NCBI GenBank assembly: GCA_964393275.1
Contig: CAYMTA010000009.1
Coordinates: forward strand, 53,544-117,543
Direction: 5' to 3'
Source of the DNA: an uncultured Geminicoccaceae bacterium
GTDB lineage: Bacteria > Pseudomonadota > Alphaproteobacteria > Geminicoccales > Geminicoccaceae
DNA length: 64,000 bases
Positions 1 through 64,000 of this stretch are shown here, piece by piece; position 1 is the first letter of the stretch; each line of letters opens with the position of its first letter. The notes under the pieces were generated by a model. The model was not told the DNA's origin. It saw only the letters and a list, made by a program, of their open reading frames with translations, and did no database searches. The translations under genes and the position numbers were made by a program.

Positions 1-150
1 GCCGCCCAGATCGACATCCGCGAAGGGCTCGCCGTCGCCTCGGACGGCTTCGTCGACGGCGATTTTCAGGTTCAGGTGGCCTCGACCGGCCTGGACGGCG
101 GCCTCTCGATCGGCTCCATGGTCAGCGAGGAGCCGGCCTTGGCCGCCTGA
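1..150 (+). CDS. 3' end of an unidentified CDS entering from the left edge
   Basis: Frame 1 is open from base 1 to TGA at 148-150 with GC-rich third positions. A hairpin terminator follows. Confidence 0.35.
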   Translation, partial: AAQIDIREGLAVASDGFVDGDFQVQVASTGLDGGLSIGSMVSEEPALAA

Positions 151-174
151 ACGGCCCAACGTCGCGGATCAAGG

Positions 175-206
175 GAAGGGCTGGCGCCACGCGCCGGCCC
201 TTTCGC
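175..206 (+). terminator. Rho-independent terminator candidate
   Basis: GGGCTGGCGC-cac-GCGCCGGCCC stem (one G.U pair) followed by TTT. Sits just after the stop at 150. Confidence 0.55.
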
Positions 207-449
207 CGTTCAGGGCAGGAACGGCCCCCATGAGGGCATCAGCCAAAAGGCTTAGTGTCGGAAGAACGCTGGCCCCGGCGCCCTGTCGCCATCCTCGATC
301 GACCTCGCGCTCTACCGCTAAGGATAGGTTGTCGCGTCGACTTGTTAATGTTAATCCTTAACCACTTGGCGCATCGCCCGTGGTCTACATGCTGTGGACT
401 AACTACAGTTGAGCGGGGATGGCTTCGACACGACCTAGGGAGTAAACGC

Positions 450-833
450 ATGCGTATGATTGCACTATCGCTCGTCTCGGGCGTTTGCCTGCTGGCCGCG
501 ACATCGGCCAATGCCGAAGGGGTAGCCCTCACCGATCACCAGCTCGACCAGGTGACCGCCGGCGCTCTCGAGCTTGGCGTCAGCCAATTGACGATGGGAA
601 CCATGTCTGCCAGCCGTTCGTTCGTCGCCTCGCCGCTGCTCCGCCAGGCAGTCAATGGCAGCCCAGCGCAACCTGACGAGAACCCACCCGTGCCTGCACA
701 GCCGGGCTTGCTGGAGATCATCTCGGGCGCATACTCCGATCAGAACAACGGCCAAGAGATTAGCAAGGCTCCTGTGCTAGGAAAGCTGTTCCTGTCACTC
801 CAGGTCTTCGGCCAGACTCCTTCTGCCCCATAG
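450..833 (+). CDS. Small secreted protein, VTAG-motif family paralog 1
   Basis: Internal ATG of the tracked ORF 255..833, preceded by GGGAG. Signal peptide MRMIALSLVSGVCLLAATSANA, then EGVALTDHQLDQVTAG (motif nt 528-563). Confidence 0.7.
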   Translation: MRMIALSLVSGVCLLAATSANAEGVALTDHQLDQVTAGALELGVSQLTMGTMSASRSFVASPLLRQAVNGSPAQPDENPPVPAQPGLLEIISGAYSDQNNGQEISKAPVLGKLFLSLQVFGQTPSAP

Positions 834-909
834 CCGCCGTCGGCGCATTGAACCTTGCTCGATGGGATCGAGCCGCTCTGACCAATGCAGAAAAAGGGGG
901 GAAGCCGTT

Positions 910-1356
910 ATGTCGCTCCTGAAAAAGGCGAGCGTTCTGTCAGCCTGTCTGCTGGCGACCGCCTCGATCGCCAACGCCGAGCAGGTCCGGTTGTCCATTG
1001 GCCAACTCGATCATGTCACAGCCGGCGCGATCTCGCCAATCTCGCCAATCTCGTCCATTTCGCCAATCCCGCCGATCGGTGGTGGGGCTGAGGCTCCCTC
1101 GCCCGGGGACCCGCCGGCGTCGACACCTGGACCGTCGGCACCCCCACCGGTTCGACTCACCCGGTCTGTGGGTGATGGCTCGGCTATGGCTTATGTGCCG
1201 ATAACGCCGGCCGGATCGATCACCGAGATCGGTCTCCGCGTCACACCCGGGCCCAATGGAACATCGGGCACCGCCTATGTCCGGGTGTCGTCGGAAGGCG
1301 GCGGCCCGATCACCTTGCCCGGCGTCAGCGCCACGGTTGTCCACAGCGGCAAGTGA
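910..1356 (+). CDS. Small secreted protein, VTAG-motif family paralog 2 (ISP-repeat, Pro-rich)
   Basis: Internal ATG of ORF 862..1356, preceded by GGGGGAAG. Signal peptide MSLLKKASVLSACLLATASIANA, then EQVRLSIGQLDHVTAG (nt 991-1026), followed by ISPISPISSISPIPPI. Confidence 0.7.
   Translation: MSLLKKASVLSACLLATASIANAEQVRLSIGQLDHVTAGAISPISPISSISPIPPIGGGAEAPSPGDPPASTPGPSAPPPVRLTRSVGDGSAMAYVPITPAGSITEIGLRVTPGPNGTSGTAYVRVSSEGGGPITLPGVSATVVHSGK
1030..1077 (+). repeat. Imperfect 9-bp tandem repeat (5 units, ATCTCGCCA-like) encoding (I-S-P)n
   Basis: Read directly: atctcgcca atctcgcca atctcgtcc atttcgcca atcccgccg atc. Confidence 0.8.
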
Positions 1357-1370
1357 GCTCGGATCAACCT

Positions 1371-3581
1371 CTACGTCGAAGCGCGTGATTGGGAGCAAAA
1401 GCGCTCCCACATCACGCGCAAGGCCCTTTCGATCTCGTGCCCAAAGAGCCGCTGATCGCAAAGCGCCGAGCTTGCCATGGCTTGGCGCTGGGCCGCGCGA
1501 TAATCGGCGAGACGCAATGGCTCCGTTGCCAGGCGGATGGCGATAGCAAGGTAGGCATCGGCGTTGCGCGCCACCCATTCCGGACGTCCGATAGCCCGAA
1601 GCAGGGTCTCGGTTTGCCTCGACACAGGCTGCCAGCCAGGCATGGTGACGATCGGCACTCCCATCCACAGGGCTTCGCAGCTCGTCGCCCCACCGCCGAA
1701 TGGAAACGGATCGAGGGCGATATCGACGTCGCCATACTGGCGCAGCACGGCAGCGTTGTCGGAAACACCACGCAGCTCGAGCCTGCCGTCCGAGACTCCG
1801 GCCCCGCGGATGGCCTCGCGTATCCTGGTCGCGACCGATGGATTGTCCAATGACGGCGACTTCAGGATAAGACGGGCAGTTGGCAACCGCTGGAGCAACC
1901 GGCACCAAAGCGCCAGCACTTCTCCTGTGAGCTTCGCCACATTGTTGAAGCTACCGAAGGTGATCCAGCCCTGGCGCAGCACGGGGGGCTCGGCGGGTTC
2001 CGGTGCGGTTGCCGGCGGCTCGTAGCAGAAGCGGCTGGGCGACAGGCGGATTACCCGTTCCGCGAAGAGCCCCTCCTCGCCCGGTGCAACGGCCACCTCG
2101 TCCATGATCGCATAATCGATCGCCTCCAGGCCGGTGGTGAACGGATAACCCAGCCAGGTTGCCTGGACCGGAGCCGGCTTGAGCGCGAAGCACCCGAGCC
2201 GGTTAAGCGCCGTGTGCCCGGATATGTCGATCAGGATGTCGATGCCGTCGGCGCGCACCTGCTCGGCCAAACGCCGATCCTCCATGCCGACGACCAAGCG
2301 CCAGCCATCCGCCAGCTCCTTGAACCGCGCGGTCATATTGTCTTCGCGGCCATTGCTCGAGTAGCAGATCACCGTGAAACGGCTGCGATTGAGCGCACGA
2401 AAAACAGCCATGAGCCAGTCACTTACCGCATGTCGGCAAAGCTCCGCCGAGACGATTCCGACCCGTAAGGGGCGAGTGGGGTCGGGGTCGTTCTGCCACT
2501 CCGTGAAACGGCCTGTCGGCTGGCCGAACCGTCGTCCCCACGCCGCGTGCTCCCGCGCGAGATCCTCCGGATGTTGGCTTGGATCGTAGAGGAGCGTGAG
2601 CAGCAGATTGCTATGGATGCGAGGATCATTCGGATCGATCGCGGAGGCACGCCGCAGGGCCGCCAGCGCATCGTCGATCAAACCCATGTCCCGCTTGATC
2701 TTGCCGATATTGTTGTAGGCGAAGGCGAAGTCGGGGCGTCGGGCCAGCACATCTTCATAACCTGCCAACGCTTCCTCGAAGCGGCCGAGCATCTCCAGCG
2801 TTTGAGCCCGATAGAAACGCGCGTCGAATTTCTCGGGGCTCAGCTCCAAGGCTCGGTCGAACGCAGCGAGCGCCGCCTGTCCCATCCCGTGGTCAATCTC
2901 GACCAGACCCAGCCCAATGAGAGCATAGACCGACTCCTCATGCTCCAGTGCCTGATCGAAGGCGTCCAACCCCTCCGCATAGCGGCCGAGCGCATGCAGG
3001 GCGTAACCCTTTTCGGCCCACGCACGACCGTGCTCCGGCGCACGCAGAAGAACAGCGTCGAGATCGGCGAGCGCGGCGTCGGGCTCTCCGGCGAGGCGCC
3101 GCGCCCCGGCTCGCGCAACGAGAATGTCGATGGAGCCCGGCACGGCCGCTAAGGCGGAATCGGCGGATGCAATGGCGGCTTCGTGTTGTCCGAGCTCCGC
3201 CAGGATGAGGATGCGCCATCGTTGGGCATCGATCATAGTCGGCTCGAGCTCAGTGAGCGACTCGAGCTTCGCCAGGGCGTCAGCACTGCGCCCAAAAGCG
3301 GTGAGGAGGATGGCAAGATTGTGCAAGGCCGAGACATAGCGCGGGTCCAAGGTGATTGCCCGCTCATAGGCTGCTATCGCCTCGGCCGGTTGCCCGATCG
3401 CGGTCAGGATGAACGCCTGAACACCATGGACGCGGGCGTACTCCGGATCCGCTTGGCTCGCCTCTCGCCAAAAGGCCTCGGCGCGGTCGTTCTCTCCCTG
3501 GTTGCACGCCGCCACGGCCAGATCGAGAAGCATGTCCAGCTCCGACCGTTCCCCGGACATCGCATGGCCAACCTCACGCAT
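1371..3581 (-). CDS. TPR-repeat protein with C-terminal GT41 (SPINDLY/O-GlcNAc-transferase-like) glycosyltransferase domain
   Basis: 736 aa with no signal peptide. The N-terminal half has many TPR-like repeats (AxxxYxxAlxldP pattern). The C-terminal half has the OGT/SPY-type pattern (GSFNNxxKL..., LDPFPFGGGATSCEALWMGVPIVT). Confidence 0.85.
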   Translation of the reverse strand: MREVGHAMSGERSELDMLLDLAVAACNQGENDRAEAFWREASQADPEYARVHGVQAFILTAIGQPAEAIAAYERAITLDPRYVSALHNLAILLTAFGRSADALAKLESLTELEPTMIDAQRWRILILAELGQHEAAIASADSALAAVPGSIDILVARAGARRLAGEPDAALADLDAVLLRAPEHGRAWAEKGYALHALGRYAEGLDAFDQALEHEESVYALIGLGLVEIDHGMGQAALAAFDRALELSPEKFDARFYRAQTLEMLGRFEEALAGYEDVLARRPDFAFAYNNIGKIKRDMGLIDDALAALRRASAIDPNDPRIHSNLLLTLLYDPSQHPEDLAREHAAWGRRFGQPTGRFTEWQNDPDPTRPLRVGIVSAELCRHAVSDWLMAVFRALNRSRFTVICYSSNGREDNMTARFKELADGWRLVVGMEDRRLAEQVRADGIDILIDISGHTALNRLGCFALKPAPVQATWLGYPFTTGLEAIDYAIMDEVAVAPGEEGLFAERVIRLSPSRFCYEPPATAPEPAEPPVLRQGWITFGSFNNVAKLTGEVLALWCRLLQRLPTARLILKSPSLDNPSVATRIREAIRGAGVSDGRLELRGVSDNAAVLRQYGDVDIALDPFPFGGGATSCEALWMGVPIVTMPGWQPVSRQTETLLRAIGRPEWVARNADAYLAIAIRLATEPLRLADYRAAQRQAMASSALCDQRLFGHEIERALRVMWERFCSQSRAST

Positions 3582-3643
3582 CCCGTTTCCGCAAGCCTTC
3601 CCAGCTTCCTGTCAAATATAGCAAACGGCAGACGCCCCACGCA

Positions 3644-3682
3644 CAAAAAAGAAGAGCCCCATCTTGTGATGAGGCTCTTCTG
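3644..3682 (-). terminator. Rho-independent terminator downstream of paralog 3
   Basis: On the minus strand: AGAAGAGCC-loop-GGCTCTTCT followed by TTTTTT. A second hairpin AACAGCG/CGCTGTT sits at 3688-3708. Confidence 0.75.
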
Positions 3683-3760
3683 ACTTCAACAGCGATGCAT
3701 CCGCTGTTCTAGGTCAGCCAGGCAACGCTTTCACGTCCCTGCCCGACCCGACAGGATGGC

Positions 3761-4135
3761 TCACGGTTGTGAGAACGACACCGAGCCGCTAACCGCCAAG
3801 GTGCCGCCCGAACGAACCCGACCGTTGTTGTTCAGGGAAGCGGCATCAATCTGGTTGGTGGCATAACCCTGCGTCGTGCGCACCGAGCTGAGCGAGGTGC
3901 CGATGGTGGCCGTGTTCGACGTGTTGCTCTTGCTCTCCGAAATCACGACCGCCTTGGTGGTGTTCCTGGTACGGACAGGACCGGTGATACCGAGGGCCAA
4001 ATCCAGATCCAGGTTGAGACCGGCGGTCACACCGTCCATCTGGCTGGCGCTGAGCTTCATGGGCTCGGCAGCCATGGCGCTGGTCGCCAGCAACGTGACG
4101 GCCGCACCGGCGAGAAACAGATTCTTCATCGACAT
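3761..4135 (-). CDS. Small secreted protein, VTAG-motif family paralog 3 (Ser/Thr/Asn-rich)
   Basis: AGGAGAAG RBS. Signal peptide MSMKNLFLAGAAVTLLATSAMA, then AEPMKLSASQMDGVTAG (nt 4019-4054). The mature part is rich in T/S/N/G/V. Confidence 0.75.
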   Translation of the reverse strand: MSMKNLFLAGAAVTLLATSAMAAEPMKLSASQMDGVTAGLNLDLDLALGITGPVRTRNTTKAVVISESKSNTSNTATIGTSLSSVRTTQGYATNQIDAASLNNNGRVRSGGTLAVSGSVSFSQP

Positions 4136-4212
4136 TGAGGCTTCTCCTAGGTTTTAGTCGGTACCGTCCACGACCGATCCATGTTTCGAAAGGTCAGTCG
4201 AGAACCTCGTGT

Positions 4213-4240
4213 GTCCGGCCGGGCCATTGCCCGGCCGGAC
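4213..4240 (-). terminator. GC-rich stem-loop at the stop of paralog 4 (no U-tract)
   Basis: GTCCGGCCGGG-ccattg-CCCGGCCGGAC, an 11-bp perfect stem abutting the TAG stop. Confidence 0.4.
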
Positions 4241-4593
4241 TAATTCGCAAAAACACCTGTGAGGACGCCACCACCACCAGCAGCCGAGGTGATGCCGACC
4301 CCGCTGGCCTTGACGGAGGTCTGAGAGATGGCGAGCGCCTGAAAGTCACCCGACGAGGACGGCGGCGTCAACAACACGCTTCCCTCCGTCTGGGTCAGCG
4401 AGACCTGATAGAGGGTGATCGACGCGCCGCGGGCTGTCGCCAGTCCCGTGCGAGAAATCGCAAAACCACTCCAGAGACCCGCCGCCGTGACCGAATCCAG
4501 CGATGCTGCATCCAGCCTGACCGGCTCGCCGGCAAGCGCCACGCTGCCGACGCCAAGGAGGGCGATGCCCACAAGTCCGTTCAAGATGCGCAT
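4240..4593 (-). CDS. Small secreted protein, VTAG-motif family paralog 4
   Basis: Internal ATG of ORF 4240..4743. Signal peptide MRILNGLVGIALLGVGSVALA, then GEPVRLDAASLDSVTAAG (nt 4477-4515). Confidence 0.65.
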   Translation of the reverse strand: MRILNGLVGIALLGVGSVALAGEPVRLDAASLDSVTAAGLWSGFAISRTGLATARGASITLYQVSLTQTEGSVLLTPPSSSGDFQALAISQTSVKASGVGITSAAGGGGVLTGVFAN

Positions 4594-4801
4594 GGGTTGA
4601 AACTTTCCTCTGGCACGATCGCAAAGCGACCACGAATTGCTTTCTGTTCCACCCTGACGCGGCCCAACCGCCCTGCAAGCACTGAATCGAAGCGGGAACT
4701 CCAATCCGAACAATAGCTTAGCTGGCTTCTTGGTCGCTGGCAACAGCCCTTTCGGATGATAGCCGAAGGTGGAACACCGGACATACAGGCTTCGAGGTCA
4801 G

Positions 4802-5254
4802 TTAAAAGATCGGGAACTCGCTGGCAACCGATGCCATGCCCACCGCGGCGACCTGCGCCGAGAAGAAGCCGGAGCCGTTAATTCTGACATTGATCGGAAT
4901 GGTCCAGACCTTCTGCCCGACGACATTGGTTGCGCCCACGCTCGCCGTTGCGGACGGCGGTGGTGCCACGCCACCAATGCCTATCGCCTTCGCCACGGCG
5001 ACGCCCTTCGTGACCGACAGCGACGGATTGCTGGTGCCCACCACGGTGCTCTCGAACGAGGCTTCCGAGCCCACGGTGCCCCAGGCTTGAGCGGCACCAT
5101 TCAGCGTGAAGCCGGAGACGGCGCCCGCGGTCACCGAGTCCATCTGGACCGCGTCGAGCCGCATGGGCTCGGCGGCCTGCGACGAGACGAGCGGCAGCGC
5201 CACACCCAAGGCGGCCAGCAGCGCCGCCCTCTTGGGGAAACCGGAAATCCGCAT
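4802..5254 (-). CDS. Small secreted protein, VTAG-motif family paralog 5
   Basis: Internal ATG of ORF 4802..5314. Signal peptide MRISGFPKRAALLAALGVALPLVSSQA, then AEPMRLDAVQMDSVTAG (nt 5123-5158). The C-terminus ends in ...EFPIF. Confidence 0.7.
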   Translation of the reverse strand: MRISGFPKRAALLAALGVALPLVSSQAAEPMRLDAVQMDSVTAGAVSGFTLNGAAQAWGTVGSEASFESTVVGTSNPSLSVTKGVAVAKAIGIGGVAPPPSATASVGATNVVGQKVWTIPINVRINGSGFFSAQVAAVGMASVASEFPIF

Positions 5255-5404
5255 CGCGTTCACCTCTCTATACTTCTCTGTCTCAGGCCGTCCTGGCCGA
5301 AGGAACCCATCCAACCGATCGCCCCGACATCTAAAATCCGGAGGCCGTGGTGATCAGAACCTTGTGTGGGGAAGATGCCAGCATTTTCCCCAATCGCGCA
5401 ACTT

Positions 5405-5431
5405 GTTCAAAAGGTCATACGACTTTTGAAC
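5405..5431. promoter_or_regulatory. Perfect 9-bp inverted repeat GTTCAAAAG-N9-CTTTTGAAC in the divergent low-GC intergenic region
   Basis: Read directly. Lies between paralog 5 (minus) and the C39 peptidase gene (plus). The TTAAGCTTAA palindrome at 5451-5460 is nearby. Confidence 0.5.
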
Positions 5432-5737
5432 CATTGAGCCGCGTCGAGGATTAAGCTTAACAGCCCGACACTTAATGGCTGGATGGAACAAGGAGTGATT
5501 TAAACTTATAGTTTAATCGCATCAGCCGCCGATGAACTTCTCGCATCGGGCTGGCACAGCCTGCCATGCCGGGAGCGCCGACGGACAGGCGATTCTTCGG
5601 GTCTGGGGCGCCAGATGGTTGCTTGGTCGCCCGGCGTGGCATTAGGGTAACGACCGGTCGCGTTCGCCATGAGCGGCATGCGCGGGAGTTGACCGTTTCG
5701 ACGGTTGATCTCTATCCCGCGTGGAGGAGGGAAAGTT

Positions 5738-6367
5738 TTGACGCACGCGAGCAGGCGGAGGTTTCTCGTCGGCGGTGCTCTTTTGGCGATGGGCGCTACC
5801 ACGCCGGGCTTAGCCGCGGCGCGGTCGGTCGAGAGCCTCAACGAGCGGCGCCACCATCAGGTCGTGATTCAGGAATTCGACATCAGTTGCGCCGCCGCCG
5901 CGCTGGCGACGCTGCTGACCTATCAGCATGGCGACCCCGTAACCGAGCGCCAGATCGCGCTGGGTCTGATCGATCGGCCGGAATACATCGAGAACCCGGC
6001 CTTGATCCGCCTGCGTCAGGGCTTCTCGCTGCTCGACCTGAAGCGCTTCGTGGATGGCCGTGGCTACGAGGGCATCGGCTTCGGCCAGCTCAGCTACAGC
6101 GATCTGCTCGAGCGGGCGCCGATCATCGTGCCACTCGACCTGCACGGCTTTCGACATTTCGTGGTTTTTCGTGGCGAGCTGGGCGACAGCGTCCTGCTCG
6201 CCGACCCGGCTTTCGGCAATCGCACCATGAGCCGGGAACGGTTCGAGCAGGCCTGGATCGATTTCCCGCAGATCGGCCGGGTCGGCTTTGTCGTCGAGCG
6301 GCGCGATGGCCTGATTCCGCCGAACCGCCTGGAGCCGACCTTGGCCGAGTTCCTCGTCATTCGCTGA
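5738..6367 (+). CDS. Stand-alone periplasmic C39-family cysteine peptidase (Tat signal)
   Basis: TTG start 6 nt after GGAGGAGGG. N-terminus is THASRRRFLVGGALLAMGATTPGLAAA (twin-arginine). Has the catalytic-type pattern QEFDISCAAAALATLL (Gln...Cys), and later HFVVF and ADP (His/Asp). Confidence 0.8.
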   Translation: MTHASRRRFLVGGALLAMGATTPGLAAARSVESLNERRHHQVVIQEFDISCAAAALATLLTYQHGDPVTERQIALGLIDRPEYIENPALIRLRQGFSLLDLKRFVDGRGYEGIGFGQLSYSDLLERAPIIVPLDLHGFRHFVVFRGELGDSVLLADPAFGNRTMSRERFEQAWIDFPQIGRVGFVVERRDGLIPPNRLEPTLAEFLVIR

Positions 6368-6391
6368 CCCTCATCAGAAGTGGTAGACTTC

Positions 6392-7570
6392 ATGCACCGT
6401 CGGCAACCGACCTCGACACGAGCACCGAACCTGCGGATCACGACCGTGGCGACGGCCGCCCTGCTGCTGCATTTGTCCGGCCCCGTCGCGGCCCAGGACA
6501 CAGGCACGGTCAGCGACCAGACCCTGCAGGAGGAGCTCAAGGCTCGCGACGCCGTGATCATCGAGCTGATGCACCGGGTCGACGAGCTCGAGCGGCGGCT
6601 GGGGGGAACGGAGGCGCCACCGGTCGCGGCGAAGGCCGCGCCGGCCCAGCCCGGGGAAGCACCGCCACCGGTCGAATCCGCCGAGGCGCCAGCCCCGGCA
6701 CCCGCCTCTCGTGGCCTGATCGATGTCGACGAGCTCGCCGCGGAGCGTGCGCTGGAGCGCACCCTGGTCGATGTGGGCGCGCTATTGCTGCCCGCCGGCC
6801 AGTCGGAGCTCGCGCCGGCGGCCGGCTTCACGCGACGCGATTCGAACTTCCCCACCCTCATCGGCGGGCAGGTCGTCAATGCGAACACCGAGCGCAACGA
6901 ATTCGCCTTCGACCTGGGCCTGAGCGTCGGACTGCCCTTCGATTCGCAGTTCGAGCTCAACCTGCCGTTCGATCTGGTCAACGAGCAGGGCAATCTGGAC
7001 ATCAACGGGGGCGTCGCGAGCTCAACCGAGCGCACCGGCTACGGGCTCGGTGACATCACGCTCGGCTTTGCCAAGACGCTGCTGCGCGAGGGTGAATGGC
7101 GGCCCGACCTCGTCGGCCGCGTCGTCTGGGACACGGCCACGGGCGATCAATTCGACGACGGGGTCTACCTCGGCAACGGCTTTCACCAGGTCAGCGGGCA
7201 GCTCGTCGCCGTCAAGCGCCAGGACCCGCTCGCCTTCGTCGGCGGCTTCACCTACAGCTACGCGTTCGAGGACGACGATATCAAGCTGGGCAGCGAGTAT
7301 GCCTTGTCGCTGGGCGCGGCCCTGGCCCTCAGCCCCGAGACATCGCTGAACGTCGCCCTCAATCAGACCTATTCCGACGATATCGAGGTCGACGGCGAGA
7401 AGGTCAACGGCAGCGATCAGCTGGCCGCCAGCTTCGACTTCGGCGGCTCGGCGATTATCGCGCCGCGCACGCTCTTCAGGTTGAACACCAGCATCGGCCT
7501 GACCGATGACGCGCCCGACTACTCCGTCCGCGCCACGGTTGCCTACCGCTTCAACACACCATTCTTCTGA
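6392..7570 (+). CDS. Outer-membrane beta-barrel protein with N-terminal coiled coil and Ala/Pro linker (FapF-like / MetA-pathway-type barrel architecture)
   Basis: Signal peptide ...LLLHLSGPVAAQD. Heptad-like segment DQTLQEELKARDAVIIELMHRVDELERRL, then an AP-rich linker. Alternating beta-strand pattern ending ...ATVAYRFNTPFF with a terminal Phe. A GTG at 6380 is an alternative start. Confidence 0.7.
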   Translation: MHRRQPTSTRAPNLRITTVATAALLLHLSGPVAAQDTGTVSDQTLQEELKARDAVIIELMHRVDELERRLGGTEAPPVAAKAAPAQPGEAPPPVESAEAPAPAPASRGLIDVDELAAERALERTLVDVGALLLPAGQSELAPAAGFTRRDSNFPTLIGGQVVNANTERNEFAFDLGLSVGLPFDSQFELNLPFDLVNEQGNLDINGGVASSTERTGYGLGDITLGFAKTLLREGEWRPDLVGRVVWDTATGDQFDDGVYLGNGFHQVSGQLVAVKRQDPLAFVGGFTYSYAFEDDDIKLGSEYALSLGAALALSPETSLNVALNQTYSDDIEVDGEKVNGSDQLAASFDFGGSAIIAPRTLFRLNTSIGLTDDAPDYSVRATVAYRFNTPFF

Positions 7571-8351
7571 CGGCCGCGAGGTGGCGTTGCGCCAGGAGCG
7601 CCACCTCGGTCCGGTTCTTGGCATTCAGTCGCCGCATGATCTGCCGGACATGCACCTTGACGGTGCTCTCGGTCATCCGCAGGCGGGTGGCGATCACCTT
7701 GTTCGGATGCCCTTCCTGGAGGATCTCCAGAACATCGACCTGCCGCGGCGTCAGCTCTTGTGACAGCGCCGGGCCGTCCGGGGCCGACTCGCTCGCCACG
7801 TCGCCGAGGGCGGGACGTCCCTCCTGCCTGAGCCACTGGCTGACGAGATCGCCCGGCACGAACATGCCGCCGGCCTGCACCAGGGACAGCGCCCTGCACA
7901 TCAGCGGCGCCTCCTCGGAGGTCGCGATGAAACCCATCGCACCGGCCGCCAGGGCGTTGCGCGCCTCCTCCGGCTCGGTGCGATCGGACAGCACGACCAC
8001 CGGCACCGAGTCGTGGTTGCCGACGAGGCGATCGAGGTCCGCGCGGGTGGCCGGGTCGTCGATCGACAGGCTGCCGACACTGTAGATGATCAGCGAGGGC
8101 CGGCCTTCCGGGGGCAGACCCTCGCGGGTCAGCTCGTCGACGGACACGGCGACGATCTGCTGGCTGAGCGCATCCGAGGCGCAGAGATAGCGCGAGATGC
8201 AAACCCGGCTGAACGGCCGGGGGTCGACGAGAGCCAGCCAGGGGTCGGGGCGCGGGGCAACCCCTGCTGGGACCGCACGAATCGCCCCGGAGGCTCTCGT
8301 TAGGGTGTCAGTGCCTGGCAGTGGATTGTTCGCTGATGACGTCGCTAACAT
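7551..8351 (-). CDS. LuxR/FixJ-type transcriptional regulator with degenerate receiver-like N-terminal domain
   Basis: C-terminal HTH: LTPRQVDVLEILQEGHPNKVIATRLRMTESTVKVHVRQIMRRLNAKNRTE. The ATG at 8351 is preceded by AAGGGGAG. The receiver-like region lacks an obvious DD pair or phospho-Asp context. Confidence 0.75.
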   Translation of the reverse strand: MLATSSANNPLPGTDTLTRASGAIRAVPAGVAPRPDPWLALVDPRPFSRVCISRYLCASDALSQQIVAVSVDELTREGLPPEGRPSLIIYSVGSLSIDDPATRADLDRLVGNHDSVPVVVLSDRTEPEEARNALAAGAMGFIATSEEAPLMCRALSLVQAGGMFVPGDLVSQWLRQEGRPALGDVASESAPDGPALSQELTPRQVDVLEILQEGHPNKVIATRLRMTESTVKVHVRQIMRRLNAKNRTEVALLAQRHLAAVRRMVC

Positions 8352-8741
8352 GATCGTCTCGCTCCCCTTCGATCCCGGCAACCAAAGTGGTAGGCGGAAC
8401 CCTTGCAGCTACGGGGCACTTAACCCTACCGATCGAGACGAGCATCTCCGGTAGAGTCTTTATGCTTAAGGCGCATTAATACAATCGATGAAATCGTCAT
8501 CTTTTGCAAGGGAGTATCGCTCACTCCCGCTGTAGAATAGTACCTACGGCGATGTTCAACCATCGGGCAATCGGCGCAATGACGCTGCGCCTTAATCGTC
8601 CATTAGCTTCATGGAATATCTCCGACTTAACCAAAGGTAGTGGGCCGCAGGTGAGAAAGCTCGCGGTACGATCGAATGCTCCTGCCGACGCACGTCGCCC
8701 GGCAATTGCCGCGTTCACGCTACGGTTGCTGTTTTCACATT

Positions 8742-9446
8742 TCAACGCTTGCAAAGCTCATGACGGCTCTTGAGCATGAACGGCCTGTCGACGGATTCTT
8801 GCGCAAAGACGGTGATCGCGTCGATAGCCAGCGCCCGGCTTTCGATCACCATGGCGTGATCGCGCAGGAACTCGAGCAATCGGCATCGCTCCTGCTCGCC
8901 CAGTCGTTCGGTCAAGGTCATGTGGAAACGGAAGTCGTCGAGGACGAAAGGATAGCCGTATTGCCTCAAATGGCTGTCCTGTCGCGGTGACAGCCCTCCT
9001 TGGCGTCGCCTCGCGATCTCGTCGACACTGGCGGGGGCCCGGAAGCAATCGAAGGATCGCACACAGTCGGCAGCGAGCTCGTCCAGGGCAGGAGCCGGCG
9101 CGCTCGGCGTGAGGGCGATGAAGCCGTCGAGATCGGTCACCTTCAAGGGTGGTGCCGCAACGGCCGAACGCAGGGATGCGAATTGGCCCGCTGCCGCCGC
9201 CAGGTCGTCCACCGTCCGTCCCTCGGCGAGCCGGAAGGGAGCCTTGAGCGTGGCGTGAAAGCCATAGTGTCTGGGCGACCTGGTGATCTCGCGCAGACGC
9301 GCGCTGGTGAACCCGGGCACACGTGGCTGCGACAGCGTCGTTTCTGTCCAACTGTGCCGCCCGAGCCACGTCGCGCCGAAACGCTCCAGCTCGCTCCCTG
9401 CTGCCGGCGCGAAATAGATGGCATATCGGCCACTCACGCTATCCAT
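8742..9446 (-). CDS. DUF1045 / 2H-phosphoesterase-type putative phosphonate metabolism protein
   Basis: N-terminus is RYAIYFAP...HYGFHATLKAPF with a second ...FRFHMTLT motif (two H-x-T-type motifs). Located next to phnM, as is typical for this family. Confidence 0.7.
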   Translation of the reverse strand: MDSVSGRYAIYFAPAAGSELERFGATWLGRHSWTETTLSQPRVPGFTSARLREITRSPRHYGFHATLKAPFRLAEGRTVDDLAAAAGQFASLRSAVAAPPLKVTDLDGFIALTPSAPAPALDELAADCVRSFDCFRAPASVDEIARRRQGGLSPRQDSHLRQYGYPFVLDDFRFHMTLTERLGEQERCRLLEFLRDHAMVIESRALAIDAITVFAQESVDRPFMLKSRHELCKR

Positions 9447-9455
9447 GCGTCCCGC

Positions 9456-10646
9456 TCAGGCAACGCGACGCCTCTCGACCAGAACTTCGCGAACGATCGG
9501 CCGCCCGCGGATCGGCTTGACGCGGAGAAGGTCAGCGCGCAGCCCCGGAGCGATCCTGCCACGATCCTCGAGCCCGGCGATGACGGCCGGTCGCCACGAC
9601 ACCATGGCGATGGCCCGGGCCAGCGGCAGGCCGAAAGGCGCCTCGGCCAGTGCAAAGGCGCCCTTGAGCAGGCTCGCCGGGATGTAGTCCGAAGCCAAAA
9701 GATCCAAAAGGCCGCCGGACACCAGATCCCCTGCGGCGACATTGCCTGAATGCGAGCCGCCACGCAGCAGGTTGGGAGCACCCATCAATGTCGGCAGGCG
9801 CAGCTCGTGCGCCGCCATGGCCGCCTCGATCGTGGTGGGGAATTCGCTGAAGGCCGCGCCGAGGGCGACCGCCTCCTCGACATGCGCCGCCCTGGCATCG
9901 TCATGCGTGGCAAGCGGGATCCGCCATTGGCGGGCCAGGGCGGCGAGGGCGCGGCGATTGGGTGGCGCAAAGGTCCGCGATCCCTCGAGCAGCCGCGCGA
10001 TATGCGCCTCGACCCGTTCCGCCTGCCCGAGGATGCGTCGATAGCGCCGACGGTAGGCCTCGATGTCGGGCGTCTGGCGGTCACCAGGCGCATGATCCAT
10101 GAGCGAGAGCATGGCGACCGGGTGCGCCCTGGCATGCTTCTCGAGCGTTTGGACGACATCCGGGTGGGTGACCTCGCAACGGAGGTGAACACGGTGATCG
10201 ACGCGCAGCATCCCGTGGACGCGCGCCTCGTCGAGACCCTCGAGCATCGGCTCGATCATCTCGGCGCGAACATCCCAACCTTCGGTCGCCCCGATGGTCA
10301 GGCTGTCATACACCGTCGTGATGCCTGCCGATGCCACTTGGCCGTCATGGGCAATGGCTGCCGCCACGGGATCCCAGGTCACCCCGGAGCGCGGCTGGAA
10401 ATGCTTCTCGAGATTGTCGGTGTGCAGATCGACGAGCCCGGGCAGCAGGTAATCGCCGTCGAGGTCGATGGCGCCGGGCAGCGACGTCCGGCCGGTGTCG
10501 ACAGCCTCGATCAGTCCACCTGCCAGAACGACGGTTCCCCGCTCGACGGTCTCTTCGAGAACGATCAGGGCGTTCGTCAGCACGATGGCTTCGGCAGCGC
10601 CGATGGACCGCCTCCGCGCCTCGTGGGTGATCGGGTCTGGTGCCAT
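9456..10646 (-). CDS. phnM: Alpha-D-ribose 1-methylphosphonate 5-triphosphate diphosphatase PhnM
   Basis: Strong motif identity to E. coli PhnM: LLPGLVDLHTDNLEKHF, HLRCEV, LSLMDHAPGDRQ, ATHDDA, EFPTT, LMGAPNLLRGGSHSGNVAA, LASDYIPASLL. Start is uncertain (10646, 10673 or 10736). Confidence 0.9.
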   Translation of the reverse strand: MAPDPITHEARRRSIGAAEAIVLTNALIVLEETVERGTVVLAGGLIEAVDTGRTSLPGAIDLDGDYLLPGLVDLHTDNLEKHFQPRSGVTWDPVAAAIAHDGQVASAGITTVYDSLTIGATEGWDVRAEMIEPMLEGLDEARVHGMLRVDHRVHLRCEVTHPDVVQTLEKHARAHPVAMLSLMDHAPGDRQTPDIEAYRRRYRRILGQAERVEAHIARLLEGSRTFAPPNRRALAALARQWRIPLATHDDARAAHVEEAVALGAAFSEFPTTIEAAMAAHELRLPTLMGAPNLLRGGSHSGNVAAGDLVSGGLLDLLASDYIPASLLKGAFALAEAPFGLPLARAIAMVSWRPAVIAGLEDRGRIAPGLRADLLRVKPIRGRPIVREVLVERRRVA

Positions 10647-10696
10647 GCTCACGTCCGTGCCGGTCGGCCTCATCCCGAGGGGACAGGCGGCCGTGG

Positions 10697-11047
10697 CTAG
10701 CGCTGGCGCCACTGCCCGTCGGCGCCGAGCACCCATTCACCCGGGCGTGCCCGCTCGACCAGCCTTTCGCCCGCCAACTGCGCCACGACCTCGAGCGCCA
10801 CGCCCTGCCGTTCGGCGATGGCGGCGTACTCGGCCCGACGGCCGGCGTTGATCTCCCCGGCAAGGGCCCGCACCTCGGGCGGGGCATCGGCCTTGACCAC
10901 GCCGACAAAGCCGTCGATCCGCTCACCGAGCTGACCGGCGGCCTTGGCCCCGGCCAGATCCTGGGCTCCGGCCGGCCCTGGCAGGCCGAGAAGCACGAGC
11001 ATGCCACCCCACACAACGATGGCACGGCGGGCGATCTTCCTGCGCAT
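10697..11047 (-). CDS. ydbL: YdbL-like periplasmic protein (DUF1318)
   Basis: Internal ATG followed by a signal peptide. AKAAGQLGERIDGFVGVV...INAGRRAEYAAIAERQGV is typical of YdbL/DUF1318. Sits in ynbE/ydbH context. Confidence 0.7.
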   Translation of the reverse strand: MRRKIARRAIVVWGGMLVLLGLPGPAGAQDLAGAKAAGQLGERIDGFVGVVKADAPPEVRALAGEINAGRRAEYAAIAERQGVALEVVAQLAGERLVERARPGEWVLGADGQWRQR

Positions 11048-11055
11048 CACGTGAT

Positions 11056-11241
11056 CTAGCCTCCGAAGAGCTCGGGATCTTCCAGGAGCTCGTCGAGGTC
11101 GCGCTCGACGCGGACCCGGACCTCCTGCTCGATCTTGACATTCAGGTTGATGACGATCGGATCCTTGGGCGCCTCGAGCTTGACGGTCGGCTGGCAGCCG
11201 AGAAGAGCGGCAACCAGTGGCGGGATGACCCAAAGCGAAAT
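11056..11241 (-). CDS. ynbE: YnbE-like small lipoprotein (start codon unresolved)
   Basis: Tail of the spurious long ORF 11056..12024: ISLWVIPPLVAALLGCQPTVKLEAPKDPIVINLNVKIEQEVRV..., with a lipobox LLGC. No in-frame ATG/GTG/TTG lies upstream of the lipobox; only ATT at 11239-11241 and CTG. Confidence 0.55.
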   Translation of the reverse strand: MSLWVIPPLVAALLGCQPTVKLEAPKDPIVINLNVKIEQEVRVRVERDLDELLEDPELFGG

Positions 11242-11275
11242 CCTGGTGCGTGGGGCGGCGAGACCGACCTGCCGT

Positions 11276-12352
11276 TCACCGTGCCAGCTCCCGCAAGGCG
11301 CGACGCAGCCGGATCGGCAGCTCGAACGCGTTTCGCCCGGCACTGACGAGGCCGAGGATCGGCGCTTCGAGGCTGAGATTGAGCTCAATGGGCTGGTCCT
11401 CGTAAAGCTCGGGATTGGCGCCATGCAGGTGCAACGCCACAGCGATGTCGCCGTCAAGGAAGCCCTCGAACGTCGCGACAGCCGCATCGTAGCGGAAATT
11501 GGCGAGGGCGGCGATGAGGAGATCGACGTTCGCCCCCTGGCTCTCCAGGAGAGGCGGCGGACTCTGCGGTCGATAGCGGATGATGCCCGGGCCTCGCGCC
11601 TCGAGGTGGCCCTGCTCGATATGCATCCGGCCCAACTCGTTGAAGCTGAAGACGAGATCGGCATCCATGATGCCTTCGACCGTGAGCTCGTCGATTTCGA
11701 GGCCATCGACCAGTCGTCCAAAATCGAGCCCCTCGACCCGAAGCTTCTGCGGCATGGCCGTCCGCGGCGGCCAGAGGCGATCGAGCCGGATCGACCCGTT
11801 GATCGGCCCGACCTCGCCATAGTCGGTGACGAATGCGAGCCCGGTGATGGTGAGCGCCAGATCGGCCGCTTCCGGCTGACCCCGCTGCCAGTCGAGGGCA
11901 AGATCGATCGTGCCTCGCGCATCACCGAGCACATCCTCGAAGCCGGACCAGAGACGGACCGGCTGCAGCGCGCCCGGCTCGAAGCGCAGCGGCTCCATCG
12001 CGATCGCAATCCGATCCAGAGCACCGCCGTCGCCGGCCCCGTTGAAGCGCAGCACGAGCTCCCCTTTGGCGCTCGCCATCACGCCGTCCATTCGCCAGCC
12101 GGTGGCCGCCGGGCCGATCCGCAGGCTGGCCCAGAGCGGGATTATGCCCGCTGGTCCCTCGATCCGATCGACGCTGAGCGCCAGGGGTGCGCCCGGTCGA
12201 CGCTCGAGCCCGACACGGGACAGCACCACCGACCACTCGTCATAGGCAATGCCGAGCCTGCCGATCCGCACGGTTTCCGGCAGCCAGGCGGCGCCAGCGG
12301 TCGAGGCGAGCAGCACCCAGCCGCCGAGCACGCCGCCGGCGAGAAGCCTCAA
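11276..12352 (-). CDS. Short YdbH-like (AsmA-family, dicarboxylate-transport-domain) protein
   Basis: The C-terminal region resembles YdbH family proteins, and the gene sits with ynbE and ydbL. The proposed TTG start at 12352 overlaps the ppk2 stop (TTGA) and gives an N-terminal TM segment MRLLAGGVLGGWVLLAS. About 358 aa. Confidence 0.6.
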   Translation of the reverse strand: MRLLAGGVLGGWVLLASTAGAAWLPETVRIGRLGIAYDEWSVVLSRVGLERRPGAPLALSVDRIEGPAGIIPLWASLRIGPAATGWRMDGVMASAKGELVLRFNGAGDGGALDRIAIAMEPLRFEPGALQPVRLWSGFEDVLGDARGTIDLALDWQRGQPEAADLALTITGLAFVTDYGEVGPINGSIRLDRLWPPRTAMPQKLRVEGLDFGRLVDGLEIDELTVEGIMDADLVFSFNELGRMHIEQGHLEARGPGIIRYRPQSPPPLLESQGANVDLLIAALANFRYDAAVATFEGFLDGDIAVALHLHGANPELYEDQPIELNLSLEAPILGLVSAGRNAFELPIRLRRALRELAR

Positions 12353-13386
12353 CCGCGACGGACGCGCTGCCGCCTCGGGTGCACGCTCGCGTCCAGAATA
12401 TGCGCCGCGGCGCCAATGACCTGTCCGCTCGCGCCAACGATCAGCGGGTCCGGCGCGTGCACCAGGGCGTCGTCCTTGTCCGGATAGGGCAGCAGATAGA
12501 GAAAATGCCGAAGCGTCTCCAGCCGCGCCCGCTTCTTGTCGTCCGACTTCACGACCGTCCATGGCGCGTCCGCGGTGTCCGTGTAGAAGAACATCGCCTC
12601 CTTCGCCTCGGTGTAGTCGTCCCATTTGTCGATCGATGCCACATCCATGGGTGAGAGCTTCCACTGCTTGAGCGGATCGTGCTCACGTGCGGCGAACCTG
12701 CGGCGCTGCTCCTCGCGGGTAACCGAGAACCAGTACTTGAACAGCCAGGTTCCCGTGCGGACCAGCATGCGCTCGAATTCCGGGCACTGCCGCATGAACT
12801 CGAGATAGTCGTTGGGCCTGCAGAAGCCCATGACCCGCTCGACGCCGGCCCGGTTGTACCAGGAGCGGTCGAAGAAGACGATCTCGCCGCCGGCCGGCAG
12901 ATGCTGGACATAGCGCTGGAAATACCACTGCGTCCGCTCCCGCTCGCTCGGCTTCTCCAGCGCCACGACCCGGGCACCCCTGGGATTGAGATGCTCCATG
13001 AAGCGCTTGATGGTGCCACCCTTGCCTGCCGCGTCGCGCCCTTCGAAGATGACCACCACCTTCTGCGCCGTCGCCTTGATCCAGGACTGCGCCTTGAGCA
13101 GCTCGGCCTGCAGCTCGAGCTTGTGCGCCTCGTAGGCGCGGCGCGCCATTCGGGTCTTGTAGGGATACTCGCCCGTCTCGAACAACCGCCGAACCGCACC
13201 GGGATCACGTTTTATCTCGGCGAGATGATGACGGGCGAGCGTTGCCCGGCTGATCCGCTCGTCACCGGACGCGACCGGCGCATCCTCATCCGTCGGGACA
13301 GCGGCGTCGGCCGTTTCCTCGGCCGTTTCCTCGGCCGTTTTGGACATCTCGCCCACGCCTGCCCGCACCGCATCCTTCGTCGTCAT
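12349..13386 (-). CDS. ppk2: Polyphosphate kinase 2
   Basis: VVIFEGRDAAGKGGTIKRFMEHLNPRG (Walker A), FDRSWYNRAGVERVMGF, LKQWKLSPMD. Confidence 0.9.
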   Translation of the reverse strand: MTTKDAVRAGVGEMSKTAEETAEETADAAVPTDEDAPVASGDERISRATLARHHLAEIKRDPGAVRRLFETGEYPYKTRMARRAYEAHKLELQAELLKAQSWIKATAQKVVVIFEGRDAAGKGGTIKRFMEHLNPRGARVVALEKPSERERTQWYFQRYVQHLPAGGEIVFFDRSWYNRAGVERVMGFCRPNDYLEFMRQCPEFERMLVRTGTWLFKYWFSVTREEQRRRFAAREHDPLKQWKLSPMDVASIDKWDDYTEAKEAMFFYTDTADAPWTVVKSDDKKRARLETLRHFLYLLPYPDKDDALVHAPDPLIVGASGQVIGAAAHILDASVHPRRQRVRRG

Positions 13387-13482
13387 GGCGCGCCGCCCCT
13401 TGCCGATCGCCAGCTCTTGGGTTTGCCCATCATGGCATCGTCACTGCCCCTTTGAGCGCGGTCGAGCCCGCATCGCCCGACG

Positions 13483-14058
13483 CTACTTCATGGGATCGAC
13501 CACGAGGGCGATGACCTCGACCAGCGTCACCTGCACGGTATCGCCCGGCTTCAGCGTCTCGACGAAGGCACGCATGTCCGGGTCCCGCACCGGCAATGAA
13601 CGCTCGGGCCCCTCCTGGGGCTTGAAGGTGACGCGGCCGGTGTCCGCGTCGAACGCCTCGAAGACGACGCTGGTGTCGAGGGTCGTCACCGTGGCGCCGG
13701 CCGGCCTCTCGCCCTCCGGCGCGCGCGCCAGGGCCGAATCGGCCTGAGGCGTGATCGGCGCGGCGCCGGGCGCGACGAGGCTCGCGATGAGGCCGCCATA
13801 ATAGCCGATGGTCACCGTGTCGCCGACCTTGACCTGCGGCAGGTTCCGCACCTCGGGGGGAGCCACGACGGTGACGAAACGGCCGTCCTCGGTCTCGAGC
13901 AGCACCTGCCTCGTCTTCAGGTCGACATCGTGCACCACGGCGCTGCTGATCGCCGTCTGCTCGACGACCGCGCCTTCCTGCGCCCAGCCGCTCGGGACAG
14001 CGAGGAGCCCGACACAAATGGCGGCGCAGATCGCATAAGCGTAACGAAGCTTCCACAT
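13483..14058 (-). CDS. Hypothetical secreted protein
   Basis: Internal ATG (MWKLRYAYAICAAICVGLLAVPSGWA signal peptide). No family recognised. Confidence 0.5.
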   Translation of the reverse strand: MWKLRYAYAICAAICVGLLAVPSGWAQEGAVVEQTAISSAVVHDVDLKTRQVLLETEDGRFVTVVAPPEVRNLPQVKVGDTVTIGYYGGLIASLVAPGAAPITPQADSALARAPEGERPAGATVTTLDTSVVFEAFDADTGRVTFKPQEGPERSLPVRDPDMRAFVETLKPGDTVQVTLVEVIALVVDPMK

Positions 14059-14089
14059 GATGCTTTCCTTGGTTGTCATTCGGCGGCTG

Positions 14090-15814
14090 TCATTCGGCCG
14101 GGACGGAATAGTCGCGATACTTGTCGAGCAGCCGGCGCGGCTTCTTCAGCGCGTCCCGGCGGAACGGCTCGCCCAGCTCCTGCGTCACCATGATCTCCAG
14201 GACCGAAGGCCGGTTGCTGGCGATGGCCTCCTTCAGCGCATCGCCGACCTGGTCGGGGCTGTCCACCTTGATGCCGTTCGCCCCCATCGCCTGGGCGATG
14301 CCGGCGAAGCTCGGATTCTCGAGGTTGGTGCCGACATAGCGGTCGGCGTAAAAGTCGATCTGGTTCTTCTTCTCCGCACCCCATTGCTGGTTGTTGAAGA
14401 CCACGGCCACCGCCGGGATGTTCTCGCGAACCGCCGTCAAGGTCTCCTGCAGGCTCATGCCCCAGGCGCCGTCGCCGACATAGGCGACGGCCGGCCGGTC
14501 GGGCCGGGCGACCTTGGCGCCGATCGCGGTCGGGTAGGCGTAGCCGCAATTGCCGAAGCTCATCGCGGCGAAGAAGCTCTGCGGCTGCTCGAAACGCAGA
14601 TACGAGTTCGCGACCGAGCAGATATTGCCGATGTCGGTCGTCACCATGGCGTTCTCGGGCAGCGCCTTCTCCAGCTCGCGCAGGGCCCGCCTCGGGCCGA
14701 TCGGCGAGCCGTCGGCCTGGCCCCATTCGTTGAGCTCCGCCTGCCACGCCGCCTTTTGCTTCTCGATCTCCGCAACGCGCGCGTCGCGGTTGCCATGCGC
14801 CGCGATGGCCCGGTTGGCGGTCGTCAGCCGCTCGTGGATCGCGGCAGTCGCGGCCCGCGCATCGCCGCACACCCCGACCGCCGCCTGTTTCACCAGCCCG
14901 ATCCGCCGCGGATTCGCCTCCACCTGGATCAGCTTCGCGTTCTTCGGCCAGTAGTCGATGCCGTGCTGCGGCAGCGTGCCGAAGGGGCCGAGCCGGGTGC
15001 CGAGCGCCAGCACCACGTCGGCCTGCGCCAGTAGCTTCATCGCCGCCTTCGAGCCCTGGTAGCCGATCGGCCCGCACCAGAGCGGATGCGACTGCGGGAA
15101 GCTGTCATTGTGCAGGTAGGTGTTGATGACGGGCGCCTGCAAATGCTCGGCGAGCCTGATCACCTCGCCCACGCCATCGCTCATCACCACACCCCCACCC
15201 GAGAGGATGACCGGGAACTTCGCATCGGCGATCAGCGCTGCCGCGGCATCGAGGCTTTCGGGGCCGCCCGGGCCACGCTCGACCCGGATCGGCTGCTGGA
15301 TCGTGTAGTCCGCCTCGCCGTAGAAGAGATCGCGCGGGATGTTGAACTGGGTCGGGCCACGTTCCAGCATGGCATAGTCGAAGCAGCGGCCGAGCAGCTC
15401 GGCCATCCGCCCCTGATGGCCGCAATGCACCTGATATTTGGTGATCCGCTCGAAGAAGGGCATCTGCTCGGCTTCCTGGAAGCCGCCGAGACCCTGCGTG
15501 TTCGAGCCCGTCTCCGGCGTGATGACGACCACCGGTGAATGCGCCCAGTAGGCGGCCGCCACCGAAGTCACGAAATTGGTGATGCCCGGGCCGTTCTGGG
15601 CGATGCAGACGCCATGCCGCCCGGATGCCCGGGCATAGCCGTCGGCCATGTGCCCGGCACCCTGCTCGTGCGCCACCGAGACGAAGCGGATTCCGGCCGG
15701 CTCGAAGATGTCGAGCGCGTCCATGTAGGCCGAGCCCACGATGCCGAAGACATGTGTCACACCCTGCGCCACCAGGGTCTCGACCATCGCCTCGGACGGC
15801 GTCATCAGCGTCAT
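14090..15814 (-). CDS. Thiamine-diphosphate enzyme, sulfoacetaldehyde acetyltransferase (Xsc)-like / acetolactate synthase family
   Basis: 574 aa. IAQNGPGITNFVT and GGFQEAEQM resemble Xsc as I recall it. Has a C-terminal TPP-binding GDGAW motif. Confidence 0.7.
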   Translation of the reverse strand: MTLMTPSEAMVETLVAQGVTHVFGIVGSAYMDALDIFEPAGIRFVSVAHEQGAGHMADGYARASGRHGVCIAQNGPGITNFVTSVAAAYWAHSPVVVITPETGSNTQGLGGFQEAEQMPFFERITKYQVHCGHQGRMAELLGRCFDYAMLERGPTQFNIPRDLFYGEADYTIQQPIRVERGPGGPESLDAAAALIADAKFPVILSGGGVVMSDGVGEVIRLAEHLQAPVINTYLHNDSFPQSHPLWCGPIGYQGSKAAMKLLAQADVVLALGTRLGPFGTLPQHGIDYWPKNAKLIQVEANPRRIGLVKQAAVGVCGDARAATAAIHERLTTANRAIAAHGNRDARVAEIEKQKAAWQAELNEWGQADGSPIGPRRALRELEKALPENAMVTTDIGNICSVANSYLRFEQPQSFFAAMSFGNCGYAYPTAIGAKVARPDRPAVAYVGDGAWGMSLQETLTAVRENIPAVAVVFNNQQWGAEKKNQIDFYADRYVGTNLENPSFAGIAQAMGANGIKVDSPDQVGDALKEAIASNRPSVLEIMVTQELGEPFRRDALKKPRRLLDKYRDYSVPAE

Positions 15815-15840
15815 CGCCTGCTCCCCCCAATGCCGCGCGT

Positions 15841-18285
15841 TCAGGCGCGAATTCTTTCATTGCGCGGGTCGTAGAAGGCCTCGAGACGAGTCTCGGCCCC
15901 AACCCGCCGCCAGCCGATCTCGATGGCGAAATCACGTCCCGGCGCCAGGTCTTTCGCCCCGCCCTGCAACTGCACATAACCCATGCCGAGCGAGGCGTCG
16001 ATCCGGTGGCCGTAGGCGCCCGAGGTGATCGAGCCGACGATCTCGGCGCCCGACCAGATAGGCTCCTCGTGGTGCAGGAGCTCGGCCGGATCCTCGAGCC
16101 TGAACTGGACGAGGCGCCGCTTCGGCCCACCTGCCTCGCGCTGCCGGAGCAGGGCATCGCGGCCGATGAAGGCCGGCTTGCGCCAGCCGACAGCGAAACC
16201 GAGCCCGGCCTCGAGCGGCGTGTCCATGACGGAGATGTCGTGGCCCCAGTGGCGGTAGGCCTTCTCCATGCGGCAGGCATTCATGGCGTGATAGCCGGCC
16301 ATGCGGAGGCCGAAATCGCGGCCCGCCTCGACCAGTGCATCGAAGACATGCACGGCGAACTCCGCCGGCACGTAGAGCTCGAAGCCGAGCTCGCCCACAT
16401 AGGTCAGGCGGCTCGCCCGCACCTGGGCACAGCCGATCTCCAGCTCCCGCGACGTGGCGAAGGGAAAATCGGCGTCGGCCAGGAGCTCGCCGGAGACCGC
16501 CTCGAGCAGGGCGCGGCTCTGCGGTCCCATGAGGCCGAGCATCGGCAGGCCGGACGTGACATCGACGACCGCGCAGCGGCAGTCGTCGGAAAGCTGCCGG
16601 CGCAGCCAGGCGAGGTCGCGGGTCTGGCCGGCCGCCGTGGTGACGACCATGAACTGGCACTCGCCGGTGCGGGTGACGGTGAGATCGGCCTCGATGCCGG
16701 CCCGCTCGTTCAGCCATTGGGTGTACACGACGTGGCCGACCGGAACGTCCATCTCGGCCGCCGAGACCCGGTTCAGCAGGGCCAGCGCGTCGCGGCCGGT
16801 GACCAGGTATTTCGTGAAGCTCGACTGGTCGAAGAGGGCAACGGCGTCGCGCACCACATGGCACTCATCCGCGCATGCCTCGAACCAGTTCTGCCGCCCC
16901 CAGGAGTAACGATACTCGCGCTCGGCGCCAGCCGGGGCGAACCAGTTGGGCCGTTCCCAGCCGGACTGCTCGCCCATCACGGCACCCTCTGCCAGCAGTC
17001 GGTCGTGGAACGGCGACCGCCGGATGCCGCGGGCCGTGGCGTATTGCCGGTGCGGCCAGTGCATGGCGTAGAGCAGGCCGAGGGTCTCGGTCGTCCGCTC
17101 GCGCAGATAGCGCCGATTGGCCTGGAAGGGCTGCAGCCGCCGCACATCGACGTCGACCAGGTCGCCCGGCATGTGCCGATCCCGGATCCATTCCGCCAGC
17201 ACCTTGCCGACCCCGCCCGAGGACTGGATGCCGATCGAGTTCATGCCGCAGGCGACGAAGAGATCACGAAGCTCGGCCGTCTCGCCGAGCAGGTAGCGGT
17301 CATCGGGCGTGAAGCTCTCGGGACCGTTGAAGAAGGTCTGGATGCCCGTCTCGGCCAGCACCGGGAGCCGCCTGATGGCCGCCTCGAGGATCGGCTCGAA
17401 ATGCTCGACATCGTCGGGCAGCGTCGTGAACTCGAAATCGTCCGGAATGCCCGCCATGCCCCAGGGCTTGGCGACCGGCTCGAAGGCGCCAAGCAGGAGC
17501 TTGCCGGCATCCTCCTTGACGTAGGCGCATTCGTCCTGGACCCGCAGCACCGGCAGGTCGCGGGGCAGGCCGGGGATGGGCTCGGTGACGATGTAGAAGT
17601 GCTCGGCCGCATGCAGCGGCACGGCGACGCCGACCTCGCGCGCGATGGCATGGCTCCACATGCCGGCGGCGAGCACGGTGGTGTGCGCGCGAAGCGGCCC
17701 CTGGGCGGTCACGACACCGGCCGCCCTGCCCTGCTCGACCAGGATCCGCTCGACCGCCACGTTCTCGTGGATCCGGGCGCCGTGGGATCTCGCACCCTTG
17801 GCGTAGGCCATGGCGACGTTGGCCGGATCGGCCTGCCCGTCCTTGGGCAGGAAGATGCCGCCCACCAGATCATCGGTTGATAGGAGAGGATAGCGGGCCT
17901 TGATGTCGCCCGGCGTCAGGAGCTCGACCGCGAGGCCGAAATTCTTCGCCATCGAGGCGCCGCGCTTGAGCTCCTCGAAGCGCTCGGCATGGGTCGCGAC
18001 GCTGATCGACCCGTTCTGGCGAAAGCCGGTCGAGAGGCCCGTCTCGGCCTCGAGCGACCAGAGCAGCTCGGAAGTGTACTTGGCGAGCTCGGTCATCTGC
18101 CGCGTGGCACGCAACTGGCCGATCAGCCCGGCCGCATGCCAGGTGGTGCCGGAGGTCAGCCGCTTGCGCTCCAGCACGACCACGTCGCGGATGCCGAGCC
18201 TGGTCAAATGGTAGGCGATCGAGCAGCCGATGATGCCGCCGCCGATGACAACGACATCGCAGGTCGAGGGCAGGTCGTTCGCCAT
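15841..18285 (-). CDS. FAD-dependent oxidoreductase fused to GcvT-type folate-binding domain (dimethylglycine/sarcosine dehydrogenase family)
   Basis: N-terminal DVVVIGGGIIGCSIAYHL Rossmann motif. 814 aa with an aminomethyltransferase-like C-terminal half. Confidence 0.85.
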   Translation of the reverse strand: MANDLPSTCDVVVIGGGIIGCSIAYHLTRLGIRDVVVLERKRLTSGTTWHAAGLIGQLRATRQMTELAKYTSELLWSLEAETGLSTGFRQNGSISVATHAERFEELKRGASMAKNFGLAVELLTPGDIKARYPLLSTDDLVGGIFLPKDGQADPANVAMAYAKGARSHGARIHENVAVERILVEQGRAAGVVTAQGPLRAHTTVLAAGMWSHAIAREVGVAVPLHAAEHFYIVTEPIPGLPRDLPVLRVQDECAYVKEDAGKLLLGAFEPVAKPWGMAGIPDDFEFTTLPDDVEHFEPILEAAIRRLPVLAETGIQTFFNGPESFTPDDRYLLGETAELRDLFVACGMNSIGIQSSGGVGKVLAEWIRDRHMPGDLVDVDVRRLQPFQANRRYLRERTTETLGLLYAMHWPHRQYATARGIRRSPFHDRLLAEGAVMGEQSGWERPNWFAPAGAEREYRYSWGRQNWFEACADECHVVRDAVALFDQSSFTKYLVTGRDALALLNRVSAAEMDVPVGHVVYTQWLNERAGIEADLTVTRTGECQFMVVTTAAGQTRDLAWLRRQLSDDCRCAVVDVTSGLPMLGLMGPQSRALLEAVSGELLADADFPFATSRELEIGCAQVRASRLTYVGELGFELYVPAEFAVHVFDALVEAGRDFGLRMAGYHAMNACRMEKAYRHWGHDISVMDTPLEAGLGFAVGWRKPAFIGRDALLRQREAGGPKRRLVQFRLEDPAELLHHEEPIWSGAEIVGSITSGAYGHRIDASLGMGYVQLQGGAKDLAPGRDFAIEIGWRRVGAETRLEAFYDPRNERIRA

Positions 18286-18405
18286 GAAAGCTCGCGGACA
18301 GGTTCGAGAACGTGTCGAGCATAGCAGCGGCGCGCACAGGACGACAGGCTTCCTGCGTGCTAGGCTCGAAAGCGTTCATCCGATAACGACTGCTGGAGAA
18401 CAGCA

Positions 18406-19524
18406 ATGCGGGTTGGCGTGCCGAAGGAGATCAAGAACCACGAGTATCGCGTGGGACTGTCGCCGGCGAGCGTCATGGAGTTCGTCGCCCACGGCCACGA
18501 GGTGATCGTCGAGACCGCGGCCGGAGTGGGAATCGGCTCGGACGACGCGGCCTACGAAGCAGCCGGCGCCAGCATTGCCGACAAGGCGGCGGAAGTCTTC
18601 GACACCGCGGAGATGATCGTCAAGGTCAAGGAGCCACAGGCGGCCGAGCGCGCCATGCTGCGCCAGGGCCAGATCCTCTTCACCTATCTCCATCTCGCCC
18701 CGGATCCGGAGCAGACGAAGGATCTCATGCGCAGCGGTGCCGTCTGCATCGCCTACGAGACGGTCACCGACAGCCATGGGCATCTGCCGCTCCTGGCGCC
18801 GATGTCGCAGATTGCCGGGCGTCTCGCCATCCAGGCCGGCGCCTACTGCCTCGAGCGGGCGCATGGCGGCTGCGGCATCCTGCTCGGCGGCGTGCCGGGC
18901 GTCGAGAGCGCCAGCGTGACGGTGATCGGCGGTGGCGTGGTCGGCGAGAACGCCGTCATGATGGCGCTCGGCATGGCCGCGGACGTGACTGTCCTCGATC
19001 GCAATGTCGACGCGCTCCAGCATCTCGCCGGCCGTTTCGGGCCCAGCCTGAACACCGTCTACTCGCACCGGGCGTCGCTCGACCGCTACGTGGTCGACGC
19101 GGATCTGGTGATCGGCGCCGTCCTCGTGCCGGGCGACAATGCGCCCAAGCTGGTGACCGCCGACATGGTCCGACGGATGCGCCCGGGCACGGTCCTGGTC
19201 GACGTCGCCATCGACCAGGGCGGCTGCTTCGAAACCTCGCACCCGACGACCCATGACGACCCGACCTTCATCGTCGACGACGTCGTCCATTATTGCGTCG
19301 CCAACATGCCGGGAGCGGTGCCCCGCACGTCGACCATGGCGCTCAACAACGTCACCCTGCCCTACGCGTTGGCCCTGGCCGACAAGGGCTACAAGGCGGC
19401 CTTGCGCGAGAACCCGCATTTTCGCGCCGGCCTCAACGTCCACGCGGGCAAGATCACCTATCGGGCCGTGGCCGAGGCTCAGGGCCACGCCTATGCCGAC
19501 CCCCTGGAGGTGCTCGCCGACTGA
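18406..19524 (+). CDS. ald: Alanine dehydrogenase
   Basis: [20 protein letters not shown]..., [16 protein letters not shown] motif, 372 aa. Confidence 0.92.
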
Positions 19525-19531
19525 GCGCCGT

Positions 19532-19954
19532 TCACCCGGGCAGGAGACCGAGCACCAGGGCGTAGCGGGCACCCTTGCCGATGGCGATCAGGACCAGGGT
19601 CGGCAGGAAGGTGGTGCGGCAGAGGCCGGCGACCAGCGTCAATGGATCGCCCACAACGGGGAGCCAGGCGAGGAGCAGCGACCAGATTCCCCAACGCTGG
19701 AACTGTCTGGTGGCGCGATCGAGCTGCTCCGGGCGAAACGGAAAGAATCGATGGTCGCGCCAGCGCCTTGCCCAGCGGCCGAGCGCCCAGTTGACCATCG
19801 AGCCCAGCGTGTTCCCGGCCGTCGCCGTGGCCCAGAGCGTCAGCCTCTCGCCCAGGCCTGCCACGGCCATGCCGACGAGCGTGAGCTCCGACGCAAACGG
19901 GACGAGGGTCGCGGCCAGCAAGGCCGAGGCGAAGAGCAGCGCCAGCTCGGCCAC
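19532..19954 (-). CDS. YqaA/DedA-related small membrane protein
   Basis: 140 aa, 4 TM segments, ...GNTLGSMVNWALGRW... pattern. Confidence 0.6.
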   Translation of the reverse strand: MAELALLFASALLAATLVPFASELTLVGMAVAGLGERLTLWATATAGNTLGSMVNWALGRWARRWRDHRFFPFRPEQLDRATRQFQRWGIWSLLLAWLPVVGDPLTLVAGLCRTTFLPTLVLIAIGKGARYALVLGLLPG

Positions 19955-19975
19955 GTCAGGCGAGCCGGGCGCCGG

Positions 19976-21073
19976 TCATCTGGAAGCCATGACGTCGCCG
20001 CCCGGGCCGGCGCGCAGCCCGCGCAGGAGCTCGAGCGTGAGACCTGTCGCCGTGGCGAACCACGCCGCCACCGCGACGAAGACGAAAAGCCGGGGAATCG
20101 GGTCCAAAAACGGCAGATCGAGGGCGCGCGCCATCTGCAGGGTGCTGGTCGTGTACATGCCGAGCGGGAAGACCATGCCCCAGAACTGCGGCTCATAGGC
20201 GAGACGATCCCGGCGAACGACATAGCGCCAGGCCATGAGGGCGAGGAGGAACGGGATCCACCAGCTCGCCACCGACCAGAAGAACAGGGTGAAGCCATGA
20301 AGGAACGGCTCGAACGGCTGCAGCACGGGCCACATCGGGACCCTCAGGATGAGCATCGAGCCGGCCAGGGCCGAGATCGCAACCGCCCCCATGTTGATCC
20401 AGTAGGGTGGACCGAAATCGCGTGCGGCGAGGTCGAGAAAGGTCAGCCGGTAGAAGATCAGGGGGATGATCGCGAGGTAGAGCATGCAGCCGACCATGAA
20501 CATCGCGAGGCAGAAGAACTGCACGGCAGGCAGCGGCGCCACCTCGACCCCGATGGCGCAGCGCAGCACGACAATGGATTGCGTCGCGACCGCCGCGATC
20601 AGCCAGGCGCCGTTGATGCCGGTGGCCAATGACGGCTTGTTGGTCCGCACGGTGACGGCGGTGAAGAAAGTGTACATCACGACGACCCAAAGGCCGAGGC
20701 CGAGATACCAGAGTGCGGTGGCGACGGCCGTGGCGCCGCTCACGATCATGGTCTGGGTGCCGAGCACGCAGGTGCCGGCGACGACGGTGAAGAAGCCCGG
20801 TGCCCGCTGATGGCTCGAGATGTCGGCCGCGATCTGCCGCGGGAAAACCCAGAGACGCGTGACGAGGAGGGCCACGAGGACCGCGTAGGCGAGCCAGTTG
20901 AGCAGGACCAGGGCCATGGCGAAGGTCGCATGGCCGAGCAGGCTAGTCGCGATCGAGATGACGCCGGTCGCCATGACGAGCGCGAAATAGCCGGGGAAGA
21001 GCCCTTTGGCCGCATGCAGGGCGAGCCGGCCGAGGCGTGTCGGAAAGTCGGAGCTGGGCCTGCCGATGATCAT
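19976..21073 (-). CDS. TDT-family (TehA/Mae1/Ssu1-type) anion transporter
   Basis: About 10 TM segments. FPGYFALVMATGVISIA is a typical N-terminal motif. Start trimmed to MIIGRP to avoid overlap with the upstream gene. Confidence 0.7.
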   Translation of the reverse strand: MIIGRPSSDFPTRLGRLALHAAKGLFPGYFALVMATGVISIATSLLGHATFAMALVLLNWLAYAVLVALLVTRLWVFPRQIAADISSHQRAPGFFTVVAGTCVLGTQTMIVSGATAVATALWYLGLGLWVVVMYTFFTAVTVRTNKPSLATGINGAWLIAAVATQSIVVLRCAIGVEVAPLPAVQFFCLAMFMVGCMLYLAIIPLIFYRLTFLDLAARDFGPPYWINMGAVAISALAGSMLILRVPMWPVLQPFEPFLHGFTLFFWSVASWWIPFLLALMAWRYVVRRDRLAYEPQFWGMVFPLGMYTTSTLQMARALDLPFLDPIPRLFVFVAVAAWFATATGLTLELLRGLRAGPGGDVMASR

Positions 21074-21077
21074 CGCC

Positions 21078-21413
21078 TCAGCCGCCGAACGCTGCCATGA
21101 GGAGATCGAGCTGGAGGAACAGCAGGACCAGCGTGGCATTGGCGCCCCAGGCAACCGTCAGCCAGCGGGCCAGCGTGCCCCAGTTGGGCTCCGCACGACC
21201 GGCGCAGCGCCAGACGGCAACCAGGATCCAGACCGTGTAGGCGGCGATGGCGATGAGCGAGAGCTGCTGGACTAGGGCCAGCCCCTGCCACATCAGGCTG
21301 GCATGGAAGGCCATCAGCAGGATGCTGACGCTGACCCCCTTGCCCCAGAAAAGGGGCCCGAGCGCCACCTCGCCGCGCCAGGCGCGAATCTCGGACGCGA
21401 AGAGCTGCGCCAA
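21078..21413 (-). CDS. Hypothetical 3-TM membrane protein (start uncertain)
   Basis: The C-terminal ~110 aa of ORF 21078..21650 is hydrophobic. The N-terminal part of the tracked ORF overlaps the DUF488 gene and is Arg/Gly-rich junk. Confidence 0.4.
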   Translation of the reverse strand: MAQLFASEIRAWRGEVALGPLFWGKGVSVSILLMAFHASLMWQGLALVQQLSLIAIAAYTVWILVAVWRCAGRAEPNWGTLARWLTVAWGANATLVLLFLQLDLLMAAFGG

Positions 21414-21472
21414 GAGCGACCGCTCGGGCAGCTCGCTCCCGGCACAGCGGCCGGTGCCGGTCGGCCCCGAGC

Positions 21473-21862
21473 TCAGGGTGACCTCGCCCGCTGGAGATAG
21501 GCCTGGAGCGCTCTTGCGTTGCTGTGCTCCGCGTCGTGCGCGGCAAAGACCAGGGTGACGACCGGCTTCCTGCAGAGCTCCAGCAGGGCCTCCACGCCGG
21601 CCCGGTTCGCGTCGAGCTCCCGCCAGTACCGAGCCTGAAACTCGTCCCACTTCTGCGGGTCGTGGCCGAACCAGCGTCGAAGCTCGGTGCTGGGTGCTAT
21701 CTCGGGTGTGCGGGCATCGAGCTCGAGCTCCGCCTTCGAGAGGCCGCGTGGCCAGATGCGGTCGACCAGCACCCGAAAGCCGTCGTCGGGCGACGGCGGC
21801 TCGTGCGCCCGCTTGATCCTGATGTCACCGAGCCTTGCGTCGTGCTCCTTCACTTTAGACAT
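21473..21862 (-). CDS. DUF488 (YeaO-like) protein
   Basis: GGAGGA RBS before MSKVKE. RIKRAHEPPSPDDGFRVLVDRIWPRGLSK and LRRWFGHDP are typical DUF488 motifs. Confidence 0.75.
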   Translation of the reverse strand: MSKVKEHDARLGDIRIKRAHEPPSPDDGFRVLVDRIWPRGLSKAELELDARTPEIAPSTELRRWFGHDPQKWDEFQARYWRELDANRAGVEALLELCRKPVVTLVFAAHDAEHSNARALQAYLQRARSP

Positions 21863-21953
21863 GGCCCTCCTCCAAAAGGGCGAGGATGCTCCTTCATGGC
21901 TGCGTCCGGCAAGCATCTCGGCCAGCGCTGCGACCATCGGAGCCCATGCGTCC

Positions 21954-22958
21954 TCAGACGCCGACCCAGCCGCCCGATTTCTCCGAGGCGAAGAGCGCAT
22001 CCAGCACCTTCATGTTGGCGATCGACTCGTCGAGGGTCATGGCGAGCTTTCCTTCGCCCCGGACGGCCTTCGAGAACATCTCGCCCTGCAGGCGGTACTG
22101 GTCGCAGGTCGGAAATTCGATCACCTCCCGGCCGCCGCCGACGAGATCGCGACCATCGTCGACGATGATCCGGCAGGGCCGGTCGTTCGGGGCGTTGCAG
22201 GGGATCTCGACCTCGAGCCGGCCCTTGGTGCCGAGCACGGTGAAGCGCTGCGCCGGTGCAAGCTGCGTCGAGGTCGTCCAGACCGAGCGCCGCCCGTCGC
22301 CGAAGTCGAGGATCGCGGATGCCAGCCGGTCGGTCCTGAAGCCCGGATCGCGCTCGATCAGGCCGACCACCCGCTTCGGCTCCGCGCCCAGCATCCAGCG
22401 CGAGAAGATCGTCATGTAGCAGCCGATATCCATGATCCCGCCACCGCCGATATCGGCCACGTTGCGGACGTTCCCTGGATCGGTGTTGTGGTAGCAGAAG
22501 AGACCGGACGCCGCCCTGGGCTCGCCGATCCGGCCTTCCTCGATCAGGGCCTTCGCCTTCAGCCATTGCGGGTGGCACTTGACCATGAAGGCTTCCTGCA
22601 CGAGCCGCCCGCTCCGGTCGCGCGCCGCCACCAGCGTCGCCGCCTCGGCGGCAGTCATGCCGAGCGGCTTCTCGCAGAGCACGTGCTTGCCCGCCTCGAG
22701 CGCCTTGACCGTCCAGGGCACATGCAGATGGTTTGGCAGGGGATTGTAGACCGCCTCGATCTCGGGATCGGCGAGCAGGTCCTCGTAGGAGCCATAGGCC
22801 CTGGCGACGCCGAGCTTGGCGCGGCCGGCCTCGGCCCTCTCCGCCGAGCGCGAGGCGACGCCAACGATGTCGCAGAGGTCGCTCCGCTGCATCGCCGGTA
22901 TGACCTTCTCCATGCCGATCCTGGCGATACCGAGCATCCCCCATTTGACGGGCTTCAT
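21954..22958 (-). CDS. Gfo/Idh/MocA family NAD(P)-dependent oxidoreductase
   Basis: MKPVKWGMLGIARIG..., EAVYNPLPNHLH, VLCEKPLG. Confidence 0.85.
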   Translation of the reverse strand: MKPVKWGMLGIARIGMEKVIPAMQRSDLCDIVGVASRSAERAEAGRAKLGVARAYGSYEDLLADPEIEAVYNPLPNHLHVPWTVKALEAGKHVLCEKPLGMTAAEAATLVAARDRSGRLVQEAFMVKCHPQWLKAKALIEEGRIGEPRAASGLFCYHNTDPGNVRNVADIGGGGIMDIGCYMTIFSRWMLGAEPKRVVGLIERDPGFRTDRLASAILDFGDGRRSVWTTSTQLAPAQRFTVLGTKGRLEVEIPCNAPNDRPCRIIVDDGRDLVGGGREVIEFPTCDQYRLQGEMFSKAVRGEGKLAMTLDESIANMKVLDALFASEKSGGWVGV

Positions 22959-23292
22959 CGCTCTGCTTCCCTTCATTCCCTTGATGCCATGCGTGGCGAA
23001 TGTCTCCCTGGTCCTGCGTAGCCGTTCAGCCGTCCGCCGTGAAGGGCCAGGGCTCGACCCGGACTGACCTGAAGGTCGCCTCATCCATCGGATCGCCGCC
23101 GCTTCTCCTTTGCGCATGCTCGGCCGCTTTCCCCACGGGGCGCCTGGCTGCTAAGGTGCTGGGAAGGTTCGGCGTGTTGAAGGACAGGCGAAGGTCGATG
23201 CGGTCGTCTGACGGTCGAAAGCGACTGCCGCCAGAGCCAGTCCACCCAAGCATTGCCGCCCGGCTGCCAACCACTCAACGAGAAGATGACCG

Positions 23293-26200
23293 ATGCGCGA
23301 TCCGGCCGATCTGAAGCGGCTGCGCGGCGACATCCGGGCCGCCTATCTGGCCGAGGAAAACGAGGTCGTGCGGCATTGCCTCGATGCGGCTCGCCTCACG
23401 CCCGAGGCCCGCGCCCGGATAAGTGCCGAGGCCGCCGAGCTGGTCCGGGGCATCCGCCGTGACCGCCGCCCCGGCATGATGGAGAGCTTCCTCGCCGAAT
23501 ACGGTCTCACGACCAGGGAAGGCGTGGCGCTGATGTGCCTCGCCGAGGCCATGCTGCGCGTTCCGGATACCACCACGCTCGATGCGCTGATCCACGACAA
23601 GATCACGCCCTCGGACTGGGGCAGGCATCTGGGCAGGTCCAGCTCGTCACTGGTCAACGCCTCGACCTGGGGGCTGATGCTGACCGGGCGGCTGCTCGAC
23701 ACCGAGGATCAGAGGGGCCTGGTCGGCAGCGTGCGCGGCCTGGTGCGCCGCATGGGCGAGCCGGTGGTGCGCACCGCCGTCGGGCAGGCGATGAAGGTCC
23801 TCGGCCAGCAATTCGTTCTGGGCCGCGATATCGACGAGGCGATGCAGCGTGGCTCCTCGATGGAGGAGCGCGGCTACACCTATTCCTTCGACATGCTGGG
23901 CGAGGCCGCACGGACGGCACCCGACGCCGAGCGCTATCTCGATGCCTACGCCCGCGCGATCGACTCGATCGCCAGCCATGCCATCCATCCGGACATTCGC
24001 CGCAATCCCGGCATCAGCGTCAAGCTCTCGGCCTTGTACCCGCGCTACGAGCACGGGCAGAAGGACCGCGCCGTGCCGGCCCTGGTGGAGCGGACCGTTG
24101 CCTTGGCGCGGCGGGCGAAAGCGGCTGCCATGGGCTTCAATATCGACGCGGAGGAGGCCGACCGGCTGGATATCTCGCTCGATATCATCGAGCAGGTGCT
24201 GGCCAATCCCGAGCTCGACGGCTGGGACGGCTTCGGCATCGTGGTGCAGGCCTACAGCCGCCGCTGCCTGCCGGTCCTGGATTGGCTCGGCGAGCTGGCG
24301 CGCGCGAAGGGCCGCCGGATCATGGTGCGGCTGGTCAAGGGTGCCTACTGGGACGCCGAGATCAAGCGCGCCCAGGTGCTGGGTCTGGGGGACTTTCCGG
24401 TCTTCACCCGCAAGGTCAACACCGACATCTCGTACCTTGCCGGCATGCGGCGACTCCTCGAGCTCGCGGATCGCATCTATCCGCAGTTCGCCACGCACAA
24501 TGCGCATAGCGCGACAGCAGGGCTGCATCTCGCGGCGGAAATGGGCATCGGTCATGACCGCTTCGAGTTCCAGCGCCTGCACGGCATGGGCGAGGGCCTG
24601 CACGATATCCTGCACGAGACCAGGGGCACCCAATGCCGCATCTACGCGCCCGTCGGCGTGCACGAGGACCTTCTGGCCTATCTCGTGCGGCGGCTTCTGG
24701 AGAACGGCGCCAACAGCTCCTTTGTGAACCAGATCGTGGACGAGAGCATCACGCCGGAGCGGATCGCGCTCGACCCGGTGACGGCGCTGGAATCGCGCCT
24801 TGCTTTGGGTGCTCCGGTCGCGAATCCGGTCATCAGGCCGCCTTCGCAACTCTACGCGCCGGATCGCCGCACCGCCAAGGGCTGGGACATCACCGACCCC
24901 GCCACGATGGCCGCGCTGGATCTTCTGCGCGACGCCTTCCGCGGCACCCAATGGCATGCCACGCCGCTCCTGGCGCGAGGCGGGACGCAAGGGCGGGTGC
25001 TGCCCTGCCGCAACCCGGCCGATCCCGACAATGTGGTCGGCAGCGTGCGGGAGACGAGCGACGAGGAGGTGGACGCGGCGGTCGAAGCCGCCCGCTTGGC
25101 CTTCCCCGACTGGAGCGCCCGCGCGGTCGAGGACCGCGCCGCCCTGCTGGAGCGGCTGGCCGATCTCCTGGAGGAGAATGCGCCCGAGCTCTTCGCGCTC
25201 ATGGCGCGCGAGGCCGGCAAGACCGTCCTGGATGCCGTGGGCGAGCTGCGCGAGGCGGTGGACTTCTGTCGCTACTACGCCGCCCAGGCGCGACATCTGC
25301 GGCAGGAGCAGGCGGCATCGGGGCGCGGCGTCTTCGTCTGCATCTCGCCCTGGAATTTCCCCTTGGCGATCTTCACGGGCCAGATCTCGGCGGCCCTCGT
25401 CACCGGCAACACCGTGCTGGCCAAGCCCGCCGAGCAGACCCCGCTGGTAGCCTGCCGGGCCGTGCAGCTGATGCATGAAGCGGGCATCCCGCGCGACGTG
25501 ATCCAGCTCCTGCCCGGCGACGGTGCGACGGTGGGTGCCCGTCTCACGGCGCAGGCCGGCGTCGACGGCGTGTGCTTCACCGGCTCGATCGCGACGGCCA
25601 GGATCATCCACCGGGCCATGGCCGACAACGCGCCGCCCGATGCACCGTTGATCGCGGAGACCGGCGGCCTCAACGCGATGATCGTCGACAGCACGGCCCT
25701 CCCCGAGCAGGCGGTGCGCGATATCATCGCCTCGGCGTTCCAATCCGCCGGGCAGCGCTGCTCGGCCCTGCGCATCCTCTATGTCCAAAAGGATGTCGAG
25801 GAGCGCACGATCGAGATGCTGGGGGGCGCCATGCAGACGCTGCGGCTCGGCGATCCCTGGGCCCTCTCGACGGATGTGGGCCCGGTGATCGACGCCGAGG
25901 CGAGGGGCGAGATCGAAGCCTATTGCGCCAGGATGGAGGCCGAAGGGCAGCTGATCAAGAAGCTCGAGGCGCCCGAGCAGGGCCTGTTCGTGGCCCCTGC
26001 CGCTTTCCGGGTCGCCGCGATCCGCGAGCTGGAACGCGAGATCTTCGGGCCGGTGCTGCATGTCGCGAGCTTCGAGGCCGATGAACTCCTCGACACCATA
26101 GCCGAGATCAACGCCGCCGGTTACGGGCTGACCTTCGGTCTCCACACCCGCATCGACGAGCGCGTGCAGGACGCGGTCGAGAACGCGCGCGTCGGCAACA

Positions 26201-27006
26201 TCTATGTCAACCGCAATCAGATCGGTGCCGTGGTCGGAACCCAGCCCTTCGGCGGCGAAGGCCTTTCCGGCACCGGGCCGAAGGCGGGCGGGCCGCTCTA
26301 TCTGCGGCGCTTCCGCAAGAGCGGGGAAGAGCCGGCGCTCGCGGTCGGCACGAAGCCGGTGGTGCCCCATGAGGCGAAACCGGTCGACGCCGAATCGATC
26401 GAGGAGGCGCTGCGCGCCATGAGCCATGCGGTCTGGGCCAAACGCTCCGATCGCGCCACGGTGCTGCGCGGCGCCATCGGTCAGGAGCCCCGGATGGAGG
26501 CCGCGATGGCGACGGCCTGGGCCGCCGATACCGACCCCATCGACCTGCCCGGCCCGACCGGCGAAAGCAATCGACTCTGGTTCTTCGCGCGCGGCATCGT
26601 CTTGTGCCTGGGCGAGATCGGCGCGCCTGATGCCGCCGATGTGGCGCTGGAGCAGGCCATTCCGGCGCTGGCGCTCGGCAATGCGGCATTGCTCGTGGCG
26701 CCGGGAGCGTTGCCGCGGATCGAGGCGCTGCGGGCCAGTGGCGTTCCCATTGCCGCCATCGACGGCACCTTGACGCCCGATGCCCTGCGAACCGCGCAAG
26801 GCATCGCGGCGGTTGCCGCACGCGGCGATGCCGGGCTGCTGCGCCCGCTGCGACAGGCCCTCGCCCGGCGCGAGGGGCCGATCCTGCCCTTCGTGTCCGA
26901 CCTGCGCAGCCCGCACATCTACCTGCACGAGCGCACGGTCTGCGTGGATACGACCGCCGCGGGCGGCAACGCATCGCTCCTGGCCGCTTCGGGTAGCGAC
27001 ATTTGA
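23293..27006 (+). CDS. putA: Bifunctional proline dehydrogenase / L-glutamate gamma-semialdehyde dehydrogenase PutA
   Basis: 1237 aa with a PRODH barrel region followed by an ALDH domain (FTGSIATARIIH, ETGGLNAMIVD, SAGQRCSALR). Confidence 0.93.
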   Translation: MRDPADLKRLRGDIRAAYLAEENEVVRHCLDAARLTPEARARISAEAAELVRGIRRDRRPGMMESFLAEYGLTTREGVALMCLAEAMLRVPDTTTLDALIHDKITPSDWGRHLGRSSSSLVNASTWGLMLTGRLLDTEDQRGLVGSVRGLVRRMGEPVVRTAVGQAMKVLGQQFVLGRDIDEAMQRGSSMEERGYTYSFDMLGEAARTAPDAERYLDAYARAIDSIASHAIHPDIRRNPGISVKLSALYPRYEHGQKDRAVPALVERTVALARRAKAAAMGFNIDAEEADRLDISLDIIEQVLANPELDGWDGFGIVVQAYSRRCLPVLDWLGELARAKGRRIMVRLVKGAYWDAEIKRAQVLGLGDFPVFTRKVNTDISYLAGMRRLLELADRIYPQFATHNAHSATAGLHLAAEMGIGHDRFEFQRLHGMGEGLHDILHETRGTQCRIYAPVGVHEDLLAYLVRRLLENGANSSFVNQIVDESITPERIALDPVTALESRLALGAPVANPVIRPPSQLYAPDRRTAKGWDITDPATMAALDLLRDAFRGTQWHATPLLARGGTQGRVLPCRNPADPDNVVGSVRETSDEEVDAAVEAARLAFPDWSARAVEDRAALLERLADLLEENAPELFALMAREAGKTVLDAVGELREAVDFCRYYAAQARHLRQEQAASGRGVFVCISPWNFPLAIFTGQISAALVTGNTVLAKPAEQTPLVACRAVQLMHEAGIPRDVIQLLPGDGATVGARLTAQAGVDGVCFTGSIATARIIHRAMADNAPPDAPLIAETGGLNAMIVDSTALPEQAVRDIIASAFQSAGQRCSALRILYVQKDVEERTIEMLGGAMQTLRLGDPWALSTDVGPVIDAEARGEIEAYCARMEAEGQLIKKLEAPEQGLFVAPAAFRVAAIRELEREIFGPVLHVASFEADELLDTIAEINAAGYGLTFGLHTRIDERVQDAVENARVGNIYVNRNQIGAVVGTQPFGGEGLSGTGPKAGGPLYLRRFRKSGEEPALAVGTKPVVPHEAKPVDAESIEEALRAMSHAVWAKRSDRATVLRGAIGQEPRMEAAMATAWAADTDPIDLPGPTGESNRLWFFARGIVLCLGEIGAPDAADVALEQAIPALALGNAALLVAPGALPRIEALRASGVPIAAIDGTLTPDALRTAQGIAAVAARGDAGLLRPLRQALARREGPILPFVSDLRSPHIYLHERTVCVDTTAAGGNASLLAASGSDI

Positions 27007-27052
27007 CTCACCGGCAACCAGAGCAGCCGCGTGCGTCGCCGACTGGCAGGAG

Positions 27053-27862
27053 ATGTTGATGTCCGAGGCCCATGATGCCCTCAGCCGCGTGTTGCACGAG
27101 ATCGGCGATTGCGCCGTGGCGCTGAGTGGCGGCGTGGACAGCGTGACCTTGGCCGCCGTGGCGCACGGAATCCTCGGCCGGCGGGTCGAGATGATCCATG
27201 CGGTGTCGCCCGCGGTGCCCCCGGCCGCGACGCGGCGCGTGCGCGAGCTGGCCCGGGACCGGGAGTGGCGGCTGACGGTCCTGGACGCCGGCGAGTTCGC
27301 CGATCCGCGCTATCGCGCCAACCCGGCCAATCGCTGCTTCTTCTGCAAGACCAATCTCTACGGCACCATGGCGGGTGCCACCGACGTTGTGCTGCTGTCC
27401 GGCACCAACCTGGACGATCTCGGCGATTGGCGACCGGGCCTGCAGGCCGCGCGTGACCACGGCGTGCGTCACCCCTATGTCGAGGCAGGCATCGACAAGG
27501 CGGGCGTGCGGGCCCTGGCGCGCGAGCTCGGGCTCCCGGACATCGCCGAGCTGCCCTCGGCACCGTGCCTGTCCAGCCGGGTCGAGACGGGGCTCAGGAT
27601 CGAGCCCGACATGCTACGGGCGATCGACGCCGTCGAGACCGATCTGCGGGACGCGCTCGGGCCAAGGACGGTCCGTGTGCGGCTGCGCGCGGAGCAGGTC
27701 GGCGTCGAGCTGGACGATGCGACGCTCGCGCGCCTGGAGGACGCCGACCGGAGGGCCTGGGCAAGCCGCATCGCCGATCGCTTCGGTGCGGCGCTGGGCG
27801 GCCGCCCGGTCGTCTTCGACGCCTACCGCCGCGGCAGCGCCTTCCTGCGGGGCACGTCCTGA
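27053..27862 (+). CDS. PP-loop ATP pyrophosphatase, LarE-like sulfur transferase family
   Basis: ALSGGVDSV PP-loop and APCLSSR cysteine motif (compare LarE ACLASR as recalled). ATG preceded by GGCAGGAG. Confidence 0.65.
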   Translation: MLMSEAHDALSRVLHEIGDCAVALSGGVDSVTLAAVAHGILGRRVEMIHAVSPAVPPAATRRVRELARDREWRLTVLDAGEFADPRYRANPANRCFFCKTNLYGTMAGATDVVLLSGTNLDDLGDWRPGLQAARDHGVRHPYVEAGIDKAGVRALARELGLPDIAELPSAPCLSSRVETGLRIEPDMLRAIDAVETDLRDALGPRTVRVRLRAEQVGVELDDATLARLEDADRRAWASRIADRFGAALGGRPVVFDAYRRGSAFLRGTS

Positions 27863-27985
27863 GCCGTCCCCCGGTCAAGTCGATCCGGCCCGACACTCAT
27901 GAAAGCCGCCCTTCGCCCGCCACGCCTTGCCATCCCCCATCGGACCTGCCACGCGCATCGAGCCACGCCACGTCGGAGCCCGCCC

Positions 27986-28600
27986 ATGACCGATAACCTC
28001 GCCGACCCCGCCACCCTCCGCGAACATTACGGCCAGGTGAGCCGGACCGCCTCCGGCAAGCAGATGGACCGGCTGGACAAGCACGGGCGCCGGTTCATCG
28101 AGCTCTCGCCCTTCCTGGTCATCGCCACGGCCGATGCCGAGGGCCGCTGCGACGCCTCGCCCAAGGGCGATGCGCCGGGCTTTGTCAAGGTGCTGGACGA
28201 CCGCACGCTCCTGATCCCGGACCGCCCCGGCAACAACCGGGTCGACAGCCTCATCAACATCGCGGCCAACCCCAGGATCGGGCTGATCTTCTTCCTGCCG
28301 GGCTACAAGGAGACCTTCCGCGCCAACGGCACTGCCCGGATCAGCACCGACCCGGCGCTGCTCGAGGCCACCGCCCATGGCGGCAAGCCGCCCCGGTCGG
28401 TCATCGTGGTCAGCGTCGAGGAGGCCTTCATGCATTGCGGCAAGGCCCTGATCCGCTCGAAGCTCTGGGACCCTACGCGGCACATCGCCAAGGGCGAGTT
28501 CCCGAGCCTCGCCCGGATTCTCGCCGACCAGATCGAGGGCATCGAGGAGAAGGCGACCGATGCCTTGATCGAGGACGCCTACCAGCGCGAGCTCTACTGA
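27986..28600 (+). CDS. PPOX-class FMN-dependent flavoprotein (pyridoxamine 5'-phosphate oxidase family)
   Basis: FLVIATADAEGRCDASPKGD...DRPGNNRVDSL...NPRIGLIFFLPG pattern. Confidence 0.7.
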   Translation: MTDNLADPATLREHYGQVSRTASGKQMDRLDKHGRRFIELSPFLVIATADAEGRCDASPKGDAPGFVKVLDDRTLLIPDRPGNNRVDSLINIAANPRIGLIFFLPGYKETFRANGTARISTDPALLEATAHGGKPPRSVIVVSVEEAFMHCGKALIRSKLWDPTRHIAKGEFPSLARILADQIEGIEEKATDALIEDAYQRELY

Positions 28601-28609
28601 CCGGGCCCC

Positions 28610-29536
28610 ATGCTCCAGAGGCTCGACCCGGCCGCCCTCGTCAGGCTCGCCGCCAAGGCCAGCCTGACGGTCGCGGTGCTGCTGACCATGGCCAAGCTCG
28701 CCGCCGCCCTGGTCTCCGATTCGCTCGCCATCCTGGCCTCGATGGTCGACAGCCTCGCCGACATCGCGGGCTCGCTCATCACCTTCCTCGCCGTCCGGGT
28801 CAGCCAGCAGCCGCCGGACCACGCCCACCGCTTCGGCCACGGCAAGGCCGAGAGCCTCTCCGCGCTGGCCCAGGCGTCCCTGGTCATGGGCTCCGCCCTG
28901 TTCGTCCTGATCGGCGCCGGCGAGCGGCTGCTCAATCCCAGGGTCATCGAGCCCGGGTGGTTCGAGCTTCTGGTCCTGGCCGGCGCCATCGGCCTGACCC
29001 TGGCGCTCGTCACCTTGCAGAGCTGGGTCGTCCGGCGGACGGGCTCGACCGCGATCGCCGCCGATCGGCTGCACTACACGGCCGATCTCGCGACCAACCT
29101 CCTGGTCCTCGCTGCCCTGCTCCTGATGGCCCGGCTCGACATCGCCTGGCTCGACCCGCTGGCCGGGGCGCTCGTCGCCCTCTACCTCGCCTGGCAGGCC
29201 GCCCGGCTGGGCCGATCGGCGATCGACACGCTCATGGACCGCGAGCTCGACGCGAGCGAGCGGCACCGCATCGAGATTCTGGTGCGCGCCCATCCCGACG
29301 TCGTCGATCTGCACGACCTGCGCACCCGCCGGGCCGGCACCACCACCTTCATCGAGCTGCATGTCGAGATCGACGGGGCGATGACCGTGCGCCGCGCCCA
29401 CCGCGTCACCGACGCCCTCGAGGCACGTCTCGCGGAAGCCTTCGGCGAGACCGAGATCATCATCCACCAGGAGCCCGCCGGGCTCGAGGACGATCGCCTC
29501 GACCACCGTATCGCCGACGTCAAGGCTGCGCCTTGA
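28610..29536 (+). CDS. Cation diffusion facilitator family transporter
   Basis: SLAILASMVDSLADI, HRFGHGKAESL. Six TM segments plus a C-terminal cytoplasmic domain. Confidence 0.88.
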   Translation: MLQRLDPAALVRLAAKASLTVAVLLTMAKLAAALVSDSLAILASMVDSLADIAGSLITFLAVRVSQQPPDHAHRFGHGKAESLSALAQASLVMGSALFVLIGAGERLLNPRVIEPGWFELLVLAGAIGLTLALVTLQSWVVRRTGSTAIAADRLHYTADLATNLLVLAALLLMARLDIAWLDPLAGALVALYLAWQAARLGRSAIDTLMDRELDASERHRIEILVRAHPDVVDLHDLRTRRAGTTTFIELHVEIDGAMTVRRAHRVTDALEARLAEAFGETEIIIHQEPAGLEDDRLDHRIADVKAAP

Positions 29537-29542
29537 AGGCCG

Positions 29543-30115
29543 TCAGCCAGCAATCGGCGGGTCGGCCGGAATCAGCGCCTTGATCGCCGAGATCAGCGTC
29601 TTGAAGGCCGGCCCCTCGGCCCGTTCCAGCCATTCGAAGACGACCATCTCGGCGGTCACGATCGAAACCCCCTGATCGCGCAGCCGCGCCAGCGCCAGGG
29701 CACGGTCCTCCTCCCGCCTCGAGCCGGCGGCGTCGGCCGCGAGGTGCACGGCGAAGCCTGCTTTCTGCAGATCGAGGGCCGTCTGCAGCACGCAGACATG
29801 GGTCTCCATGCCCGTGACGACGATCTGCCGCCGGCCGGCACCTTCGAGCGCCGCCCGGAGCGCGGGCTCGCGCCAGCAGGAGAAGGCGAGCTTGGGCAGG
29901 ACCGCGGCGCCATCCGGCAGCGGCAGCAGGCGCGGATCGGTCGCTCCCAGGCCCTTGGGGTACTGCTCCGAGACGATCACCGGCACCTCCAGCACCGCTG
30001 CCGCGTGCAGCAGCAGCCTTAGCCGGGCGATCCGCGAGCCGGCATCCTGGACGGCTCGCGCCAACCCTGCCTGCGCGTCGACAATCAAGAGCAGCGACTC
30101 TGTCCGGCGCAACAT
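29543..30115 (-). CDS. Isochorismatase-family hydrolase
   Basis: LLIVDAQ..., VTGMETHVCVLQTALDL. Confidence 0.8.
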   Translation of the reverse strand: MLRRTESLLLIVDAQAGLARAVQDAGSRIARLRLLLHAAAVLEVPVIVSEQYPKGLGATDPRLLPLPDGAAVLPKLAFSCWREPALRAALEGAGRRQIVVTGMETHVCVLQTALDLQKAGFAVHLAADAAGSRREEDRALALARLRDQGVSIVTAEMVVFEWLERAEGPAFKTLISAIKALIPADPPIAG

Positions 30116-30295
30116 CGTCCCGTCTCCTCCGTTTTCCTGGCCCCGTACCTGCGACCTCGGCGCCGATCGGTCGATTTTTTCGCACGAGATGGCATGCCGC
30201 CGCCATGCTTGTCATTGACTTCACAACGATCGTCTATACATGCAGGCGCGGCATTCTATGTCACTCACCCCTGTGGCTCCGACCAAGGACTGTTC

Positions 30296-31996
30296 TTGAC
30301 CACCGAACCATCGACCATCACCTTCGCGGAGCTCGGGCTGCGCGAGGAAATTCAGCGTGCCATCGCCGACGCCGGCTATGTGCATCCGACCCCGATTCAG
30401 GCCGCCGCCATTCCGGCGGTGCTCGATGGGCGGGATGTCGTCGGCATCGCCCAGACCGGCACCGGCAAGACCGCCGGCTTCGTCCTGCCGATGCTGCACA
30501 AGCTCGCCGCCGGCCGCGCCCGAGCCCGGATGCCGCGCTCGCTCATCCTCAGCCCGACGCGCGAGCTGGCGACGCAGAGCTCGCAGAGCTTCGACGCCTA
30601 CGGCAAGCACCTCAACCTGACCATGGCGCTCCTGATCGGCGGTGTCGGCATGGGCGAGCAGGAGAAGCTGCTCGAGAAGGGTGTGGACGTCCTCATCGCC
30701 ACGCCCGGCCGGCTGCTCGACTGGTTCGATCGCGGTCGCATCCTGCTAAACGGGGTCGAGATCTTCGTCATCGACGAGGCCGACCGGATGCTCGACATGG
30801 GCTTCATCCCCGACGTCGAGCGCATCTTCCAGCTCCTGACCAAGCGCGGCCAGACCCTGCTCTTCTCGGCCACCATGCCGAAGGAGGTGCGCCGTCTCGC
30901 CGAGCGCTTCCTGCGCGATCCCGCCGAGATCGAGGTCGCCCGCCCGTCGACCAGGGCTGAGAAAGTCAAGGACGTCGTCGTGCCGATCAGCGGCATCGAG
31001 CGCCGTGTGGCTCTCGATCGTCTGCTCGACGTGGAGAAGATCGAGAACGCGATCATCTTCTGCAACCGCAAGCGTGACGTCTCGACCGTCAACAAGTTCC
31101 TGCAACGCCAGGGCCGCAACGCCCAGGATATCCACGGCGATCTCGACCAGAGCCAGCGCCAGGCGACCCTCGACGCCTTCAAGGCCGGCACGGTCGACTA
31201 TCTCGTCGCCACCGACGTGGCGGCGCGCGGCCTCGACATCGTCGATCTGCCCGTGGTCATCAATCTCGACGTCCCGATCCATCCCGACGACTACGTCCAC
31301 CGCATCGGCCGCACCGGGCGCGCCGGCAAGGAGGGCCGCGCCTTCACCCTGGCCGACCCGGACGACGGCAAGTATCTGGCGGCGATCGAGCGGCTGCTCG
31401 GCACCAAGCTCGACCGTCAGCTGATCGAGAGCCTGAGCGACCAGGCCGAAGCACCTCGCCGCTCGAGTCGGGCGAGGTCGGCGAAGCGTGCTCCGGCGCC
31501 CGATCAGCCGGCCGAGCATAAGCCGGCGCCGGTCGCCACGGCAACGACCGACGACAGCGGAGAGGCACCGGCCCCGCGGCGGCGCAAGCGGCGCAGCGAG
31601 CCCGACACCGCCCCGGCGGCCGTCGGGGAGGTCGTCGAACCCGCGACCGCGAATGCCGCATCGATCGAACCCGCCACCGAGCCAGCCGGCACCCGCCGGC
31701 GCCGTCGGCGCCCCGAGCCGGCCGAAGCCGAGTCCGCGACGGCGGCGGAACCTGCCGCCCTTGCGGCGGCCGAGGAGCCGGCGGCATCCGACGACACGCC
31801 GGAGCCTGAGAAAAGCCGGCCGCGCCGGCGCAAGGCCGCTGCCGAAACGCCGTCGGCCGGCGCCGCCAAGGCAGCGCCACCGGCTTCGAAGCCGCAGCGG
31901 GGTCGGGGCGAGCCGCGCGACGAGCCGGTGATCGGGCTCGGCGATCACGTCCCCGCCTTCCTCCTGCGCCCGGTGCCGATCAAGGCCGTGGCCTGA
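30296..31996 (+). CDS. DEAD-box ATP-dependent RNA helicase (RhlE-like) with long low-complexity C-terminal tail
   Basis: Q-motif PTPIQ, AQTGTGKT, DEAD, SAT, HRIGRTGRAG. A TTG at 30296 is the likely start (ATG at 30194 is the alternative). Confidence 0.9.
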   Translation: MTTEPSTITFAELGLREEIQRAIADAGYVHPTPIQAAAIPAVLDGRDVVGIAQTGTGKTAGFVLPMLHKLAAGRARARMPRSLILSPTRELATQSSQSFDAYGKHLNLTMALLIGGVGMGEQEKLLEKGVDVLIATPGRLLDWFDRGRILLNGVEIFVIDEADRMLDMGFIPDVERIFQLLTKRGQTLLFSATMPKEVRRLAERFLRDPAEIEVARPSTRAEKVKDVVVPISGIERRVALDRLLDVEKIENAIIFCNRKRDVSTVNKFLQRQGRNAQDIHGDLDQSQRQATLDAFKAGTVDYLVATDVAARGLDIVDLPVVINLDVPIHPDDYVHRIGRTGRAGKEGRAFTLADPDDGKYLAAIERLLGTKLDRQLIESLSDQAEAPRRSSRARSAKRAPAPDQPAEHKPAPVATATTDDSGEAPAPRRRKRRSEPDTAPAAVGEVVEPATANAASIEPATEPAGTRRRRRRPEPAEAESATAAEPAALAAAEEPAASDDTPEPEKSRPRRRKAAAETPSAGAAKAAPPASKPQRGRGEPRDEPVIGLGDHVPAFLLRPVPIKAVA

Positions 31997-32037
31997 GCCG
32001 GCGCCCGTTCCAGCCCGCGATTTCCCGGGAACCGCCC

Positions 32038-32280
32038 ATGCAGACGATCTTCGTCATGGTCAAATGCGAGCTCGGCCGCTCCTACGAGGTCGCCGGCGAG
32101 GCGGTCGAGACCATCGAGGAGGTCTCCGAGGTCTATTCGGTCTCCGGCCAGTATGACCTGATCATGAAGTTCCATCTCGGCGCCGATGTCGATATCGGCC
32201 GCTTCGTCAACAACGCGGTGCAGACCCTGCCAGGGGTGAAGGACACCTTCACCCTCATCACCTTCAAGGCCTTCGCTTGA
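32038..32280 (+). CDS. Lrp/AsnC ligand-binding-domain-only protein
   Basis: 80 aa with an AsnC_trans_reg-type fold pattern (VMVKCE...VYSVSGQYDLIMKF). No HTH. Confidence 0.65.
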   Translation: MQTIFVMVKCELGRSYEVAGEAVETIEEVSEVYSVSGQYDLIMKFHLGADVDIGRFVNNAVQTLPGVKDTFTLITFKAFA

Positions 32281-32948
32281 CCGACCGGCTGGAGATGCTC
32301 GGGCCAGCGGCCGACGAGACCCCGGGCGAGACCACTCCCGAGGTGCGGATCGTCCAGAGCCGCGACGCCTATCGGGGCTTCTTCCGCTTCGAGGTCGTCG
32401 ATTTGGTGCATCGCCGCTTCGACGGTGCGATGAGCCCGACCATCAGGCGCGAGATCCTGCACATTCCACAGGCGGCTGTGGTCCTGCCCTATGATCCCGT
32501 CACCGACAGCGTCGTGCTGATCGAGCAGTTCCGCGCCGGCTGCATGCGCCATCCGACCGGCGCCTGGCTGCTCGAGGTGGTGGCGGGCCTCGTCGGGCCC
32601 GGCGAGAGCGCCGCCGAGACGGCCTTGCGCGAGCTCGTCGAGGAGGCGGGGCTCGAGGCCCGAAGGCTCGAGCAGATCGCGACATATGTCGCATCGCCAG
32701 GAGCGGTGACGGAGCGCAGCAGCGTGTTCATCGCGGAGGTCGATGCCGGCCGTGCCGGCGGCGTGCACGGCGTGCCGGACGAGGCGGAGGACATCAAGAG
32801 CCACGTCGTTCCGCTGCCGACCGCCCTCGATTGGGTCGAGAGCGGCCGCATTCTCGCCGTCAATGCCGTGATTCCGCTCCGCTGGCTGCAGGTGCACCAT
32901 GCGGATGTGCGTCGCCGCTGGCTTGCGGAGCCGGCGAAAAACGCCTAG
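32277..32948 (+). CDS. Nudix hydrolase (ADP-ribose pyrophosphatase-like)
   Basis: Nudix box GLVGPGESAAETALRELVEEAGL. The TTG start overlaps the upstream stop (TTGA). Confidence 0.8.
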   Translation: MTDRLEMLGPAADETPGETTPEVRIVQSRDAYRGFFRFEVVDLVHRRFDGAMSPTIRREILHIPQAAVVLPYDPVTDSVVLIEQFRAGCMRHPTGAWLLEVVAGLVGPGESAAETALRELVEEAGLEARRLEQIATYVASPGAVTERSSVFIAEVDAGRAGGVHGVPDEAEDIKSHVVPLPTALDWVESGRILAVNAVIPLRWLQVHHADVRRRWLAEPAKNA

Positions 32949-32987
32949 CTCCAAGGCATTCTCCAGGCGACCGCACGGATAACCGCC

Positions 32988-33275
32988 ATGCAGGCACGGA
33001 TCTATCGACCAGCCAAGACCGCGATCCAGTCGGGTCGACGCAAGACCAAGGAGTGGCTCGTCGAGTTCGAGCCACGCTCGCGCGTCGAGGCCGACAGGCT
33101 GATCGGCTGGAACGGCTCGGACGACACCGCCCGGCAGGTTCAGTTGCGCTTCCCCACCAAAGAAGCCGCGATCGCCTATTGCCGGCGCGAGAACCTCACC
33201 TTCCAGGTCTTCGAGCCACACACCCGAGTGGTCGTCCCCAAGTCCTACGCCGAGAACTTCATCCGCCGGAGCTGA
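32988..33275 (+). CDS. NDUFS4-like 'ETC complex I subunit conserved region' protein
   Basis: ARIYRPAKTAIQSGRRKTKEWLVEFEP...IGWNGSDDT, typical of the alphaproteobacterial NDUFS4 homologue. Confidence 0.8.
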   Translation: MQARIYRPAKTAIQSGRRKTKEWLVEFEPRSRVEADRLIGWNGSDDTARQVQLRFPTKEAAIAYCRRENLTFQVFEPHTRVVVPKSYAENFIRRS

Positions 33276-33333
33276 GCGCCGCTGCCGGCCATGCGTTCCC
33301 CCATTCCGTCGGCCCTGCTATAGCCGAACGGAG

Positions 33334-33410
33334 GCGCCCTTAGCTCAGCTGGATAGAGCAGCTGCCTTCTAAGCAGCAGGTCGCAGGTTCGAGTCCTGCA
33401 GGGCGCGCCA
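33334..33410 (+). tRNA. tRNA-Arg (anticodon UCU)
   Basis: Cloverleaf read by hand: acceptor GCGCCCT/AGGGCGC, D arm GCTC..GAGC, anticodon stem GCTGC/GCAGC with loop CTTCTAA, T arm GCAGG-TTCGAGT-CCTGC, encoded CCA. Confidence 0.9.
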
Positions 33411-33439
33411 TCTCCAGGGGTCGCCTGGCGCGCCGCGCG

Positions 33440-34228
33440 CTAGCCTTTCGGTGCGCAGGCCGAAGTCCGTCCGCCGGGCTGCATTCGCGCCGCGCCGTCA
33501 CCGCTGCAAAAACGTTGCAGCGCTGCGATATTGGCGACCTCCACCTGGTTGCCCTGCGCGCGCACGCCGATCGACTTGAGACGCGACAGGCATCGGGAGA
33601 AGGTCTCGGGTTGCATGCCGAGGGCCCCGGCGATGAGCTGCTTGTCGAGCGGCAGCTCGAAGGCGGTTGCTGCCGTGTCCTCCGGGCAGAGCTGCAGGAG
33701 GAAGCGGCCGAGGCGCTCGGTCGACGAGCTCGACGTGCGCTGCTCGATCTGCTCGACCAGCCGGCGCAACTGGCGCGACATCGACGCCAGGATGTTGAGC
33801 GCCAGGGCCGGGTCGGACAAGAGCCGGCGGCGGAACGACTGGGCGGTGACGACCAGCAGCCGCGCGTCGGCGATGACCGTCGCCGTGACCGGGAAGTCGG
33901 CGCAGTCGAACATCGCCGCCTCGGCGAAGGATTCGCCGCGGTTGATCAGGCTGATGACGCTCTGGTGACCGTTGGCGCTCACCCGGTGCAGCATCACGCA
34001 ACCGTCGAGCACGACGTAGAAGCGCGAGGCGGCCTCACCTTGGTAGAAGAGCACGGTGCGGCGCGAGGCGGCGACGACGCTGGCCTCGCCGATGATCTCG
34101 GCCCGCCTCGCCGGCGCCAGATCGGCGAACATCGGCAGCCGGGCGAGGCGCGCCGCATCTGTCGGGCCGAGCTCGCGCGACGGTGGCGAGGCGCCCTGAC
34201 CCGCGGCTGGTCGACACGCCTGCGCCAT
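33440..34228 (-). CDS. Crp/Fnr-family transcriptional regulator (NnrR/Dnr-type candidate)
   Basis: cNMP-binding-like domain plus a C-terminal HTH (LPLDKQLIAGALGMQPETFSRCLSRLK). No N-terminal Cys cluster. ATG preceded by GGGGGGAGG. Flanked by denitrification genes. Confidence 0.85.
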   Translation of the reverse strand: MAQACRPAAGQGASPPSRELGPTDAARLARLPMFADLAPARRAEIIGEASVVAASRRTVLFYQGEAASRFYVVLDGCVMLHRVSANGHQSVISLINRGESFAEAAMFDCADFPVTATVIADARLLVVTAQSFRRRLLSDPALALNILASMSRQLRRLVEQIEQRTSSSSTERLGRFLLQLCPEDTAATAFELPLDKQLIAGALGMQPETFSRCLSRLKSIGVRAQGNQVEVANIAALQRFCSGDGAARMQPGGRTSACAPKG

Positions 34229-34306
34229 GACCTCCCCCCATGTGCCGACCGGTCGTGCCCAGGGGGCGGACAAGAACCGGCGGTCCGCCGATGCTTGCCC
34301 ACATCC

Positions 34307-34320
34307 TTGACCACGGTCAA
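34307..34320. promoter_or_regulatory. FNR/NNR-type box TTGACCACGGTCAA, core of a 26-bp palindrome (34301-34326)
   Basis: Read directly: ACATCCTTGAC-CACG-GTCAAGGATGT. About 85 bp from both divergent start codons. Confidence 0.75.
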
Positions 34321-34397
34321 GGATGTGCGCCCGCTTTGCCCGCTTACTCGGGCTTCGCCATCGAGGCCCGTTGCGGCCGGGCATCCGGGAGGGGCGC

Positions 34398-34580
34398 ATG
34401 GAAATCGTTCTCTTCACCGCCGTCGCCGCGCTGCTCTATCTCGCGGCCGACAGGCTCCTCGTCCTCATCGAGCGGCGGCGGGGCGGCCCCTTGGCGAACC
34501 GCTCGGTTGTCTTCTTCCTCCTGCTTCTCGGGCTGGCGCTGCCGGCCTTCGCGTTGATCCGGTCGTTGCTGGGCACTTGA
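34398..34580 (+). CDS. Hypothetical small 2-TM membrane protein
   Basis: Internal ATG after GGGAGG. MEIVLFTAVAALLYLAADRLLVLIERRR...VVFFLLLLGLALPAFALI. Confidence 0.45.
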   Translation: MEIVLFTAVAALLYLAADRLLVLIERRRGGPLANRSVVFFLLLLGLALPAFALIRSLLGT

Positions 34581-34652
34581 CCGGGTCGATGCGAACGACT
34601 GAGATAGCCGATAATCGTGTCGCGATCCGTCCGTGCATGAAAGGGAGAGATC

Positions 34653-35165
34653 ATGAAAACGCGTCAGTGGCGTGACAATTCGCTGCAATCGCCGAAGGGC
34701 GCTTCAAATCCGGTGCTGGCGCTGGCGCTCGTGGGCGGCCTCGCGGCCATGGCGCCGACCTCGCCGGCGCTTGCCGGCGAGGCCGTCGGCCCCCTGTTGC
34801 CGCCGAACGTGCGCGCCATGCTGCTCGAGGAGATGGCGGCGGTGCTCGGCGCCACCCAGATGATCCTCGACGCCCTGGTGCGCGGCGAGGACGCCACCGT
34901 GGCCGAGGAGGCACAGGCGATCCACGACAGCTTCATTCTCGAGCAGCAGATGACGGATGCGGATATGCAGGCCCTGCTGGCCGCCGCTCCGCCGGAATTT
35001 GTCGAGCTCGACGGTGCCTTCCACCAGCTGGCCGCCGACCTTGCCGAAGCCGCCCGCGCGGGCGAGCAGGCCCGCCAGCGCGGGCTGTTCGGGGAGATGG
35101 TCGAGGCCTGCGCCGTCTGCCACGCGCGCTTCGCGGCCAACCTCTTTCCGGGCTTCACCCAATGA
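34653..35165 (+). CDS. Class II c-type cytochrome (cytochrome c'-like)
   Basis: AGGGAGAG RBS and a signal peptide. Helical, Ala/Glu-rich body with a single CAVCH heme motif near the C-terminus. Confidence 0.6.
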   Translation: MKTRQWRDNSLQSPKGASNPVLALALVGGLAAMAPTSPALAGEAVGPLLPPNVRAMLLEEMAAVLGATQMILDALVRGEDATVAEEAQAIHDSFILEQQMTDADMQALLAAAPPEFVELDGAFHQLAADLAEAARAGEQARQRGLFGEMVEACAVCHARFAANLFPGFTQ

Positions 35166-35220
35166 CCTCGCCCGAGATGTGTCCGGGCCTCGGCATCACA
35201 TCGCGTGCGCTCGCCGCCAC

Positions 35221-35234
35221 TTGACTGCGGTCAA
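35221..35234. promoter_or_regulatory. FNR/NNR-type box TTGACTGCGGTCAA
   Basis: Perfect palindrome upstream of the heme-copper oxidase-like operon. Confidence 0.7.
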
Positions 35235-35386
35235 GGACAGCGCCGCCGGCGCGGCCCTAGCGTTGATCATCAGTCTATCCACGCACGTCGGCAGAGCAAC
35301 GCCTGCTGGCGGTCGTGACCGGAGAGGGGAGCTCGGTCTTGGCACACCAAGGGACGGAAGAGGATCAAGGGGGACGGCCGCACGTC

Positions 35387-35506
35387 ATGCAGCGGCTGCT
35401 CGACAACCCGTTCCTCCTGGTTTTCATCGGCGTCACCATGCCGACGGTTCTCTACCTGATCTGGGGGGTCATGGAGATCACCCAGATTCCCCTCTCTCCG
35501 TCCTAG
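35387..35506 (+). CDS. 39-aa single-TM peptide, ba3-oxidase subunit IIa-like by position and size
   Basis: MQRLLDNPFLLVFIGVTMPTVLYLIWGVMEITQIPLSPS, immediately upstream of the subunit II gene. Confidence 0.45.
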   Translation: MQRLLDNPFLLVFIGVTMPTVLYLIWGVMEITQIPLSPS

Positions 35507-35547
35507 CACGCCGTCCCGGCCCCCCTTCAAAGACCTAGGAGATCGCC

Positions 35548-36129
35548 ATGGCGCTCCTGCCGCCGAAGAACCGCCTCTGGTGGAACGAGCCGCTGCATCG
35601 CATGGAGATCGTCTGGATCGCCATCGCCTTTCTCTGGGGCGTCGCGATGTTCTGCACCATGATCTGGTGGCACATCTACGGCCATCAGAACCTCTCCAAC
35701 GAGTCCTACCGGATCCTGCCCGACGTCTATGCCGAGCGGGTGGACGCCATGATCGACGAATACGAGGTCGGCGAGGACGAGTTCGGCATGCCGATCGTCC
35801 GACCGCCGGTCGGCTCCGACGTCTATTTGCAGGCTCGCTTGTGGGACTGGTCGCCGATCCTCGAGCTGGTCGAGGGCGAGACCTACCGCCTGCACATCTC
35901 CTCGATCGACTGGCAGCACGGCTTCTCGCTGCAGCCGACCAACATCAACCTGCAGGTCCATCCCGGCTACGAGATGGTGGTGACGCTGACCCCCAACGCA
36001 TCGGGTGACTTCGGCATCGTCTGCAACGAATTCTGCGGCATCGGCCATCACCTGATGACCGGCCGGATCAAGGTCCTCGACCGAGAGGCGGCCAAGGCCG
36101 CCGGCATGCAACTGGCGGCGGGAGAGTAG
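35548..36129 (+). CDS. Heme-copper oxidase superfamily subunit II with CuA site (single TM, B-family-like)
   Basis: HGFSL...CNEFCGIGHHLM matches the CuA pattern H..C-x-E-x-C-G-x-x-H-x-x-M. One N-terminal TM helix. Confidence 0.85.
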   Translation: MALLPPKNRLWWNEPLHRMEIVWIAIAFLWGVAMFCTMIWWHIYGHQNLSNESYRILPDVYAERVDAMIDEYEVGEDEFGMPIVRPPVGSDVYLQARLWDWSPILELVEGETYRLHISSIDWQHGFSLQPTNINLQVHPGYEMVVTLTPNASGDFGIVCNEFCGIGHHLMTGRIKVLDREAAKAAGMQLAAGE

Positions 36130-36131
36130 TC

Positions 36132-37850
36132 ATGGCGAGCATTGCGATCCCGGGACGCCAGGTGGCGGAAGAGCTCTTTCGCACCTGCCCCGACACTGGC
36201 CTCAAGGTGCACGCCAAGGCCGAGACGCTGATCCGCGTCAACGTCCTGACCGCGGTCGCCTTTCTCGCCGTGGGCGGGCTTTTCGGCCTCATGGTGGCCC
36301 TCACCCGCTGGCCGGTGATCCACCTCCTGCCAGCCGAGTGGTTCTACCTGGTCCTGACCGCGCACGGTGCCGCCGTGCTGCTCTTCTGGATCATGTTCTT
36401 CGAGGTGGCGATCTTCTACTTCACCTCGGCCGTCGTTCTGAACTCCCGATTGGCGACGCCCATGATGGCCTGGGTCGCCTATTTCATGATGCTGATCGGC
36501 GCCATCATCGCCACCGTCGCGGTGCTGCAGGGCAACTCCACGGTGATGTTCACCTCCTACCCGCCCCTGATGGCGGCCCCGCACTTCTATCTCGGCCTGA
36601 TCCTCTTCGCGGTCGGCACGCTGATCACCTGCTTCATCTTCCTCGGCACGCTGGTCGTCGCCAAGGACGAGGGGACCTACGAGGGCTCGATCCCGCTCGC
36701 CGCCTTCGGCGGGCTCACCGGTGCGATCATCATGATCTTCACTCTGGCCTCGGGTGCCATCATCCTGGTCCCGACCTTCCTCTGGTCGCTCGGCATCATC
36801 GGCACCATCGATCCGCTGACCTACAAGCTCGTCTGGTGGGGCCTCGGCCATTCCTCGCAGCAGGTGAACGTCACCCTGCACGTGGTCGTCTGGTACACCA
36901 TCGCCGCCCTCCTCCTGGGGGCCCGGCCGCTCTCGGAGAAGGTCAGCCGGTTCGCCTTCCTGCTCTACATCTTCTTCCTGCAGCTCGCCTCGGCCCACCA
37001 CCTCCTGGTCGAGCCGGGCCTGAGCTCGTCCTGGAAGATCTTCAACACCAGCTACGCCATGTACCTGGCGGTCCTGGGCTCGATGATCCACGGCATGAGC
37101 GTGCCGGGCGCCGTCGAGGCGGCGCAGCGCCGGCTCGGCCACACCAAGGGCATCTTCGGCTGGCTCAGGGACGCGCCCTGGGGCAACCCGGCCTTCTCCG
37201 GCATGTTCCTCTCGCTCGTCATGTTCGGCTTCTTGGGCGGCATCAGCGGCGTCATCCTCGGCACCGAGCAGATTAACATCCTGATGCACAACACCCTCTA
37301 CGTGCCGGGTCACTTCCACGCCACCGTGGTCTGCGGCACCACGCTCGCCTTCATGGCCGTCACCTACCTCCTGATCCCGATCTTCTTCCAGCGTGACCTC
37401 GTCTTCCCCCGGATGGCGAAGTGGCAGCCTTATGTCTTCGGCGCCGGGGCCGCCGGCATCTCGCTCTTCATGATGGGCGCCGGCACGCTCGGCGTGGCCA
37501 GGCGGCATTGGGACATCACCTTCACGGACGCGCTCATCACCTTCGACTACCCGGCCACCGCCTTCCTCATGCTCGGCCTGAACGGCCTCTCGGCCCTGGT
37601 CGCGGCGACCGGCGGCGTGATGTACGTCCTCGTCGTCTTCGGCTCGGTTTTCTGGGGCAAGCGGCGGACCGCGGCGGATGCCTTGTCGAACCCCATCGCC
37701 CCGGGTGCCGAGGCCCTCAGGACCTACGGCAGCGAGGGAACGCTGAAGCTGCCGGGCACCCTCGTGCTGATCACGGTCTTCTTCATCGCCTTCGCCCTCT
37801 ACTACTTCATCAACTGGCGCTTCCTGGCGGGCATCTGGGGCATGAGCTGA
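36132..37850 (+). CDS. Heme-copper oxidase superfamily subunit I, B-family (ba3)-like, lacking the cross-link Tyr (NO-reductase-type candidate)
   Basis: Aligns by eye to Thermus ba3 CbaA (IDPL..WWGLGH.., SAHHLL, GIFGWLRDAPWGNPAF, YVPGHFHATV). All six His ligands are present, but GHPIVY is GHSSQQ. Confidence 0.8.
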   Translation: MASIAIPGRQVAEELFRTCPDTGLKVHAKAETLIRVNVLTAVAFLAVGGLFGLMVALTRWPVIHLLPAEWFYLVLTAHGAAVLLFWIMFFEVAIFYFTSAVVLNSRLATPMMAWVAYFMMLIGAIIATVAVLQGNSTVMFTSYPPLMAAPHFYLGLILFAVGTLITCFIFLGTLVVAKDEGTYEGSIPLAAFGGLTGAIIMIFTLASGAIILVPTFLWSLGIIGTIDPLTYKLVWWGLGHSSQQVNVTLHVVVWYTIAALLLGARPLSEKVSRFAFLLYIFFLQLASAHHLLVEPGLSSSWKIFNTSYAMYLAVLGSMIHGMSVPGAVEAAQRRLGHTKGIFGWLRDAPWGNPAFSGMFLSLVMFGFLGGISGVILGTEQINILMHNTLYVPGHFHATVVCGTTLAFMAVTYLLIPIFFQRDLVFPRMAKWQPYVFGAGAAGISLFMMGAGTLGVARRHWDITFTDALITFDYPATAFLMLGLNGLSALVAATGGVMYVLVVFGSVFWGKRRTAADALSNPIAPGAEALRTYGSEGTLKLPGTLVLITVFFIAFALYYFINWRFLAGIWGMS

Positions 37851-37856
37851 GCCGAC

Positions 37857-38732
37857 ATGCGTCCGACCCAGCCACTCGTCCAACACATCGTCTCGGTCTT
37901 CAAGCTCCGGATCGCCGTCGTCATCGCCTTGAGCGCCCTGGCGGGCGTGGCGGTGACGCCCGGAGCACCTCTCTCGCCGGCCCAGATCACAGTGCTGACC
38001 TTGGCGGTGCTGCTCTCCTCGGGTGCCGCGGGCGCCTTCAACCAGCTCTTCGAGCGCGATCTCGACGCCCGCATGATGCGCACCCGACGACGGCCATTCG
38101 CCAGCGGCGAATGGCGGGGCGGCCCCGCCTGGTGGGCGCTCATCGTCGCCATCCTGGCGCTCGGCGTGAGCATGGCGGCCGTTGTCCTCAACGTCACCAC
38201 CGCCGTGCTCCTCTTCCTCGGCGCCTTCACCTACGGCGTCGTCTACACGGTCTGGCTCAAGCGCCGCACGGTCTGGAACATCGTCATCGGCGGCCTCGCC
38301 GGCAGCTTCGCGGTCCTCGCCGGTGCCGCGGCCGTCGATCCGGCCATGAGCGCGGCACCCCTCGTCCTCGCCGTCGTGCTCTTCCTCTGGACGCCACCAC
38401 ATTTCTGGTCCCTGGCGCTCATGGCCAAGGACGACTACGCCGCCAACGGCGTGCCGATGCTGCCGGCGGTCAAGGGCGACGCCTTCACCGCCTGGGCGAT
38501 CCTCCTCCATGCCGTGGCCCTCGCGGTGCTCGCGGTGGTGCCCTTCTTCCTCGGCATGGGCTGGATCTACCTCCTGGCCGCGGTCGTCGGCGGCGCGTAT
38601 TTCGTCAAGACCAGCGTCGCCCTGGTGCTGCGGCCGAGCCGCGCCGCCGCCTTCGCCAACTTCAAGAGCTCGCTCCTGCAGCTTTCGCTCCTCCTGTTCG
38701 GCGCCATGGGCGATGCGGCGCTCCTGGGCTAG
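37857..38732 (+). CDS. ctaB: Protoheme IX farnesyltransferase (heme O synthase)
   Basis: UbiA-family: NQLFERDLDARMMRTRRRP..., 8-9 TM segments. Confidence 0.88.
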   Translation: MRPTQPLVQHIVSVFKLRIAVVIALSALAGVAVTPGAPLSPAQITVLTLAVLLSSGAAGAFNQLFERDLDARMMRTRRRPFASGEWRGGPAWWALIVAILALGVSMAAVVLNVTTAVLLFLGAFTYGVVYTVWLKRRTVWNIVIGGLAGSFAVLAGAAAVDPAMSAAPLVLAVVLFLWTPPHFWSLALMAKDDYAANGVPMLPAVKGDAFTAWAILLHAVALAVLAVVPFFLGMGWIYLLAAVVGGAYFVKTSVALVLRPSRAAAFANFKSSLLQLSLLLFGAMGDAALLG

Positions 38733-39549
38733 GGGGCGTCTGCTCGGCGCCCTCCTCTGCTTCTTGCCTGCGTTCCCGGCCGTCGCCGAGGATGCGCCCA
38801 ATCCCTTCGACGAGCGCGCCGCCCTTGCCTACAGCCAGGCCGCCATTGGCCGCGCCGTCTCCGACCACACCTTCCTGGACAGCGCCCGCCAGCCGGTGAA
38901 TCTCGCCGATTATCGCGGCAAGCCGCTGATCTTGAACCTTGTCTTCACCGCCTGCTCGACGACCTGCCCGATCATCGTCCAGTCGCTGCATCGCGGCGTG
39001 CGGATCGCCAACGGCGCCCTCGGTCCCGACGCCTTCTCCGTCGTCACCATCGGCTTCGACACCGATCGCGACACGCCCGAGCAGATGCGCGCCTTTGCCG
39101 CCGATCAGGGCGTGCGGATGCCGAACTGGACCTTCCTCAGCGCCGACAAGGCCACCATCGACGCCCTTTCGGCCGAGGTCGGCTTCATCTACTTCCCCTC
39201 GCCGCGCGGCTTCGACCACCTGACGACCACCACCATCCTCGACGCCGATGGCACGGTCTTCCGCCACGTCTATGGCGACCTCTTCGAGCCGCCAGCGGTG
39301 GTCGAGCCCTTGAAGGACCTCGTCTGGAGCCGCTTCAGCCCGATCACGGACCTCGAGGGCGTGTGGAATCGGGTCCGGCTGCTCTGCACCCTTTACGATC
39401 CGAAGAACGACCGCTACCGCTTCGATTACGGAATTTTCTTCGGCATCTTCGCCGGCATCCTTTGCCTCGGCGGCATCGCCGTTGTCCTGGTGCGCGCCTG
39501 GCTCACCACGCGGCGGCGACCGGACGTGGCCTTGCCGGCGCGGCGGTAG
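38713..39549 (+). CDS. SCO1/SenC-related thioredoxin-fold protein, atypical (CSTTC motif, C-terminal TM anchor)
   Basis: Internal ATG overlapping the ctaB end. Signal peptide, NLVFTACSTTCP, DTPEQMRAFA, FDHLTTTTILD. Has an extra C-terminal segment with a TM helix (FFGIFAGILCLGGIAVVLV). Confidence 0.65.
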   Translation: MRRSWARGRLLGALLCFLPAFPAVAEDAPNPFDERAALAYSQAAIGRAVSDHTFLDSARQPVNLADYRGKPLILNLVFTACSTTCPIIVQSLHRGVRIANGALGPDAFSVVTIGFDTDRDTPEQMRAFAADQGVRMPNWTFLSADKATIDALSAEVGFIYFPSPRGFDHLTTTTILDADGTVFRHVYGDLFEPPAVVEPLKDLVWSRFSPITDLEGVWNRVRLLCTLYDPKNDRYRFDYGIFFGIFAGILCLGGIAVVLVRAWLTTRRRPDVALPARR

Positions 39550-39560
39550 CGGGAATCGGC

Positions 39561-41150
39561 ATGGATCTTCTTCGTCGCACCTTGCGCGCGGGCTTCGCCC
39601 GCATCGAGGCGCTGCTCGACCGCGTGTTCCCGCCGGCCTGGCAGCCTCTCTACCACCTCGGCGCATTGTCCTTCTTCTGCCTCTGGATCGTCTTCGTCAG
39701 CGGCCTCTACGTCTACGCCTTCTTCGACACCGGCACGATCGACGCCTTCCAGTCGGTCGAGAGCATGAGCACCCGCTACTGGTGGCACGCCGGCGTCATG
39801 CGCAGCCTGCACCGCTACGCCTCGGCCGGCATGGTGCTCTTCATGTTCCTGCACCTGCTGCGCGAGTTCTCCCTCGACCGCTACCGGGGGTCCCGCTGGT
39901 TCACCTGGGTCACCGGCGTCATCATCATCTGGTTCGTCTACATCTCCGGCATCACCGGCTACTGGCTGGTCTGGGACCAGCTCGCCCAGTTCGTCGCGAT
40001 CCGGACATCCGAGCTGATCGACGCCATCGGCATTTTCGGCGAGCCCATCGCCCGCAACTTCCTGACGCCCGGCAGTCTCGACGACCGCTTCTTCTCGCTG
40101 ATGCTGTTCCTGCACATCGCCATCCCGCTGATCCTCCTCATGGTCATGTGGATCCATCTGCAGCGGGTGACCCGGCCCGAGATCAACCCGGCGCGCGGCC
40201 TCGCCATTCTCATGCTGGTCGCTTTCGTCGCCCTGGCGCTGGTCATGCCCGCGACCAGCCAGGCTCCGGCCGACCTCGGGCGCGTGCTGGGGAGGATCGG
40301 CCTCGACTGGTACTATCTCGGCACCTACCCCCTGGCCGACGTCATCGGTGCCCGGGGCCTCCTGGGTCTGCTCGGCGTCATCACGATCATCCTCGTCGCC
40401 CTGCCGCTCATGCCGCCCATGCGGCGCCCGCCGGCGGCCACCGTCAATCTCGAGTTCTGCAACGGCTGCGAGCGCTGCGTCCACGACTGCCCCTACGAAG
40501 CCGTGGTCCTGGTGCCACGCACCGATAACCTGCCCTTTCAGCACGAGGCCCGGGTCAACCCCTCGCTCTGCGTGAGCTGCGGCATCTGCACCGGCGCCTG
40601 CCCGACCGCGACACCGTTCCGCCAGCGCGGCCGGATGATCGCCGGCATCGAGCTGCCGCATCTGGCGCTCAAGGATCTGCGCGCCCTCACCGACAAGGCG
40701 GCCCAGGGCCTGACCGGCGACCGGCGGGTCATCGCCATCGGCTGCGATCACGGCGTCGACCTGAAAGGACTGGCCGAGCAGGGCGTCGGCATCGTCCGCC
40801 TCCCCTGCACCGGCATGCTGCCGCCGCCCTTCATCGACTACATCCTCAGCCGCGATCTCGCCGACGGCGTGGTGCTGACCGGCTGCGCCGAGGAAGCCTG
40901 CCAGAACCGCAACGGCATCGCCTGGACCGAGGCCCGGATCGAGGGCGAGCGCGACCCCCATCTGCGCAAGCGCGTGCCGCGTGAGCGAATCCTGCGCTTC
41001 TGGCCGGGCAGGACGGGTGCCACGGCCCTCGCTCGGGCAATCGAGGCCTTCCGCGCCACCCTGCCGGACCAGCCGAGCGCCAAGGCGGCGCCGCGCAAGG
41101 CCGCACCGGCGGCCGAGCCGGTCCAGACAGCGGCCTCCGGCAATGAGTAG
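39561..41150 (+). CDS. Fusion protein: di-heme cytochrome b (6 TM) + 2x[4Fe-4S] ferredoxin + MvhD/FlpD-like domain
   Basis: HRYASAGMVLFMFLH and FLHIAIPLILLMVMWIH (two H-x13-H pairs). CNGCERCVHDCP and CVSCGICTGACP. RLPCTGMLPPPFIDYILSRDLADGVVLTGCAEEACQNRNG resembles the MvhD motif. Confidence 0.75.
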   Translation: MDLLRRTLRAGFARIEALLDRVFPPAWQPLYHLGALSFFCLWIVFVSGLYVYAFFDTGTIDAFQSVESMSTRYWWHAGVMRSLHRYASAGMVLFMFLHLLREFSLDRYRGSRWFTWVTGVIIIWFVYISGITGYWLVWDQLAQFVAIRTSELIDAIGIFGEPIARNFLTPGSLDDRFFSLMLFLHIAIPLILLMVMWIHLQRVTRPEINPARGLAILMLVAFVALALVMPATSQAPADLGRVLGRIGLDWYYLGTYPLADVIGARGLLGLLGVITIILVALPLMPPMRRPPAATVNLEFCNGCERCVHDCPYEAVVLVPRTDNLPFQHEARVNPSLCVSCGICTGACPTATPFRQRGRMIAGIELPHLALKDLRALTDKAAQGLTGDRRVIAIGCDHGVDLKGLAEQGVGIVRLPCTGMLPPPFIDYILSRDLADGVVLTGCAEEACQNRNGIAWTEARIEGERDPHLRKRVPRERILRFWPGRTGATALARAIEAFRATLPDQPSAKAAPRKAAPAAEPVQTAASGNE

Positions 41151-41643
41151 GGGGCTGAAATGGCTCGGCCAGGGGCTCGTCCTGGCGCTGATCATGCTGG
41201 CGATCGGCTACCTCGCCAATCGGCCGGCCTACACCAACTTTCCCGAGGACCAGGCAATGATCCGCCTCAGCTTCAGCCATGGCGGCGGCCGGCCCGATTG
41301 CCGTCGGCGCACGCCGGAGGAGCTGGCGGCCCTGCCTCCCAACATGCGAGCGCCCATGGACTGCCCGCGCGGCCGCCTGCCGGTCACGGTCGAGCTCGAT
41401 CTCGACGGCTCCCCGCTCTATCATGCCCTTTTGCCGCCTGGCGGGCTCCAGGGTGACGGGCCGTCCCGCGTGCACCGGGGCTTCGCCGTATCACCGGGCA
41501 CGCACACGATCACCGCCCGACTGCGCGACAGTGACCGGACGGAGGGCTTCGACTACACCAAGGAGGTCACCCTCGACCTCGCCCCCCGGCAGAACCTGGT
41601 GATCGATTTCAAGACCGACGCCGGCGGCTTCATCGTTCATTGA
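41143..41643 (+). CDS. Hypothetical single-TM protein
   Basis: The ATG overlaps the upstream stop (ATGAGTAG). N-terminal TM helix WLGQGLVLALIMLAIGYL. No family recognised. Confidence 0.5.
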   Translation: MSRGLKWLGQGLVLALIMLAIGYLANRPAYTNFPEDQAMIRLSFSHGGGRPDCRRRTPEELAALPPNMRAPMDCPRGRLPVTVELDLDGSPLYHALLPPGGLQGDGPSRVHRGFAVSPGTHTITARLRDSDRTEGFDYTKEVTLDLAPRQNLVIDFKTDAGGFIVH

Positions 41644-41670
41644 GCAGGTATCGAGGAAGGAGCGACGCCG

Positions 41671-42324
41671 ATGCGCCAGCATACCGGATCACCCAGGCTG
41701 CTGACCGGCGGCGGGCGCGGCCTCCTGCTGCCGCTTCTCGTCGTCGTCTTCATCGGCGCCACCGGCTGGCTCGCCTCGACGATCCTGCCCTGGCGCGACT
41801 TCTTCTCCGAAGCTCCGGCCGTGCCGGTGATCGAGACCGAAAGCCTCCTCGCCCTCGTCGACCATCATGGCCAGAAGCTTGCCCCGGCCGCGCTCCAGAA
41901 CCCCGTCAACCTGGTTTTTTTCGGCTATACCCACTGTCCCGACGTCTGCCCCCTCGAGCTCGCCACCATGGCGGCGGCCCTCGACCGGCTGGGTGACGCG
42001 GCTGGCCGGGTCGGCGCCTTCTTCGTCAGCGTCGATCCGGAGCGCGACACGCCGGAACAGCTCGCCAGCTATGTCGCCCTCTTTCACCCGGGGATCACCG
42101 GGCTCACCGGCACGCCGGAGGAGGTCGCCGCCACGGCTGGCGCCTTTCATGCCTATTATGCTAGGGTCGATCAGGAGGACGGTTCCTACACGATGGACCA
42201 CTTCGCCCGCACGATGGTCCTCGACCGGGACGGGCATCTGATCGCAGCCATCCCCTTCGACCAGTCGCCCGAGACCCTGGAGAAGGCCATCCGGCCGCTT
42301 CTCGAAAGCGAGGAGGCTGGCTGA
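41671..42324 (+). CDS. SCO1/SenC copper chaperone
   Basis: FGYTHCPDVCP, DPERDTPEQL, DHFARTMVLD. Confidence 0.88.
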   Translation: MRQHTGSPRLLTGGGRGLLLPLLVVVFIGATGWLASTILPWRDFFSEAPAVPVIETESLLALVDHHGQKLAPAALQNPVNLVFFGYTHCPDVCPLELATMAAALDRLGDAAGRVGAFFVSVDPERDTPEQLASYVALFHPGITGLTGTPEEVAATAGAFHAYYARVDQEDGSYTMDHFARTMVLDRDGHLIAAIPFDQSPETLEKAIRPLLESEEAG

Positions 42325-42343
42325 ACGCGCAAAGGAGACGACC

Positions 42344-42787
42344 ATGCCGCTCTTGCCCTGGTCCGAGAGGTTCAAGCTCGGCATTCCCTCGGTCGATTTC
42401 GAGCATAAGGAGCTGGTCGACCTGATCAACGAGCTCTACGACAGCCTCGGCCACACGCCCACGAAGGACGCGGTCATGGCTTTCCTCGAGGAGATCAACG
42501 CCAAGATCCACGCGCATTTCGCGCTCGAGGAGAAGGTCATGCGCGGCATGCGCTATGACGAGCTCGATGACCACAAGGACGAGCACGAGGATCTCCTGGA
42601 CGGCATCCGCGATATCATGGAGAGGACCGAGGCCGGCGGCTTCGTCGACCTCGAGGCCGAGCTCGGGCCGCGGCTCAAGGCCTGGTTCGGCAATCATTTC
42701 GCTACCAAGGATGCCCGCCTGCATCACTTCATGGAGGAGCAGGGCATCGACGAGGAAAGCTTCGCCCGCCAGCATCCCGATGCCTGA
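42344..42787 (+). CDS. Bacteriohemerythrin-like protein
   Basis: W-x3-F-x-LGIPSVDFEHKELV..., HFALEE, H-x3-H/E pattern. Confidence 0.85.
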   Translation: MPLLPWSERFKLGIPSVDFEHKELVDLINELYDSLGHTPTKDAVMAFLEEINAKIHAHFALEEKVMRGMRYDELDDHKDEHEDLLDGIRDIMERTEAGGFVDLEAELGPRLKAWFGNHFATKDARLHHFMEEQGIDEESFARQHPDA

Positions 42788-42792
42788 GCGCC

Positions 42793-42806
42793 TTGACTTG
42801 GATCAA
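42793..42806. promoter_or_regulatory. FNR/NNR-type box TTGACTTGGATCAA
   Basis: Read directly. Lies 6 nt after the hemerythrin stop and about 70 bp upstream of the TrpD-like gene. Confidence 0.6.
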
Positions 42807-42871
42807 GGCCGAAGCGGTCATGCCGTGGCATAGTTATCCTGAAGGCCGAGTAGATCAGGGAGCCATCGACC

Positions 42872-43903
42872 ATGAGCCTTCATACGGCCACGCATGAGCG
42901 CGGCCCGGTCCTGGCCGATGCCCGGGAGCACCCGTTCGCCGCCACCCTTCGCGTCGTCGCCAAGGGCGAGAAGCTCGGCCGCAGCCTGACCATGGAGGAG
43001 GCGCACGAGGCAATGCGCCTCGTCCTCGAGGGTCGGGTCGAGCAGGTCCAGCTCGGCGCCTTCCTCGCCGTGCTGCGCTATCGCAAGGAGACCGGGGCCG
43101 AGCTTGCCGGCTTCGCGCTGGCCGCCCGCGACTGCCTGACCTGGGATGCCCTGCCGGCCGCGGCGCTCGACTGGCCGTCCTATGCCGACCGGCACCGCCA
43201 GCTTCCGTATTTTGTCCTCTCGGCCCTGCTGGTGGCCGGCGCCGGCGTTCGCGTCCTGATGCACGGTGTCGAGGGCGAGGGACCGGCCGGCACGCGCGCC
43301 ATGCTGCGCGCCCTGGACGTGCCCATGGCCACGAGCTCGGACGACGCCGAGCGGCACATGGCGGAACGCGCGTTCGCCTACCTGCCGCTCGAAGCCATCT
43401 GCCCGGCGCTCGACCGGCTGCTCGAGCTCCGCCCGCTCCTGGGATTGCGCTCGCCGGCCAACACCTACGCCCGCGAGTTGAACCCGGCCGCCGCACCCTG
43501 CCAGATCCAGGGCGTCTTCCACCCCAACTACGCCGACCTGCATGCCCATGCCGCGAGCCGTCTCGGCCAGCCCCGGGCCGCCATCTTCAAGGGCGGTGGC
43601 GGCGAAGGTCAGATCAACCCGCTGAAGCCCATCGCCCTGACCCTGGTCGAGGATGGCCAGGTGCGCCGCGAGACCTGGCCCGCCCTCCTCGAAGCGGACG
43701 ACGCCGGCTGGCGGGACGAGCCCCTGGAGCTGTCGCGCGTCCTCGAGCTCTGGCGTGGGACGCGCACCGCCCCCGGACCCGAGGCCGCGATCATCGGCAC
43801 GACCGCCATAGCCCTGCACCTCACCGGCAGCGCTCCCACACCCGAGAGTGCCCTGGCCGCTGCCAGCGATCTTTGGCAGAGCCGCGACCGCTCGCGCTAC
43901 TAG
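42872..43903 (+). CDS. Glycosyltransferase family 3 / anthranilate phosphoribosyltransferase-like (TrpD2-type) protein
   Basis: N-terminal helical bundle pattern LTMEEAHEAMRLVLEGRVEQVQLGAFLAVLRYRKETGAELAGF. Confidence 0.65.
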   Translation: MSLHTATHERGPVLADAREHPFAATLRVVAKGEKLGRSLTMEEAHEAMRLVLEGRVEQVQLGAFLAVLRYRKETGAELAGFALAARDCLTWDALPAAALDWPSYADRHRQLPYFVLSALLVAGAGVRVLMHGVEGEGPAGTRAMLRALDVPMATSSDDAERHMAERAFAYLPLEAICPALDRLLELRPLLGLRSPANTYARELNPAAAPCQIQGVFHPNYADLHAHAASRLGQPRAAIFKGGGGEGQINPLKPIALTLVEDGQVRRETWPALLEADDAGWRDEPLELSRVLELWRGTRTAPGPEAAIIGTTAIALHLTGSAPTPESALAAASDLWQSRDRSRY

Positions 43904-44631
43904 AGCGTGGCCGCCTCGACGATCAGCGGCAGCAGCGCCGGATCGGGGCCGATCGGGCCAAAATAGACACCCGCACGGCCCGTCTCGGCCAGGAGCCTCG
44001 CCACATCGCTCGCCCCGTGCTGGCCGGCGTCGGTGAGGAACCCCACGGCAGCGATGAAGGGCGCCTCGAACCGTGCGGCGGCTTCGGCCACGGCGGGCGC
44101 CTCGTCGAGAAAGGCCACGCCCACCTCGGCGAAGAGCCCCAGATCGAGAATCGCCGCGGCATGGCGTTTTGCCGTCAAGGCCGAATCCGGATGCCGCGTG
44201 GTGCCGTGGCCGACCAGCAGCAGTGCCGTCTCGGCCGGCCCCTGGCCGTGGGCGGCGAGGCCCTTGAGCGCTCGTGCCACCAGGAGATCGGCCAGCCCCT
44301 CATGGGCACCCAAGGCAGGTGCCAACCGGGCGCCGGGCCGAGACGCCCTGAGCCGCTCCTCCAGCACCCGCAGCGTGTAGCCTTCGGCCATCATGAAGGG
44401 CAGCACGGTCAAGGGACCGGGCGGCATGCCGGCGAGCACCGTCTCGAGCCGCGGCGTGCCGAAGAGCGCGCAGGCCTCGACCTTGGCGAAAAGCCCCTGC
44501 CGCCGCAGCACGCCCGCATGCCGGGCCGCCGCCCCGGCCACGCCACGCGCCCCGTGGGCGCAGAGCACCAGCGCCGGCCCGATTGCCGGGGCCCGCTCAG
44601 TCGCCGGCAGTGGCGAGACGATTGTGGACAT
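43900..44631 (-). CDS. CbiX/SirB-type sirohydrochlorin chelatase
   Basis: Two-lobed, about 240 aa. LVLCAHGARG and LLLVGHGTTRH motifs. Terminal gene of the nir/heme d1 string. Confidence 0.7.
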   Translation of the reverse strand: MSTIVSPLPATERAPAIGPALVLCAHGARGVAGAAARHAGVLRRQGLFAKVEACALFGTPRLETVLAGMPPGPLTVLPFMMAEGYTLRVLEERLRASRPGARLAPALGAHEGLADLLVARALKGLAAHGQGPAETALLLVGHGTTRHPDSALTAKRHAAAILDLGLFAEVGVAFLDEAPAVAEAAARFEAPFIAAVGFLTDAGQHGASDVARLLAETGRAGVYFGPIGPDPALLPLIVEAATL

Positions 44632-46135
44632 TGTACTTGCCTACCGGGTTGCGCATCGGGATGCGCTTGACCTCTTCCAGCGTATGGGCGTCGTAGACCA
44701 CCACCGCACCATCGTCCGCCCACACACTGACCAGCGCGTAGCGGCCGTCCTTGGTGAACTCGACATGGCCGGCGGTGGTGCCGGGACTCGGCCGGATGGT
44801 CCTCACGAGCTCGAGCGTGCGCGTGTCCAGCACCTGCACCGCATCGGCGTCGGGGCCGAAGAAGACATCGACCCAGGCATAGGGTGTCGCCGGATGGGCG
44901 CGGAGAAAAAAGCCGGGACCAAGGGTCTCGATCTCCTTGACCACCTCGAGCTTCTCGACGTCGATGACGCTGACCGCCGCGTCGCGCAGATGCGGTGTTG
45001 CCATGACCTGCCGTCCCTGCCACTCGAAAGCCGCGGCCGAGCCCAGATGCGGCATCCCCGGCAGTGGCAGCTCGGCGATCTCGCGGCCGACATCGAGCTG
45101 GATGGCCACCACATGGTCGCCGCTGCGGGCCGACCCCAGAAGCACGCGATAGTCGGGGGTGAAGAAGAAATCGTCGACCGGCTCGTCCAGGAGAATGCGG
45201 CGAACCGGGAAGGGGTCGGAGGAATCCACGACCTCCTCCATCCCGCTCTCGTTGCTGTGGGCGAGCCCGCTGACCTTGACGGCCCTCGGGCCGATCGGGA
45301 TCTCCCAGATCTCGGCCACGTCCTTCAAGGCGACGATGAAGCTCTGGCGCGGCGGGGCGGCGTAGACAGCACTCACCCTGGAGCCGGTGCCCCGGATGTC
45401 GGCGACCGGGATCACGGCGAGCGGCCGGAGGTCCTCCGCATCGAGCACGACGAGGCTGTTGGGCAGGTAGTTGCCGACGAGGACGAAGCGGCCATCGTGC
45501 GAAAGGGCCAGATTGCGCGTGTTGATCCCCGCCCTGACCTTGGCGAGCTTCTGCAGCCCCCACATGTCCACCTTCTCGATCCAGCCGTCGCGCGAGGCGA
45601 GGTAGACGAAGCGGCCCTCCGGGCTGAACTTGGGGCCGCCATGCAGCGCGAAGGCGGTGGGCAGGCGACGCAAGGGCTCGAAGCTGTCGCCATCCAGGAT
45701 GGTGATGTGGTGATCGCCGGTCTCGACCACGACGAAGAGGTTCATCGGATCGCCGTCGAAAACCGGCGCCTCGGCCGGAACGGCGCCGGTCATCTCGTGC
45801 GACGCCGAGATCTCCGCCATGCCCCAGGTCGGCACTGTCGCAGGGGGCGTGTAGACGAGGGCCACCAGGGCCTCGATCTCCGCCTCGTCCAGCACGTGCT
45901 CGAAGGCTGGCATCTGCGTCTGCCCCCGGCCGCTTCGAATGACCTCCGCCGCCGCCTTGGGCTTCAGCCGGCCGAGATTGTCCGGCAGGAGGGCCGGCCC
46001 CGTGCCGCCGAGCCGTGCCTCGCCATGGCATTCCGCGCAATTCTCCGCATAGAGCGCGTCGCCGTCCGGCGCGGCCTGGGCCATGCCCGCCCAGCCGAGG
46101 GCCAGAGCCAGGAGCGCTGCCCTATTCCGCGGCAT
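44597..46135 (-). CDS. nirN: NirN (cytochrome c + d1-type beta-propeller; dihydro-heme d1 dehydrogenase)
   Basis: Internal ATG followed by a signal peptide. CAECH heme c motif followed by a cd1-type propeller. Positioned after nirJ. Confidence 0.85.
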   Translation of the reverse strand: MPRNRAALLALALGWAGMAQAAPDGDALYAENCAECHGEARLGGTGPALLPDNLGRLKPKAAAEVIRSGRGQTQMPAFEHVLDEAEIEALVALVYTPPATVPTWGMAEISASHEMTGAVPAEAPVFDGDPMNLFVVVETGDHHITILDGDSFEPLRRLPTAFALHGGPKFSPEGRFVYLASRDGWIEKVDMWGLQKLAKVRAGINTRNLALSHDGRFVLVGNYLPNSLVVLDAEDLRPLAVIPVADIRGTGSRVSAVYAAPPRQSFIVALKDVAEIWEIPIGPRAVKVSGLAHSNESGMEEVVDSSDPFPVRRILLDEPVDDFFFTPDYRVLLGSARSGDHVVAIQLDVGREIAELPLPGMPHLGSAAAFEWQGRQVMATPHLRDAAVSVIDVEKLEVVKEIETLGPGFFLRAHPATPYAWVDVFFGPDADAVQVLDTRTLELVRTIRPSPGTTAGHVEFTKDGRYALVSVWADDGAVVVYDAHTLEEVKRIPMRNPVGKYNVHNRLATAGD

Positions 46136-47309
46136 GGGCGGGCTCACGGCTCGCGGCTCGACCGGCTGCGAGCCCGATCTCGGCGTCGGTGAGATAGCAG
46201 CCGGGATCGGCCGCCCAGGGATCGTCCAGCGTGCGGGCCGCCCGGACCCGGGTGTTGCCGTTGCAGATCTGAAGGTAGTGGCAGGCACCGCAGCGCCCGG
46301 TGACCGGCCGGGGCCGCTCCTTGAGCCCGGCGAAGACGGGATCGGTGGACGTGTCGGTCCAGATCTCGCTGAACGGCCGCTCCCTGACATTGCCGAGCTT
46401 GTGGTGCCACCAGTAGGTGTCCGGATGGACGAAGCCTCGATTGTCGATATTGGCGACATTCACGCCGGACGCATTGCCGCCCCAGCGCTCGAGCAGGGCC
46501 TGGATATGGGCGGCCTTGGCCGGGAAGTGGCGGCGCACCCAGTGCAGAAGGAAGACGCCGTCGGCGTCGTTGTTGCCGGTGACGAACTCGGTGTTCCTGC
46601 CCTCGTTCAGGTGGCGAAGGCAGGTCTCGAAGATCAGCTCGAGAGCATCCCGGGTCATGACGTCCTGCGCGTCCTCGCCTCTGACCTTGAATCCGCGCCC
46701 GCCGTAATTCAGGTGCGAGAGGTAGAACTTGTCGATGCCGCGCTGGTCGATGAGATCGAGGATGGTCGAGAGCTCGGCCGCGTTGTCGCGGGTCAGCGTG
46801 AAGCGGAGCCCGACCTTGATGCCGATCGCCTGGCAGTGCTCGACGCCACGCATCGCGGCCTTGAAGGCGCCGGGCTCGCCCCGGAGATGGTCATGGGTCG
46901 GCTCGGTGCCGTCGAGGCTGATGCCGACATAGTTGTAATCGAGCTCGGCGATCCGGCCGATATTCGTCTCGTCGATCTGCGTGCCGTTGGTCGACAGCGC
47001 CACGTAGAAGCCCAGCCGCTTGGCCTCGGCCGAGATCTCGAAGATGTCCGGGCGGAGCAAAGGCTCGCCGCCGGAGAGAATCAGCGCCGGCACGCGAAAG
47101 CGGCGCAGATCCTCCATCACCGTCACGACCTCCTCGGTCGAGAGCTCACCCGAATAGGCGACATTGGCCGAGCCCGAGTAGCAGAAGCGGCAACGCAGGT
47201 TGCAGCGGCGCGTCAGGTTCCAGATGACCACGGGCCCAGGCGGTTGGCGCGCCGGGCCGATGCGGCTCGGGTTGACGACCTCGCGCATGAAATTGGTGAT
47301 CCGGAACAT
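46122..47309 (-). CDS. nirJ: Radical SAM heme d1 biosynthesis protein NirJ
   Basis: NLTRRCNLRCRFC (CxxxCxxC) with a SPASM-like C-terminus. GGGAGA RBS. Confidence 0.9.
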   Translation of the reverse strand: MFRITNFMREVVNPSRIGPARQPPGPVVIWNLTRRCNLRCRFCYSGSANVAYSGELSTEEVVTVMEDLRRFRVPALILSGGEPLLRPDIFEISAEAKRLGFYVALSTNGTQIDETNIGRIAELDYNYVGISLDGTEPTHDHLRGEPGAFKAAMRGVEHCQAIGIKVGLRFTLTRDNAAELSTILDLIDQRGIDKFYLSHLNYGGRGFKVRGEDAQDVMTRDALELIFETCLRHLNEGRNTEFVTGNNDADGVFLLHWVRRHFPAKAAHIQALLERWGGNASGVNVANIDNRGFVHPDTYWWHHKLGNVRERPFSEIWTDTSTDPVFAGLKERPRPVTGRCGACHYLQICNGNTRVRAARTLDDPWAADPGCYLTDAEIGLAAGRAASREPAHAAE

Positions 47310-47335
47310 GGGCGTCTCCCGTTGCTTCTCGACTG

Positions 47336-47836
47336 CTACCGGGCGAGCCGGAGCCCGGTCTTCTTGAGGATGCGGCGGCTGTAGAGGATCGTCCCGCCGT
47401 GACAGGCGGAGCCCAGGCGGCTCCTGATCTGCCGTACCTTGGCCTCGACCGCGGGGCGTGTCTTGGCGTGGACCATGGCGAAGAGATTGTAGGGCCAAAG
47501 CGGCGGATGGCGAGGCCGGCGGTAGCAGTGGGTGACGAACTCGAAAGCGCCGATGATCGGCCCGAGCTCGGCCACCATGTCGTCGTCGACATCGAAGACC
47601 GCCATGCCGTTGGCCCGATAGCCCAGCGCATAGTGGTTCGGCACGGCGCCGATGCGACGGATGGCACCGCGCGCCAGCATGGCCTCGAGCGTGGCGATGA
47701 CCGTTGCCTCGTCGGTGCTGAGCTCGGCGGCGACCGCGGCATAAGGTTCGGCGACTAGCGGCAGCCCGGTGCCGATCGCCTTCACGAGCCGGCGCTCGAG
47801 CTCGTCAGCGGGGCCGGTCCCTCCCCCGGCCTTCAT
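47336..47836 (-). CDS. nirH: Siroheme decarboxylase subunit NirH
   Basis: AsnC-like NirDLGH family (WPYNLFAMVH). ATGA overlap with nirG. Confidence 0.85.
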   Translation of the reverse strand: MKAGGGTGPADELERRLVKAIGTGLPLVAEPYAAVAAELSTDEATVIATLEAMLARGAIRRIGAVPNHYALGYRANGMAVFDVDDDMVAELGPIIGAFEFVTHCYRRPRHPPLWPYNLFAMVHAKTRPAVEAKVRQIRSRLGSACHGGTILYSRRILKKTGLRLAR

Positions 47837-48276
47837 GGCTGGAGCCTCAGGCCGATGAAATATTCCTCGAGCTTCGGCATCGAAAGAACCTCGATGCCGG
47901 TCTCCGCCGCGATCTCGTCCAGCACCGCCAGGGCCCGCTCCGGCGTCTCGGCCGCCACCACGAACCACATGTTCAAGAGATGCTCGCGCTCGTAGTTGTG
48001 GGCCACCTCGACATGGGCGTTGACCAGCTCGGTCACCCGGTCGAACGCGTCCTCCGGCACTGCCATGGCCGCCAGGATGTAGGTGCCGCCCATGGCCTCG
48101 ACATTGAAGAGGGGACCGAAGCGGCTGAGCACGCCGGTCTCCAGGAGCCGCCCCAGGCGACGGATCAGCTCGCCCTCGTCGAGCCCCAGTGCCCGGGCGG
48201 CCTCTTCGTAGGGACGCGGGCTCAGGGGAAAACCGCCCTGCAGCCCGGCCACAATGCGTCGGTCCGTGGCATCCAT
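47833..48276 (-). CDS. nirG: Siroheme decarboxylase subunit NirG
   Basis: NirDLGH family (VAHNYEREHLLNMWFVV). Confidence 0.85.
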   Translation of the reverse strand: MDATDRRIVAGLQGGFPLSPRPYEEAARALGLDEGELIRRLGRLLETGVLSRFGPLFNVEAMGGTYILAAMAVPEDAFDRVTELVNAHVEVAHNYEREHLLNMWFVVAAETPERALAVLDEIAAETGIEVLSMPKLEEYFIGLRLQP

Positions 48277-48764
48277 CAGGCGGCCTCCGCACGATAGCGC
48301 GCACCGCGCTGCTTGAAGCGTCGTGTGCTGAACAGCACGGCATGCGGCAGATCGGCGAGCCCGTGCTCCGTCAGAAGCTGGTCGATGCGAGCGAGCACCG
48401 CGCTTCGCTCGCGGCCGTGCACCATGGCGAAGAGATTGTAGGGCCAGTCCGGCAGGCGGCGCGGCCGGCGGTAGCAGAGGGTCACGTCCGCCGCCCGGGT
48501 CAGCCGCCCGCCGACCGCGTCGACCACCTCGTCCGGCACGTCGATCACCGTCATCGCATTGGCCCGGTAGCCTATCTCGTGATGCCGCACGACGAGGCCG
48601 AGCCGCTTGACCACGCCGGCTGCCTGCAGGGCGGCGAGCCGCTCGATCACCTCGCCCTCGCCGAGGCCGGCGCGCTCGCCGAGGGCGGCATAGGGATGCG
48701 CCACGAGCGGCAGCCCGCCCTCGAGCGCCTCGAGCAGGCGATGATCTTCTGGCGTCAGCTCCAT
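48276..48764 (-). CDS. nirL: Siroheme decarboxylase subunit NirL
   Basis: NirDLGH family (WPYNLFAMVH). Confidence 0.85.
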   Translation of the reverse strand: MELTPEDHRLLEALEGGLPLVAHPYAALGERAGLGEGEVIERLAALQAAGVVKRLGLVVRHHEIGYRANAMTVIDVPDEVVDAVGGRLTRAADVTLCYRRPRRLPDWPYNLFAMVHGRERSAVLARIDQLLTEHGLADLPHAVLFSTRRFKQRGARYRAEAA

Positions 48765-49228
48765 GACGGCTTGAACCCGAGATCGATGCCGTAGGCGTGC
48801 TCGAGCGGCAGGTCGAGCACCTCGAGCCCGCTTTCCAGGGCAATTCCGGCCAACACCTCCGCCACCCGTTCAGGGCTCCCCGCCGTGACCACGAACCAGA
48901 GATTGAGCCGGTGCTCGCGCGCGTAGTTGTGGTTGACCTCCGGACGGGCGCTCACCAGCGCCGCCACCGCCTCGAGCCGCTTCTCGGGCACCGCCATGGC
49001 GGCGAGCGTGCTCCAGCCGGTGCGGTGCGGAGCGATCACCGCCCCGACGCGGCTGAGCACACCCCGCTCCTGGAGCCGGGCGAGCCGGTCGAGCACAACC
49101 TCCCCGCTCACCCCGAGCCTTCGCCCCATGGCCGCATAGGGCTCCGGACAGAGCGGCAGGTCGCGCTGGAAATCCTCGATCAGCCGGCGGTCGAGAGCGT
49201 CGAGCGGCACTTCCTGGATGTCGATCAC
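48755..49228 (-). CDS. nirD: Siroheme decarboxylase subunit NirD
   Basis: NirDLGH family (VNHNYAREHRLNLWFVV). Confidence 0.85.
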   Translation of the reverse strand: MIDIQEVPLDALDRRLIEDFQRDLPLCPEPYAAMGRRLGVSGEVVLDRLARLQERGVLSRVGAVIAPHRTGWSTLAAMAVPEKRLEAVAALVSARPEVNHNYAREHRLNLWFVVTAGSPERVAEVLAGIALESGLEVLDLPLEHAYGIDLGFKPSWS

Positions 49229-49230
49229 GG

Positions 49231-50415
49231 TCAGTAGCCGAGCCGGTGCGCGCGGGCGGTGAAGAAGATGCCGCTCGGTGCCTCGGCCTCGATCGATCCC
49301 ACCGTCTCGAAGGTCTCCGTGTCGACGATATCGACGCGATTGGCGTCGCGCACCGAGATCCAGACCTCCTCCCCCTTGGGCGTGAACTCCATGTGCAGGA
49401 CGCCGGGACCGGGTCGCAATTCCTTGACGATCCTGTCGGTCGGCACGTCGATCACCTGGACGACATCGTTGTCGGGATGGGCGAAATTGACCCAGACCTG
49501 CCGGCCGTCCGGGCGGGCGATGGCGAAGACCGGCTGGCCGTGAACCTGGATGCGGTCGATCTCCTCGAGGCTCGCCCGATCCACCACCAAAAGCTCGTGC
49601 CGGCCGATGGCGGGCAAGAAGAGCCGGTCGCCGGCGACGCTCCAGCCTTCGAGGTGCGGCATCTTGTAGACCGGCAGGGGTGCCTCGCCCTTGCCGTAGC
49701 CACCGAGGATGCGGCGGGGTGCCGGGTCTTCGTCCCAGAGGTCGAGCGCGACCAGGCCGTCCTCGCCGAAGAGCCCGGTGATGTAGGTGCGTCCGTCCGG
49801 CGTGAGCAGCGCGTCGTAGGGCAGCTTGCCCACATCGGCGAACCGCTCGACCTCCGGCTCCGCGCCATCCTCGAGCCCGACCGTCCAGATCGCACCGGCA
49901 TCGTAGAGGGCGAAGATGAAGCGGTTGTCCGCCAGCTCCTCGATCCCGACAACCTTCGAGCGGGCGCCATCGGCCCCGTAGGTCGAGGGCACCTCGGCGA
50001 TGGGCGAGAGATCGTCGGTGCTGAAGAAGCGCACCCCACCCGGCTCGTAGTTGGCGACGGCGACGATGCGGCCGTCCTGCGAGATGGCGCCGCCGATGCT
50101 GTTGCCGGCCTGGATGATCCGTGCCGCGATCTCGCCGGTCAAAAGGTCGACCTTGCTGAGCCCGCCATCCCGGCCGAAGATGAAGGCGTAGCGGCCATCG
50201 CGCGAGAAGACGACGGAGGCATGGCTCAGATCGCCCAGCCCCTCCACCCGGTCGATTGCCCGCTTCTCCGTCGTGTCGACGATCAGGATCGATCCCGAGG
50301 CTCGCTCGACGACGACGCCGAGATCGCCGGTCCCCCGCAAGGGCGGGCTCGTGGCGCAGGCGGCGAGACCCATGGCGAAGGCCAGAGCTGCGAAGGTCCG
50401 TCGCTCAAGGCGCAT
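49231..50415 (-). CDS. nirF: Heme d1 biosynthesis protein NirF (d1-type propeller, lipobox LAAC)
   Basis: cd1-propeller homologue without a heme c domain, positioned between nirC and nirD. Confidence 0.88.
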   Translation of the reverse strand: MRLERRTFAALAFAMGLAACATSPPLRGTGDLGVVVERASGSILIVDTTEKRAIDRVEGLGDLSHASVVFSRDGRYAFIFGRDGGLSKVDLLTGEIAARIIQAGNSIGGAISQDGRIVAVANYEPGGVRFFSTDDLSPIAEVPSTYGADGARSKVVGIEELADNRFIFALYDAGAIWTVGLEDGAEPEVERFADVGKLPYDALLTPDGRTYITGLFGEDGLVALDLWDEDPAPRRILGGYGKGEAPLPVYKMPHLEGWSVAGDRLFLPAIGRHELLVVDRASLEEIDRIQVHGQPVFAIARPDGRQVWVNFAHPDNDVVQVIDVPTDRIVKELRPGPGVLHMEFTPKGEEVWISVRDANRVDIVDTETFETVGSIEAEAPSGIFFTARAHRLGY

Positions 50416-50746
50416 CGTCGATCCCCTCCTGCAGGCGACCGACCAGCCAGATCACCTCGTCCTCGGGCAAAAGCCCCCGCCAGGGCGGCATCGGCCGGCC
50501 CGGCACCCCGTCCAGGATGATGTGGACGAGACTTTCGCCGGGCTGGCCATCGAGCGCCTCGGGCAGGAGCGGCGGCCCGAGCCCGCCCTTCAGCGTGAGG
50601 CCGTGGCAGGAGCCGCAATCGTGGCGCAAGAGGTGGATGAGCTCGCCCTGCCGCTGAGCGGACGGCTCGGCGGCGGCGGCGAGGCCGGCCAGGGCCGCGA
50701 TCCCGAGGCCGAGCGCCAGGCGCTCAGCCCAGATGCCGGCGGGCAT
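50405..50746 (-). CDS. nirC: Cytochrome c55X NirC
   Basis: Small signal-peptide protein with CGSCH, positioned between nirE and nirF. Confidence 0.8.
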   Translation of the reverse strand: MPAGIWAERLALGLGIAALAGLAAAAEPSAQRQGELIHLLRHDCGSCHGLTLKGGLGPPLLPEALDGQPGESLVHIILDGVPGRPMPPWRGLLPEDEVIWLVGRLQEGIDDAP

Positions 50747-51527
50747 CCGCCTCCTCCTGCAAGGTGTCATCGGCACGACTGGTCGAGCCGGCCGCCAGGA
50801 TGTCGCCGAGGGCCACGACCGCACCCACCGCGACCAGCACCGGGGCCGCGAGCCCGGCGGCCGCCACGGCCTCCGGCAGGTTGGCCAGCGTCGCCCGGCA
50901 GACCTGCTCACCGGGCTGGGTGCCGGATGCCACGGCCACGGAAGGGGTCGAGGGGTCGAGGCCGGCGCCGATCAGCCCGTCCCTGAACCGACCGAGGCTG
51001 GCGAGCGCCATGTAGACGACGAGCGTGGTCTTGGGGTCGGCCAGGGCCGCCCAGTCGATATCGAGCTCGCCCACCTCGCAGCTGTGACCGGTGATCAGGC
51101 GCACCCCGGTCGCCATGCCGCGATGGGTCAAAGGAATGCCGGCGGCGGCGAGAACGCCCGAGGCCGCGGTGATGCCGGGCACCACCTCGAACGGGATGCC
51201 GTGCGCCACGAGGTGCAAGGCCTCCTCGCCACCTCGGCCGAAAACGTAAGGGTCGCCGCCCTTGAGCCGCACCACCCGCCGGCCGGAGCGGGCCAGACGG
51301 ACGAGCAGCGCGTTGATGGAATCCTGCGAGAGCAGGTGCTCGCCCGCCGCCTTGCCGGCACAGATCCGCTGCACGCCGGCCGGCACGAGCGCCAGGATTT
51401 CGGCCGAGACGAGCCGGTCGTAGACGACCACGTCGGCCGTCTCCAGATGGCGGAGCGCCTTGAGCGTCAGGAGCTCCGGGTCACCCGGTCCGGCGCCGAC
51501 CAGGGCGACTGAGGCTTTCTCGGGCAT
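50724..51527 (-). CDS. nirE: Uroporphyrinogen-III C-methyltransferase NirE
   Basis: VGAGPGDPELLTLKA, LKGGDPYVFGRGGEE, VVPGITAA. Confidence 0.9.
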   Translation of the reverse strand: MPEKASVALVGAGPGDPELLTLKALRHLETADVVVYDRLVSAEILALVPAGVQRICAGKAAGEHLLSQDSINALLVRLARSGRRVVRLKGGDPYVFGRGGEEALHLVAHGIPFEVVPGITAASGVLAAAGIPLTHRGMATGVRLITGHSCEVGELDIDWAALADPKTTLVVYMALASLGRFRDGLIGAGLDPSTPSVAVASGTQPGEQVCRATLANLPEAVAAAGLAAPVLVAVGAVVALGDILAAGSTSRADDTLQEEADARRHLG

Positions 51528-51597
51528 GCCAGAGGCTCCGCCGGACAAAACGAGCCGGCCGGAGCGGCGGCAGAAGCACCACCGCTCCGGCAATTGA

Positions 51598-53436
<1,839 letters not shown>

Positions 53437-53457
53437 CTACCCGGTCGCTATCGGTCC

Positions 53458-53471
53458 TTGACCTGCGTCAA
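53458..53471. promoter_or_regulatory. FNR/NNR-type box TTGACCTGCGTCAA in the nirS-nirI divergent region
   Basis: Perfect palindrome, about 100 bp from the nirS start and about 40 bp from the nirI start. Confidence 0.75.
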
Positions 53472-53506
53472 GGAGTCGTCAGTCGAAGACACCTAGAGTC
53501 GAAGTG

Positions 53507-55723
53507 ATGCGCAAGGGACGGATCTCGGTGGCAGGAACCGCGGAATGGCAGGGTCAATGGCGGGTGCGTTCGCTCGCTCTTCTTGCGCTCGTCCTGCTCG
53601 TCTGCTGCATCGCCATCCTGGTCGGCCCGACGGGTGGCCGGGCGGCCGAGGCCCCCTCCCTGGCGCTGGCCCGGGACGTCTTTCCAGGTGCCGAGGGCAT
53701 CGGCGCCTACGCTGGCGAGCCGCCAGCAGCGGAGGTCCTGATCGGCGGCCGCCTCGCGGGCTATCTGCTCTCGACCCGAGGCGTCCTGGGCTCGGTCGGC
53801 TATAGCGGGCGGCCCTTCGATGTCGTCCTCGGGCTCGACCTCGAGGGCCACATCACCGGGGCGAAGCTCATCGCGCACAACGAGCCGGTGCTCGTCGTCG
53901 GCGTCGCTCCGGCCGACCTCGAGGCCTTCATCGCCCAGTTCCGGGGACTTCCGGTCGACGCCACGACGCACCTGCGAGGCAGCTCGGGCGAAGCCGGCGT
54001 CGACGTGATCAGCCGGGCCACCGTCTCCTCCGTCCTCTTCGCCGACGCCATCCTCCGGGCCGCCAAGGCGGTGGCGCTGAGCCGCGGCATCATCGAGCCC
54101 ACCACCCCGGCGAGCGGCCTCGATCTCGACCGCTTCGAGCCTTTGGACTGGGCAGGGCTCAACCAGGCCGGCCTCATCAGCCGTCTCCTCCTGACCAATG
54201 GCGACATCGCCAAGGCGCTGGTCGAGCGCGGCCGGCCGGAGCCGACCGAGCCCGGCTTCGACGATCCGGATGCCACCTTCGTCGATCTTTATGCCACCCT
54301 CGCCACCCCGGCCATGGTTGGCCGCAACCTCCTCGGCGAGGCGCATTATCTGGCCCTCGCCCACGCCCTCGAGCCGGGCGACCAGGCGATCATCGTCCTC
54401 GCCAGCGGGCGCTACTCCGTCAAGGGCACGGGCTTCGTCAAGAACGGCTTCTTCGACCGCCTGCAGGTGCTGCAGGGCAGCAAGGTCATCCGGCTCGAGT
54501 CCCGGGGCCATACCCGCATCGACGAGCTCGAGATCGAGGGTGCTCCCGACTTTCGCGAGATGGGCTGGTTCGTGCTGCCGGCCGCGAGCGGCTTCGACCC
54601 GCTCCAGCCCTGGAGCCTCAGGCTGGTCGTCGAGCAGAAGACGTCAGGGGGCGAGGCACTGCTCGATTTCGTCCTGCCGGTGACGGCGCCGACAGCGCTC
54701 GTCGCCCGGCCCCGCGAGGAGAAGCCGGAAGGCTGGCTCGCCAGCCTCCTCGACGCCGCCGCCGAGCCCGATGGATCGCTCGTCGTCAGCCCCGGCCTCT
54801 GGCTCGAGGTTTGGGCCGCCCGCTCGCTCGATATCGGGCTGCTGATCGTGCTGCTCGCCGTGCTCTCGGTGGCGCTGGTCTTCCAGGACGCGCTGGTGCG
54901 CCGAATAAAACTCTATCGCCGCTTCCGCGTCGGCTTTCTCGCCGTCACCCTGGTCTGGCTCGGCTTCGCCATGGGTGCCCAGCTCTCGGTCGTCAACATC
55001 CTCACCTTCTTCAACAGCCTGCTCACCGGCTTCAGTTGGCAGGTCTTCCTGATGGAGCCCTTAATCTTCATCCTCTGGTGCTATGTCGCCCTGGCGCTGC
55101 TCTTCCTCGGGCGCGGCGTCTTCTGCGGCTGGCTCTGCCCGTTCGGTGCCCTGCAGGAGCTGACCAACAAGCTCGCCCGCCTCTTCCGCGTGCCGCAGCT
55201 CGCCCTGCCCTTCGGGCTGCACGAGAAGCTGTGGCCCACCAAGTACATCATCTTCCTCGGCCTCCTCGCCCTCTCGCTCCATGCGATGAGCGCTGCCACC
55301 CTCGCCGCCGAGGTGGAGCCCTTCAAGACGTCGATCATTTTGATGTTCCTGCGCGACTGGCCCTTCGTCGTCTATGCGCTGCTGCTGCTCGGCGCCGGGC
55401 TCTTCATCGAGCGCTTCTTCTGCCGCTATGTCTGCCCGCTCGGCGCGGCGCTCGCCATCCCGGCCCGGCTCAGCACCTTCCGCTGGCTCAAGCGGCGGCC
55501 GCAATGCGGCCGCGAATGCCGGATCTGCGAAATCAAGTGCCCGGTCCAGGCGATCCACCCTTCCGGCGAGATCAACCCGAACGAGTGCATCTACTGCCTC
55601 GATTGCCAGGAGCACTACCACGACGCCTGGACCTGCCCGCCCTTGATCAAGGGCAGGAAGCGGCGCGAGGCATCCGCCGCCCTGCATGCGCCAGGGGCGG
55701 CAGCCGACGGAGCGACACCATGA
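53507..55723 (+). CDS. nirI: NosR/NirI-family membrane FMN-binding iron-sulfur regulator
   Basis: Periplasmic N-terminal domain and multiple TM segments. CPFGALQE and CRYVCPLGA motifs. C-terminal CxxCxxCxxxCP ferredoxin motifs. Confidence 0.88.
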   Translation: MRKGRISVAGTAEWQGQWRVRSLALLALVLLVCCIAILVGPTGGRAAEAPSLALARDVFPGAEGIGAYAGEPPAAEVLIGGRLAGYLLSTRGVLGSVGYSGRPFDVVLGLDLEGHITGAKLIAHNEPVLVVGVAPADLEAFIAQFRGLPVDATTHLRGSSGEAGVDVISRATVSSVLFADAILRAAKAVALSRGIIEPTTPASGLDLDRFEPLDWAGLNQAGLISRLLLTNGDIAKALVERGRPEPTEPGFDDPDATFVDLYATLATPAMVGRNLLGEAHYLALAHALEPGDQAIIVLASGRYSVKGTGFVKNGFFDRLQVLQGSKVIRLESRGHTRIDELEIEGAPDFREMGWFVLPAASGFDPLQPWSLRLVVEQKTSGGEALLDFVLPVTAPTALVARPREEKPEGWLASLLDAAAEPDGSLVVSPGLWLEVWAARSLDIGLLIVLLAVLSVALVFQDALVRRIKLYRRFRVGFLAVTLVWLGFAMGAQLSVVNILTFFNSLLTGFSWQVFLMEPLIFILWCYVALALLFLGRGVFCGWLCPFGALQELTNKLARLFRVPQLALPFGLHEKLWPTKYIIFLGLLALSLHAMSAATLAAEVEPFKTSIILMFLRDWPFVVYALLLLGAGLFIERFFCRYVCPLGAALAIPARLSTFRWLKRRPQCGRECRICEIKCPVQAIHPSGEINPNECIYCLDCQEHYHDAWTCPPLIKGRKRREASAALHAPGAAADGATP

Positions 55724-56118
55724 CCGGCAACGTCACGCTGAAGATCCTCGCCGTCATTGCCATTCTCTTCGGTGCCGTCACCCTCAAGGCCGGCGGCACG
55801 GCGCTCTTCGGCGGACCGGAGGCCCGGGCTGCGGTCGGCGACGCCGTGCCCTTCGTCCTCTGGTTCAACACGCTGGCCGGCATCGCCTACATCCTGGCCG
55901 GCATCGGCCTCTGGCTCGCCCGGCGCTGGGCCGCCCACCTCGCCTGGCTGATCGCCGTGGCCACCCTCGCCGTCTTCGCCGCCTTCGGCGTCCACGCCTT
56001 GACGGGCGGCGCCTTCGAAATGCGCACCGTGGGTGCCATGACGCTCCGCAGCCTCGTCTGGCTCGCCATCGCCGGACTTGCCTGGCGCAGCCTCTTGGCC
56101 CGGGGAAGGCCCGCATGA
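55720..56118 (+). CDS. Hypothetical 4-TM membrane protein inserted between nirI and nirX
   Basis: ATGA overlaps at both ends (55720-55723 and 56115-56118). Strongly hydrophobic, 132 aa. Confidence 0.6.
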   Translation: MTGNVTLKILAVIAILFGAVTLKAGGTALFGGPEARAAVGDAVPFVLWFNTLAGIAYILAGIGLWLARRWAAHLAWLIAVATLAVFAAFGVHALTGGAFEMRTVGAMTLRSLVWLAIAGLAWRSLLARGRPA

Positions 56119-57047
56119 GACAGCTTGGCCGCCGGCGCTGCCTGAGCATCCTCGCGGCCTCCACCCTGGGCCTGGCGCTGCCGGCCGAGGCCAGCAGCGC
56201 CCTTGCGACCCATCGCTGGTCGGGCGTGGCGCTCGGCGCCCCGGCCGAGCTCCTCGTTCGTCACGACGACCCGATCCGGGCCGCCGGCCTGATCGAGGCC
56301 GCGGTCGCCGAGCTTCGCAGGCTCGAGCGCATCTTCAGCCTGTTCGACGCCGAAAGCGCCCTCGTCCGGCTGAATCGCCAAGGCCGACTTTCGGAGCCGC
56401 CGCTCGAGCTGGTCGATCTCCTGCAGCAGGCGAGAGCCATTCACCTCGCCACCACTGGCGCCTTCGATCCGACCATCCAGCCGCTCTGGCGGCTCCATGC
56501 CGACGCTGCCGCCGCCGGTCACATCCCCAAGGGCGAGGCCCTGGAGGCAGCCCGGAAGGCGGTCGGGCTGGAGCGGGTCGCCGTCGGCTACGACGAGATC
56601 GCCTTCAGCCGGCCGGGCATGGCGCTGACCCTGAACGGCATCGCCCAGGGCTACCTTACCGACCGCATCGCCGATTTGCTGCGCGCCGGCGGCCTCGCCC
56701 ATGTGCTGGTCGATCTGGGCGAGATCCGGGCCCTGGGCGAGCGGGCACCGGGGGAGCCCTGGCGCATTGGTCTTGGCACGACCGAGGAAGTGATGTCCCT
56801 CGCCGACGGTGCCGTCGCCACCTCGGCCCCCTTCGGCACGGTGCTCGATGCGGCCGGCAGCATCGGCCACATCATCGACCCGCGCCTCGGCCGACCGAGC
56901 GCCGGACAATGGCGTCGCGTCTCCGTCCTGCACCCGCGCGCCACCATCGCCGACGGTCTCTCGACCGCCTTCGTCCTCCTGACAGAGCCCGAGATCGAGA
57001 AGGCGCTCGAAGCCTTTCCGACGGCACGGGTCCGCACGGCCGCCTGA
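56115..57047 (+). CDS. nirX: ApbE-family FAD:protein FMN transferase (NirX/NosX-like), Tat signal
   Basis: MRQLGRRRCLSILAAS... twin-arginine signal. TGAFDPTIQPLW and LNGIAQGYLTD motifs. Confidence 0.85.
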   Translation: MRQLGRRRCLSILAASTLGLALPAEASSALATHRWSGVALGAPAELLVRHDDPIRAAGLIEAAVAELRRLERIFSLFDAESALVRLNRQGRLSEPPLELVDLLQQARAIHLATTGAFDPTIQPLWRLHADAAAAGHIPKGEALEAARKAVGLERVAVGYDEIAFSRPGMALTLNGIAQGYLTDRIADLLRAGGLAHVLVDLGEIRALGERAPGEPWRIGLGTTEEVMSLADGAVATSAPFGTVLDAAGSIGHIIDPRLGRPSAGQWRRVSVLHPRATIADGLSTAFVLLTEPEIEKALEAFPTARVRTAA

Positions 57048-57087
57048 GCCACCGCCGATTGACAGGCCCGCCGTTCGCACCTAGCGT

Positions 57088-57105
57088 ACTAACCAATTGG
57101 TTAGT
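57088..57105. promoter_or_regulatory. 18-bp perfect palindrome ACTAACCAATTGGTTAGT (operator candidate)
   Basis: Read directly. Sits 16 bp upstream of the hyuA start codon. Confidence 0.65.
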
Positions 57106-57120
57106 TAGGGATGGCAGCCA

Positions 57121-59232
57121 ATGGGCTTGGCGGACGCGAGCGGGCGGACGGTCAGGATCGCCGCGGACATCGGCGGCACCTTCACCGACCTCGTGCTCGT
57201 CAAGGGCGAGGGTGAGGTTTTCACGGCCAAAATCTCGTCCACCGGAACGGCTCCCGAGGCTGCGGTCCTGAACGGCATCGGCGCCATCATGGCCGAGGCC
57301 GGGGTCGATGGCAGCCAGGTGATCGAGGTGCTGCACGGCACCACCATCGGCTCGAACACGCTTCTCGAGCGCACCGGTGCCCCGACCGGCCTGATCACCA
57401 CGAAGGGCTTTCGCGATATCCTCGAGATCGGCCGGGTGCGCACGCCCGAGATGTTCGATCTCGCCTGGACCAAGCCCGAGCCTTTGGTGCCGCGCCGCGC
57501 CCGGCTCGAGGTGACCGAGCGGATCGCCGCCGACGGCACCGTCCTGACCCCACTCGCCGAGGCGGAGGTGCTGGAGGCCGGCCAACGGCTCCAGCGGCAG
57601 GGCATCACCTCCGTCGCCGTCTGCTTCATCAACAGCTATCGCAACGGCGCCCACGAGCGCCGCGTCGGCGAGCTGCTGGCCGAGCACTTCCCGGACATGG
57701 AGGTCACCCTCTCGGCAGCCTTGCAGCCCGAGGCCAAGGAGTACGAGCGGACCAGCACCGCCGTCGTCAACGCCTATGTCCTCCCGGTCATGCGGGGCTA
57801 TCTGGCGCGGCTCGCCGCCGGGCTCGAAGGGCTCGGAATCGAGGCCCCGCTCCTCGTCGTGAGCTCGAGCGGCGGCCTCGCACGGGCGTCCGTGGCGGAA
57901 GCGCAGCCCGTCCTCTTCATCTCCTCCGGCCCGGCCGCCGGGGTCACGGGTGCCGCCCGGCTGGGTGCCGCCAACAGAATCGACGATCTGATCGTCTTCG
58001 ACATGGGCGGCACCACGGCCAAGGCAGCGCTGGTCGAGGGCGGGCGCATCTCGCGCACCAGCGAGTACGAGTTCCGCGCCGGCATCTCGACACCCAGCCG
58101 CTTCATCAAGGCCGGCGGCTTCCTCATGCGTGCCCCCACCATCGACATCGCCGAGGTCGGCGCCGGCGCCGGCTCGATCGCCACGGTCGATGCCGGCGGG
58201 CTCATCCATGTGGGCCCGCGCTCCGCCGGCGCGGAGCCCGGCCCCGCCTGCTACGGCAAGGGTGGCACCAGCGCCACGGTGACCGACGCCAACGTGGTCC
58301 TGGGCTACCTGAACCCGAGGGAGCTCGCCGGCGGCACGCTCGCGATCGACGCCGCCCTCTCCAAGCAGGCTGTCACCACCCACGTCGCGGCACCGCTCGG
58401 CGTCGGTGCCGCCGAGGCGGCGCTCGGCGTGCGCGAGATCGCCAATCTCAACATGGCCCGCGCCATCCGCGCCGTGACCGTCGAGCGCGGTGTCGACCCG
58501 AGGGACTTCACCCTCGTCGCCTTCGGCGGCAGCGGCCCCGTCCATGCGTGCGACCTCGCCCGGATGCTCGGCATCCGCCACATCCTGCTGCCCAATCTCG
58601 CCGGTGTCTTCACCGCCGCCGGCATGCTGGCCGGCGACATCGAGCGCCAGCTCGTCCAGCCTTTGCCGGCAACACTCGAGGAAGAGCTCGGCCCGAGGCT
58701 CCAGTCGGCGCTCGGCCAGCTCGAAGCCGAGGCCCGCGCGGCGCTCGCCGAGGAAGGCTTCGACAGCCACCAGATGGCGATCGAGCGGCAGATCGATCTC
58801 CGCTTCGAGAACCAGGACACCGAGCTCGGCGTGGTCGTCGACGCGAGTTTCGAGCCGGGCTTCGCCGCCCCCTTGCGCGAGCGCTTCCTCGAAGCCTACG
58901 AGCGCGTCTACGAGTACCGCGCCCGGGACCGGGTCGAGGTGGTGGCCGTTCGCGTCGTCGGAACGGGCCACCGCCAGGGCAAGCTCGACTTCAGGCGCTA
59001 CAGCACCAGGGACGGCAGTGGCACGAAAGGCAGCCCGGAGCGCCAGGTGATGTTCGAGAAGGACCAGGGCTTCGTCGCCACCCCCGTGATCGACCGCTCC
59101 GCCTTGCCGCAGGTCGCCCGGGGGCCCTTGATCATCGAGAGCCTGGACACGACCGCCGTCATCCCGCCCGGTGCCCTCGTCCGCGCGGACGAGGCGGGCA
59201 ATCTGCGCATCGAGCTGGAGGGCCGGGCATGA
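57121..59232 (+). CDS. Hydantoinase/oxoprolinase family, A (beta) subunit
   Basis: IAADIGGTFTDLV, GFRDILEIGR. 703 aa. Confidence 0.88.
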   Translation: MGLADASGRTVRIAADIGGTFTDLVLVKGEGEVFTAKISSTGTAPEAAVLNGIGAIMAEAGVDGSQVIEVLHGTTIGSNTLLERTGAPTGLITTKGFRDILEIGRVRTPEMFDLAWTKPEPLVPRRARLEVTERIAADGTVLTPLAEAEVLEAGQRLQRQGITSVAVCFINSYRNGAHERRVGELLAEHFPDMEVTLSAALQPEAKEYERTSTAVVNAYVLPVMRGYLARLAAGLEGLGIEAPLLVVSSSGGLARASVAEAQPVLFISSGPAAGVTGAARLGAANRIDDLIVFDMGGTTAKAALVEGGRISRTSEYEFRAGISTPSRFIKAGGFLMRAPTIDIAEVGAGAGSIATVDAGGLIHVGPRSAGAEPGPACYGKGGTSATVTDANVVLGYLNPRELAGGTLAIDAALSKQAVTTHVAAPLGVGAAEAALGVREIANLNMARAIRAVTVERGVDPRDFTLVAFGGSGPVHACDLARMLGIRHILLPNLAGVFTAAGMLAGDIERQLVQPLPATLEEELGPRLQSALGQLEAEARAALAEEGFDSHQMAIERQIDLRFENQDTELGVVVDASFEPGFAAPLRERFLEAYERVYEYRARDRVEVVAVRVVGTGHRQGKLDFRRYSTRDGSGTKGSPERQVMFEKDQGFVATPVIDRSALPQVARGPLIIESLDTTAVIPPGALVRADEAGNLRIELEGRA

Positions 59233-60980
59233 CCGTCAAGAGCGATGGCTCGCCCTTCGGCGACCCGATCACCTTCGCCGTCATCAAGAACGCCTTCGAC
59301 ACCATCGTCGACGAGATGGCCTACAACGTCATGCGCACGGCGCGCTCGCACATCGTCCGCGACGTGCTCGACTACTCGACCACCCTCTGTGACCGCCAGG
59401 GCCGCATCATCGCCCAGGCGAAGACGGTGGCCCTGCATCTGGGCGCCGTCCCCGATGCCATCGAAGCGGTCCAGGCCGCTTTCGGCGACGATCTCCATCC
59501 TGGCGACGTGGTGATCATGAACGACCCCTACGAGGGCGGCATGCATCTCCCGGACATCTTCATGTTCAAGCCGGTCTTTCACGCGGACCGGCTCCAGGGC
59601 TTCACCGTCGTCGTGGCGCATCACTGCGACATGGGCGGCCGGGTGCCGGGCTCCAACGCCTCCGATTCGACCGAGATCTTCCAGGAAGGCTTCCGCGTCC
59701 CGCCGCTCAAGCTCTACGAGCGAGGCGAGCCGAACAGAACGCTCTTTCGCCTGTTCGAGAAGAACGTCCGCGTCCCCGATCTGGTGATCGGCGACCTGCT
59801 CTCGCAATACGCCACCTGCCGGATGGGCGAGCGGCAATATCTTCGGCTGATTGAGCGCTACGGGGCGGCGACCATCGAGAGCTACATCGAGGGCCTGCTC
59901 GATTACGCCGAGACCATGACCCGGCGCGAGATCGAGGCCTGGCCCGACGGCACCTACAGCTTCACCGACCACATCGACGGCGACGGCTTCACCGAGGAAG
60001 CCATCCCGATCAAGGTGACGATCACCGTCAAGGGCGGCCATCTCGAGGTCGATTTCGAGGGCAGCGCGCCCCAGGTCAAGGGTGCGATCAACTCCACCCT
60101 CTCGTTCGTCAAGTCCGCGAGCTACCTCAGCGTCCGCTGCGTCATGGAGACGGACGCCCCCAACAATGCCGGCGTCTTTCGCTGCATCGACGTCAAGGCG
60201 CCCTTGGGCTCCATGCTCAACCCGCGCCTACCTGCGGCGGTCGCCGCCCGGGCCCTTACCGGCTATCGCATCGTCGACACCATGCTCGGCTGCCTCGCCC
60301 AGATCGTGCCGGCCAAGGTCATGGCGGCCGGCGAGGGTGGCAACACGGTCGTCTGCCTCGGCGGCTACGACAAGGCGACGGGCGAGCCGTTCATCCTGGT
60401 CGACATGATCAATGGCGCCTGGGGCGGCCGAGTCGATCAGGACGGCATCGAAGGCGTGACCAATCCTTCGCAGAACATGTCGAACCTGCCGGTCGAGACG
60501 CTTGAAGCGCGCTATCCCGTGCGCATCGAGGCCTTCGGCTACCGCCAGGACTCCTGCGGCGCCGGCCGCTGGCGGGGCGGGCTCGGCCTCTCCCGCACCT
60601 ACCGCCTGCTCGCCCCCGAGGCGATGCTGCAGCTCCGCTCCGACCGCACCGTACATGCGCCCTACGGCCTCTTCGGCGGCGAGCCGGGGGCGCTCACGGT
60701 CAATATCCTGAACCCCGACCGCAATGCCGAGGCGGTGCCCGGCAAGCTCACCCGCACCATCCTGGCCGGCGACAGCCTCTGCCACCACCAGGCCGGCGGC
60801 GGCGGCTACGGCGATCCTTTGCAGCGCGACCCCGACCTCGTCGCCAGGGACGCGCTGGACGAGAAGATCAGCAGCGACTACGCCCGCGAGCGGCACGGCG
60901 TCGTCCTGACGGAGGCATGCGCACCGGACGCCGCCGCCACGGCGGCGCTCCGCGCCGAGCTTCGCGCCCAAAGGACTTGA
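59229..60980 (+). CDS. Hydantoinase B/oxoprolinase family subunit
   Basis: DPITFAVIKNAFDTIVDEM, NDPYEGGMHLPD. ATGA overlap with the A subunit. Confidence 0.88.
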   Translation: MTVKSDGSPFGDPITFAVIKNAFDTIVDEMAYNVMRTARSHIVRDVLDYSTTLCDRQGRIIAQAKTVALHLGAVPDAIEAVQAAFGDDLHPGDVVIMNDPYEGGMHLPDIFMFKPVFHADRLQGFTVVVAHHCDMGGRVPGSNASDSTEIFQEGFRVPPLKLYERGEPNRTLFRLFEKNVRVPDLVIGDLLSQYATCRMGERQYLRLIERYGAATIESYIEGLLDYAETMTRREIEAWPDGTYSFTDHIDGDGFTEEAIPIKVTITVKGGHLEVDFEGSAPQVKGAINSTLSFVKSASYLSVRCVMETDAPNNAGVFRCIDVKAPLGSMLNPRLPAAVAARALTGYRIVDTMLGCLAQIVPAKVMAAGEGGNTVVCLGGYDKATGEPFILVDMINGAWGGRVDQDGIEGVTNPSQNMSNLPVETLEARYPVRIEAFGYRQDSCGAGRWRGGLGLSRTYRLLAPEAMLQLRSDRTVHAPYGLFGGEPGALTVNILNPDRNAEAVPGKLTRTILAGDSLCHHQAGGGGYGDPLQRDPDLVARDALDEKISSDYARERHGVVLTEACAPDAAATAALRAELRAQRT

Positions 60981-60996
60981 GCTCGAAAAGGGAGGA

Positions 60997-61986
60997 ATGA
61001 CGATGGCAGCCCGACGGACGATCCTCGCAAGCACCCTGGCGACAGCACTGCTCGCCGCCTCGGCCAGTGTGGCCCTGGCGCAGGAGCCCCTGACGGTCCG
61101 GCTCGATTTCTCGCCCTGGGGGGTGCATGCCGGCATGCATTATGCCATGAGCCAGGGCTGGTTCGAGGAGGCGGGCCTCGACGTCGATCTCCAGGACGGC
61201 CGCGGCTCCGGCAACACGCTGCAGCTCGTCAATGCCGGCCAGGTCGATGTCGGCCAGATCCAGCTCGGCCTCTTGGGCGCCGCGCGCGAGCAGGGGGCCA
61301 AGATCAAGTCTTTCGCCGGCTTCCAGCGCAAGACCGACCTCTGCATCCTGGTCGATCGGGATTCGCCGATCCAGAAGATCGCCGATCTGAAGGGCAAGAC
61401 GCTCGTCGTCTTCGCGGCCAGCCCCTGGGCTCCCTATATCGACGAATATCTGGCGGCGGGCGGCCTCGACCAGACCACGGTCGAGGTCCTCTTCGTCGAT
61501 CCGGCGGCCCTTTGGGGCACCTACACCGCCGGTCGCGCCGACGGGCTGATGTCGACCATCGGCTCCGCCATCCCCGTCGCCGAGAAGTCCCGGCCGTCCA
61601 AGTGCCTGATGCTGGACGAGGCCGGCCTCACCTTCCCGAGCTACGGCCTGATCGCGACCGAGGAGACCATCGCCTCGCGGGCCGAGGAGCTGGCGAAGCT
61701 GGTCGCCGTCGAGCAGCGCGCCTGGGCCGCCATCAAGGAAGATCCGGATCTCGGCGTCCAGGCGATCATCGCGGAACGACCGGACGCCAACCTCGACCCC
61801 GACATCCTGCGTGGCCAGATCGAGATCACCCTCGACTACTTCGACACCCCCGCCACCGAAGGCAAGCCGATCGGCTGGCAGGCGCGCGAGGACTGGGAAA
61901 AAGCGCTCCAGGGCATGGAGAAGGCCGGCCTGATCAGCCCGGGCTGGGACCCCGACGACTACTACACCAACGACCTGGTGCACTAG
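60997..61986 (+). CDS. ABC transporter substrate-binding protein (NMT1/THI5, NitT/TauT family)
   Basis: Signal peptide, FSPWGVHAGMHYA..., operon context. Confidence 0.75.
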   Translation: MTMAARRTILASTLATALLAASASVALAQEPLTVRLDFSPWGVHAGMHYAMSQGWFEEAGLDVDLQDGRGSGNTLQLVNAGQVDVGQIQLGLLGAAREQGAKIKSFAGFQRKTDLCILVDRDSPIQKIADLKGKTLVVFAASPWAPYIDEYLAAGGLDQTTVEVLFVDPAALWGTYTAGRADGLMSTIGSAIPVAEKSRPSKCLMLDEAGLTFPSYGLIATEETIASRAEELAKLVAVEQRAWAAIKEDPDLGVQAIIAERPDANLDPDILRGQIEITLDYFDTPATEGKPIGWQAREDWEKALQGMEKAGLISPGWDPDDYYTNDLVH

Positions 61987-61991
61987 GACCG

Positions 61992-62786
61992 GTGAGCCAC
62001 CAGGACCGGGGCACCGAGCCTTATGTGGCGCTCGACCGCGTGGCGAAGGTCTATCCCTCGCCACGCGGCGACGTCGAAGCGCTGGCCGACATCGACCTGC
62101 GGATAGCGCCCAGCACCTTCGTCAGCGTCGTGGGTCCGAGCGGCTGCGGCAAGAGCACGCTGATGAAGTGCCTGGCCGGTCTGGTGCCGATCACACGAGG
62201 CACAATCGCCATCAATGGCCGCAAGCTGGACGGCCCGCCCGACGCCATGGGCATCGTCTTCCAGCGCGACGTGCTGCTCGACTGGCGAACCATCCTCGAC
62301 AACGTGCTCCTGCAGGCGGAGCTCCATCGCCTGCCCCGCGCCGACTATCGGGACAGGGCCATGCAGCTCCTCGCGCGCTTCGGCCTCGAGGGGTTCGAGG
62401 ACCGCCACCCCTGGGAGCTTTCGGGCGGCATGCGCCAGCGCGCCGCCATCTGCCGCGCCCTCCTCTGCGATCCCGAGCTGCTCTTGATGGACGAGCCCTT
62501 CGGCGCCCTCGACGCCATGACCCGCGACGACCTCAACGTGGAGCTCACGCGCATCTGGCAGGGCACGGGCAAGACGGTCCTCTTCATCACCCACTCGATC
62601 GTCGAGGCGGTCTATCTGGCCGACCGTGTGGTGATGATGTCGCGCGGCCCCGGGCGGATCGTCGAGGTGATCGACATCGATCTTCCCCGCCCGCGCGCCC
62701 TCGCCATCCGCGAGACGCCGGCCTTCGGCGCCTATGTGCACCAGATCCGCCACCACTTCGCCGAGCTCGGGATCCTGAAGGAATGA
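61992..62786 (+). CDS. ABC transporter ATP-binding protein (NitT/TauT family)
   Basis: GPSGCGKST, LSGGMRQR, LLMDEPFGALD. GTG start after AGGA. Confidence 0.88.
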   Translation: MSHQDRGTEPYVALDRVAKVYPSPRGDVEALADIDLRIAPSTFVSVVGPSGCGKSTLMKCLAGLVPITRGTIAINGRKLDGPPDAMGIVFQRDVLLDWRTILDNVLLQAELHRLPRADYRDRAMQLLARFGLEGFEDRHPWELSGGMRQRAAICRALLCDPELLLMDEPFGALDAMTRDDLNVELTRIWQGTGKTVLFITHSIVEAVYLADRVVMMSRGPGRIVEVIDIDLPRPRALAIRETPAFGAYVHQIRHHFAELGILKE

Positions 62787-63586
62787 CCGGCTGGCGAAGG
62801 CTCCTGATGGGCGAGAGCCGCACCCGCGACGTCCTGCTCGTGCTGGCGGCCCTGGTCGTCCTTTGGGAGCTCGGCGTCTGGTACTGGCAACCGCCTGCCA
62901 TCTTCCTGCCGCCGCCGAGCGCCATCCTGGCGGAGTTCCTGACCACGCCGGAGCTCTTCGTCCGCCACATGGGCTACACGCTCTGGACGACACTCCTCGC
63001 CTTCACGATCTCGGTCGTCCTCGGCGTCGCCCTGGCAGTCGCCATCGTCTATTCGCGCCTTTTGGAGCGGACCATCTACACGCTGCTCGTCGCCCTCAAC
63101 AGCGTGCCCAAGGTGGCCTTGGCACCCCTCTTCGTCATCTGGCTCGGCACCGGCATGGAGCCCAAGATCGCGGTCGCCGTGATGCTCGCCCTCTTCCCCA
63201 TCGTCATCGACATGGTCCTGGGGCTCCGCTCGGTCGATCCCGACATGATCAACCTCGCCCGCGCCGCCCGTGCCTCGCCCTTGCGAATTCTGGCGAAGAT
63301 CCGCTTTCCCAATGCCCTTCCCAGCCTCTTCGCCGGCATGAAGGTGGCCATCTCCTTCGCCCTCGTCGGCGCCATCGTCGGCGAGTTCGTGGCCGGCGGC
63401 AACGGCCTCGGCTTCCTCGTCCTCGTGGCCCAGGGCCAGTTCGATACCACCCGCGTCTTCGTCTCGCTGGTGCTGCTCGGGCTCATGGGCACCGCCCTCT
63501 TCTACGTCATCGACTTCGCCGAGCGGCTGATGCTCCCCTGGCACGTCTCGCAACGCGGCGACGGCGGCGGCCGGCAAGTCGGCTGA
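62783..63586 (+). CDS. ABC transporter permease (NitT/TauT family)
   Basis: Six TM segments with an EAA-like loop (ARAARASPLRILAKIRFPNALP). ATGA overlap with the ATPase gene. Confidence 0.85.
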   Translation: MTGWRRLLMGESRTRDVLLVLAALVVLWELGVWYWQPPAIFLPPPSAILAEFLTTPELFVRHMGYTLWTTLLAFTISVVLGVALAVAIVYSRLLERTIYTLLVALNSVPKVALAPLFVIWLGTGMEPKIAVAVMLALFPIVIDMVLGLRSVDPDMINLARAARASPLRILAKIRFPNALPSLFAGMKVAISFALVGAIVGEFVAGGNGLGFLVLVAQGQFDTTRVFVSLVLLGLMGTALFYVIDFAERLMLPWHVSQRGDGGGRQVG

Positions 63587-63615
63587 GATCCGGCCTGATG
63601 GCTCTGCCCTGCTCG

Positions 63616-64000
63616 TCAGCCGGGCGCAGTGGACACCCTTGGCCGCCCGCTGACCGCGTCATCCGCCCGGCCCGCCTCGAGATAGCCCAGCACCACCTCG
63701 ACGATATGCTCCTCGCGCCGGGCGAGCCGCTCCTCGGCCAAAAGATTCTCGTTGAAGATGAAGGTCAGCGTGTGGGCGTTCGCGATGTAGAAATAGGAGA
63801 GCCCGCTGATGGTGATGTAGAGATCGACCGGATCGACCCCCCGGCGAAAGACCCCGGCCACCGAGCCCCGCTCCAGGATGTCGATCAGCGCTTCCAGAAG
63901 CGGGTTGTAGAGTGTCTTGATGGTCGCCGACTTCGCGATATGCGTCGCCTTGTGCAGGTTCTCGCTGTTGAGCAGCGTGATGATCTCCGGCCGCTCGACG
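63616..64000 (-). CDS. TetR/AcrR-family regulator, C-terminal part (5' end beyond window)
   Basis: The frame stays open to base 64000 (hand translation ...ITLLNSENLHKATHIAKSATIKTLYNPLLEALIDILERGSVAGVFRRGVDPVDLYITISG...). This looks like a typical TetR ligand-domain helix pattern. Confidence 0.6.
   Translation of the reverse strand, partial: VERPEIITLLNSENLHKATHIAKSATIKTLYNPLLEALIDILERGSVAGVFRRGVDPVDLYITISGLSYFYIANAHTLTFIFNENLLAEERLARREEHIVEVVLGYLEAGRADDAVSGRPRVSTAPG

Follow-up and report, generated by a model that had tools for sequence, protein, structure and literature searches.

A bc1-type cytochrome b joined to ferredoxin and MvhD-like domains in eNOR-type nitric oxide reductase gene clusters: a candidate transmembrane electron conduit

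The window analyzed here (the whole stretch of 64,000 nucleotides from an uncultured Geminicoccaceae bacterium) contains an operon with the genes and features collected in Table 1, among them a gene for a fusion protein of cytochrome b, ferredoxin, and MvhD-like domains. The open reading frame of the fusion gene extends from 39363 to 41150 (+), and the ATG codon at 39561 agrees with the N-termini of the homologues in alignment A1, giving a length of 529 residues. At the junctions of the operon, genes abut closely or overlap, and no terminator was detected between genes: the SCO gene lies directly 5′ of the fusion gene, with a gap of 11 nt, and the start of the gene for the 166-residue partner protein overlaps the fusion stop codon by 8 nt. 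As a correction to the earlier description of the locus, this downstream gene is part of the same gene unit as the fusion gene. A gene for a Crp/FNR-family regulator adjoins the operon at 33440–34417. The cytochrome c′ gene at 34653–35165 was considered as the electron donor of the module and rejected, being conserved in none (0) of the related loci.

Table 1. Positions of the features in the window, with the basis of each assignment
Feature	Position	Strand	Basis
FNR/Dnr/NnrR-type box TTGACTGCGGTCAA, upstream of the operon	35221..35234	+	Pattern search; consensus match only
Small single-TM protein at the operon head; likely start ATG 35384, giving 40 aa	35315..35506	+	ORF, TM helix, synteny
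eNOR subunit II, cupredoxin with intact CuA motif CNEFCGIGHHLM	35548..36129	+	COX2/CoxB/NosZ C-terminal matches
eNOR subunit I, B-family heme-copper oxidoreductase	36132..37850	+	COX1 Pfam; ba3 oxidase PDB match
Heme O synthase (CtaB/CyoE)	37857..38732	+	TIGR01473, 256.9 bits, above cut-off
Membrane-anchored SCO1/SenC-type copper chaperone, 278 aa	38713..39549	+	Pfam SCO1-SenC
Whole fusion protein, 529 aa (cytochrome b, 2x[4Fe-4S] ferredoxin, MvhD-like domain)	39561..41150	+	ORF, Pfam/NCBIfam, homologues, AF2 model
Cytochrome b module, aa 1-290, helices A-F	39561..40430	+	PF00033, b6 alignment, Foldseek
Heme ligand H84	39810-39812	+	
Heme ligand H98	39852-39854	+	
Heme ligand H185	40113-40115	+	
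Heme ligand H199	40155-40157	+	
Dicluster ferredoxin domain, aa 291-360, CNGCERCVHDCP and CVSCGICTGACP	40431..40640	+	Fer4 family matches
MvhD/FlpD-like domain, aa ~385-505, putative [2Fe-2S] site	40713..41075	+	PF02662, MvhD 9sw2_D, HdrA2 C-terminus
Partner protein, 166 aa: N-terminal TM helix and periplasmic beta-sandwich	41143..41643	+	Sequence, fused homologues, AF2
Bacteriohemerythrin, cytoplasmic; last universally conserved gene of the module	42344..42787	+	NF033749, 100 bits, above cut-off

The operon had been described in an earlier note as oxidase-like, built around a Tyr-less B-family heme-copper oxidoreductase (HCO) with a CuA subunit; judged from its sequences, it is an eNOR-type NO reductase cluster. 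In subunit I, Gln takes the place of the cross-link Tyr (GHSSQQ), and Gln at this position is the published criterion for eNOR (PMC8756737, Table A4). The best PDB match of subunit I is ba3 oxidase (E 5e-44), in the alignment with which GHPIVY stands opposite GHSSQQ, Y237 is aligned to Q, and both the HH and the HxH motif are preserved. The H...Q signature of eNOR is present in all subunit I orthologues (66 of 66), and the CuA motif CxExCxxxHxxM, intact in the operon, recurs in 61 of 62 subunit II orthologues. Assignment to the sNOR norSY-senC-orf1 cluster of ammonia oxidisers was dropped because the active site carries Gln, as in eNOR, and not the Asn of sNOR. So far, eNOR activity has been recorded only for the Rhodothermus enzyme (PMC11214002).

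The fusion gene is real and is predicted to encode a membrane protein in which a bc1-type two-heme cytochrome b is joined to three cytoplasmic iron-sulfur sites. The architecture claimed in the earlier note, a di-heme b wire connected to cytoplasmic Fe-S domains, is borne out by domain calls, motifs, and topology alike: Pfam, NCBIfam, and the PDB sequence search all match cytochrome b, ferredoxin, or MvhD, and the motifs quoted in that note are present and invariant in 40 homologues. Cytochrome_B (PF00033) is matched at aa 21–201 (E 8e-23; 81.7 bits, with a cut-off of 27.2), and the PDB sequence search returned cytochrome b6 (E 4e-21). H84/H98 and H185/H199 form the two H-x13-H pairs that had been noticed previously; they align with the heme histidines of b6, and all four are invariant in 40 close homologues and 113 distant representatives. 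A six-helix bc1-type cytochrome b of this kind can, on the conserved ligands, hold two b hemes stacked across the membrane. The two further TM helices mentioned in the earlier note are indeed present but are not generic: Foldseek aligned 280–330 columns with full-length bc1 cytochrome b, that is, through helix F, indicating that they correspond to helices E and F; a PEWY-like loop with the sequence LDWYY lies at aa 248–252 (D249 97% conserved in the 113 representatives). In addition, a cd-helix motif, GxxGYWxxWDxLAQ, lies at aa 130–143, with G133 and D139 conserved in 100% of these 113 sequences. All fold matches found for the module with Foldseek are bc1/b6f cytochromes b, and the Nitrate_red_gam (PF02665) type of di-heme b is not among the Pfam matches of the fusion. 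PF00032 is not matched in Pfam either, and helices G and H are absent from the AF2 model. Neither a Rieske protein nor cytochrome c1/f is encoded among the operon genes (35.3–43.9 kb) or in the related loci listed.

The AF2 model of the fusion protein (pLDDT 79) has six predicted TM helices, which places the Fe-S part on the side of the N-terminus, i.e., in the cytoplasm, as an even number of helices had been taken to imply. In this C-terminal part, Fer4/Fer4_7 is matched at aa ~293–350 in Pfam, with Fer4_7 and Fer4_9 exceeding their cut-offs, and C300/303/306/310 and C337/340/343/347 form two CxxCxxCxxxCP motifs, whose eight Cys residues are invariant in alignment A1 and 95–96% conserved among distant representatives. 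The proposed similarity to the MvhD core holds up as well: FlpD (PF02662) is matched at aa 406–501 (E 5e-9; 36.6 bits, with a cut-off of 22.3), the PDB sequence search matched MvhD 9sw2_D (E 6.6e-4) over the same core that the earlier note had quoted, and in NCBIfam aa 291–501 match the C-terminal ferredoxin-MvhD part of HdrA2. That the N-terminal CCxxC cluster is lacking, as had also been stated, is correct insofar as the motif is incomplete; one Cys (C395, 93%) is nevertheless kept, leaving four conserved Cys residues, three of which align with Cys of MvhD. C395, C416, C442, and C447 are invariant in 40 homologues, and their conservation in the 113 distant representatives is 93, 92, 89, and 74%, respectively. 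No Hdr or hydrogenase genes were found in the operon or in related loci.

The 166-aa partner is present in 86 of 90 loci and is modeled by AF2 with a pLDDT of 92. Pfam searches with 40 members of its family found no family even at E ≤ 1, and the FixG-type polyferredoxin and FixG_C families were matched neither by the fusion nor, at the same threshold, by these 40 members; Foldseek returned only generic Ig-like, CARDB, or CBM20 folds (E ≥ 7e-3). An identity as cupredoxin, Rieske, or FixG_C protein is thus unsupported. A copper site formed by H46, C53, M68, and C74 was likewise rejected, because the His is lost in distant fused homologues and both Cys residues vanish together in the relative P0194, which fits a disulfide. 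The SCO protein has a signal peptide, the CSTTC motif with the associated His, and a C-terminal TM helix; its CxxxC and His are retained in 80 of 80 loci, and SCO adjoins the fusion homologue also in the distant loci L083, L085, and L090. Bacteriohemerythrin is found downstream in nearly all loci; its gene lies several genes away in locus L089 and is absent beside some distant homologues.

The fusion is not unique to this genome. Approximately 590 matches were obtained in a collection with one genome per species, and the family comprises 492 clusters at E<1e-30. In practically all loci examined, the fusion is conserved together with the Tyr-less B-family HCO; neither of the refuting outcomes named in the earlier note, failed domain calls or a gene not co-conserved with the oxidase-like genes, was thus observed. 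The order small TM protein, eNOR II, eNOR I, heme O synthase, SCO, fusion, 166-aa protein, and hemerythrin is near-invariant, being kept in ~80 loci of different species and also on a Defluviimonas plasmid. Relatives with 30–36% identity still adjoin SCO, UbiA, and COX1. In short, almost every proteobacterial eNOR module contains the fusion; it occurs in hundreds of bacterial species and is widespread among ordinary heterotrophic Alphaproteobacteria. Carriers that can be cultured include Litoreibacter arenae DSM 19593, Bradyrhizobium sp. SZCCT0283, and Defluviimonas sp. SAOS-178. The statement in the earlier note that no characterized protein has this architecture stands; the family is nonetheless large, automatically annotated, and covered by a 2026 preprint on Ferrigenium, the only source in which a description of a cytochrome b–MvhD fusion was found.

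Several relatives differ in the modules fused to the cytochrome. The beta-sandwich of the 166-aa protein forms the C-terminus of the fusion in most distant relatives; it is fused in 57–63 of 150 cluster representatives. P0256 is a SCO–cytochrome b–Fd fusion. In P0181 and P0189, the Fe-S module is replaced, with the cytochrome b module fused to Fer2-FAD-NAD and flavodoxin-FAD-NAD domains, respectively; P0181 fills the slot of the fusion between SCO and a 172-aa gene in L090, and P0189, an NADPH-dependent relative, sits behind PCuAC-CtaG-SCO1 in L089. P0277 carries a C-terminal periplasmic cytochrome c domain, and P0283 is fused to a COX1-/HCO-like membrane protein. Variants with fused NAD(P)H-flavin modules, SCO, or cytochrome c are rare among the relatives. 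P0283 was considered as evidence of direct contact with eNOR subunit I, but the fused part is a different COX1-like protein without the CuB/FeB ligands, which weakens this argument.

Comparison with known systems places the two halves of the protein in different families. The cytochrome shares with bc1/b6f cytochrome b the A–F fold, two bis-His heme sites with the H-x13-H spacing of bc1, the cd-helix motif GYxLxWDQ, and a PEWY-like ef loop, but it lacks helices G and H and a nearby gene for Rieske protein or cytochrome c1/f, has (L/I)DW(F/Y)Y instead of PEWY, and runs at its C-terminus into cytoplasmic Fe-S domains. The C-terminal half resembles the C-terminus of HdrA2 and MvhD (PDB 5odc and 9sw2) in the succession of a dicluster ferredoxin and a FlpD/MvhD domain and in the conserved core RxxC(S/T)G...DGV..(T/G)GC....C, whereas it keeps one Cys of CCxxC, has no HdrA flavoprotein or hydrogenase context, and is borne by a membrane cytochrome of a denitrifying proteobacterium. 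A two-heme transmembrane wire combined with cytoplasmic Fe-S centers and the quinone pool is also known from QmoC, HdrED, DsrMK, and NarI-NarH; these contain cytochromes b of the NarI/HdrE type (PF02665) and have other terminal chemistry, in contrast to the bc1 type of the fusion. NOX, Fre, STEAP, and Dcytb proteins and the PepSY_TM protein CrpH pass electrons from a cytoplasmic reductant through two membrane hemes to an extracytoplasmic metal or acceptor, and the rare relatives mentioned above bear NAD(P)H-FAD modules likewise; their heme-binding folds are, however, unrelated, and the fusion has an Fe-S chain in place of the flavin domain. Finally, the membrane protein CcoG/FixG has two [4Fe-4S] sites in the cytoplasm and ends in a periplasmic Ig-like domain; it is encoded with HCO and copper-handling genes. 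The analogy is functional only, as there is no detectable sequence kinship with the fusion, and CcoG is heme-free and reduces Cu(II) at the cytoplasmic face.

The eNOR operon of Ferrigenium straubiae encodes "Cytbc1CCC-like protein 2", a protein with cytochrome b plus [Fe-S] that was noted as "rather unusual" without characterization and found in the proteome of denitrifying cells; the preprint proposes a supercomplex, and also a quinol:NAD+ oxidoreductase coupled to NO reduction (bioRxiv 10.64898/2026.01.22.701106). The protein is matched to the present fusion by description, on its domains and the type of operon. Its proteome score of 23.9 is close to that of Sco1 (24.7), the score of eNOR I/II being 31.6, and its transcripts are ~100-fold below those of eNOR II (bioRxiv 10.64898/2026.01.22.701106).

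Taken together, the fusion protein probably carries electrons across the membrane for eNOR or for its copper site. For an accessory or maturation role there are several observations that weigh no less than those for the feeding of CuA, and maturation or maintenance of the copper site is slightly favored over direct respiratory electron supply. As the leading, still tentative reading, the protein may be a dedicated accessory redox subunit of the eNOR module, a transmembrane conduit for which a role in copper-center maturation or maintenance is narrowly preferred. Electrons would enter from the cytoplasm through the Fe-S chain, pass from heme bH to heme bL, and exit to the periplasm in or close to the conserved Qo-like pocket (D139 and D249); this reducing power would then be spent on Cu(II) or on the SCO/CuA site, and the SCO domain and the beta-sandwich would act as partners in the periplasm. 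A comparable logic is seen in CcoG, in CrpH, and in the Fre/STEAP cupric reductases of eukaryotes. CcoG, a cupric reductase serving cbb3 assembly with an unknown physiological electron donor, combines two [4Fe-4S] clusters and TM helices with a periplasmic Ig-like domain at its C-terminus (PMC7558416), and CrpH is a heme reductase that supports HCO function (PMC13038864).

This maturation role is consistent with the constant position of the fusion gene behind membrane-anchored SCO in eNOR operons, with the strict retention of the SCO CxxxC and His, and with the fusions to SCO (P0256) and to the beta-sandwich, as well as with the place of the NADPH-dependent relative P0189 behind PCuAC-CtaG-SCO. 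An outward direction of electron flow is suggested by P0181 and P0189, in which NAD(P)H-flavin modules, normally electron inputs, replace the Fe-S module, and the abundance of the Ferrigenium protein, similar to that of Sco1 and far below that of eNOR I/II, would suit an accessory factor. The residues conserved on the P side are, however, two Asp, Gly, Trp, and Tyr of the Qo-like pocket, which resembles a quinone site more, and no conserved His, Cys, or Met metal site was found on that side in the 113 distant representatives; together with the loss of the beta-sandwich Cys pair in P0194, this means that no built-in copper site is evident. Five redox centers would also be a heavy outlay for a chaperone-type task, and the thiols of SCO and CuA are usually reduced by thioredoxin-like proteins, not hemes, both of which count against the maturation role. 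Furthermore, P0277 with its cytochrome c and P0283 with its HCO-like part fit respiratory electron transfer, and the expression data come from another genus, with two paralogous variants.

A rival, which these same relatives favor, is the possibility raised in the earlier note, namely a respiratory electron-input subunit that would bind to eNOR and pass electrons to CuA or into the enzyme, bypassing bc1 and cytochrome c. The electrons would be drawn from quinol at the Qo-like pocket or would come from a reductant in the cytoplasm by way of Fe-S, bH, and bL. Strict co-occurrence with the eNOR structural genes speaks for such a subunit, the hallmarks of the Qo site are 97–100% conserved (WDQ in the cd helix and D-W-Y-Y in the ef loop) with helices E–F retained, and the Ferrigenium protein was found in a denitrifying proteome, with a supercomplex proposed in the same preprint. 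Nevertheless, we regard this possibility as rather unlikely. The module encodes no Rieske protein or other high-potential acceptor, heme bL is buried, and CuA normally takes electrons from soluble carriers; the gene stands among assembly genes (ctaB and SCO) rather than beside the structural genes, the Ferrigenium abundance is that of Sco1 and far under that of eNOR I/II, and the HCO-like part of P0283, without CuB ligands, is not eNOR subunit I.

Still less probable is a quinol-based bifurcation or reverse flow, in which quinol would be oxidized at the Rieske-less Qo-like site, one electron going to the very high-potential eNOR side and the other through bL, bH, and Fe-S to ferredoxin or, in the flavin-fused variants, to NAD(P)+. 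In its favor, the protein has both a Qo-like pocket and an Fd-MvhD module of the low-potential type, related to the bifurcating Hdr/Mvh family; paralogous variants with FAD/NAD(P) domains exist, the quinol:NAD+ oxidoreductase proposed for Ferrigenium is of this kind, and the scheme would be attractive for lithoautotrophs. FNR-like and CPR-like modules, though, are almost always NAD(P)H-oxidizing inputs, and the protein is common in heterotrophic Alphaproteobacteria, which have no need of reverse electron flow. Electron transfer from the P to the N side would run against the membrane potential, abundance in Ferrigenium is low, and no high-potential first acceptor was found. A mechanically coupled form may be imagined in which the very high potential of NO reduction would pull the first electron from quinol oxidized at a Rieske-less Qo-type site to CuA, perhaps via SCO or the beta-sandwich, and the second would move inward through the b hemes to the Fd-MvhD chain or, in paralogues, to flavin/NAD(P) modules, this quinone-based bifurcation yielding reduced ferredoxin or NAD(P)H; we consider it a long shot. 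Equally improbable is a redox loop like that of NarI/NarH, in which both electrons from P-side quinol would pass inward via the b hemes and Fe-S to bacteriohemerythrin, reducing or scavenging O2 or NO or keeping the di-iron site reduced: a P-side Q site with two hemes and cytoplasmic Fe-S is the geometry of NarGHI-type redox loops, hemerythrin follows in nearly all loci, and no Rieske protein would be required, but SCO, the periplasmic beta-sandwich, and the NAD(P)H-reductase variants would be left unexplained, hemerythrin is distant in L089 and missing beside some distant homologues, and hemerythrins are not known to serve as terminal reductases.

According to estimates, a considerable part of the NO reductases in the environment, and with them of the sources of N2O, is of the eNOR type (PMC11214002). 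The fusion, its beta-sandwich partner, and anchored SCO are near-constant in proteobacterial eNOR modules and are candidates for electron supply to eNOR or for assembly of its metal centers. If the fusion protein is a periplasm-directed cupric or SCO reductase, it would join CcoG and CrpH as a third type of metal reductase that supports heme-copper enzymes; should it prove a respiratory or bifurcating donor, the energetics of denitrification would have to be counted differently. The results also supply annotation rules for the fusion gene and subunit I. Genes of the fusion family are currently named "cytochrome b N-terminal domain-containing protein" or "hydrogenase iron-sulfur subunit", and subunit I is mis-called cbb3 oxidase in RefSeq.

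The fusion combines known modules as in no solved or characterised protein, and the earlier note likewise knew of no characterised protein with this architecture. Its ORF is listed from a GTG at 39363 (+); however, aligned homologues begin at the position of the ATG at 39561, which lies 11 nt past the upstream stop codon and yields a 529-aa product. At curated Pfam thresholds, this product matches Cytochrome_B (aa 21-201, E 8e-23), several Fer4 dicluster models (aa ~293-350), and FlpD/MvhD (aa 406-501, E 5e-9); the NCBIfam model of HdrA2 aligned its C-terminal ferredoxin-MvhD part to aa 291-501. Among PDB sequences, the N-terminal half matched cytochrome b6 (E 4e-21), all four heme histidines being in register, and the segment previously likened to the MvhD core matched 9sw2_D, the MvhD chain of an Mvh-Hdr complex (E 6.6e-4). 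The proposed architecture of a di-heme cytochrome b, ferredoxin motifs, and an MvhD-like domain was thus confirmed, with small corrections.

One correction concerns the membrane part. In the AlphaFold2 model (pLDDT 79, pTM 0.71), six long membrane helices precede the alpha/beta domains, in agreement with the six helices expected, but the last two are not additional: Foldseek aligned 280-330 columns with full-length bc1 cytochrome b, so that they correspond to its helices E and F. The loop joining them, LDWYYLGTYPL, is presumably a PEWY-like Qo-loop motif, judged against the bovine sequence PEWYFLFAYAIL. No PDB chain spanning the whole architecture was found by Foldseek. Because the helix number is even and a signal peptide is lacking, the Fe-S domains are placed in the cytoplasm, as had been anticipated.

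In an alignment of 40 homologues (54-90% identity), H84/H98 and H185/H199—that is, two H-x13-H pairs—are invariant, as are all eight Cys of the two CxxCxxCxxxCP motifs and C395, C416, C442, and C447. Among 113 representatives at least 480 aa long, conservation is 100% for the four His, G133, and D139; it is 97% for D249, 95-96% for the eight Cys of the ferredoxin domain, and 93, 92, 89, and 74% for those of the MvhD domain. As judged from its sequence, the fusion links a two-heme scaffold of the bc1 type with three Fe-S sites in the cytoplasm, and it is classed among the electron conduits that pair a membrane di-heme b with cytoplasmic Fe-S. It does not qualify as a bc1/b6f complex subunit, there being no Rieske or c1 among the operon genes (35.3-43.9 kb) or in the related loci listed, nor as a component of Mvh/Hdr, a CcoG, or a NarI-type fusion.

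In the surrounding operon, neighbouring genes overlap or lie 2-41 nt apart, and no terminator-like sites were found between them. The best PDB alignment of subunit I, with ba3 oxidase (E 5e-44), shows the metal and heme histidines retained and Gln replacing the cross-link Tyr237. We take the small single-TM protein to resemble subunit IIa of ba3 oxidases. The residue at the cross-link position of subunit I is a published diagnostic, with Gln, Asn, and Asp marking eNOR, sNOR, and gNOR, respectively (PMC8756737), and NO reduction has been demonstrated for an eNOR from Rhodothermus marinus (PMC11214002). Thus, what was described as an oxidase-like operon appears to be an eNOR module, and the heme d1/nitrite reductase-related genes directly downstream place it in a denitrification island. 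In that cluster, the Cytochrom_D1 gene product is of the cytochrome cd1 type with an N-terminal cytochrome c domain, and the NirDL-like product is siroheme decarboxylase-like.

Features of the eNOR operon and its flanks (window coordinates)
Feature	Position	Strand	Basis or remark
Cytochrome c' family gene (PF01322, C-terminal CAVCH)	34653-35165	+	between Crp/FNR regulator and eNOR operon
FNR-type box TTGACTGCGGTCAA	35221-35234	+	pattern match ahead of operon
Small single-TM protein	~35384-35506 (ORF 35315-35506)	+	conserved ahead of subunit II; true start probably ATG 35384
Cupredoxin subunit II, CuA motif intact	35548-36129	+	domain matches
HCO subunit I	36132-37850	+	domain matches
Heme O synthase	37857-38732	+	domain matches
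SCO-type chaperone, signal peptide and C-terminal TM anchor	38713-39549	+	domain matches
Fusion	39561-41150	+	domain matches
166-aa protein	41143-41643	+	start overlaps fusion stop by 8 nt
Second SCO, canonical SCO1/SenC	41671-42324	+	Pfam E 8e-45; after 166-aa gene
Bacteriohemerythrin	42344-42787	+	domain matches; last gene of conserved module in almost every related locus
'Glycosyl transferase family 3' / anthranilate phosphoribosyltransferase-like	42872-43903	+	NF006564, 333 bits; after hemerythrin gene
Heme d1/nir-type genes: CbiX-like, Cytochrom_D1, radical SAM, NirDL	43900-48843	-	

A Crp/FNR regulator gene and the cytochrome c' gene lie upstream of the operon; the latter has no counterpart in any of 90 related loci and is therefore considered to be outside the module. 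The FNR/Dnr/NnrR-type palindrome TTGAC-N4-(G/A)TCAA occurs at four sites in the window: the box ahead of the operon, 34307-34320, 42793-42806 (just past the hemerythrin gene, before the gene that follows), and 53458-53471; the looser TTG-N8-CAA pattern is not enriched in the window (6 found, 4.2 expected by chance). Whereas the divergent, C-terminally anchored SCO is universal upstream of the fusion, the canonical second SCO is shared with the closest related locus, L002, and missing from that position in most others. Few of the related loci (L002, L005, L012, L018, and L028) have the glycosyl transferase family 3-like gene downstream. The bacteriohemerythrin beside an NO reductase may bind O2/NO, donate iron, or serve as redox partner of the MvhD domain.

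The fusion belongs to a large conserved family, for which a function is proposed here from sequence and context. A word-indexed protein search gave 4031 matches, and the best 120 of these are all full-length with an identical Pfam architecture; an exhaustive search of 1.84 billion cluster representatives gave 492 clusters at E<1e-30. In a one-genome-per-species collection, at least 594 of the 600 pattern matches listed encode relatives. The carriers listed are mainly Alphaproteobacteria (Hyphomicrobiales, Rhodospirillales, Kiloniellales, Geminicoccaceae, Bradyrhizobium, and Rhodobacterales, including Litoreibacter arenae DSM 19593), with some Gammaproteobacteria. A 92%-identical copy (L003, JAGRGD010000031.1) sits on a very short contig of 1.7 kb binned as Rhodocyclaceae, whereas the other close relatives are all alphaproteobacterial; this assignment is probably a binning error.

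When the operon proteins were compared with 80 retrieved loci by tblastn, the order small TM, II, I, ctaB, SCO, fusion, and then hemerythrin was observed wherever the contig was long enough; the fusion is thus co-conserved with the oxidase-like genes, the opposite of which the earlier note had named as a refutation. The eNOR Gln is present in all 66 subunit I matches, the CuA motif in 61 of 62 subunit II matches, and a 166-aa homologue in 86 of 90 loci; in all 80 loci, SCO retains its CxxxC and His. SCO, UbiA, and COX1 genes still adjoin relatives with only 30-36% identity; the genomic tie of the fusion to eNOR and the anchored SCO holds in essentially every locus examined. A complete, compact eight-gene module is located at 13852-20598 of a 165-kb Defluviimonas sp. 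plasmid (L087, NZ_CP156080.1). In RefSeq, the fusion there carries the name 'cytochrome b N-terminal domain-containing protein', and the enzyme is misannotated, its subunit I being entered as 'cbb3-type cytochrome c oxidase subunit I' and its subunit II as 'hypothetical protein'.

The gene is not mentioned in the eNOR papers. In Ferrigenium straubiae, the eNOR operon is described as comprising eNOR II and I, heme o synthase, Sco1, a pair of 'bc1 chain C-like' proteins—one of them cytochrome b+[Fe-S]+FAD+NADH, the other cytochrome b plus [Fe-S] as in the fusion—and a scaffold protein (May-2026 preprint, 10.64898/2026.01.22.701106). Its cytochrome b genes were called 'rather unusual', and a supercomplex coupling NO reduction to NAD+ reduction was speculated upon. 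In the supplementary proteome, eNOR I and II reach 31.6, as against 26.2 for the flavin variant, 24.7 for Sco1, and 23.9 for the Fe-S variant; for this last protein, transcripts are ~100-fold less abundant than for eNOR II (10.64898/2026.01.22.701106).

Most of the distant relatives are 640-760 aa long, the extra C-terminal part being a seventh TM helix and a domain clearly homologous to the 166-aa protein. The latter is confidently modelled as a TM helix and beta-sandwich (pLDDT 92); no Pfam family was found for it, and a fold search returned generic Ig-like matches only. In a census of 150 representatives by domain-wise phmmer, cytochrome b-Fd-MvhD-beta-sandwich accounts for 57 (plus 6 with divergent MvhD), cytochrome b-Fd-MvhD for 48, and fragments for about 30. 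Rarer forms, with variant domains confirmed by Pfam, join cytochrome b to Fer2-FAD-NAD (2) or, once each, to flavodoxin-FAD-NAD, a C-terminal cytochrome c, or a COX1-like protein, and one is SCO + cytochrome b-Fd. The fusion is coupled physically to the periplasmic beta-sandwich, by protein fusion in most lineages and by translational overlap in the window. Flavin variants occupy the same genomic slots as the fusion: one locus (L090) reads SCO, cytochrome b-Fer2-FAD-NAD, and a 172-aa gene, and another (L089) carries the Fd-MvhD type beside eNOR I/ctaB plus the flavodoxin-FAD-NAD type directly after PCuAC, CtaG, and SCO1, with NnrS next.

Enzymes of the eNOR type are significant sources of N2O, and the fusion is the best available lead to their electron supply or assembly. 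Since FNR-like and CPR-like modules nearly always bring in electrons from NAD(P)H, and since such modules take the place of Fd-MvhD in the slot of the fusion, the conduit would most likely run from cytoplasm to periplasm. Maturation or maintenance of a copper centre—that is, reduction of Cu(II), SCO, or CuA—is narrowly favoured as the destination, because SCO adjacency is invariable and SCO fusion occasional, the NADPH variant sits in a PCuAC-CtaG-SCO context, the Fe-S variant in Ferrigenium is of low, Sco1-like abundance, and precedents exist in two membrane metal reductases supporting heme-copper enzymes. These are CcoG, in which two [4Fe-4S] clusters are combined with TM helices and, at the C-terminus, an Ig-like domain in the periplasm, neither the role of that domain nor the electron donor being known (PMC7558416), and CrpH, a PepSY_TM heme protein (PMC13038864). 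However, the copper-centre role does not account for the strongly conserved Qo-like pocket without conserved metal ligands or for the cytochrome c-fused relative, both of which fit the respiratory donor originally suggested, a serious rival. Quinone-based bifurcation towards low-potential acceptors seems unlikely, and slightly less likely still is a redox loop of the NarI kind that ends at the hemerythrin encoded alongside.

Some eNOR loci also encode a COX1-like family of 480-500 aa (L089:4020-5516; L082:5323-6759 (-); and aa ~320-761 of P0283, the relative in which it is fused to the cytochrome b module), with no copy in the window. Helix II and HxH heme histidines are kept, P0283 included, and the HH metal ligands are gone (TPVAYLAY vs SAHHLL). 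This family corresponds to the 'eNOR scaffold protein' of the Ferrigenium preprint (IMG 2878407321).
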